Source: Candidatus Sigynarchaeum calidifontis
GTDB lineage: Archaea; Asgardarchaeota; Lokiarchaeia; Sigyniarchaeales; Sigyniarchaeaceae
DNA length: 29,965 bases
Direction: 5' to 3'
Assembly: GCA_030587475.2 (NCBI GenBank)
Contig: JAUQYZ020000177.1
Coordinates: 1 to 29,965, forward strand
This document shows positions 1 through 29,965 of this stretch, in pieces (the stretch's first letter is position 1; each line of letters opens with the position of its first letter). The notes under the pieces are model-generated. The model searched no databases, was not told the origin of the DNA, and saw only the letters and a list, made by a program, of their open reading frames with translations. The position numbers and the translations under genes are program-made.

Positions 1-372
1 GTGATCATGTACGCCGACACGATGACCCGGTCCATGAAGGCGGCCATCGACGAGACCAACCGCCGGCGCAAGATGCAAATCGAGTACAACCAGGCCCACG
101 GGATCACGCCAAAAACCATCAAGAAGGCGATCCCCGAGTCCATGTCCGAGGAAATGCAGAAGCAAAAGGAAGACATCGAGAACATCGAGGCGCAGATCGC
201 CGAGAAAGCAAAGTCGCTGGACTCGGAGATCGAGATCGCCGAGCTCATCCGCACGCTCGAGATGCAAATGCTTGAATTTGCCGCTGCACTCAAGTTCGAG
301 CAAGCCGCCTACTTGCGCGACAAGATCCGCGATTTAAAGGCCACTTATCTCGGCCAAGGCAAGAAAAAGTGA
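1..372 (+). CDS. uvrB: Excinuclease ABC subunit B, C-terminal part (5'-truncated by window edge)
   Basis: YAD-x-MT-x-SM...AIDETNRRR...Q..YN..HGITPKTI is the conserved UvrB C-terminal segment, followed by a UVR coiled coil (LEMQMLEFAAALKFEQAAYLRDKIRDL). uvrA lies downstream. Confidence 0.96.
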   Translation: MIMYADTMTRSMKAAIDETNRRRKMQIEYNQAHGITPKTIKKAIPESMSEEMQKQKEDIENIEAQIAEKAKSLDSEIEIAELIRTLEMQMLEFAAALKFEQAAYLRDKIRDLKATYLGQGKKK

Positions 373-402
373 GGGGCGATCGAAACGAGGAAATGCCCGC
401 CC

Positions 403-1476
403 GTGCTCGGCGCAAAGAGCCCCGTCGTGCTCAACCTCATGATCACGAGCGTGTGCAACCTGGCGTGCCAGCACTGCTACGTCAGCAGCTGCCCCGATCC
501 CGCCAGGGCCGGGTACATGAAGCCCGCCCAGCTCGAATTCATCTTGAAGTCGATGGAAAAGGAAAATGTCGAGCTCGTTCATGTCTTCGGCGGGGAGCCG
601 TTCTTGCATCCCGACATCCGTGACATCGTCGAGATGTGCACGGCCTTTTGCAGCCACGTCAACATCGCGACGAATGGAACGCGCATCGACGAGCACGTTC
701 CCTGGCTCGCGAAGAACCACGTGTCCTTGTCCGTCAACCTCGTCGGCAACGACCCGCGGCTGGTCGACATCATCGGTTGCAAGTTCCCGCTCGAATCGAC
801 CGTGGCGAGTGTCAAGGTGGCAAGGCAAGCCGGCATCCCCGTGAATGGCATCGTGTGCCCTTTCCCCGTCGAGCCGACCCCCGGCACGAACGCGGCGTTC
901 TACGCATCGTACCTCCACGGCATGCACGATGCCACGGGCATCGATGATTTCTTTATCCTCTATTTTTCTCGCCTGGGTCGCGGGAAAGAAACCTGGAAAC
1001 GAATAAACACCAGCATGTTCGAGCCGGAAGGTTGGCTTTCGTTTTTGAGCGCGCTTAAATTTTCGCTCCAGATGGAGCGCGAACCATTTAACGTGTATTG
1101 CGAGCCCGCGTTCGAGAACAGCATCTTCACCATGCTCCCGCCCCCGCCCGTCCAGTGCGAGATGATCGTGCAAGCAAACGTGGTCATCAAGCATGATATG
1201 ACCGCGTACCCGTGCGTGCTTTTTCTTGGCATGGATGATCCGCAATTCGCGGTCAAGTTCGATGGCGACGTGAACAAGCTCTGGGCTGCGTTCAACGACA
1301 TCCAGTCCCGCGCAATCACCCGTCACGCCAATACTTGCAAGCATTGCTCCACGATGCCATATTGTGGCCCGTGCGTCCCCTACATCCAAGACGCGCTCAA
1401 GGATTACCGATGTAAAGGCAACACGGGCAAGGAGATCCCTGTCGGCTGCCCCTTGGCCACTGTCAGGCTATACTGA
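403..1476 (+). CDS. Radical SAM protein with C-terminal SPASM (auxiliary Fe-S) domain
   Basis: CNLACQHC (CxxxCxxC), GGEP and TNG motifs. SPASM-like cysteines: C...AYPC and CKHC-x5-C-x2-C...C. GTG start is not certain. Confidence 0.9.
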   Translation: MLGAKSPVVLNLMITSVCNLACQHCYVSSCPDPARAGYMKPAQLEFILKSMEKENVELVHVFGGEPFLHPDIRDIVEMCTAFCSHVNIATNGTRIDEHVPWLAKNHVSLSVNLVGNDPRLVDIIGCKFPLESTVASVKVARQAGIPVNGIVCPFPVEPTPGTNAAFYASYLHGMHDATGIDDFFILYFSRLGRGKETWKRINTSMFEPEGWLSFLSALKFSLQMEREPFNVYCEPAFENSIFTMLPPPPVQCEMIVQANVVIKHDMTAYPCVLFLGMDDPQFAVKFDGDVNKLWAAFNDIQSRAITRHANTCKHCSTMPYCGPCVPYIQDALKDYRCKGNTGKEIPVGCPLATVRLY

Positions 1477-1592
1477 ACGTGCGAAAAAGTGATCCATGCC
1501 GGTTTCACTAATCTCGCCGTCCTCCCCGGCCATTATGAACCTTAACCGAAAGGTACAATTTGCGGGTACCATGCACGAGACGTGAAGAGACC

Positions 1593-4565
1593 ATGGCTGG
1601 AAAGCGGGCCACGCCTCCCAAACGTAACACGCCCGAGACCGGGGCAGCGATCGATGCAATGCAAGCCACGGTGGAGAAGCAAAGCGAGAACGTGGCGAAT
1701 TATAGGGTGTCAGGTAGTGGTTACATTTTCGTGAAAGGCGCGCGCCAGCACAACTTGAAAAACATCGACGTGAAGATCCCGCGTGACAAGCTCGTGATCG
1801 TGACAGGGGTCTCCGGGTCGGGCAAGTCATCCCTTGCCATGGACACTATCTACGCGGAAGGCCAGCGCCGCTATCTCGAATCCCTCTCGACCTACGCCCG
1901 CCAGTTCCTCGGCGAGCTGAACAAGCCCGACGTCGATTTCATCGAGGGCCTCTCGCCGGCCATCGCGATCGAGCAGAAAACCGTCTCGAAAAACCCGCGG
2001 TCGACCGTCGGCACGGTCACCGAGATCAACGATTACTTGCGCCTCTTGTACGCGCACGTCGGCAAGCCCATCTGTCCCAATTGCCACAAGCCCATCACGC
2101 CGCAAACATCCCAGGAGATCATCGAGAAGATCCTCCAGCTCCCGGCGAATGCCAAGATGCAAGTACTCGCGCCCATGGCCCGCCAGAAGAAAGGCACCTA
2201 CCAGGACGAGTTCAAGAAATGGAAATCCCAGGGCTATGTCCGCGTGAAGGTGGACGGCGAGGTCAAGTCGCTCGAGGAACCGATCACGCTGGACAAGAAT
2301 AAAAAACACGACATCGCCATCGTGGTCGACCGGATCGTCATGGCACCTGACATCAAGAAGCGGCTTGCTGACGCTGTCGAAAATGCACTTCGGCTCTCGG
2401 ACGGCTTGGTATTCATCGAGCTTGGTGATGGAAGCGTTCAGGAATTCAGCGAAAAGTTCGCGTGCCCGACATGTGGCATGTCATTCGCCAAGATCGAGCC
2501 GCGCATGTTCTCGTTCAACAACCCGGTCGGCGCTTGCCCCACGTGCTCGGGCCTTGGCTCGTTGCTCACGTTCGACCCCGAGCTCATCATCTCGGAGGTC
2601 GACCAGCCCATCTACCTGTCCGGCCTCCAGAACGTGCCCGGTTTCGGCAACGTGAACTCATACTCGTGGCGCATGATCAAGGAGCTATTCCGCCATTTCA
2701 AGCAAGATTTCGAGGCACCCGTGAACAAGCTTGACAAGAAATTCCTCGAAATCTTGCTCCTTGGCAGTGGCAACGAGAAATTCGAGTTCAACTTCGAGTT
2801 TGGCGGTGGCGCGGACCAGGACTTCCAGTACACGGGCAAGGTCAAGCGCCCGTGGGAGGGCATCTTCAAGACGATCAACCGGCGGTATATGGAGACCAGC
2901 TCGCAAGCGGCCCGCGATTACTACGCGCAATTCATGTCCGAAAAGCTGTGCCCCGATTGCGGCGGGAAACGGTTGCGGCCCGAGAGCTTGTCCGTGCTCG
3001 TCGACGGCAAGAACATCCACGAGCTGTCCGATTTCTCGATCCGCGAGATCATGGAGATCATGGAGAAGCTAGAGCGGACGCTGTCGTCCCAGGAAAAGCA
3101 GATCGTCAAGGACGTGATCAAGGAGATCAAGGGGCGGCTCTCTTTCCTCGTGAACGTGAACCTGGATTACCTCTCGCTGAACCGCATGGCTGGAACGCTG
3201 TCGGGCGGCGAGAGCCAGCGCATCCGGCTCGCGTCGCAGATCGGGTCGTCGCTCGTCGGCGTGCTGTACGTGCTTGACGAGCCAAGCATCGGCTTGCATG
3301 CAAAGGACAAGATGCAGCTCATCAAGATGCTCAAGAAACTCGTTGATTTAGGCAATACCGTGCTGGTTATCGAACATGACGAGGATTTCATGCGCAATTC
3401 GGATCATATACTCGATCTCGGCCCCGGCCCAGGCGTGCACGGCGGCAAGGTCGTGGCACAAGGGACGGTCGAGGAGATCATGGCCGATCCCGCTTCGATC
3501 ACGGGGCGATACCTTTCGGGGAGGGAGTGCATCGAGATCCCGCTCGAGCGACGGAAGGCTGAAGGCGAGTATATCGAGGTAAAAGGGGCCCGGGAGCACA
3601 ATCTCAAGAACATCGACGTGAAATTCCCGCTCGGCGTCTTTTGCGTGGTCACGGGCGTGTCCGGCGCGGGAAAATCATCGCTGGTCAACGAGATCCTCTA
3701 TAAAGCGCTCGCAAAGATCGTCAACAAGGCGAAAGAAACCCCCGGCGATCACGACAGCATCCTCGGTGCCAACCTGATCGACAAGATCATCAACATAGAC
3801 CAGTCTCCCATCGGCCGCACGCCCCGGTCGAACGTGGTTACCTACACGAAGGTGTTCGACGATATCCGGGACATTTTCGCATCGACCCACGAGGCCAAGT
3901 CCCGGGGGTACACCAAGGGGCGCTTCTCGTTCAACGTCAAGGGTGGCCGGTGCGAGAACTGCGGCGGGTCCGGCTTCCTCGAAATCGAGATGCATTTCTT
4001 GCCAAACGTCTATGTCGAGTGCAGCGTGTGCAAGGGCAAACGGTACAACGCCGAAACGCTCGAGGTACGGTATAAGGACAAGACCATCGACCAGGTGCTC
4101 CGCATGACGTGCGAGGAGGCCATGGACTTCTTTACCAACCACCCGAAGATCAAGCAAAAACTCAAGACATTGCTCGATGTTGGGCTTGGATACATGGAAC
4201 TCGGACAGATCGCCCCGACCATGAGCGGCGGCGAGGCGCAGCGCATGAAGCTCGCCAAGGAGCTGTCCAAGCCTGCGACGGGGAAGACTCTCTATATATT
4301 AGACGAGCCAACAACCGGCTTGCATTTCGTCGACATCAAGCGGCTGCTCGCCGTGCTGCAAGAGCTGGTTAACCGGGGCAACACGGTCGTGGTCATCGAG
4401 CACAACCTGGACGTGATCAAGGTCGCTGACTGGGTCATCGACCTCGGCCCAGACGGCGGCGCCAAGGGCGGGTTTCTCGTGGCCGAGGGAACGCCCGAGG
4501 ACGTCGCGCGGAACGAGCGGTCGTACACGGGGCAATATCTGAAAAAAGTCCTTGGAATCAAGTGA
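1593..4565 (+). CDS. uvrA: Excinuclease ABC subunit A
   Basis: [11 protein letters not shown], two Walker A motifs ([18 protein letters not shown]), LSGGE/MSGGE signatures, LDEPS/LDEPT and CxxC zinc modules. ATG 1593 preferred over TTG 1560. Confidence 0.98.
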
Positions 4566-4582
4566 ATTTTCGAAAAAGTTGA

Positions 4583-5593
4583 TTATTTCGATATTTCTAT
4601 CATGTCCGTGAGCACGGCGGCCGCTGCCTCCATCCCGCCCGCGCCGCGGCCGATGATCGTGATGTCTTTAGCCAGTTCAGTCACGAACTTGTAGGCATTG
4701 AGCGTGCCCGTGATTGCAGCGCCCATTGGCGAATTCTTGGGGACGAGCTTGGGACGCACTTCAAGGTTGCCCTTCTCGTCGGCGATGCCCAGGCTCTTGA
4801 TCACGAAGCCCTCCTTGTCGGCCATCGTGATGGCATCTAGCGTGATGTGTTCGATACCTTCGGTCTTGACATCGTGGATGGTCTTTTTCAAGCCCATGGC
4901 GGTGTTCGCCAGGATGACGAGCTTGCCCGCGGCATCGTGGCCACCGATGTCGAGCGTCGGGTCGGATTCCGCGTAGCCGCGCTCTTGCGCCTCCTTCAAG
5001 GCAACATCGAAGTCCATCCATTCGGTCGCCATGCGATAGAGGATGTAGTTCGAGGTGCCGTTGAGGATAGCCTCGATGCGGGTAACTACATTGCCATTGA
5101 GGCCCGACTTGGCGACGTGGATCACGGGGATGGCGCTGCCGACCGTGGCCTCGTACCCGATCTGCTTGCCGTTCTGCCTTGCCAAGCTCATGACATCATC
5201 GAAGAAGAGCATGAGCGGCCCCTTGTTCGACGTGACCACGTGCTTGCCTGACACCAGCGCCTTGCGAAAATGCGTGATGGCCGGCTCCCCGTTCTTGATG
5301 TTCGTGGGGGTCATGTCCACGTAAATGTCGAAAGATTGGCGCTCGATCTCGTCCGTGGCTACCTTGCCTGCTTGCCACTCGGGCAGGGCCCGGATATTCT
5401 GCGCGCCGGCAATTTTACTGATATCGAGCCCCTTGGGCGAGTGGAGCATGCCATCAAACTCGTAAATGCTCACGAGGGAGAACTCGAGCCCGAACTTATC
5501 AGCGATGTGTTTTTTCTTTGCCTTCAAGGCCTGGACGAGGGCTTTGCCGACGACGCCATAACCGGCCATCCCGAACTTGACGATCTTCACCAT
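4583..5593 (-). CDS. hom: Homoserine dehydrogenase
   Basis: GYGVVG Rossmann motif, HVVTSNKGP, YEATVGSAIP, ILNGTSNYIL, GYAESDPTLDIGGHDAAGK, GRGAGG. ATG 5593 has GGAG 6 nt upstream; alternative GTG start at 5605. Confidence 0.95.
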   Translation of the reverse strand: MVKIVKFGMAGYGVVGKALVQALKAKKKHIADKFGLEFSLVSIYEFDGMLHSPKGLDISKIAGAQNIRALPEWQAGKVATDEIERQSFDIYVDMTPTNIKNGEPAITHFRKALVSGKHVVTSNKGPLMLFFDDVMSLARQNGKQIGYEATVGSAIPVIHVAKSGLNGNVVTRIEAILNGTSNYILYRMATEWMDFDVALKEAQERGYAESDPTLDIGGHDAAGKLVILANTAMGLKKTIHDVKTEGIEHITLDAITMADKEGFVIKSLGIADEKGNLEVRPKLVPKNSPMGAAITGTLNAYKFVTELAKDITIIGRGAGGMEAAAAVLTDMIEISK

Positions 5594-5611
5594 GATGCGC
5601 TCCACTCCACC

Positions 5612-6151
5612 TCAAGACGTGATGTACTTGAGGCCTTTCTCTTTACAGATGGACGCGACCTTGGCCATCAAGACATCGTGGATCTTGTCCTTCTCGTACT
5701 CGAGCTTGAACATGACCGTCGATTTCTGGTTTTCACTGTCGATGGCGGCTTGCATGTCGGCTATGCGAGCGCCGGTTGACGTTATTTGCACGATGGAATC
5801 CTGGATGTCGGTTTCGAAAATGGGTCCGAGTAGCAGAACGTGATCTGTTCTCGTGGTCTCGATTGTTTCGATGCTGATGTTGAGTACCTGGATCTTGTCC
5901 TTAGCCAAATCCGCCTTGATCTTGTCGATCCGCTTCTTTTTTTCATCCTCAGACATAGATGGGTCGAAAGTAAACGTGATCTCGACGGGAACTGACCCCG
6001 CAGCCACGTTCTTGTCACTATCGCGGCTGTGGTCATGGAAGACGCCTTGAATATTGGCATTGTGATCAGACAAAGGCTTAAGGATGCGGATCAGCTCGCC
6101 AGGCTGGTCGCGTGCCAGGACCGTGAGGCGAACGAGCGCGGCTTCTTCCAT
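5612..6151 (-). CDS. ACT-domain protein, archaeal allosteric regulator of homoserine dehydrogenase type
   Basis: RDQPGELIRILKPLSDHNANIQGVFH is an ACT motif, with a second ACT-like half (LLGPIFETDIQDSI). It sits directly upstream of hom, the usual archaeal arrangement. Start placed at MEEAAL (6151) rather than 6256. Confidence 0.85.
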   Translation of the reverse strand: MEEAALVRLTVLARDQPGELIRILKPLSDHNANIQGVFHDHSRDSDKNVAAGSVPVEITFTFDPSMSEDEKKKRIDKIKADLAKDKIQVLNISIETIETTRTDHVLLLGPIFETDIQDSIVQITSTGARIADMQAAIDSENQKSTVMFKLEYEKDKIHDVLMAKVASICKEKGLKYITS

Positions 6152-6270
6152 CGAGCATACCTTCTTCGGTGATACGAGAAATAATGCCGGGCCGGTACAA
6201 AAAGGCAGTGGCACGATTCGCTGGTGGAGGCGAGTCGATACCATTCCCTTCACCATGGAATGTTTTTATT

Positions 6271-6279
6271 GTATTTAAG
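6271..6279 (+). promoter_or_regulatory. TATA-box-like element
   Basis: GTATTTAAG ends 27 nt before GTG 6306, in an AT-rich divergent intergenic region. Confidence 0.5.
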
Positions 6280-6305
6280 CGGAACGGAGGATATTCTGAT
6301 AGCTT

Positions 6306-8927
6306 GTGATGATGACGATTATGGCCGAATACGAACAGCTGTACAACAAAATGCACCGGACAAAGATCTCGATAGCCATCACGGCGAGTCTCTTGATCGG
6401 GTCGTGTTTTTTGGCGATATTCATGGGCGGGTACAAGATAACGCCAGGGCTTTTGATTGCATCGTATAAAGACTACCAGAACTTTCACGTGCCCGTTCCA
6501 GCTCGAGATGGCGGGCCATGCCGGATCATCGCGTACACGCCACGCGAGATCATCCTGTATAGTGGCGAAAAGCCAGAGGGCTCGAATGATCTCGCATCGG
6601 TGATCGTGTTCGATATGAAAACGGGGAAACAATCATGGAAACTTGATGGACCCGAGCCGTTGATAAATGTAGGCCTTGTCGAAAACGTGAACGAGTGGTA
6701 CAACGGAAATACTAACGATCCGGTGCTACTCGTTCAATTTGCCAAAGTGGAAGCCATAGAAACCACGTATGTGGAGTGGATTGACAAGTCGTTGCGGTTC
6801 CGGAACGAGACGGGGACGTACCGCACGTTCACGTGGAACCTCGGCACCCCCACCTTCGCGGGGAGCGTGAACGAGATCACGGGAACCATCGGCACGGGTG
6901 GCCGGGCCATTGGGGTTATCCGCCTCCCGTACGATCCATTGGATGATCTCGCGGATTACATCATCGTGACCACGAATCGTACCTGGCAAACAGAAACGAT
7001 GCGTGTTCCCATCGGGAGTGGTGAGGTTGTCTTGTACACGATGTATGCGATGCACGCGAACGGGTCGCTCTCGTGGCAGATTAACTCCACCACGAGTGGC
7101 TCGATCCTTGCGACCGGGAGTAACACGTATTGGAACAATATCCATGGATTTGCCTTCAATGCCTCGCATTTCATCATCCAGCTGCCTGGTACAGCGATAG
7201 GGATGGCAAGCATCAAGACGGGTGATAAAGCATGGACCGCAAACCACATCAGAGAAATCATCGAATTCCCGCGTGATTATTCGGGCGATGCCATCCCGGA
7301 TCTCGTTTGCTTCAATGACACGAGCGCGATCACGTGCATCAACGGGCGGAACGGCAGCATGGTCGCCAACTTCACCGCGATCCCCCTCGGCAACGCGGAA
7401 GGCAATTCAGCTCGCATGGCTTCTCGGTTTGGAATACCTTTTGATTTATTCTTGGCATGGGATGACAGCACGAACCAAACGCTGGCATACCGCCACGACA
7501 CGACTGGCGTCTCGTTGCTCTGGGCGATCGATCACGGCGATTATAAATGGTATAATTGGAGGGATACGTGGGAAACGGTTTTCTACTACACGGGCCAGCA
7601 GATTCTACGCATCCATGTCGGGATTGAAGGTACGAACGATAACTATCACAAGATCATCGATTGCAACACCGGGACGACCATCTGCGACGTGGATAATTTA
7701 TGGGGTGACGCGATCGCCGGGTATTTCTTTGACGAATGGGCGGGGCCAGAATTGTTGGGCGTGAGCGTCGAAAATGGCTATTATGTCAGGGCACCATTGG
7801 AAAAAGCCAAGGCGATGTTCGAGCTGGATTCCACGAATGCTATCTTGTTCTTCTCGGCGATGATCGTGGGCGTCGTGTCTGGCCTGCTCCTCATCGGGGC
7901 GAAACGGGTGCATTCCCGCCTTTCTCGCCAGGAAGAGGCCATCCAGCCTGAATTGGTGGCGAAAACGCCCGAGGTCACAACGACGCGCGCGACCACCAAA
8001 ACGCTGCGGGGCCTCAGCATCGCCATGTTACTCGTGATGCTAGCCGCAACCATCGTGTTCATCGTGTTTGTCATTATAATCGGGATGGGTGAAAACTATT
8101 ACAACAGCGAGAATTATCACGCCATCCGGAACTCTTATCTCACGATCTCCATCACGTTCGTTTCCTTGCCCGTCATCGCCATCTTGTATAACCACTTCTC
8201 GCCGACATCGGCAATGCTCTACATCAAGATCCAGCGGTTCTTTTACAGGTTACAAAAGAAAAGGAAAGAATACAAGGTGGTTGTTCTCGACCTTTCAAAA
8301 TACGGGAAAAAGCATTCAATCGCCTTGGTCATGTCCCGTTCGCTGTTCCCCTTGCTAGTATCGCTCACGCTCGGGCTCACGGTATTCGGCACCTTCGCCT
8401 CGGAAACGACCGGGTTAAGCGGGACCACGGGTAGCATGAACATGGTCTGGCTCGCGGAATTCGAACTCCTAGCCGGGTTAACGTTCATCGCGTCCTACTT
8501 GCTCTTGATATTTATCAGTCCTGGTGGCTGGCTGCTCGACGATTGCGGCGTCGTGTACTTCGAGCAACCGAGGGACGTGATACACCCGGGCGACATCTCC
8601 AAGATTTCGGACTGGTTGACCAGCTGGTTGAAAGGACTGTTCGGAATCACGGCGCTGATCAACTACTACCAGCTCTTCGCGGGCACCGATTTCTTGTCGC
8701 TGGTCGATATGGAGGACCCGTTAATGGGCATGTTGCTTCTCGTGTTCGTTTTGATGATCATGCTCGTGTTCACGCCCATCCTCTACGGGCTCATCGCGAT
8801 GTTCTCCGCCAACGCGTCGATGATCGACGACCTCGAGTTTAACCGCAAAAAGCTGTTCGACAAGCTGCGAAAGGCGGGTATCGACGTGACACCGAGGCGG
8901 TTAAAGGATTTTTTCGAAAGAGGCTAG
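6306..8927 (+). CDS. Large membrane protein: N-terminal anchor, probable extracellular beta-propeller (PQQ-like/FG-GAP-like repeats) and C-terminal ~7-helix membrane domain
   Basis: Repeated D/N-x-x-TG...W blade motifs (FDMKTGKQSW, ASIKTGDKAW, IDCNTGTTI), a DYSGDAIPDLV Ca-loop, many N-x-S/T sequons and about 7 hydrophobic segments after residue ~510. The exact start among the 6306-6351 codons is uncertain. Confidence 0.7.
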   Translation: MMMTIMAEYEQLYNKMHRTKISIAITASLLIGSCFLAIFMGGYKITPGLLIASYKDYQNFHVPVPARDGGPCRIIAYTPREIILYSGEKPEGSNDLASVIVFDMKTGKQSWKLDGPEPLINVGLVENVNEWYNGNTNDPVLLVQFAKVEAIETTYVEWIDKSLRFRNETGTYRTFTWNLGTPTFAGSVNEITGTIGTGGRAIGVIRLPYDPLDDLADYIIVTTNRTWQTETMRVPIGSGEVVLYTMYAMHANGSLSWQINSTTSGSILATGSNTYWNNIHGFAFNASHFIIQLPGTAIGMASIKTGDKAWTANHIREIIEFPRDYSGDAIPDLVCFNDTSAITCINGRNGSMVANFTAIPLGNAEGNSARMASRFGIPFDLFLAWDDSTNQTLAYRHDTTGVSLLWAIDHGDYKWYNWRDTWETVFYYTGQQILRIHVGIEGTNDNYHKIIDCNTGTTICDVDNLWGDAIAGYFFDEWAGPELLGVSVENGYYVRAPLEKAKAMFELDSTNAILFFSAMIVGVVSGLLLIGAKRVHSRLSRQEEAIQPELVAKTPEVTTTRATTKTLRGLSIAMLLVMLAATIVFIVFVIIIGMGENYYNSENYHAIRNSYLTISITFVSLPVIAILYNHFSPTSAMLYIKIQRFFYRLQKKRKEYKVVVLDLSKYGKKHSIALVMSRSLFPLLVSLTLGLTVFGTFASETTGLSGTTGSMNMVWLAEFELLAGLTFIASYLLLIFISPGGWLLDDCGVVYFEQPRDVIHPGDISKISDWLTSWLKGLFGITALINYYQLFAGTDFLSLVDMEDPLMGMLLLVFVLMIMLVFTPILYGLIAMFSANASMIDDLEFNRKKLFDKLRKAGIDVTPRRLKDFFERG

Positions 8928-8929
8928 GA

Positions 8930-8960
8930 TCTTATCCTTTTTCTTTCATTCTATTCTATT
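8930..8960 (+). terminator. T-rich archaeal-type terminator region between convergent genes
   Basis: tcttatccttttctttcattctattctatt follows the TAG at 8927. Confidence 0.4.
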
Positions 8961-8964
8961 CGGC

Positions 8965-10866
8965 CTATTCCTTCGTGATGTGCTGGTCGCGGAGCGCCAT
9001 GAGCTCGGCTATTTCCTTCTGCGCGGCATCCTCGTTCGTGATCGGAAACCGGCCATGTAGCGGGGAGATCTTCGCAAACACCTTCGCAGCGAGATACGTG
9101 GGTTTTACCAGGAACTTGGACGGGCCAGCGAGCTCGACGCCCTTGCGGAATTCCTCCAGCGTGTTCGTGTCCCATCCACCCGCGAGCGAGTAGAAAATCT
9201 GGTAGACGATCGAGTTCCCCATGAAAAGCAAGAAGACCAAGATGACGAGGAAACCCCACGCCGTGATGGCCTCGATGATCGGCGCCATGGCGAGCCAGAC
9301 GAGAAATGAAAAACCTGCCATTCCAGCTTGCGTGATGAGGGGCGCGGCGGCGATCTGCCACAGCGCGGCCTTGAACCGGGGCGTGATGCGCTTGAGCATG
9401 TAGAACCACTTGATGATGCTGAAGATGATGTTGGGGATCCAGTTCATGAGGATGAGCGACAGCCATCCGAGCTTGAAATAGACGAGAAAGAGCCACGAGA
9501 AGAAAAAATTGACGAAGGGGCTAACGATGCTGAAGACCATCAAGGCATTGCGCCGCGTGGCGATCACGAGCATCTGATTGGGAAGGAACCAGATCTTGTT
9601 CGTGATGTTGATGATGATGCTGATCGGGAGAATGACGAGCGCGGGCAGGTAGTTCTGGATGTTGGCACCAGGGAACATCTTGATCGCCTGGTTCAATACG
9701 GTCGGGAGCAAGATGATGACGGGAATGAGGTTGACCGTGACGTTCATGATGTCATACTTGAGGATCTTGTTCATGTAGTTGTGCGTGAGCTCGATCTTGC
9801 CATTGTTGTAGGCCTCCGATACCGTGGCAGTCGCCTTGTTGCTGCCGCCCGGCGCGGCCAAGTTAGCGACCGTGCCCGAGAAGCTGATCAAGCCCTTCCA
9901 ACTCGCGTACGAGGTGACCCACTGCGTGATCCAGATAGTCGTGACCATGCCCATGAAGCCGAGAAGCGTGTCGATGATCTGCAATGGGCCGATAAATGCT
10001 AGGATCTCCTTTACTTCTTTCCAGTTGAACTCGATGCGAAAGAAATCGCGGAATTTATGCTTGATTTTGAATTTGTCGAGCACCCGCTTGCTGAACAGCC
10101 GCGCGCCGAAGATCATGCCGTAAATATCCGCGACGTAGATCGACGTGAGGAACCCGATCGTGATGCCCATGACCTCGCCGATGGCAGGATTCGTGCCGCC
10201 GATGTACTTGCCGAGAAATACACAGATGATCGTCGCGATCGGGGCAAATACCGCATCTCGGACGCTCGTGACGAGGGAGTGCATGTCGTAACGCTGGTAA
10301 CATTGAAAAAGCGACTCGAAAATCTGCAACATGCCTGGAAACTGAACAAACGAATAGAAGATGATGAAATACGCCATGTGTGCAAGTGTCGTATTAGCGA
10401 GAACGAAGAAACAATACAATCCGACAACGGTTACTTGGATGAGTCCGGTAAACATCTGCCAGGCACAGAAGAACTGGATCTGGTGGATAGCTTTCTCCGG
10501 ATGGATCTCCGCGTGTTCCGCCACGAATCTTTGCATCTTGTCACTGAAATAGCCCTGCGAGCCTGCTAGCCCGATATCCATCACGCCGAAGAAAAACCCG
10601 AGCAGCGACTTGGTGAGGTCCTGGTAGCCGGTCACTTCAGGGCCTGGCAAGAACAATTCCGTGACGACGCTGAAGAGCAAGAGGCTTACCGGCAACACGA
10701 TCAGCGAAAGGATGCGGTCGTAGAACTGTCCGCCAAGCACCCGGTGATAGCCGATGCTTCCCCACATCTCGATTTTTCGCTTTTCCTCCTCCTTCTGCTT
10801 CCGTTTGAACTCGTTAAACCTCGCCAGCAACCCGAATTGCTTCTTCTCCGGCGTCGATTTCTTCAT
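8965..10866 (-). CDS. Polytopic membrane protein, probable MOP-superfamily (Wzx/MATE-like) flippase
   Basis: 633 aa with about 12-14 hydrophobic helices. Segments such as FFGVMDIG..., RFVAEH and TVSEAYNNGK resemble polysaccharide-flippase halves. Confidence 0.55.
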   Translation of the reverse strand: MKKSTPEKKQFGLLARFNEFKRKQKEEEKRKIEMWGSIGYHRVLGGQFYDRILSLIVLPVSLLLFSVVTELFLPGPEVTGYQDLTKSLLGFFFGVMDIGLAGSQGYFSDKMQRFVAEHAEIHPEKAIHQIQFFCAWQMFTGLIQVTVVGLYCFFVLANTTLAHMAYFIIFYSFVQFPGMLQIFESLFQCYQRYDMHSLVTSVRDAVFAPIATIICVFLGKYIGGTNPAIGEVMGITIGFLTSIYVADIYGMIFGARLFSKRVLDKFKIKHKFRDFFRIEFNWKEVKEILAFIGPLQIIDTLLGFMGMVTTIWITQWVTSYASWKGLISFSGTVANLAAPGGSNKATATVSEAYNNGKIELTHNYMNKILKYDIMNVTVNLIPVIILLPTVLNQAIKMFPGANIQNYLPALVILPISIIINITNKIWFLPNQMLVIATRRNALMVFSIVSPFVNFFFSWLFLVYFKLGWLSLILMNWIPNIIFSIIKWFYMLKRITPRFKAALWQIAAAPLITQAGMAGFSFLVWLAMAPIIEAITAWGFLVILVFLLFMGNSIVYQIFYSLAGGWDTNTLEEFRKGVELAGPSKFLVKPTYLAAKVFAKISPLHGRFPITNEDAAQKEIAELMALRDQHITKE

Positions 10867-10873
10867 GATGATA

Positions 10874-10904
10874 GGGAGTACTCCCCGGTATTATAAATCC
10901 CTTT
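10874..10904 (-). promoter_or_regulatory. BRE/TATA promoter with a downstream 12-bp palindrome
   Basis: On the minus strand AAAGGGA-TTTATAATA (TATA at 10889-10897), with GGGAGTACTCCC (10874-10885) between the TATA box and ATG 10866. Confidence 0.6.
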
Positions 10905-11013
10905 GAAGGAAATGAATTATGGTGTTCAAGATAGGCCCGGCAAAGCCTCAATGCGACTTTGTTGAACCCGGCAAGGAGAATATATGTAAAAATGAATTAA
11001 AAACGGAAATCGA

Positions 11014-11277
11014 TCACGCGCGTTCCTTTCTCGTGCTCCTGGCGAGCCTCATTGCCATGCCCGTGAACGCTAGTGCAGACACGAGTAGCAAGAACGGGAG
11101 AGCATAGCCGTCGACGCCAGGACCCGTGTTTTGTGACGTGACGGTTATCAAAATAGACATGGTGTCGATGTCGCCGTCCGCGTCTATCACGTACAACGTA
11201 ACATTACAGACTCTAACATAAATGAATTGGTGCGTGACGTTCTGCCCACTTCCGAATGCCGAGCCATCACCAAAATC
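11014..11277 (-). pseudogene. Decayed PKD-domain C-terminal half plus Loki-CTERM-type sorting tail, in frame behind a premature TGA
   Basis: After TGA 11278-11280 the same frame reads DFGDGSAFGSGQNVTHQFIYVRVCNVTLYVIDADGDID...GVDGYALPFLLLVSALAFTGMAMRLARSTRKERA. The TGA occupies the Trp of the PKD WDFGDG motif. Confidence 0.8.
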
Positions 11278-12417
11278 TCAGGTGTAGCTGGCGGGATCGT
11301 TCCCCGGGTAGCCTTTGAAGGTGAATGTCACGCTACCAAGCGAGGTTATCGTCGTCGCGCTCGCGGTGAAGTTTGCGACCGGCAGGACGTCGACGTAGAT
11401 GTAATTCGATCGCGTGAAGGTCGCAATGTCGCCATCGCCGTCCGTGATGGTGACCGTGACATCGAATCTGCCCACGGTCGTGTACGCATGCACGGGGTTC
11501 CGTGCGGTCGAGTTTGCAGAACCATGGAACCGCTGGAGGATCATGGTGCCCTTGTCTAGCGATATCTCTCGCACGTTCCCCTGGTTGAGCAATTCGTTGA
11601 GAATGGCACCGACTCCTTGAAGCATGCCCGAGAAAAGCGTCTCGTCGACTTGTTCCCTCGAAGGTTGCCACGTGTGGTTATAAATCGGCGTGCCCCCAGT
11701 CGTGTCGAAGACAGTCAGGCGGTATGCCTTGAACGGGAGAACATAGGCAAGCTTGGGCTGCCTTGCAAAAGCGATCGTGATGCTCGCTATCGCGGCGATC
11801 ATGACGAACCCCGACAGGCCCAGCCCTTCGAGGATGGTGATGTCAGACAAGGAAAGGAGCGACGTGAAGATGATCATGATGCCCCCGAAGACGAACAGCC
11901 CAGCGTACGGCTTCAACGGCCCCGGCACGTGCTTGAGAATGCGGGTACCGTGATACAGCACGAGGCTGCCGGGCAAGAACAATGTCATCAGGGCGCAAGG
12001 CGCCGCGATGATGTCGAAGATCAAGTTGGTGGCGACCAGCAAGTTAAACGGCTCCGGGGTGATGGAGATGATGAATGCGATCGAGGTTATCGCCCACATC
12101 ATGGCAATGACGCCGATCTTGAGGGGATCCACCGTGTCGCGGTTGACCGAGTCGATGAACAACACGATGAGGAAATTGCTCGAAAACAAGGAGACGATCC
12201 CCAAGGTGCCCAGCACGTCCATGCTAAAGATGCTACCGAGACAAGACATAATGTTATAGCCAATGCCGAGCATGATAATAAGAGCCCAAAGAATGGCATA
12301 TCGAGCCTTCCATTTCGCGTAGATCCGGAGCATGACGATGGCCATGGGAAGGTAGACGAGGCCCGCCGCGAAGAACCCGAAGAACACGCTGGACGACCAG
12401 TTGAGGGCGAATATCAT
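11278..12417 (-). CDS. Chimeric protein: 7TM membrane domain, truncated longin/roadblock-like domain, PKD fragments
   Basis: Seven hydrophobic helices, then LTVFDTTGGTPIY...DETLFSGMLQGVGAILNE...VREISLDKGTMILQR. The sequence then switches abruptly to PKD (NPVHAYTTVGRFDVTVTITDGDG; PVANFTAS). Confidence 0.7.
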   Translation of the reverse strand: MIFALNWSSSVFFGFFAAGLVYLPMAIVMLRIYAKWKARYAILWALIIMLGIGYNIMSCLGSIFSMDVLGTLGIVSLFSSNFLIVLFIDSVNRDTVDPLKIGVIAMMWAITSIAFIISITPEPFNLLVATNLIFDIIAAPCALMTLFLPGSLVLYHGTRILKHVPGPLKPYAGLFVFGGIMIIFTSLLSLSDITILEGLGLSGFVMIAAIASITIAFARQPKLAYVLPFKAYRLTVFDTTGGTPIYNHTWQPSREQVDETLFSGMLQGVGAILNELLNQGNVREISLDKGTMILQRFHGSANSTARNPVHAYTTVGRFDVTVTITDGDGDIATFTRSNYIYVDVLPVANFTASATTITSLGSVTFTFKGYPGNDPASYT

Positions 12418-12505
12418 AGGAACATCCTACTCGTTGCTGGTAGACGATTGTCAGAAGGTCCTCGCTCCTCTATTTGAAGCTATCATCGGGAAGAAAAATG
12501 CACGG

Positions 12506-12859
12506 TCATGAACCCGGCTCCTTCACGATGTGACCGCAAGCACGACACGCGAAACCGTCGCCATCCCGGTAGAGCAAGTTACCGCAGGCGTCGCAGTACA
12601 TTGGAAGCCCATCCTTGCCGACAGCGATGCGTCTCCCGGCGGGCCGTTCCTGGCTTTTCTGCTCGCCACGGCTGCTCGTCGTTCTCGGTTTCCGGGACGA
12701 TCCCGATGAACCCGATGCTTGCCGCCGGTCCTGGTGCGACACGATGGCGGGTTTCGTGACCACCAGTCCCTTGTTCACTCGCTTTTGCAGCATCTGGCGG
12801 CACGCGTCGCAGTACACGCCCGATGTCGCGGGTTTCCCGCAAATCGTACAGTATCCCAT
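12506..12859 (-). CDS. Small double zinc-finger protein
   Basis: N-terminal CTIC...CDAC and C-terminal YCDACGNLLY...FACRACG, joined by an S/R/G/K-rich linker. ATG 12859 has ATTATC 23 nt upstream. Confidence 0.7.
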   Translation of the reverse strand: MGYCTICGKPATSGVYCDACRQMLQKRVNKGLVVTKPAIVSHQDRRQASGSSGSSRKPRTTSSRGEQKSQERPAGRRIAVGKDGLPMYCDACGNLLYRDGDGFACRACGHIVKEPGS

Positions 12860-12965
12860 CGACGTGAACCCCACGAGAAAAGATAATCGTTCGATGGGAA
12901 ATCATACAGCGCGGCTAATTGAAGCATTATAGCAAAAGTTTTCGAGTCGTCCCTCCTTAGCAAGG

Positions 12966-13793
12966 TCATTGCTCCTTGCAGAATGCTTGTACCGCGGCCA
13001 TATACTTCTCGTATTGCTCCCGGCGGATGCTGTGCCCCGCGCCGGTGATGTATTCGATTCGCAAGTTGCCAAACAGCGGCTTGATCGATTCTGCTTGTTC
13101 CCGTGAAATAATCCCCTTCGATGAGATGATGAGCAGCGACGGGCACTTGATTTTCGGGAAGACAGCACGCCAGTCAACGAACAAATCCACTTTCCCAAGG
13201 CGCCCGTTCAGCATGTTGCGGCCGAAGTCTTGCTGGGCCGCCACCCACGGTATAACCTCTTCATCGGGCCAGGTCGGGTTCCGCTTCCGGCAGATTCGCT
13301 CGATCTCAGCGGCGTCCCTCTTGCCATTCTTCCGCCATTCCCGCATCATGAAGGGCATGACGAGCTTGACCAGGAACCTCAAGGATTTCTTCATGAAATA
13401 CGCGGGATCCTCGAGGAAAATCCTGGAAACGAGATCGGGGTGCCGGGCAGCGACAAGCGTGGCGACCTGGCCGCCCATCGAATGCCCGCCGATGATCGGC
13501 GGTTCCCGCAAGCCAAGCGCTTGGATAAGCCCCGCTATATCATCCGCTAGCAACCCGAAATTGAAGTCTGACCTCTCGACCGGCGACTTCCCGTGTCCCC
13601 TGGCATCGACCATTATCACGTCGAACTCATTTTCCAAGGCCCGCGCGACCCGTGTCCAACAAAGCCCGTTATCCGTGATCCCGTGCAGCAAAATGATGGG
13701 TTGCTTGTCGCCGCCTGTCCGGTGTATGCACAAGCGAATTCCATTCGTATCGATGAATTGTTCCGTCCACGTGTTCATGTTTTTTGCTGCCAT
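12966..13793 (-). CDS. Alpha/beta-fold hydrolase
   Basis: LLHGITDNG, DARGHGKS, nucleophile elbow GHSMGG and catalytic His in GAGHSI. Confidence 0.92.
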   Translation of the reverse strand: MAAKNMNTWTEQFIDTNGIRLCIHRTGGDKQPIILLHGITDNGLCWTRVARALENEFDVIMVDARGHGKSPVERSDFNFGLLADDIAGLIQALGLREPPIIGGHSMGGQVATLVAARHPDLVSRIFLEDPAYFMKKSLRFLVKLVMPFMMREWRKNGKRDAAEIERICRKRNPTWPDEEVIPWVAAQQDFGRNMLNGRLGKVDLFVDWRAVFPKIKCPSLLIISSKGIISREQAESIKPLFGNLRIEYITGAGHSIRREQYEKYMAAVQAFCKEQ

Positions 13794-13801
13794 GTTGTGG
13801 T

Positions 13802-14863
13802 CTAGATCCCGTCGTGGGGGTTCTTGAACAATTCATCAGGAAATATCGGAGTCTCGCGCCAGTCCAGGAGTAGCCTGGATTTGCCCTCGTGCACCACGTG
13901 GATGTTGCTGCCAGGGATGACCCGCCCGATGACTGCAGCTTGCATGCCCGACCCGATGGCCTTCCTCTGCACCTTGTAGATGTCGCGCTCGTCGATCGTG
14001 ACGAGGAACCCGGTCGTGAGATAGGCAGTCGTGAACCACAAGAGGTCCTCGTAATTATCGACGTTAAATGTTTCGAATAGCAATCGTTCCTCGATTTCAA
14101 AGCCCACCCGCGAGTAATTGGCGAACAGCATTGCCGTGCCAAATAACCCCGCGTCGCTCACGTCCTTGCTCGCATGGATGAGCCTTTCCCTCGGTGAAGT
14201 CCGTAAATGCTCGGTAGCCATCCCGTAGAGCGGGCTGCCTGCCAGCTCGACCATGAGTGCCCTGTGCTTGCGCACCTCTTCCGAGGTCTTGAACGTGACC
14301 GTGTCCCAATACGGGCCATTCGGGCTTCGCTTCCCGTTGTAGTCCCAGACCAGCACCAGCACCTGGCCTGGCCGCGCGTCTCCGGCCGAGACGAAATCTG
14401 CCTTGCTCGCATGCTCGCCAACGACCGTGCACGACATAGCATCGCCACCTTCCTTGAGGGACGTGTGTCCGCGCGTGATCGAGATGCCCAGCTGCTCGGC
14501 GGCTTTTTTGGCACCCCTCACGAGCTCGTGCAGCACCGCCTCGGTAGCGGCTTGCACGTCGATCGCCGCCGTCAAGGGCACGCCACCACACGCGAAGATA
14601 TCATCGACGCAAACGAGGATTGCACTGTACCCGGCCGAAAAGGGGGCCCGCTTGACAAAATCCGACGATATCATGTCGGTTGCCACGAGCATGAGGGTAT
14701 CCCCCTCGATCTCGACCGCCGCGGCGTCCTCGCCGATGCCCTTGAAAATACAAGTGTTGTTGAACTTGTTATCGGCGAGGATCGTCAGTACATCGTGGAT
14801 CACGAGTTTTTTCTTGATGGCGGCGTGGTTGCGGATCGCCGCGACGAAAGCGTCGAAGTCCAT
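13802..14863 (-). CDS. AIR-synthase-related (PurM-like) protein, sll0787/methanogenesis-marker-2 type
   Basis: GEDAAAV, LVATD, AGYSAILVCVDDIFACGGVP, RGHT and HASKDVSDAGLFGT match the PurM-like ATP-binding fold and the KD-x-S-x-x-G-x-x-GT subfamily motif. Start placed at MDF (14863). Confidence 0.8.
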   Translation of the reverse strand: MDFDAFVAAIRNHAAIKKKLVIHDVLTILADNKFNNTCIFKGIGEDAAAVEIEGDTLMLVATDMISSDFVKRAPFSAGYSAILVCVDDIFACGGVPLTAAIDVQAATEAVLHELVRGAKKAAEQLGISITRGHTSLKEGGDAMSCTVVGEHASKADFVSAGDARPGQVLVLVWDYNGKRSPNGPYWDTVTFKTSEEVRKHRALMVELAGSPLYGMATEHLRTSPRERLIHASKDVSDAGLFGTAMLFANYSRVGFEIEERLLFETFNVDNYEDLLWFTTAYLTTGFLVTIDERDIYKVQRKAIGSGMQAAVIGRVIPGSNIHVVHEGKSRLLLDWRETPIFPDELFKNPHDGI

Positions 14864-14885
14864 GGGTAAAGGCAAGAAAGGCGGG

Positions 14886-14894
14886 AAAAAAAAA
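14886..14894 (-). terminator. T9 tract, probable terminator of the upstream surface-protein gene
   Basis: A9 on the + strand, about 40 nt after the stop at 14932. Confidence 0.4.
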
Positions 14895-14931
14895 GGTATG
14901 TAACGGGATCGCTATCCGGCGCGTGGCAATG

Positions 14932-16301
14932 TCATTGCTTCCGGGTGACCTTGTTTCGCTTGATGGCTAGGCAAGCCGTGAGCCCTCCAGCGATGCTTGC
15001 GAGGATCAGCAAATCGTAACCTGGAACGCCATTTGGCGTCTCGAGACCTTGCATATTGAAGTAATAATATTTATCCGATTGCTGGATGGGCATCTCGGTC
15101 ATAACTTTTGAGTATACCCAGTAATTGGAATTCGGGAGGGCTAAGGTACCGTAACCACCGACTATTATGCCCAGGTTTCCGTTCGAATCATAGTGCTCTA
15201 TCTCGCTCTTCGGGATGCGTATCTCGAACATGCGATGCGATGCCGCGGCATCCTGGCTTGATCCGAAGCTCTTGGCTATCTGGAAATTTCGGATCGTCGA
15301 GTACGGGTAATAGATGAAGTATCCGATCGTGTAAGCCGAAGTGTCGTTCGTCAGGACGGCGAAGCTGAGCGAGTGTATGATTTGCTTGAACGGGCTGGGG
15401 CTGTCGCCCTTGAGCGAGAACTTCACCTGGTGCGATGTGGTGATGTTTCCCTTGCCGATATGGATCGTCTCGGACACCTGGCTCGTTCCCCCGTTGATGT
15501 GAATTACTTGATCGGGATCCGAGATGCTATACGTGTTATTGGGGTACCACACGATGATGTCGTTGCTGCCGATGGATGTGTTGACGTTTGATGTTATGTA
15601 GATCCGCACTTCTTCAACGTGGTCGATCCGTTCTTGCGTGAGCACTCCGAAACACTCCGCAAGGTCGAGCGTGAAGTCAACACGTGTATGATAGCCGCTA
15701 TCGTATGCTGCGGTTATGTTGAACGGAACCACGGATGCCGGATCGAAATTGGAGGCGTTTCCTTGTGCGACTCCAGAGATCACCTGGTTCTCGGATTCGC
15801 TATCAACATACACGCCAGATGTCACGAGGACATTCGAAAGGAACGGTATGAGTGCTTGGTTCGGGACCGAATACATCAAGGATTCCACGCCATTGTTCAA
15901 GTAACTATCCCACTCTACCCAGCTGTTGAAGGTGCGACCCGCCGTGACGAGCCAGACGCCGACCCATTCCATCGCCTCGTCGGTCGACCGGTCGCTGCAC
16001 AAGTCGAGGCCCACGTACAAGTTGCTCGGGTCCTCAGCGAGGTAGAGGTAGTTGTTACCGTCCACGTTTACATGACCATTGCCATCTGGATCATTATTCA
16101 CGTCAAGGAAAAACTCGGCCTTTTTATCCGCGCATGCCCACTCGCTGCTGCCGATGCTGCCGTCCATCGTTATGGTGCATGGCGCGTTGGCCGGCGTGAG
16201 GGCCCGGGCACCGGGCATCGTGGAAAGAAATAGTAACAAGATGCCACCGAATGCCAATATAACGATCGAGGCATTTTGGCTCTTTTTTTGTTGAACTGCA
16301 T
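14932..16301 (-). CDS. Secreted, C-terminally anchored surface protein (DOMON/CBM9-like) with Loki-CTERM-type tail; 5' end frameshifted in an A7 tract (uninterrupted ORF 14932-16257)
   Basis: ITMDG...EW, YLAEDPSNLYVG and FEIRIP motifs; tail GVPGY + TM + KRNKVTRKQ. AGGAGG lies 9 nt before ATG 16301, which is out of frame with the main ORF by one base. Confidence 0.75.
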
Positions 16302-16439
16302 GAAATTTAACCTCCTGGATCTAAAAGGACACATTACTCAATGCAAGAGCATTACTTGAAGGCTGTTACGAACGCGTATGGCCTAAAACGTGTGTCGATC
16401 AACGGTTTGGTAGAAGTATTTTAGACAAGACTTGCAATC

Positions 16440-17213
16440 TTGACACAAGATCGATCGGATTGGTTCCCCTTGGCATTCGTTACATGTCGAAGCGGGCGCG
16501 CGGGCAAGGTGTTGCTCGCCGCGAGCGTGGTGATCGCCGGCCTCGCCATGATGCTCGTGGTAAACGCGAGCAGGCCGGCATTACGAGTGGGCGGCCGCTT
16601 TCCCGAATGGATCGTAGCATCGCAATATCCAGTGAATGCCGATATCACCATCGTGAATTATAGCGGGCCCAGTTTCACCTGGTCCGAGCCTATCACTTTT
16701 AATTTCGCGGTCGATTCCAACATCAGCGCCGTCTTGACCGTGATAGCCGTGAGCGATGCGGTTTACAATTTTACCCATAACATGAATGTTAACGCGGGCT
16801 TGAATTCGCTTACCATCACGCTCGGGATTAACCCACTTGCTGCTCCTGGCAGCCATCGTGTCAACTTCACCTTCGGCCAAGCGGGCAATACCACGATGAT
16901 CGTCCACGAGATCGTGATCGGTTCGAATCCTTTCATTTCCTATGGTATACTCTTCGGCGCGCTCGGCTTCACGATAGCCATCTACGCCGCAGTCGGTGCC
17001 CCGAAGAAACCAAAGGCTTCGAGTTCTGGTCCATTTGGGTCCGCAGCGGGCGCGGCGGACGACGATACCTCGACCGTGACCTACGTGGATCAAAGCCAGG
17101 CCCCGCCTGGACGAATATTCTGCCCAGAATGCAAAAAGGTGATAGAAGAGGGTTCGATCTTTTGTCCAGAGTGTGGCACGCGAATTCCACGTTATCTACG
17201 TTACCATCCATGA
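16440..17213 (+). CDS. Membrane protein with extracellular Ig-like domain and cytoplasmic zinc ribbon
   Basis: N-terminal hydrophobic helix, sequon-rich beta domain, TM helix (FISYGILFGALGFTIAIYAAVG), low-complexity linker, then FCPECKKVIEEGSIFCPECG. Start uncertain. Confidence 0.75.
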   Translation: MTQDRSDWFPLAFVTCRSGRAGKVLLAASVVIAGLAMMLVVNASRPALRVGGRFPEWIVASQYPVNADITIVNYSGPSFTWSEPITFNFAVDSNISAVLTVIAVSDAVYNFTHNMNVNAGLNSLTITLGINPLAAPGSHRVNFTFGQAGNTTMIVHEIVIGSNPFISYGILFGALGFTIAIYAAVGAPKKPKASSSGPFGSAAGAADDDTSTVTYVDQSQAPPGRIFCPECKKVIEEGSIFCPECGTRIPRYLRYHP

Positions 17214-17250
17214 TGAAAAACGCGTTTTCACGGGAAGGCTCTTTTTTCTT
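17214..17250. terminator. Inverted repeat plus T-tract between convergent genes
   Basis: TGAAAAACGCGTTTTCA (core palindrome AAAACGCGTTTT) followed by a T-rich run. Confidence 0.4.
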
Positions 17251-17270
17251 CGCTTGCCATCACGAAAAGA

Positions 17271-18212
17271 TCAGAACAGCTTGAAAAGGGGATGGTTTGC
17301 CGACGCGGGCTTGACCTTGTCGATCCTGCGGCCCGCGTACGCGTGGAAGGCATCAGCGTTCGCGACGGCGAGGGTGACGGGACGGGCGTTCTTGATCGGC
17401 CCGAAGAGAACGAAGCTCGCCCCGTTGGCGGCGAGGTACGTGCAGGCCGCGACGAGGCTCGTGAGCCGGGCCTCGTCACCGAACCGCTTGATCCCTCCGC
17501 ACTCGAAGATGGCGTTGGACGGGGCGCAGCCCGCTGGCAGGCCGGTCGCATCGCGAACGTCAGCTATCGTGCGAGCCGCGATGCCGATCGAGGGCATGTC
17601 GAGCACGGCCACGTCGACGATGCACTGCTCAACGCCCGCTCGTTTAGCCTTCGCAAGTAACCCCTCCTTGATGCCGGTCCTGTCGTCCCAACCTTGCACG
17701 AGCTTGAGTTTCTGGGCCGGGAGCAGCATGGCCGAATCGAACGATAGCAAGATCGCATGGCGGATTTTGCATGCAGCGATCGCCTCGAGGGTCTCGTCCT
17801 TGACCTTGGGCTCGATGCTGTTGTAGACGAGACGGTCGCGCAGGCCGCTATCGACGAGTGTTTTCATGGCCGGGACGCGGATCTCATCGGTCAAGCCGTC
17901 CATGAGGAGAGGGGTTTGCTTGCTCGCCGTCGTGTCCGCGACGAACTGGCAATACTTCACGAGGGCATCGGCCGACTCGCCGACCACGTCGACGATGAAC
18001 GACATGCCGGTATCCCCCGCTATTGCCTCCATATCGCGCAGCTGCTTCGTGGCCTCGTCGATGTCGAACGTGGCCGAGGCGTGATCCTTGATAACCTTGT
18101 GCCCCTTGTAGAACATGCTGCCGATCATGCACGTCGGATACTCGCCTGGCTGCCCGCCGAGCGTCACGTTGCCGATCGTGACCGGCAGTTGTGGCTTGGT
18201 AAAGGGTTTCAC
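17271..18212 (-). CDS. mtrH: MtrH/MtgA-family pterin methyltransferase
   Basis: IGNVTLGGQPGEYPTCMIGSMFYKGHKVI, LVYNSI, IVDVAV, GLPAGCAPSNA and FVLFGPI are characteristic of MtrH. Confidence 0.9.
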   Translation of the reverse strand: MKPFTKPQLPVTIGNVTLGGQPGEYPTCMIGSMFYKGHKVIKDHASATFDIDEATKQLRDMEAIAGDTGMSFIVDVVGESADALVKYCQFVADTTASKQTPLLMDGLTDEIRVPAMKTLVDSGLRDRLVYNSIEPKVKDETLEAIAACKIRHAILLSFDSAMLLPAQKLKLVQGWDDRTGIKEGLLAKAKRAGVEQCIVDVAVLDMPSIGIAARTIADVRDATGLPAGCAPSNAIFECGGIKRFGDEARLTSLVAACTYLAANGASFVLFGPIKNARPVTLAVANADAFHAYAGRRIDKVKPASANHPLFKLF

Positions 18213-18236
18213 GAGTGAAAATAGGGCGTGATCGAA

Positions 18237-18245
18237 AATAAGTAT
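18237..18245 (-). promoter_or_regulatory. TATA-like element ATACTTATT
   Basis: Ends 25 nt before GTG 18212. The identical 9-mer occurs at the same spacing before ATG 22750. Confidence 0.55.
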
Positions 18246-18298
18246 CGCCTCTCCCAGCTAGTCCCTTGCACCTTCGATCTGATGTTGCGAGGCGGGAC

Positions 18299-18574
18299 AT
18301 GAGGCTGCACGTGCTCGTGAACGGCGACGTCCAGGGCGTCGGGTTCCGGTATTCCACCCAGCGCTACGCGGTTAGCATCGGCGTCACGGGCTGGGTCCGA
18401 AACCTCTCGGATGGCCAGGTCGAGGTGCTTGCAGAGGGGGAAAAATCGCAACTTGAGGACATGCTCGCGTGGCTCCAGCACGGCCCGAGCGGCGCCCACG
18501 TGTCGAGCATCGAACACGAGTTTTCCGACGAGCCAGCCCAGTTTGATCGGTTTTCAATCGCTTCAACTTATTAA
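18299..18574 (+). CDS. acyP: Acylphosphatase
   Basis: GDVQGVGFRY, GWVRNLSDGQVEVLAEG and HGPSGAHV. Confidence 0.96.
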   Translation: MRLHVLVNGDVQGVGFRYSTQRYAVSIGVTGWVRNLSDGQVEVLAEGEKSQLEDMLAWLQHGPSGAHVSSIEHEFSDEPAQFDRFSIASTY

Positions 18575-18596
18575 CGCACCGTTCTCCTGCGATCGC

Positions 18597-19346
18597 TCAG
18601 TTCCCGTGCATGAAGAAATATGCAACCTTGAAAAACAAGGGCAGCCGCTCCGCGCCGATGATAAACGGGAGCATCGCGTCCGCGGCGAGGCAAAGTAGCA
18701 AGAAAGCGATCACGGTCGTGATCATGACCCGCCGCACGTGCCGTTCTGGCGTGGCCGGGAAGGGCGTGGATGTCCGCCCGAATACCGTCGCGTTTATCGC
18801 GGGGAGCGCCGTGCCCGAGCTGCCGACCATCCAGCCCGACCAGAGGAGCCCGAACCAGTACATGAACATCAAGTAGAAGCCGTAGTGGTAGACATTCCAC
18901 GTGAAGCCCGTGTAGGTGAGTGCCATGCATGCCGTGACCACGAGGGATGGTAGCATGCACAAGTTGTTCCGGGCGTTGTCCAGCGGGGGGATCGCGGGGG
19001 GCAGGAACCGGGATAGGCGCCCCTTCTTCCTGGGGAAGCGTTTCGCGTGCAACAGCGCCTGGTGGTACCCGCGGAACGCCAGGATGGCAAGAAAAAACAC
19101 GAGGAAGTATGCCGGGGGCGCCCATTCCTCTGGGATGAACCGGTACAAGACGATGACGACCGCGTTCTTCAAGACAAACATGGTAAGGCACGCCGCAGCC
19201 GTGAGGGGCACGAGGAACGTGATGGCTTCCACCAGGCGCTGCTTTCGCTTGGACAGCACCGCGAGACGCCCGAACAGCTCAGCGAAGAACTTGCCCGGGT
19301 CGGTAAGCCACGCATGCAAGAAGTGCAAGTTTTTTTTCCGCATCAT
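18597..19346 (-). CDS. Hypothetical membrane protein (5-6 TM), last gene of the isomerase-lyase operon
   Basis: Several hydrophobic helices. AGGAGGT Shine-Dalgarno overlaps the upstream stop, with a 9-nt gap. Confidence 0.65.
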   Translation of the reverse strand: MMRKKNLHFLHAWLTDPGKFFAELFGRLAVLSKRKQRLVEAITFLVPLTAAACLTMFVLKNAVVIVLYRFIPEEWAPPAYFLVFFLAILAFRGYHQALLHAKRFPRKKGRLSRFLPPAIPPLDNARNNLCMLPSLVVTACMALTYTGFTWNVYHYGFYLMFMYWFGLLWSGWMVGSSGTALPAINATVFGRTSTPFPATPERHVRRVMITTVIAFLLLCLAADAMLPFIIGAERLPLFFKVAYFFMHGN

Positions 19347-19355
19347 TCGTACCTC

Positions 19356-21824
19356 CTACGGCATCAAGTTGATGTTTGCGCAGTTCTGGGACACGTGCAC
19401 CTTGGCTGCGGCGAGCGGCGACCCGTCGACCGTGACGGCCGCGGTGGCAGCACCAGCGCCAAGGCCGAGCGAAACGAAATCCAGGTTCCCGTCGTGGATC
19501 GCGATCACGGGAGTCGTGCCGGTCGAGCGCGTGATCCACGTCATCCCGTCGATGACAAGCGACGAGAGATCCCGCGCGAGCACCTGCACGGGCGTCGATT
19601 GCGTCGCGTTGAAGTGAAGCGAAGCGTGTTCGCCCGTCACGGCGAATGTTTTACCTCGATACGCGACACGCAGCGGAACAGTAACAGAAAACCCTTGCCG
19701 GCGCACCACGTGCAGCTCGGCTTGCCCGCCAGGGTGTTCGACTAGGATAACGCTCGCGGGCCTGTTCGTGGCGACGCCATCGTACGATACCCCGCCGATC
19801 GTGAACGGTAACGACGTGACGTTGATACCCACGCTGGTCTCGTGCGGGTACAAGACGGCGAACCACGCCCCGGGCCCGTCCATCTGCCCGATATAGCGGT
19901 AGGTCGTGCATTTTTCGATCACGTTGTAATCCCGGCTCCACCAGCCGAATGGGTGGCCGTATATTGAAGAATCGCCGCCGGAGATGGCCTGCACGCCCGT
20001 CCACGGGCCGAACCCGTACGTGGCGAGGTTGCCGTCAGCAAAATTCGTTTTCATGCAATAATCGTTGCCGACCGGCGTCGTGCCGGGGATGGGTGCCGAC
20101 GCGCTGTCGATGCGCGCCGGGGCATGGAGTGGCAGCTGCCAGAGCACCTCGACCTTGTGGCTGCCGCTACCGTGCCAGAAGTCCGTGGCGATCCAGTACC
20201 GCGATTGATCCGTGGAACCCGATTGGTTCGACAAGATATGAGCCGGATCGTTGCGGAAGTTCACGAACGTGAACTCGCGCTCGGCCAGGGCGCAAAATGC
20301 CGAATGCCACGCCCGCGCGGACGAGCCCGTGCTGCCGCCAGCCCAACCGTGACCAGCAGCGTCTACGAGATACAAATCCTTGCCGTCGACGAGGAACACG
20401 TTGTGCGCGAAAGCACTGCGGAGATAGAGCGACATCTCGTCCGTCGTGTATCTGTACCGGCCCGGGTCGATCAAGAGTCTGCGGCCGAATGCATAGGCCA
20501 TCACGTTGCAGAGATCGTTGTTCTGGTGATAGCCGAAACCAAAGGGGCCGCCATCGAAAAACGAGAACAATGCATCCGGGTCGTTCCAGGACGTGCGGGA
20601 AATGAAGATGCCCGAACTCTCGAAACCCACGTTTAAACGCGGTGGTGGGTTGGACGGGATGACGTTGCCATTGTTATCGAAGTAATCGATCTCCGGGTCT
20701 CCATCATACAGTCTGGAAGCGAAACCGATCAAGCCTTTGCTTGATTCAACGTCTGCATGGCCGTAGGTCGTTACATAGCCGTCAGGCATCGTGTTGTGGA
20801 TCAAAAACACGGACATCTTGCGTCCAGCGTCCAGCAATTTCTGGGGGGCGTTCAAGAAATCGTATGCACGATCCAGATCAATGGCATCCAATACATCACC
20901 CGTCATTACCATGTGATATTCGATACTCTGCTCGTTGGTGCCGCCATCAGGGTACATGGAAAAGCGAACACTTCGATCAAGGCTCGACCAAGCAGCGTCC
21001 ATCCACGGCCGGATCGCAGTGATTTCTGGCAGGAATGACGAGAGCAATAGCAAGCCGGTCATCTCGATGAAGGCCCAGTTCGTGGTGACCTTGTGGAAAT
21101 CGTAGAGAAATTGGCCATGATCGACGAGGCTGGACAGGAATCGATAGCAAAATTCGGGTGTAAACGCGCGAGTCGCCTTGATCAGGTCGAACGCGCGTAT
21201 CAAGATGCCGATGCGGATTGCCGAATCGATCGTGCGCCATGTAAACGCCGCGCCGACGGGTTCGTCATCCAGGAACATGGTATAAACGTCGACGAGAGCT
21301 TCGGCATAATATTCGGCGGTTTCATTGTCAGCGAGGTCGAGATATCCCCGCGATGTTGCTGCAAGCGTCCACATCCACGCGAAACGGTTCACTTGCCACG
21401 TCCATTCTAAATCCTCCTCCCCGGGGGGCACTGCGTGAAAATTTACCCCGCGAACCATGCGACCGTTCACTAGTCGATCTCCCGTGCCGAGGTTGTGCGT
21501 GATGCCGTTGATAGTAAAATCGCGAGCTATACACTTGTCCGCCTCGGCCCGGGCACCAATCCACCCGCCGAGAGGATACATGGGCGGCCATGCCCGGGCT
21601 ACGAACCACGCGTGGAGGGCTATCTTGGCGCCCGTGACGTTCCCGGCGTCCAGCTGCAGCTTCACGGGGGCAAGCTCCGGCCGCGAGTAGTCCAGCAATG
21701 CAAAAAGGTCATCTCCGGCCAGCGTCCCGTTCCCGACGTCCAGGAACGGGATGACGAGCCCGGTGCAAATCCCGACGAGGATCACGATCGCCGGCAGGTG
21801 TTTCTTGATGTCCTTTGCACGCAA
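19356..21824 (-). CDS. Heparinase II/III-family polysaccharide lyase (PL12-like), N-terminally membrane anchored
   Basis: EWTWQVNR, WRTIDSAIR, NWAFIE, PDGGTNEQSIEYH, SRTSW, GPFGFGYH, LIDPGRYRY and AHNVFLVDG. TTG 21824 (RAKDIKKH + hydrophobic helix) avoids overlap with the upstream gene. Confidence 0.88.
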   Translation of the reverse strand: MRAKDIKKHLPAIVILVGICTGLVIPFLDVGNGTLAGDDLFALLDYSRPELAPVKLQLDAGNVTGAKIALHAWFVARAWPPMYPLGGWIGARAEADKCIARDFTINGITHNLGTGDRLVNGRMVRGVNFHAVPPGEEDLEWTWQVNRFAWMWTLAATSRGYLDLADNETAEYYAEALVDVYTMFLDDEPVGAAFTWRTIDSAIRIGILIRAFDLIKATRAFTPEFCYRFLSSLVDHGQFLYDFHKVTTNWAFIEMTGLLLLSSFLPEITAIRPWMDAAWSSLDRSVRFSMYPDGGTNEQSIEYHMVMTGDVLDAIDLDRAYDFLNAPQKLLDAGRKMSVFLIHNTMPDGYVTTYGHADVESSKGLIGFASRLYDGDPEIDYFDNNGNVIPSNPPPRLNVGFESSGIFISRTSWNDPDALFSFFDGGPFGFGYHQNNDLCNVMAYAFGRRLLIDPGRYRYTTDEMSLYLRSAFAHNVFLVDGKDLYLVDAAGHGWAGGSTGSSARAWHSAFCALAEREFTFVNFRNDPAHILSNQSGSTDQSRYWIATDFWHGSGSHKVEVLWQLPLHAPARIDSASAPIPGTTPVGNDYCMKTNFADGNLATYGFGPWTGVQAISGGDSSIYGHPFGWWSRDYNVIEKCTTYRYIGQMDGPGAWFAVLYPHETSVGINVTSLPFTIGGVSYDGVATNRPASVILVEHPGGQAELHVVRRQGFSVTVPLRVAYRGKTFAVTGEHASLHFNATQSTPVQVLARDLSSLVIDGMTWITRSTGTTPVIAIHDGNLDFVSLGLGAGAATAAVTVDGSPLAAAKVHVSQNCANINLMP

Positions 21825-21838
21825 GTGGTGCCAACCCC

Positions 21839-22750
21839 TTATTCGAAGCCAATCTTGAATTCCTTGAGCATGGCGATCAAGTTGTGCACGCACTTTGCCG
21901 CGTCGTTGAATTTGTTATCACCATGGACGTGTGGCTCTACCGAGAGAATGCCATCAAAGCCCTTTTCGACGAACCACGGCAGCACTTCTTTCCATGGCAC
22001 CATGCCCGTGCCGAAGACGGCGGCCTTGCTCCCGAAAAGCTTTTTCAAGATGCCCTTCGTGAGTAGCCCTTTCTTCCTGAATATTCGATCCTTGACGTGG
22101 AAATACTCGATATGGGGAAAGAGCTTGTCAAAGTCGTCGCGCGTGAAGACGCCGGCATGACTAATGAAGTTTGCGAGGTCGAGATTTGCTTTCAAGTTTG
22201 GCGATTTGAAATGATCGAATAACCGCAAGTACGTCGCCGTGTCGCCGACCAGCGTGTCGCCCTCGCATTCGACGACCATGACCTTCTTTGCAGCTTCGCA
22301 CTTCTCGACAAGCCTGGCATAGTCTTCGAAGAGCATCTGCCAGTATTTTTCGGTCAATTTCTTCGGGATCGTGAAGTTGAAATAAGAATACGTGACGATG
22401 AACTTCGTGTCGAATTCTTTCGCGCAGCGAATTGCGTCATCGATCCTGCCCACGTTGAACGGGTGGTCACGGTTCATTATTTTCGATCCTGGTTTTGTTA
22501 ATTTCGTGCCCGTTGGGATGACCTTCATGATCTGGGTCTGGATGGATCCGATCTTGATGCCCCGCGTATCGAGTGTTTCGTGGAGCTTCGCGATCTCGGC
22601 CTCGTTCAAGTCGAGGATGGATTTTCCCCAGAGATACGCTATCTCGATGTACTTGACGCCTTCCTTGGCGCAAACTTCATCCAGGACGGCCTCAAAACCC
22701 TTGCCTTCGACGTAAAAATCGTTCGGAATCAACGCAACCTTGACAGCCAT
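21839..22750 (-). CDS. Sugar phosphate isomerase/epimerase (xylose-isomerase-like / AP-endonuclease-2 TIM barrel)
   Basis: Metal ligands in VVECE, NLDLAN, FHVKD, G-x-G-x-VPW and LSVEPH. Confidence 0.88.
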   Translation of the reverse strand: MAVKVALIPNDFYVEGKGFEAVLDEVCAKEGVKYIEIAYLWGKSILDLNEAEIAKLHETLDTRGIKIGSIQTQIMKVIPTGTKLTKPGSKIMNRDHPFNVGRIDDAIRCAKEFDTKFIVTYSYFNFTIPKKLTEKYWQMLFEDYARLVEKCEAAKKVMVVECEGDTLVGDTATYLRLFDHFKSPNLKANLDLANFISHAGVFTRDDFDKLFPHIEYFHVKDRIFRKKGLLTKGILKKLFGSKAAVFGTGMVPWKEVLPWFVEKGFDGILSVEPHVHGDNKFNDAAKCVHNLIAMLKEFKIGFE

Positions 22751-22774
22751 GAATTCACGGTCACGCCAGGCAGT

Positions 22775-22783
22775 AATAAGTAT
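22775..22783 (-). promoter_or_regulatory. TATA-like element ATACTTATT
   Basis: Ends 25 nt before ATG 22750. Confidence 0.55.
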
Positions 22784-22850
22784 TGCCAGTAGGTGGCCCC
22801 CTCCAAGTTTAGTTGAAATCTTTCATTGCGTAGGATCAAGTGAGCGACCG

Positions 22851-24260
22851 ATGGAAGGAAGCGGGCGGGGCGTGCTGCGGCGGGCGTGGGTCTTGCTGTG
22901 GTGGAACGCGAGCGTCTCGTTCCTGGTTTCCGCGGAATTCATCAACTTGCTCGTCATGTCCTACAAGATCTGGCCCGGAGAGCCTTTTCACGCGCTCGAG
23001 ATGGGCGGGCTCATCACTGCAAGGCTATGGATGGACGGGATCGCGGCCGTTCTTTTATGGGGCCCGTTGGCAGACCGCTTCGACCGGCGCAAGCTGCACA
23101 TGTTCAACAGCGCGGTGACCGGCTCGCTCGTTCTGGTCAATGCTTTCCTCCCCATTGGCGGCGGTTTCTCGTCCTATTACGCATGGCTCGCCCTCCGGAT
23201 GGTGATCGGCGGGTTCATGAGCGGCGGCGGCCCCCTCGGCAATTCGCTGAGCAGCGACATCGCCAAGTCCGGGGAAAAATCGCAATATTTCGGGTACTCC
23301 TCTATCGTGTGGCAAGTCGTGCAGATCGGCAGCATGATCTTGAGCGCCTTCATGTTCTCGACGGGGGAGCTGTGGCGCCTCTTCTTCGTGATTTCCGCGG
23401 GGATGTTTTTCGGCATGACTTTTTTCCTCGGTTTTTTCTTCAAGGAGCCGGCCCGCGCGGCGACTCACGATTCCTTCACCAAGATCCTCGGGAACACGGC
23501 TGGCGTTAAATACAACTACCGGCTCACGCGGGACACGGTCAAGGACACGATCTTCCGCCCCACGAACATCCTTGCCTTCAGCGAGGGTATTTTCACGAGC
23601 ATTCTCTTCGGCATCATCGATCTCATTTGGCTACCCTACATCCAATCTCCACCGCGTAATATTTCCCCCGTCGCCACGAGCCTCTTCATGTTGGTCTACG
23701 GGGTGCCCGGCGCCATCCTCGGATCCTACGTGTTTGCCAAGATCTCCGATAAATACGGCGCCAAGCGGTTGCGTAACCGCGTTCTCATCATCGCGTCCTC
23801 GCTGCTCGGGTCTGTCGTGCTCATCCTCACAGCCTTCTCGCTCCCTTTACCGACTTTTACCCCGGAGGAGGGCGCCGACATCTCGATGTTGTTTGCATAC
23901 CCGGTCTTCGCCGTGTTCGGCGCGCTCATGCTCGTCATGCGCGCCACGTTCAGCATCTTCGGGGTCAACCAGCCCCCGATCCTGCAAGAGATCAACCTGC
24001 CCGAGGCGCAGGGCCAGATCGCGTCGCTCGGCCAGCTCGTCGAGATCTTCTCGTATGGCTCTGGCCCGCTGCTCGCCGGTGCCGTGCTCGTGGCCTTCTC
24101 GTACGAGTACCAGGCGGCCATCCAGGTCGTTTCGCTCGTCGCCATGCCGGGCATTTGCATGTGGTTCCTCGCGGTGATCTGGGTCGAAAAGGACCAGGCC
24201 CGCATCAAGCGCATCGTCGAAGCACGAGCCAAGGAGCTCAAGAGCCGGGTAGGGCAATAA
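22851..24260 (+). CDS. MFS transporter
   Basis: Motif A WGPLADRFDRRK, LRMVIG and a second repeat ISDKYG; about 12 TM. ATG 22851 avoids overlap with the divergent gene. Confidence 0.9.
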   Translation: MEGSGRGVLRRAWVLLWWNASVSFLVSAEFINLLVMSYKIWPGEPFHALEMGGLITARLWMDGIAAVLLWGPLADRFDRRKLHMFNSAVTGSLVLVNAFLPIGGGFSSYYAWLALRMVIGGFMSGGGPLGNSLSSDIAKSGEKSQYFGYSSIVWQVVQIGSMILSAFMFSTGELWRLFFVISAGMFFGMTFFLGFFFKEPARAATHDSFTKILGNTAGVKYNYRLTRDTVKDTIFRPTNILAFSEGIFTSILFGIIDLIWLPYIQSPPRNISPVATSLFMLVYGVPGAILGSYVFAKISDKYGAKRLRNRVLIIASSLLGSVVLILTAFSLPLPTFTPEEGADISMLFAYPVFAVFGALMLVMRATFSIFGVNQPPILQEINLPEAQGQIASLGQLVEIFSYGSGPLLAGAVLVAFSYEYQAAIQVVSLVAMPGICMWFLAVIWVEKDQARIKRIVEARAKELKSRVGQ

Positions 24261-24295
24261 TATGGTCAGGGACGTATTGATTTTCTTGACAACCA

Positions 24296-25699
24296 ATGGA
24301 TGATATCGAGATATCTAAGCTATGCGAGAGCGGCGAGGCTGGCGGCCGGATCGGCATGAAGGAGAAACTCGCCTACTTCTCCGTAAACATCGGGAACATC
24401 CCGATCATGACCTTGATCAGTAGCTTCTTGCTCATCTTCTATACTGACATCGCCGGGCTCGATCCTGCATCGGTGGCGACCATGTTCATCGTCACGAGGG
24501 TGCTGGATGGCATCAACGATCCCCTTATGGGGTACATAGTCGATCACCTCCCGAATACCAAGTGGGGCCGGTTCCGGCCTTACATCGTCATCGGTACCAT
24601 CATTTGCGGGTTGAACTATCTCCTCCTCTGGCTCGGGCCGAGCATGGCAACATCTAACAAGCTCGCCATTGCCTACGTGTCGTACATCTTGATCGGCATA
24701 ACGTTCGACTTGATGGACGTCCCGCTGAATTCCCTCATCCCCGTGATGAGCGCGAACGAGAAAGAGCGCGGCACGCTGGCGGTGATCAAGAGCTTGGGGT
24801 ACGGGATTGGCGGGGTCTTGTTCACGATCCCGATCGTCCCGCTCGTGCTGGCGTTTCCCACGCAACAACTTGGCTATCATGCCGTGATCATCATCGCGGT
24901 CGCGTTCACGATAGGATTCAGCGCCATCGGGACCGCGGGGATCAAGGAGCGGGTCAAGCCCGCCATCAAGGAGCGATATAATGTTAAAGATTTTTTCAAG
25001 ATATTCGCCTTGACACCTGTACTTGGCCTTTTTTTTACGAGCCTGCTCGGGAGCATAGCCGGGGCATCGACCAGCGCGTCAGCCATGTATTACTTTACCT
25101 ACGTCGTGGAGAATTCGTCTTTGTTCCCGATTTTCGCAATCATCACGGTTCTTTTTGGCGGGGTGGGGTTTTTTCTCGCCATCTACTTGATCCGCAAGCT
25201 CGGAAACAAGAGCATCTGGTTATATGGCACGATATTCACGATCATCCCGGTCATCCCCGTGCTCTTCATTCCCCCCGCCGAGACGTGGTGGGCACTTTTT
25301 TTCCTTGGCGTGAGCCGGATCGGTGCTGGTTTTGCCGGGGTCGTGAATTACGCGATGCAAGCCGACTTGATGGATTATGTCGAATGGAAACGGGGCTTCA
25401 GGTCCGAGGGCGCCATCGCGTCCACGTTCTCCTTCATCGTGAAGGCCGGCATGGGCATCGGGGCGGCGATCCCGGGGTATATCTTCGCCGCCACGGGGTA
25501 CGTCCCGGACCTGCACCCCCAAGCACCGCTCGCCATCCTCGGCATCAACGTAGCGTTCATCGGGTTCCCGCTGGTCCTCACGATCGTGTCAGTGTTTTGC
25601 ATGCTGTTCTTGTATCCCATCACCAAGACGGTAAGCAAGCAGGTCCAGGCAGACCTGGCCAAGAAGCGAGAGGGGGCAAGAAACGTGTCGTTCTCCTGA
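24296..25699 (+). CDS. Glycoside-pentoside-hexuronide (GPH/MelB-like) cation symporter
   Basis: FLLIFYTD, RVLDGINDPLMGYIVD, TKWGRFRPY, ADLMDYVEWKRGFRSEG and YPIT. Confidence 0.93.
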   Translation: MDDIEISKLCESGEAGGRIGMKEKLAYFSVNIGNIPIMTLISSFLLIFYTDIAGLDPASVATMFIVTRVLDGINDPLMGYIVDHLPNTKWGRFRPYIVIGTIICGLNYLLLWLGPSMATSNKLAIAYVSYILIGITFDLMDVPLNSLIPVMSANEKERGTLAVIKSLGYGIGGVLFTIPIVPLVLAFPTQQLGYHAVIIIAVAFTIGFSAIGTAGIKERVKPAIKERYNVKDFFKIFALTPVLGLFFTSLLGSIAGASTSASAMYYFTYVVENSSLFPIFAIITVLFGGVGFFLAIYLIRKLGNKSIWLYGTIFTIIPVIPVLFIPPAETWWALFFLGVSRIGAGFAGVVNYAMQADLMDYVEWKRGFRSEGAIASTFSFIVKAGMGIGAAIPGYIFAATGYVPDLHPQAPLAILGINVAFIGFPLVLTIVSVFCMLFLYPITKTVSKQVQADLAKKREGARNVSFS

Positions 25700-25774
25700 A
25701 CAGCGGCATGTCATGATCCAGCCGGTGCAAGCCGAACATGCGCGCTGCCGTCCGACTTCTGGTTGAATAAATCC

Positions 25775-25784
25775 GAGTTTAAAA
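25775..25784 (+). promoter_or_regulatory. TATA box
   Basis: GAGTTTAAAA about 24 nt before ATG 25807. Confidence 0.55.
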
Positions 25785-25806
25785 CGACCGCGAACTAGGG
25801 AAGATT

Positions 25807-27621
25807 ATGGAGTTGTACATGCGGAAAGCATCGTCATTTTGTACCGTCGCGTGCCTGGCGCTCTTGGCTTGCTTGGCAATCTTCTCGTCCTCGGTGAACA
25901 CACGTGACGGCCAGCCCAGCAACATGATGGCTGCAAACACGAACCAAAGTCTCCTTGATCCTTCCGGGATAGACATCTACGGGTACAACGTTTTCTGGTT
26001 CTTGCACGTGACCGATTCGCAAGAATGCTGGTTATACGGGGCAGCGGCAAAGGATCCGCGCCTTTCGCACCAGTATTTCTTGCTGTTGAACGAGACTGCC
26101 CGCGTGATCGCGCCCGAGTTCGTCGTCAACACGGGTGATCTCGTGAACACGAACGACAACAACATCCTTGCCGACAATCTCGGCCAGGACGACATCGAAT
26201 GGGCAATGTACCGGAACGCGACCGACTCGGCCGGTGCGAACTTGTCCTGGTATATCGACCTCACGGGAAACCATGACCAGTATGGAGACCCGGGGATGCC
26301 TCACTACCTAGCCAACTCGGTGCTCGGCCGCGAGACTGGGCAATACCACCACGCATGGAACGTGAACACGAGCGCGGGCAAGTACCGCTTTGTGGGGTTA
26401 AAGAGCACGGAAGGAGACGGCGTGGATTACCAATTCGCGGTGTTCGGGATCATCAACCGGGCGGAAATGGATTATTACGAGGGTGCGTTAAAAGGTGGCG
26501 TCGGCTCGCCGGTCACGTTCCTCCTCCAGCACCACCCCCCCTACAACTTCGTCGCCGAGCCAGCGAGCTCGGGGCGAACCTTCGAGTCACTCGCCAATGA
26601 TTACGGCGTCGACGTGCTCTTGTGCGGCCATAACCACGTGGAAAGCATCGATTACATGCCACAAGCGAACGGAATCCGGGCGATACAGACGCCCGCGTTC
26701 CACAAGGGTCGCGGGACGTACCGGATCGTGGCGGTGGACCGGGGTGCCTTGTCGTCCGAACTGGGTCTCGTGGGCCAGTGGCCACAAGGGCTCATAACGA
26801 GCCCGATCGCGTCCGACCACGTGTACGGCGATTATCTCGAAACCCCGCACGCCCCTCCTAGCGCCGTTCGCGTGCTCGCGTGGGATGCGGCGGGCGTGAC
26901 CGGCGTGCAGGTGCGGATCGATGGTGGCTCGTGGCAAAATGCCATGCAAGTGGCCGGTCCCTTGTGGGAGCTCGTGTTAACGGGGAGCGTGCCAGCCAAG
27001 ATGCATGTCGAAGCGCGCATCGCGGGAGCGTCGGGCGTGAAGGTCGTCTCGATCGACTACGATGCCAACGCGACGCCCGGCTGGACGTGGTTCCACACGA
27101 TGCTGCTTCTCTATGCGGGGGTGCCAGCATTCATCGGCGTGTGCATCGCGTTCACGCTCGTGCGCAGGTTCAAGAATCCCGCGAAATATGGCAAGGCGGA
27201 AAACAAGCGGGTTGACCGGGGCAAGCTCAAGCTGTTCTTGATCTTCTGCGCGATTTTCGTGGCAGTACCGCTGGTTATGGGCAACATGTTCGGCGATCCG
27301 ACCCTCTTGTTTGCCCTGGGTTTCGTCCGGCTCCGGACGCTATCGACGCACTTCACGTGGCTTCTATTTTCCATCACGGGCGTTCATTTCTTGGTGTCAA
27401 TCCTCCCGGTCGGCTGCACGCTGTCCAAAGAACACTGGCACAAGAACATCGTTGCCAATGGCATTTCCATGGCATTCACCGGGCTGCTATTCGTCCTGGT
27501 CAACTGCATCTATCCTGGCATTGCCTTGATCGCGCCCGGCTGGTACATGATGCTCGCTTGCAATGTCTTGTTCATAAAACATTCCAAGCAGATGGAGAGA
27601 TCGCTGAAAAACGGGTCGTGA
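25807..27621 (+). CDS. TMEM62-like membrane metallophosphoesterase (calcineurin-like domain, Ig-like domain, C-terminal TM bundle)
   Basis: VTDSQ, TGDL, GNHD, QHH and CGHNH motifs, with TMEM62-type flanks (NVFWFL, QDDIEW, YRIVAVD, WPQGLITSP, VRVLAW, RIDG, VAGP). Signal/anchor helix and about 5 C-terminal helices. Confidence 0.85.
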   Translation: MELYMRKASSFCTVACLALLACLAIFSSSVNTRDGQPSNMMAANTNQSLLDPSGIDIYGYNVFWFLHVTDSQECWLYGAAAKDPRLSHQYFLLLNETARVIAPEFVVNTGDLVNTNDNNILADNLGQDDIEWAMYRNATDSAGANLSWYIDLTGNHDQYGDPGMPHYLANSVLGRETGQYHHAWNVNTSAGKYRFVGLKSTEGDGVDYQFAVFGIINRAEMDYYEGALKGGVGSPVTFLLQHHPPYNFVAEPASSGRTFESLANDYGVDVLLCGHNHVESIDYMPQANGIRAIQTPAFHKGRGTYRIVAVDRGALSSELGLVGQWPQGLITSPIASDHVYGDYLETPHAPPSAVRVLAWDAAGVTGVQVRIDGGSWQNAMQVAGPLWELVLTGSVPAKMHVEARIAGASGVKVVSIDYDANATPGWTWFHTMLLLYAGVPAFIGVCIAFTLVRRFKNPAKYGKAENKRVDRGKLKLFLIFCAIFVAVPLVMGNMFGDPTLLFALGFVRLRTLSTHFTWLLFSITGVHFLVSILPVGCTLSKEHWHKNIVANGISMAFTGLLFVLVNCIYPGIALIAPGWYMMLACNVLFIKHSKQMERSLKNGS

Positions 27622-27705
27622 TAGATCGACTCTTTTGATTTTTATCGAAAATTTCATGTAAAATAATTCGAGCGAATAAACGTTAACGATTTGCACGTGT
27701 TTCTC

Positions 27706-29073
27706 TTACGACATTTTTTTCAATGTCTCCTTGAAAATGTCGTACATGTATCTACCATATAATGCATCGAAAGAAAAAAACTTTTCATAACCCCCTTCCA
27801 CGTAGAAATTCCACGGGTAAATATAGCCGCATGTTTCATTCATCTGGGAAAATATATATTTGCCAGAAGGGACATGCTTGAATATATTCTCCTGATACGT
27901 GATGAAGGGCTCCCCCGGGCTCGAAAACCAGTACACGTCGTTGATGCGCGCCACGAATAGCTCCGTTTGGTGATACGTGCGGCGGCCATTCGTGACGATG
28001 TTAAGCATGGGGAGGTACCTGCCGTTGAGAAACCGGTAGAAGTCGTGGAATAACCCGACCCGCAGCATGTCCCTGAACTCGCGCAGCAAGATGCGGCCCT
28101 TGTCCTTGACCCTGGGGTAATGCTTGAGGCGTCCCCAGACAGACTTCACGCGGCCGATCCGGGGAAAGATGAACCGCCGCCGGACGTCGACGGATATCAC
28201 GGGCTCGACCGGCACGGTGTCGATGGCATTAGTGACAAGATCGGCGAACCGTTTCCCGAGATCGTCGACCACCTTGAGCGCGTAGGCCATGGCATCCTCG
28301 TGCGTCGCGTGGTGGTGATAGCGCGCGGCATAGTACCCCTTGTACCCGTGGATGGTCACGTCGCCAGCTGCGCCGTTAAAATAGGCAGCGAACTTCAAGT
28401 CTGGATACCGGGCATATAACGCTTTTGCAACCATGCCCGGGTACTCGGGATGGACGTTCGCGTTGTTACCTGGAAGCTGTGTCGGGTGGGCCTGGTAGTT
28501 CACAATAATGCCGACCAGCTTCCCTTGTTTATCTGTAACCTTGAGGAAGCGAATCGGGTCGGTGATGGGCTTGTACGGAGGCCGGCGCTGGATCGCTAGG
28601 AATGGCTCAGGGATTGCTGTCGTTCCGTAGCCCACCATCGCCTCGGTCGCATCATTGAACGCGTTCACGCCTGCCCGGATCATGTGGCGCATGATATACC
28701 TGATAACGTCGTATTGAACATCGAACGTGAGCAGATTGGCGAGCCGGTTTGGGAAAATGCCGATCGTGTCCGGAGACGAGTGGCTGTGCGTGAAGTGGAG
28801 GATGATGCGGGACACGGGCACCCCCGTCCTGCGTGAAATCGCACGCCGCACGAGGCGGGCGATTCGATACTGGAATCCAACGAGATCGACCGAGATGATG
28901 ATGAGACTCCGCGCCGGGTCATCGGGGTGCCGGAAACATATCGCCCGGGCGAATAAAAAATCCAGCACCTTCTCCGACACCTTGTGGAGCCGGATGTAAC
29001 CGCCCACGCGCACGTCGAGGTCGAGCGGCGGCGTGATGTTCGTCGTGGCGAACCCGATACGATATGCGCACAT
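27706..29073 (-). CDS. Neutral/alkaline ceramidase-like metal-dependent amidohydrolase
   Basis: GFATTNITPP...GGY, D-x-LFARA, ISVDL, THSHSSP, NYQAHPT, FNGAAGDV, PGEPF and GGYE. Start placed at MCAY (29073), with TTTATC 24 nt upstream; no signal peptide. Confidence 0.85.
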   Translation of the reverse strand: MCAYRIGFATTNITPPLDLDVRVGGYIRLHKVSEKVLDFLFARAICFRHPDDPARSLIIISVDLVGFQYRIARLVRRAISRRTGVPVSRIILHFTHSHSSPDTIGIFPNRLANLLTFDVQYDVIRYIMRHMIRAGVNAFNDATEAMVGYGTTAIPEPFLAIQRRPPYKPITDPIRFLKVTDKQGKLVGIIVNYQAHPTQLPGNNANVHPEYPGMVAKALYARYPDLKFAAYFNGAAGDVTIHGYKGYYAARYHHHATHEDAMAYALKVVDDLGKRFADLVTNAIDTVPVEPVISVDVRRRFIFPRIGRVKSVWGRLKHYPRVKDKGRILLREFRDMLRVGLFHDFYRFLNGRYLPMLNIVTNGRRTYHQTELFVARINDVYWFSSPGEPFITYQENIFKHVPSGKYIFSQMNETCGYIYPWNFYVEGGYEKFFSFDALYGRYMYDIFKETLKKMS

Positions 29074-29143
29074 CAAGCATTTCCAGCCATCGACGAGATA
29101 AAAGCCCAGCGTGCAAACGATGAATATTGCAGAATACAACCAT

Positions 29144-29326
29144 TCAACAAACGAGCGGGAATCCGCATTTCTTGCACGTGGTTTCGAGCTTGTCGTACCA
29201 GCGGTAGCAATGCACGCATTGGAGCCGGCCGCAAGAAGGACAAGCATAGTTCACGGGACGTTTCCCGCAAGCTGGGCACGTGCTGCTCGGCTCGTTCCTT
29301 GGCCGCTTCTTTCCCAACTTCATCAT
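29144..29326 (-). CDS. 60-aa C4C4 RING-like zinc-finger protein
   Basis: C-x2-C-x8-C-x2-C-x4-C-x2-C-x10-C-x2-C with a basic N-terminus. It fills an otherwise empty gap between genes. Confidence 0.7.
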   Translation of the reverse strand: MMKLGKKRPRNEPSSTCPACGKRPVNYACPSCGRLQCVHCYRWYDKLETTCKKCGFPLVC

Positions 29327-29353
29327 CGCTCCGCACTACAATCCGTCGCATCC

Positions 29354-29361
29354 TTTATCAA
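29354..29361. promoter_or_regulatory. TATA-like element between divergent genes
   Basis: TTTATC ends 25 nt before ATG 29384 and lies about 28 nt from the divergent ATG 29326. Confidence 0.45.
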
Positions 29362-29383
29362 ACTGATGGACATACAATCCATC

Positions 29384-29965
29384 ATGGTAGAGGTTAACGG
29401 CATTAATATCACCAAGCACGAGTTCAAGGTCGGGACCAAGCAGATGTTCTTGCTGGCTGGTGAATGCCATTATTTCCGCATCAAGCCGGAAGAATGGAAC
29501 GACCGGCTAGGCCAGTTGAAGGAAATGGGTGCCAACGCGGTGAGCACGTATGTCCCGTGGAACTGGCACGAGGAATACAAGGGACGGTTCGATTTCAGCT
29601 CGCCAGAGAAGGACCTGAACGCGTTCTTGGAAGCTTGCGAGCTGTACCGGTTCAAGGTGCTCATCCGGCCTGGTCCTTGGATATGCAGCGAGTGGCACAA
29701 CGGGGGCATTCCTGGCTGGTTGTTCGACGAGCACCCGGAGATCTTGTGCACGAACGACGAGGGCAAGACCTCCCCGTGGAACACGCTGAAATCCCCTCCC
29801 GTTTCGTACCTCCACCCGGTCTACCTGGATCATGTCAAGAAGTGGTACACGGCCGTCGTCCCGATCATCAAGGCTCACGAGCACCCGCGGGGTGGCATCA
29901 ATCTCGTGCAACACGACAACGAGATATCATTCGGGTTCAACAAGTGGCTCTGGTCGGTCGACTAT
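29384..29965 (+). CDS. Glycoside hydrolase family 35 (beta-galactosidase-like), 3'-truncated by window edge; absent from the ORF track
   Basis: Translated by hand: MVEVNG...LAGECHYFRI..EEWNDRL..LKEMGANAVSTYVPWNWHE...RPGPWICSEWHNGGIPGWL...LVQHDNE (acid/base Glu). Confidence 0.93.
   Translation, partial: MVEVNGINITKHEFKVGTKQMFLLAGECHYFRIKPEEWNDRLGQLKEMGANAVSTYVPWNWHEEYKGRFDFSSPEKDLNAFLEACELYRFKVLIRPGPWICSEWHNGGIPGWLFDEHPEILCTNDEGKTSPWNTLKSPPVSYLHPVYLDHVKKWYTAVVPIIKAHEHPRGGINLVQHDNEISFGFNKWLWSVDY

Follow-up and report, generated by a model that had tools for sequence, protein, structure and literature searches.

Does the gene at 25807-27621 on the forward strand of this archaeal DNA encode a full-length homologue of eukaryotic TMEM62, and, if so, does the protein represent the eukaryotic form or a separate branch of its family? 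The window is the whole stretch of DNA that was analysed, 29,965 nucleotides of Candidatus Sigynarchaeum calidifontis, and the 604-residue product of the gene is called P0001 below. An earlier note on this DNA had proposed a full-length archaeal TMEM62 homologue, a candidate eukaryotic signature protein, with an unusual active-site motif. We conclude that P0001 is probably an intact membrane metallophosphoesterase (MPE) of the TMEM62 family sensu lato, that is, an Asgard-only paralogue with D-x-Q in motif I, working as an active ecto-phosphodiesterase or pyrophosphatase.

Gene and domain layout

The coordinates of the gene, its domains and its two neighbours are given in Table 1. The open reading frame, Pfam and the AlphaFold2 model agree on the layout first described for this protein, in which a signal or anchor segment, an MPE domain, an Ig-like domain and a transmembrane (TM) bundle are fitted into 604 residues. 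In the alignment, the start codon matches that of homologues with 73% identity, and the nearest relatives are proteins from Asgard MAGs. Pfam Metallophos (PF00149) covers residues 65-278 with an E of 5.4e-9, and the AlphaFold2 model has a mean pLDDT of 82 and a pTM of 0.76. A helix was modelled at residues 11-26 with low confidence, and the positive-inside rule would orient this N-terminal helix N-in. In the C-terminal domain, TM helices were modelled at residues 428-456, 471-486, 518-536, 541-568 and 577-603, with a four-stranded β-meander at residues 490-516 between TM2 and TM3. The predicted topology of the protein follows the same rule, as judged from the basic loops at 457-470 and 537-540 and the basic C-terminus.

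Table 1. Features of the P0001 gene and flanking genes, with positions in the window and residue numbers of P0001.
Feature	Position	Strand	Residues	Basis
TMEM62-like membrane metallophosphoesterase (P0001), complete CDS, 604 aa	25807..27621	+		ATG-to-stop ORF
N-terminal signal peptide or signal-anchor helix	25828..25884	+	8-26	Hydropathy peak; R6 and K7 just before
Metallophosphoesterase (MPE) domain	25969..26766	+	55-320	Pfam PF00149 and AlphaFold2 model
Motif I codons D70-S71-Q72, D-x-Q replacing the usual D-x-H	26014..26022	+	70-72	Sequence
Ig-like β-sandwich	26785..27063	+	327-419	β-strands in AlphaFold2 model; homologous to TMEM62 Ig-like domain
C-terminal membrane domain, TMEM62_C-like fold	27088..27615	+	428-603	AlphaFold2 model
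Context: GPH/MFS_2 sugar symporter	24296..25699	+		Pfam PF13347, E 8e-79; upstream, 107-bp gap
Context: neutral-ceramidase-like hydrolase, convergent	27706..29247	-		Pfam PF04734, N-terminal domain only

Homology to TMEM62 in the MPE and Ig-like domains

P0001 belongs to clade A, which has D-[ST]-Q in motif I and was found only in Asgard archaea. Clade B comprises D-x-H, multi-TM Asgard proteins of about 620-655 aa, such as P0052 (from a Promethearchaeota MAG), P0100 and those at loci L023 and L024, and clade E is eukaryotic TMEM62. With macaque TMEM62 (P0220), BLASTP aligned P0001 residues 61-389 with an E of 9e-27 and 26% identity over 338 aa, and a phmmer search with P0001 retrieved the TMEM62 proteins of Frankliniella, Holothuria and Nymphon with E about 1e-18. 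The collinear motif pairs that the earlier note had listed for human TMEM62 were present nearly verbatim in the macaque protein, where the segments NIFWGLQISD, ETIDIIQPALVLATGDL, LDIKGNHD, FGILDKKKM, YRIFAFDHDLFS, WPVVLITNP, IRVLAF..VKIDG and HVSGP are collinear with P0001. Its further claim that the match exceeds generic MPE motifs was borne out by family-specific residues outside those motifs. Specifically, at least 30 positions invariant in clade A are common to animal TMEM62. Across 30 animal TMEM62 sequences, strict or near-strict conservation extends to the clade-invariant residues W64, P103, Q127, E131, W132 and Y135, as well as Y305-R306, D311, P326, T331, P333, R355 and L357.

The full-length profile-profile alignment with TMEM62 was collinear (57-598 versus 50-627, prob 100). 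For the Ig-like domain alone, the clade A profile (322-424) aligned with animal TMEM62 in hhalign with prob 99.3% and E 1.4e-20, against E 0.2 for the reversed control; the Ig-like domain of P0001 is homologous to that of TMEM62. Eukaryotic TMEM62 (PF00149+PF24384+PF24394) and P0001 agree in the kind and order of their three domains, and their lengths are similar (643 versus 604 aa). Unlike TMEM62, P0001 has no Pfam match to the Ig or C-terminal models; identity is about 26% in the MPE and Ig-like domains, the TM domain has no detectable direct sequence similarity, and motif I reads D-S-Q instead of the D-I-H of the eukaryotic protein. Note that Pfam Ig_TMM62 (PF24384) gave no match to P0001 at E<=1 and NCBIfam no equivalog or subfamily match above cut-off, so that the two libraries returned generic Metallophos only and no TMEM62-specific model.

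The solved folds nearest to the catalytic domain in Foldseek against the PDB were Rv0805, GpdQ, purple acid phosphatases and SMPDL3A/B (E 1e-8 to 1e-6, TM by target 0.5-0.7, 12-17% identity). These are dinuclear phosphodiesterases, some acting on lipid head groups, and they do not have the Ig_TMM62 and TM-bundle extension of P0001; solved structures matching P0001 reached no further than its MPE domain. CpdA, Icc and GpdQ are stand-alone MPEs of about 250-300 aa; P0001 resembles this type in structure only and has two extra conserved domains. A generic CpdA/Icc reading was rejected because the homology runs through the Ig and TM domains. The proposal of a full-length archaeal TMEM62 homologue is upheld, each of the three domains having sequence, profile or fold support. 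No solved structure of TMEM62 was found, and a PDB sequence search with the macaque protein gave no matches.

Evolutionary placement of P0001

In all trees (FastTree, PMSF and UFBoot), eukaryotic TMEM62 grouped with Asgard sequences. The evolutionary reading of P0001 itself in the earlier note needs correction, since the eukaryotes grouped with clade B and not with clade A. UFBoot values from an LG+F+G4 run were 100 for B+E, 100 for A+C and 98 for O, and SH-aLRT values from a separate, quick LG+C20 PMSF tree were 100, 99 and 97, respectively; FastTree with 176 sequences recovered the same three clades.

We consider it unlikely that P0001 is the Asgard orthologue of eukaryotic TMEM62, that is, the eukaryotic signature protein itself, with a genomic context that reports the TMEM62 substrate. 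This reading draws on the three common, collinear domains, and on the eukaryotic (Parabasalia) identity of the Atlas clusters nearest to P0001 by language-model features (0.95-0.96). Furthermore, the AU test kept the alternative grouping of eukaryotes with clade A (E+A; p 0.17, delta lnL 20.5), in a comparison whose groups were named only after the tree had been seen. However, B+E support was 100 by three methods, and BLAST comparisons with eukaryotes gave clade B the higher scores (120-200 bits, versus 80-148 for clade A). After their own clade, the next-best matches of clade B proteins were insect TMEM62 and not clade A, and D-x-H is common to clade B and eukaryotes. Both the animal TMEM62_C HMM (P0052, E 3e-8) and Pfam Ig_TMM62 detected clade B and not clade A. 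Clade B shares architecture and phylum with P0001, and the two clades are present together in single genomes (G019, G023, G027 and GCA_054386635.1), so that P0001 is most likely a paralogue and not an orthologue. The sequence comparisons taken together thus make it most likely a divergent and ancient Asgard-only paralogue of the TMEM62 lineage, and clade B, the sister of eukaryotic TMEM62, is the better proxy for the eukaryotic protein. Note that no clade B gene was found in the genome of Ca. Sigynarchaeum calidifontis, which is 89% complete.

Motif I and the active site

The predicted metal ligands of P0001 are D70/Q72, D111, N155/H156, H242 and H275/H277. Motif I was read as D70-S-Q72, confirming the D-S-Q in place of D-x-H that had been pointed out earlier, and both D70 and Q72 were invariant in all 19 aligned full-length clade A relatives. 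By comparison, the position of Gln72 was His in 30/30 animal TMEM62 proteins, and clade B keeps D-x-H as well as GNHE. When 185,579 species genomes were searched with a pattern based on D-x-Q, 21 loci were hit, without exception in Asgard archaea.

The loss of the canonical motif I His, a metal-1 ligand, could mean that P0001 is a catalytically dead pseudo-enzyme whose role at the cell surface is binding or scaffolding. Some MPE-fold proteins are indeed non-catalytic, Vps29 being a precedent. We regard this as very unlikely for P0001, because D70, D111, N155, H156, H242, H275 and H277 are invariant or nearly so in 19 clade A sequences that are only 26-73% identical, and because Gln72 is itself invariant, indicating that selection acts on it. 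Moreover, the ADPRibase-Mn family is active with a D[VI]Q motif I, in which Gln27 coordinates metal 1 (PMC4334965). In P0001, which we prefer to read as an active enzyme, the side-chain carbonyl of Gln72 would coordinate metal 1 as Gln27 does there, and such coordination would suggest Mn2+-type pyrophosphatase chemistry.

The likeness to ADPRibase-Mn is confined to the MPE fold and the D-x-Q motif with, in ADPRibase-Mn, Gln on metal 1 (PMC4334965). Unlike P0001, ADPRibase-Mn is a soluble, cytosolic protein of about 340 aa without Ig or TM domains. Its structure 2NXF ranked 22nd among the Foldseek PDB matches of the P0001 model, and a PDB sequence search with P0001 returned no 2NXF-type chains and only marginal purple acid phosphatase matches. 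Given that no specific sequence relationship was seen, the D-x-Q of P0001 is probably convergent, and with a differing architecture and only this motif in common P0001 is placed outside the ADPRibase-Mn family, which is marked by D[VI]Q in combination with s2s3 and h7h8 regions peculiar to it.

The membrane bundle and the spread of the architecture

Fold comparison over all domains placed eukaryotic TMEM62 on top, as the best ESM Atlas match of the whole protein (TM 0.72, 530 residues over 55-604). When residues 425-604 were compared alone, the best Atlas match was to chordate TMEM62_C clusters (TM 0.68, 178 aa aligned), and the next unrelated folds reached TM 0.52-0.54. The AlphaFold2 models of P0001 and macaque TMEM62 have an identical element order, TM1-TM2-4β-TM3-TM4-TM5, and two prolines invariant in clade A have proline counterparts in animal TMEM62, namely P497 (30/30) for P488 and P606 (27/30) for P577.

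At the level of sequence, the C-terminal domains are linked stepwise. Profile comparison gave E 5.3e-5 for clade A versus clade B, a moderate link (prob 67%), and 2e-10 for clade B versus clade E, against 7e-3 to 0.04 for the reversed controls; direct hhalign of the clade A TM domain with animal TMEM62_C gave P 0.06, equal to reversed controls. Pfam TMEM62_C (PF24394) did not match P0001 at E<=1 and returned sub-threshold noise only from 400 Asgard genomes, so that this model is unusable for mapping the TMEM62 family in archaea. The fold match, the element order and the transitive profile link support a TMEM62_C fold for the modelled bundle of P0001, and its homology to TMEM62_C.

The earlier note had envisaged that the same architecture might turn out to be widespread in bacteria. 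This is true of the two-domain MPE+Ig_TMM62 module, which is widespread there with other C-terminal tails; the three-domain form was not seen in bacteria in the sampled sets, and was found in Asgard archaea and eukaryotes only (the 150 best-scoring of 526 phmmer hits, together with Atlas clusters of at least 50 members). On the eukaryotic side, TMEM62 is conserved widely among eukaryotes: the analysis found it in animals, Capsaspora, aphelids and mucoromycete fungi, and in Atlas clusters from plants and Parabasalia. It is highly improbable that the likeness of P0001 to TMEM62 stops at the widespread MPE+Ig_TMM62 module, which would make P0001 a common prokaryotic surface phosphoesterase whose TM anchor was acquired independently and is convergent. 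In favour of this reading, many bacterial proteins carry the module with a single TM or with tails of the cadherin, PKD, Big or fn3 type, direct sequence comparison does not link the TM domain of P0001 to animal TMEM62_C, and short single-TM forms are nested inside clade A. Against it, the TM domain alone has TMEM62_C as its best fold among Atlas clusters, TM2 and TM3 are separated in both models by a four-strand β-meander, which is unusual, the conserved prolines coincide, and the A-B-E profile links exceed their controls. Since the tree is unrooted, it is architectural parsimony that underlies the preferred reading of P0001 as a paralogue with a TM bundle inherited from a common ancestor.

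Proposed function and wider reading

For P0001 as an active membrane enzyme, we infer activity, topology and substrate class as follows. Behind the signal or anchor helix, the chain would form an extracytoplasmic phosphoesterase domain with a dinuclear metal centre and then the Ig-like sandwich, and the five-helix membrane bundle would lie beneath both, carrying the β-meander on its outward face. On the outer membrane surface, the enzyme would hydrolyse a phosphate ester or anhydride, and the bundle and β-meander may either place the catalytic domain on a membrane- or glycan-linked substrate or deliver that substrate to it. In its genome, the P0001 gene sits in a cluster for uptake and breakdown of glycans and glycoconjugates.

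A broader scenario is conceivable, although we hold it to be doubtful. The combination of ecto-MPE, Ig-like domain and five TM helices would have arisen in Asgard archaea and been duplicated there into D-x-H and D-x-Q forms, and eukaryotes would have inherited the D-x-H form at eukaryogenesis; the D-x-Q form, as a pyrophosphatase or phosphodiesterase of the Mn type, would act on lipid- or glycan-linked phosphates at the outer membrane face in glycoconjugate scavenging. If this is true, TMEM62 would be a eukaryotic signature protein that came from Asgard archaea and has been overlooked, and there would be a tractable prokaryotic route to its biochemistry. In the library that was searched, no paper was found linking TMEM62 to archaea or Asgard or reporting its biochemistry. 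Two full-length Asgard TMEM62 subfamilies, one of them sister to eukaryotes, enlarge the list of proteins common specifically to Asgard archaea and eukaryotes by a membrane enzyme, and their intron-free versions are offered for expression, structure determination and substrate screening. The particular value of P0001 is that it defines the Asgard-only D-x-Q branch, whose naturally altered active site could help to reveal the chemistry of the family.

Gene neighbourhood

The suggestion in the earlier note that the gene neighbourhood could point to the TMEM62 substrate did not hold up. A comparison of the 5 kb on either side of the gene at 16 loci of clades A and B (BLASTP 1e-6) found no conserved operon partner and only three pairwise recurrences, and a substrate reading from the neighbourhood was therefore set aside and kept as a weak lead only. 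Glycoside hydrolase or sugar genes were located within about 5 kb in 7/12 clade A loci, and lipid-related genes (CDP-archaeol synthase, VTT/DedA, PAP2 and ceramidase-like) were adjacent in 5 of 12; the clade A and B neighbourhoods share a loose theme of glycan and lipid catabolism. In the window, co-transcription of P0001 with the upstream symporter gene is possible, and the PF04734 match of the convergent ceramidase-like gene lies just above threshold (E 2.2e-8, 33.6 bits versus a cut-off of 32.1). A homologous GPH/MFS_2 transporter adjoins a clade B gene at locus L038, and at locus L005 a distance of 2.5 kb separates the clade A gene from a homologue of the ceramidase-like gene.

Domain architecture and homology to TMEM62

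Pfam reported only a calcineurin-like phosphoesterase domain (residues 65-278, E 5.4e-9) in P0001, the TMEM62-like protein of the window, and no NCBIfam model scored above cut-off. An AlphaFold2 model, for which the input alignment held 19 full-length relatives (mean pLDDT 82, pTM 0.76), contained an N-terminal helix, a metallophosphoesterase (MPE) fold, a β-sandwich and a membrane domain, indicating that the anatomy given in an earlier note (signal/anchor, MPE, Ig-like domain and TM bundle) was correct. Basic residues lie ahead of the first helix, in loops 457-470 and 537-540 and at the C-terminus, from which the positive-inside rule predicts an outward-facing position for the catalytic and Ig domains. 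Two N-x-S/T sequons, N95 and N144, are kept in 16 of the 19 sequences of clade A, the Asgard group that includes P0001, which fits a catalytic domain that is extracytoplasmic and possibly N-glycosylated.

Features of the window and of P0001
Feature	Position	Strand	Remark
Large ORF	6306-8927	+	873 aa; no Pfam family at E<=1e-3
Large ORF	8965-10866	-	633 aa; no Pfam family at E<=1e-3
Carbohydrate/glycoconjugate gene cluster	19356-29965		around the TMEM62-like gene
Heparinase II/III-like	19356-21893	-	
Xylose-isomerase-like TIM barrel	21839-22750	-	
MFS_1 transporter	22740-24260	+	
GPH/MFS_2 sugar symporter	24296-25699	+	
TMEM62-like ORF (P0001)	25807-27621	+	604 codons, ATG through stop
Sequon N95	26089-26097		
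Sequon N144	26236-26244		
Ceramidase-like	27706-29247	-	convergent to TMEM62-like gene
GH35 β-galactosidase	from about 29111	+	off window end
P0001 N-terminal helix	residues 11-26		AlphaFold2; then disordered linker
P0001 MPE fold	residues 55-320		AlphaFold2
P0001 β-sandwich	residues 327-419		AlphaFold2
P0001 membrane-domain helices	residues 428-456, 471-486, 518-536, 541-568, 577-603		AlphaFold2
P0001 four short β-strands	residues 490-516		AlphaFold2; between membrane helices 2 and 3

Residues 61-389 of P0001 aligned collinearly with macaque TMEM62 (P0220; 26% identity, BLASTP E 9e-27), and the TMEM62 motifs listed in the earlier note proved right, the same segments aligning between the two proteins. 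A full phmmer search with P0001 against 1.8 billion representatives gave 526 matches, among which were named animal TMEM62 proteins at E ~1e-18 (Frankliniella XP_026280776.1, Holothuria and Nymphon). In profile-profile comparison, the archaeal group matched 30 animal TMEM62 sequences collinearly with a probability of 100% (57-598 onto 50-627). Each domain was then compared against reversed-sequence controls. The Ig region of clade A matched animals at E 1.4e-20 (reversed control 0.2). For the membrane domain, direct comparison of the clade A and animal profiles was not significant (P 0.06; reversed controls 0.05-0.15); clade B, a second Asgard group, matched animals at E 2e-10 (reversed controls 0.03-0.04), and clade A matched clade B at E 5.3e-5 over 111 columns (reversed control 7e-3).

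The best ESM Atlas cluster representative for the P0001 model was a eukaryotic "Transmembrane protein 62" (530 residues over 55-604, TM 0.72). Residues 425-604 alone best matched chordate TMEM62_C clusters (TM 0.68, 178 residues), compared with TM 0.52-0.54 for unrelated small membrane proteins. The models of P0001 and macaque TMEM62 (AF2, pLDDT 88.7) share an unusual order of elements, namely TM1, TM2, four β-strands, TM3, TM4 and TM5, and the (nearly) invariant archaeal prolines P488 and P577 lie opposite animal P497 (30/30) and P606 (27/30). We conclude that all three domains of P0001 are homologous to TMEM62, the membrane domain by fold and a transitive profile link, not by direct sequence similarity.

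The active site of clade A

The 19 clade A sequences are only 26-73% identical to P0001. Invariant in all of them are D70 and Q72 (motif I), G110-D111 (II), G154-N155-H156-D157 (III), H242 (IV) and G274-H275 (V), and H277 is present in 18. The position of Q72 is His in 30/30 animal TMEM62 sequences. Because the Gln is invariant and the remaining ligand set is intact, conservation argues for D-x-Q as a functional variant rather than decay. Gln at motif I is common to clade A and the ADPRibase-Mn-like family, whose motif I, D[V/I]Q, is a precedent (PMC4334965); in the ADP-ribose docking model of those authors, built by homology on 2NXF, metal 1 is coordinated by the carbonyl of Gln27 (PMC4334965). 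Among solved structures, those closest in fold to the P0001 catalytic domain were Rv0805, GpdQ, purple acid phosphatases and SMPDL3A/B.

Relation of the Asgard clades to eukaryotic TMEM62

All-against-all BLAST and trees of the MPE+Ig region (FastTree, n=176; IQ-TREE LG+C20 PMSF quick, n=69; IQ-TREE LG+F+G4, 1000 ultrafast bootstraps) separated four groups, defined after the data had been seen: clade A, with motif I D-[ST]-Q and P0001 inside; clade B, of about 620-655 aa, multi-TM, with D-x-H; clade E, eukaryotic TMEM62 from animals, Capsaspora, Paraphelidium and Radiomyces; and group O, in which MPE+Ig proteins end in tails of bacterial type (Big, cadherin, PKD, fn3 or a single TM), including a Deltaproteobacteria protein and some Asgard proteins. 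In the unrooted trees, UFBoot/SH-aLRT supports were 100/100 for B+E, 100/99 for A plus short forms and 98/97 for O.

Clade B is Asgard. Its member P0052 is annotated as from a Promethearchaeota MAG, four Asgard genomes from the order to which the window belongs (G019, G023, G027 and G179) carry clade B genes, and clade B contigs are compact and prokaryotic in their gene order, with neighbours typical of Asgard, for example an EAP30/ESCRT-II-like gene. Both clades are present together in G019, G023, G027 and assembly GCA_054386635.1; the window's own genome, which is 89% complete, yielded the clade A gene and no clade B gene. Clades A and B are most likely paralogues, a reading to be weighed with the tree being unrooted and with an AU test in which a tree holding eukaryotes with clade A was not rejected (delta lnL 20.5, p 0.17).

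Clade B is also nearer to eukaryotes than clade A by BLAST (120-200 versus 80-148 bits), by Pfam Ig_TMM62, which matches members of clade B and not of clade A, by an animal C-terminal HMM (clade B matched down to E 3e-8, clade A unmatched) and by database ranking, insect TMEM62 being its next-best match beyond its own clade. Clade B, which lies outside this window, provides the more important evolutionary connection with eukaryotes. The window's gene is a new, Asgard-only D-x-Q variant within the known but uncharacterised TMEM62 family; in the literature searched, no paper tied TMEM62 to archaea or gave TMEM62 biochemistry.

Distribution of the architecture

A D-[ST]-Q motif scan confirmed 21 loci among 185,579 prokaryotic species (one genome each), all Asgard by record names (Promethearchaeota/Lokiarchaeia, Thor-, Hermod- and Hodarchaeota). 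Among the best 150 of the 526 phmmer hits, a C-terminal bundle of at least four hydrophobic segments was confined to clades A, B and E, and full-length Atlas matches of P0001 were all eukaryotic, with bacterial clusters covering residues 56-434 only. Thus, the two-domain MPE+Ig module is widespread, and the sampled sets showed the three-domain form in Asgard archaea and eukaryotes alone.

One Asgard genus (14 of 54 genomes matched) commonly carries a short D-[ST]-Q form of about 460-480 aa, with MPE+Ig and one TM helix (L008-L020, e.g. L008:6179-7618). This form branches within clade A and looks like secondary loss of the membrane bundle. Parabasalia have large TMEM62-like families in the ESM Atlas (clusters of 390, 107 and 61 members), which were nearest to P0001 by language-model features (0.95-0.96).

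Proposed function and gene neighbourhood

Given the observed domain homology and ligand conservation, the best-supported reading of P0001 is an active ecto-MPE carried on a TMEM62-type membrane domain, a topology and activity that we infer. At the surface of the membrane it would cleave either a phosphodiester or a pyrophosphate, and the predicted substrate is possibly lipid- or glycan-linked, during glycoconjugate breakdown.

Two MFS transporters precede the TMEM62-like gene on the same strand (gaps 35 and 107 bp), and the gene order of the whole neighbourhood is kept only in the same-genus relative. For the ceramidase-like protein (513 aa), the match to the neutral/alkaline ceramidase model is confined to the model's N-terminal half and barely exceeds the cut-off (33.6 bits, cut-off 32.1). 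No neighbour was conserved over 16 clade A and B loci; three families recur at two loci apiece: the window shares the GPH transporter with clade B locus L038 and the ceramidase-like gene with L005, and L005 and L038 have a BNR sialidase-like gene in common. Glycoside hydrolase or sugar-acid genes, e.g. fucosidase, GH20, GH127, GH57, GxGYxYP and UxaC, lie within about 5 kb at 7 of 12 clade A loci, and other clade A loci adjoin lipid genes (CDP-archaeol synthase, VTT/DedA, PAP2). The neighbourhood is a theme and not an operon, and the substrate cannot be identified from context.

At L005, the ceramidase-like homologue (22% identity) near the clade A gene stands beside a fucosidase and the BNR sialidase-like gene. 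On metagenomic contig L043, a PAP2 lipid-phosphate phosphatase gene (4826-5935) precedes a clade A gene (6001-7905) on the same strand by 66 bp, with GH57 and MFS_2 genes also nearby. Genes for VTT/DedA-domain membrane proteins at L002:9729-10706 and L039:5093-6001 stand, respectively, next to a clade A gene and two genes away from one of clade B. Arf/Ras-like and Gtr1/RagA-like small GTPase genes (L035:8291-10021), typical Asgard content, were found about 5 kb from a clade A gene on a contig attributed to Sigynarchaeota.
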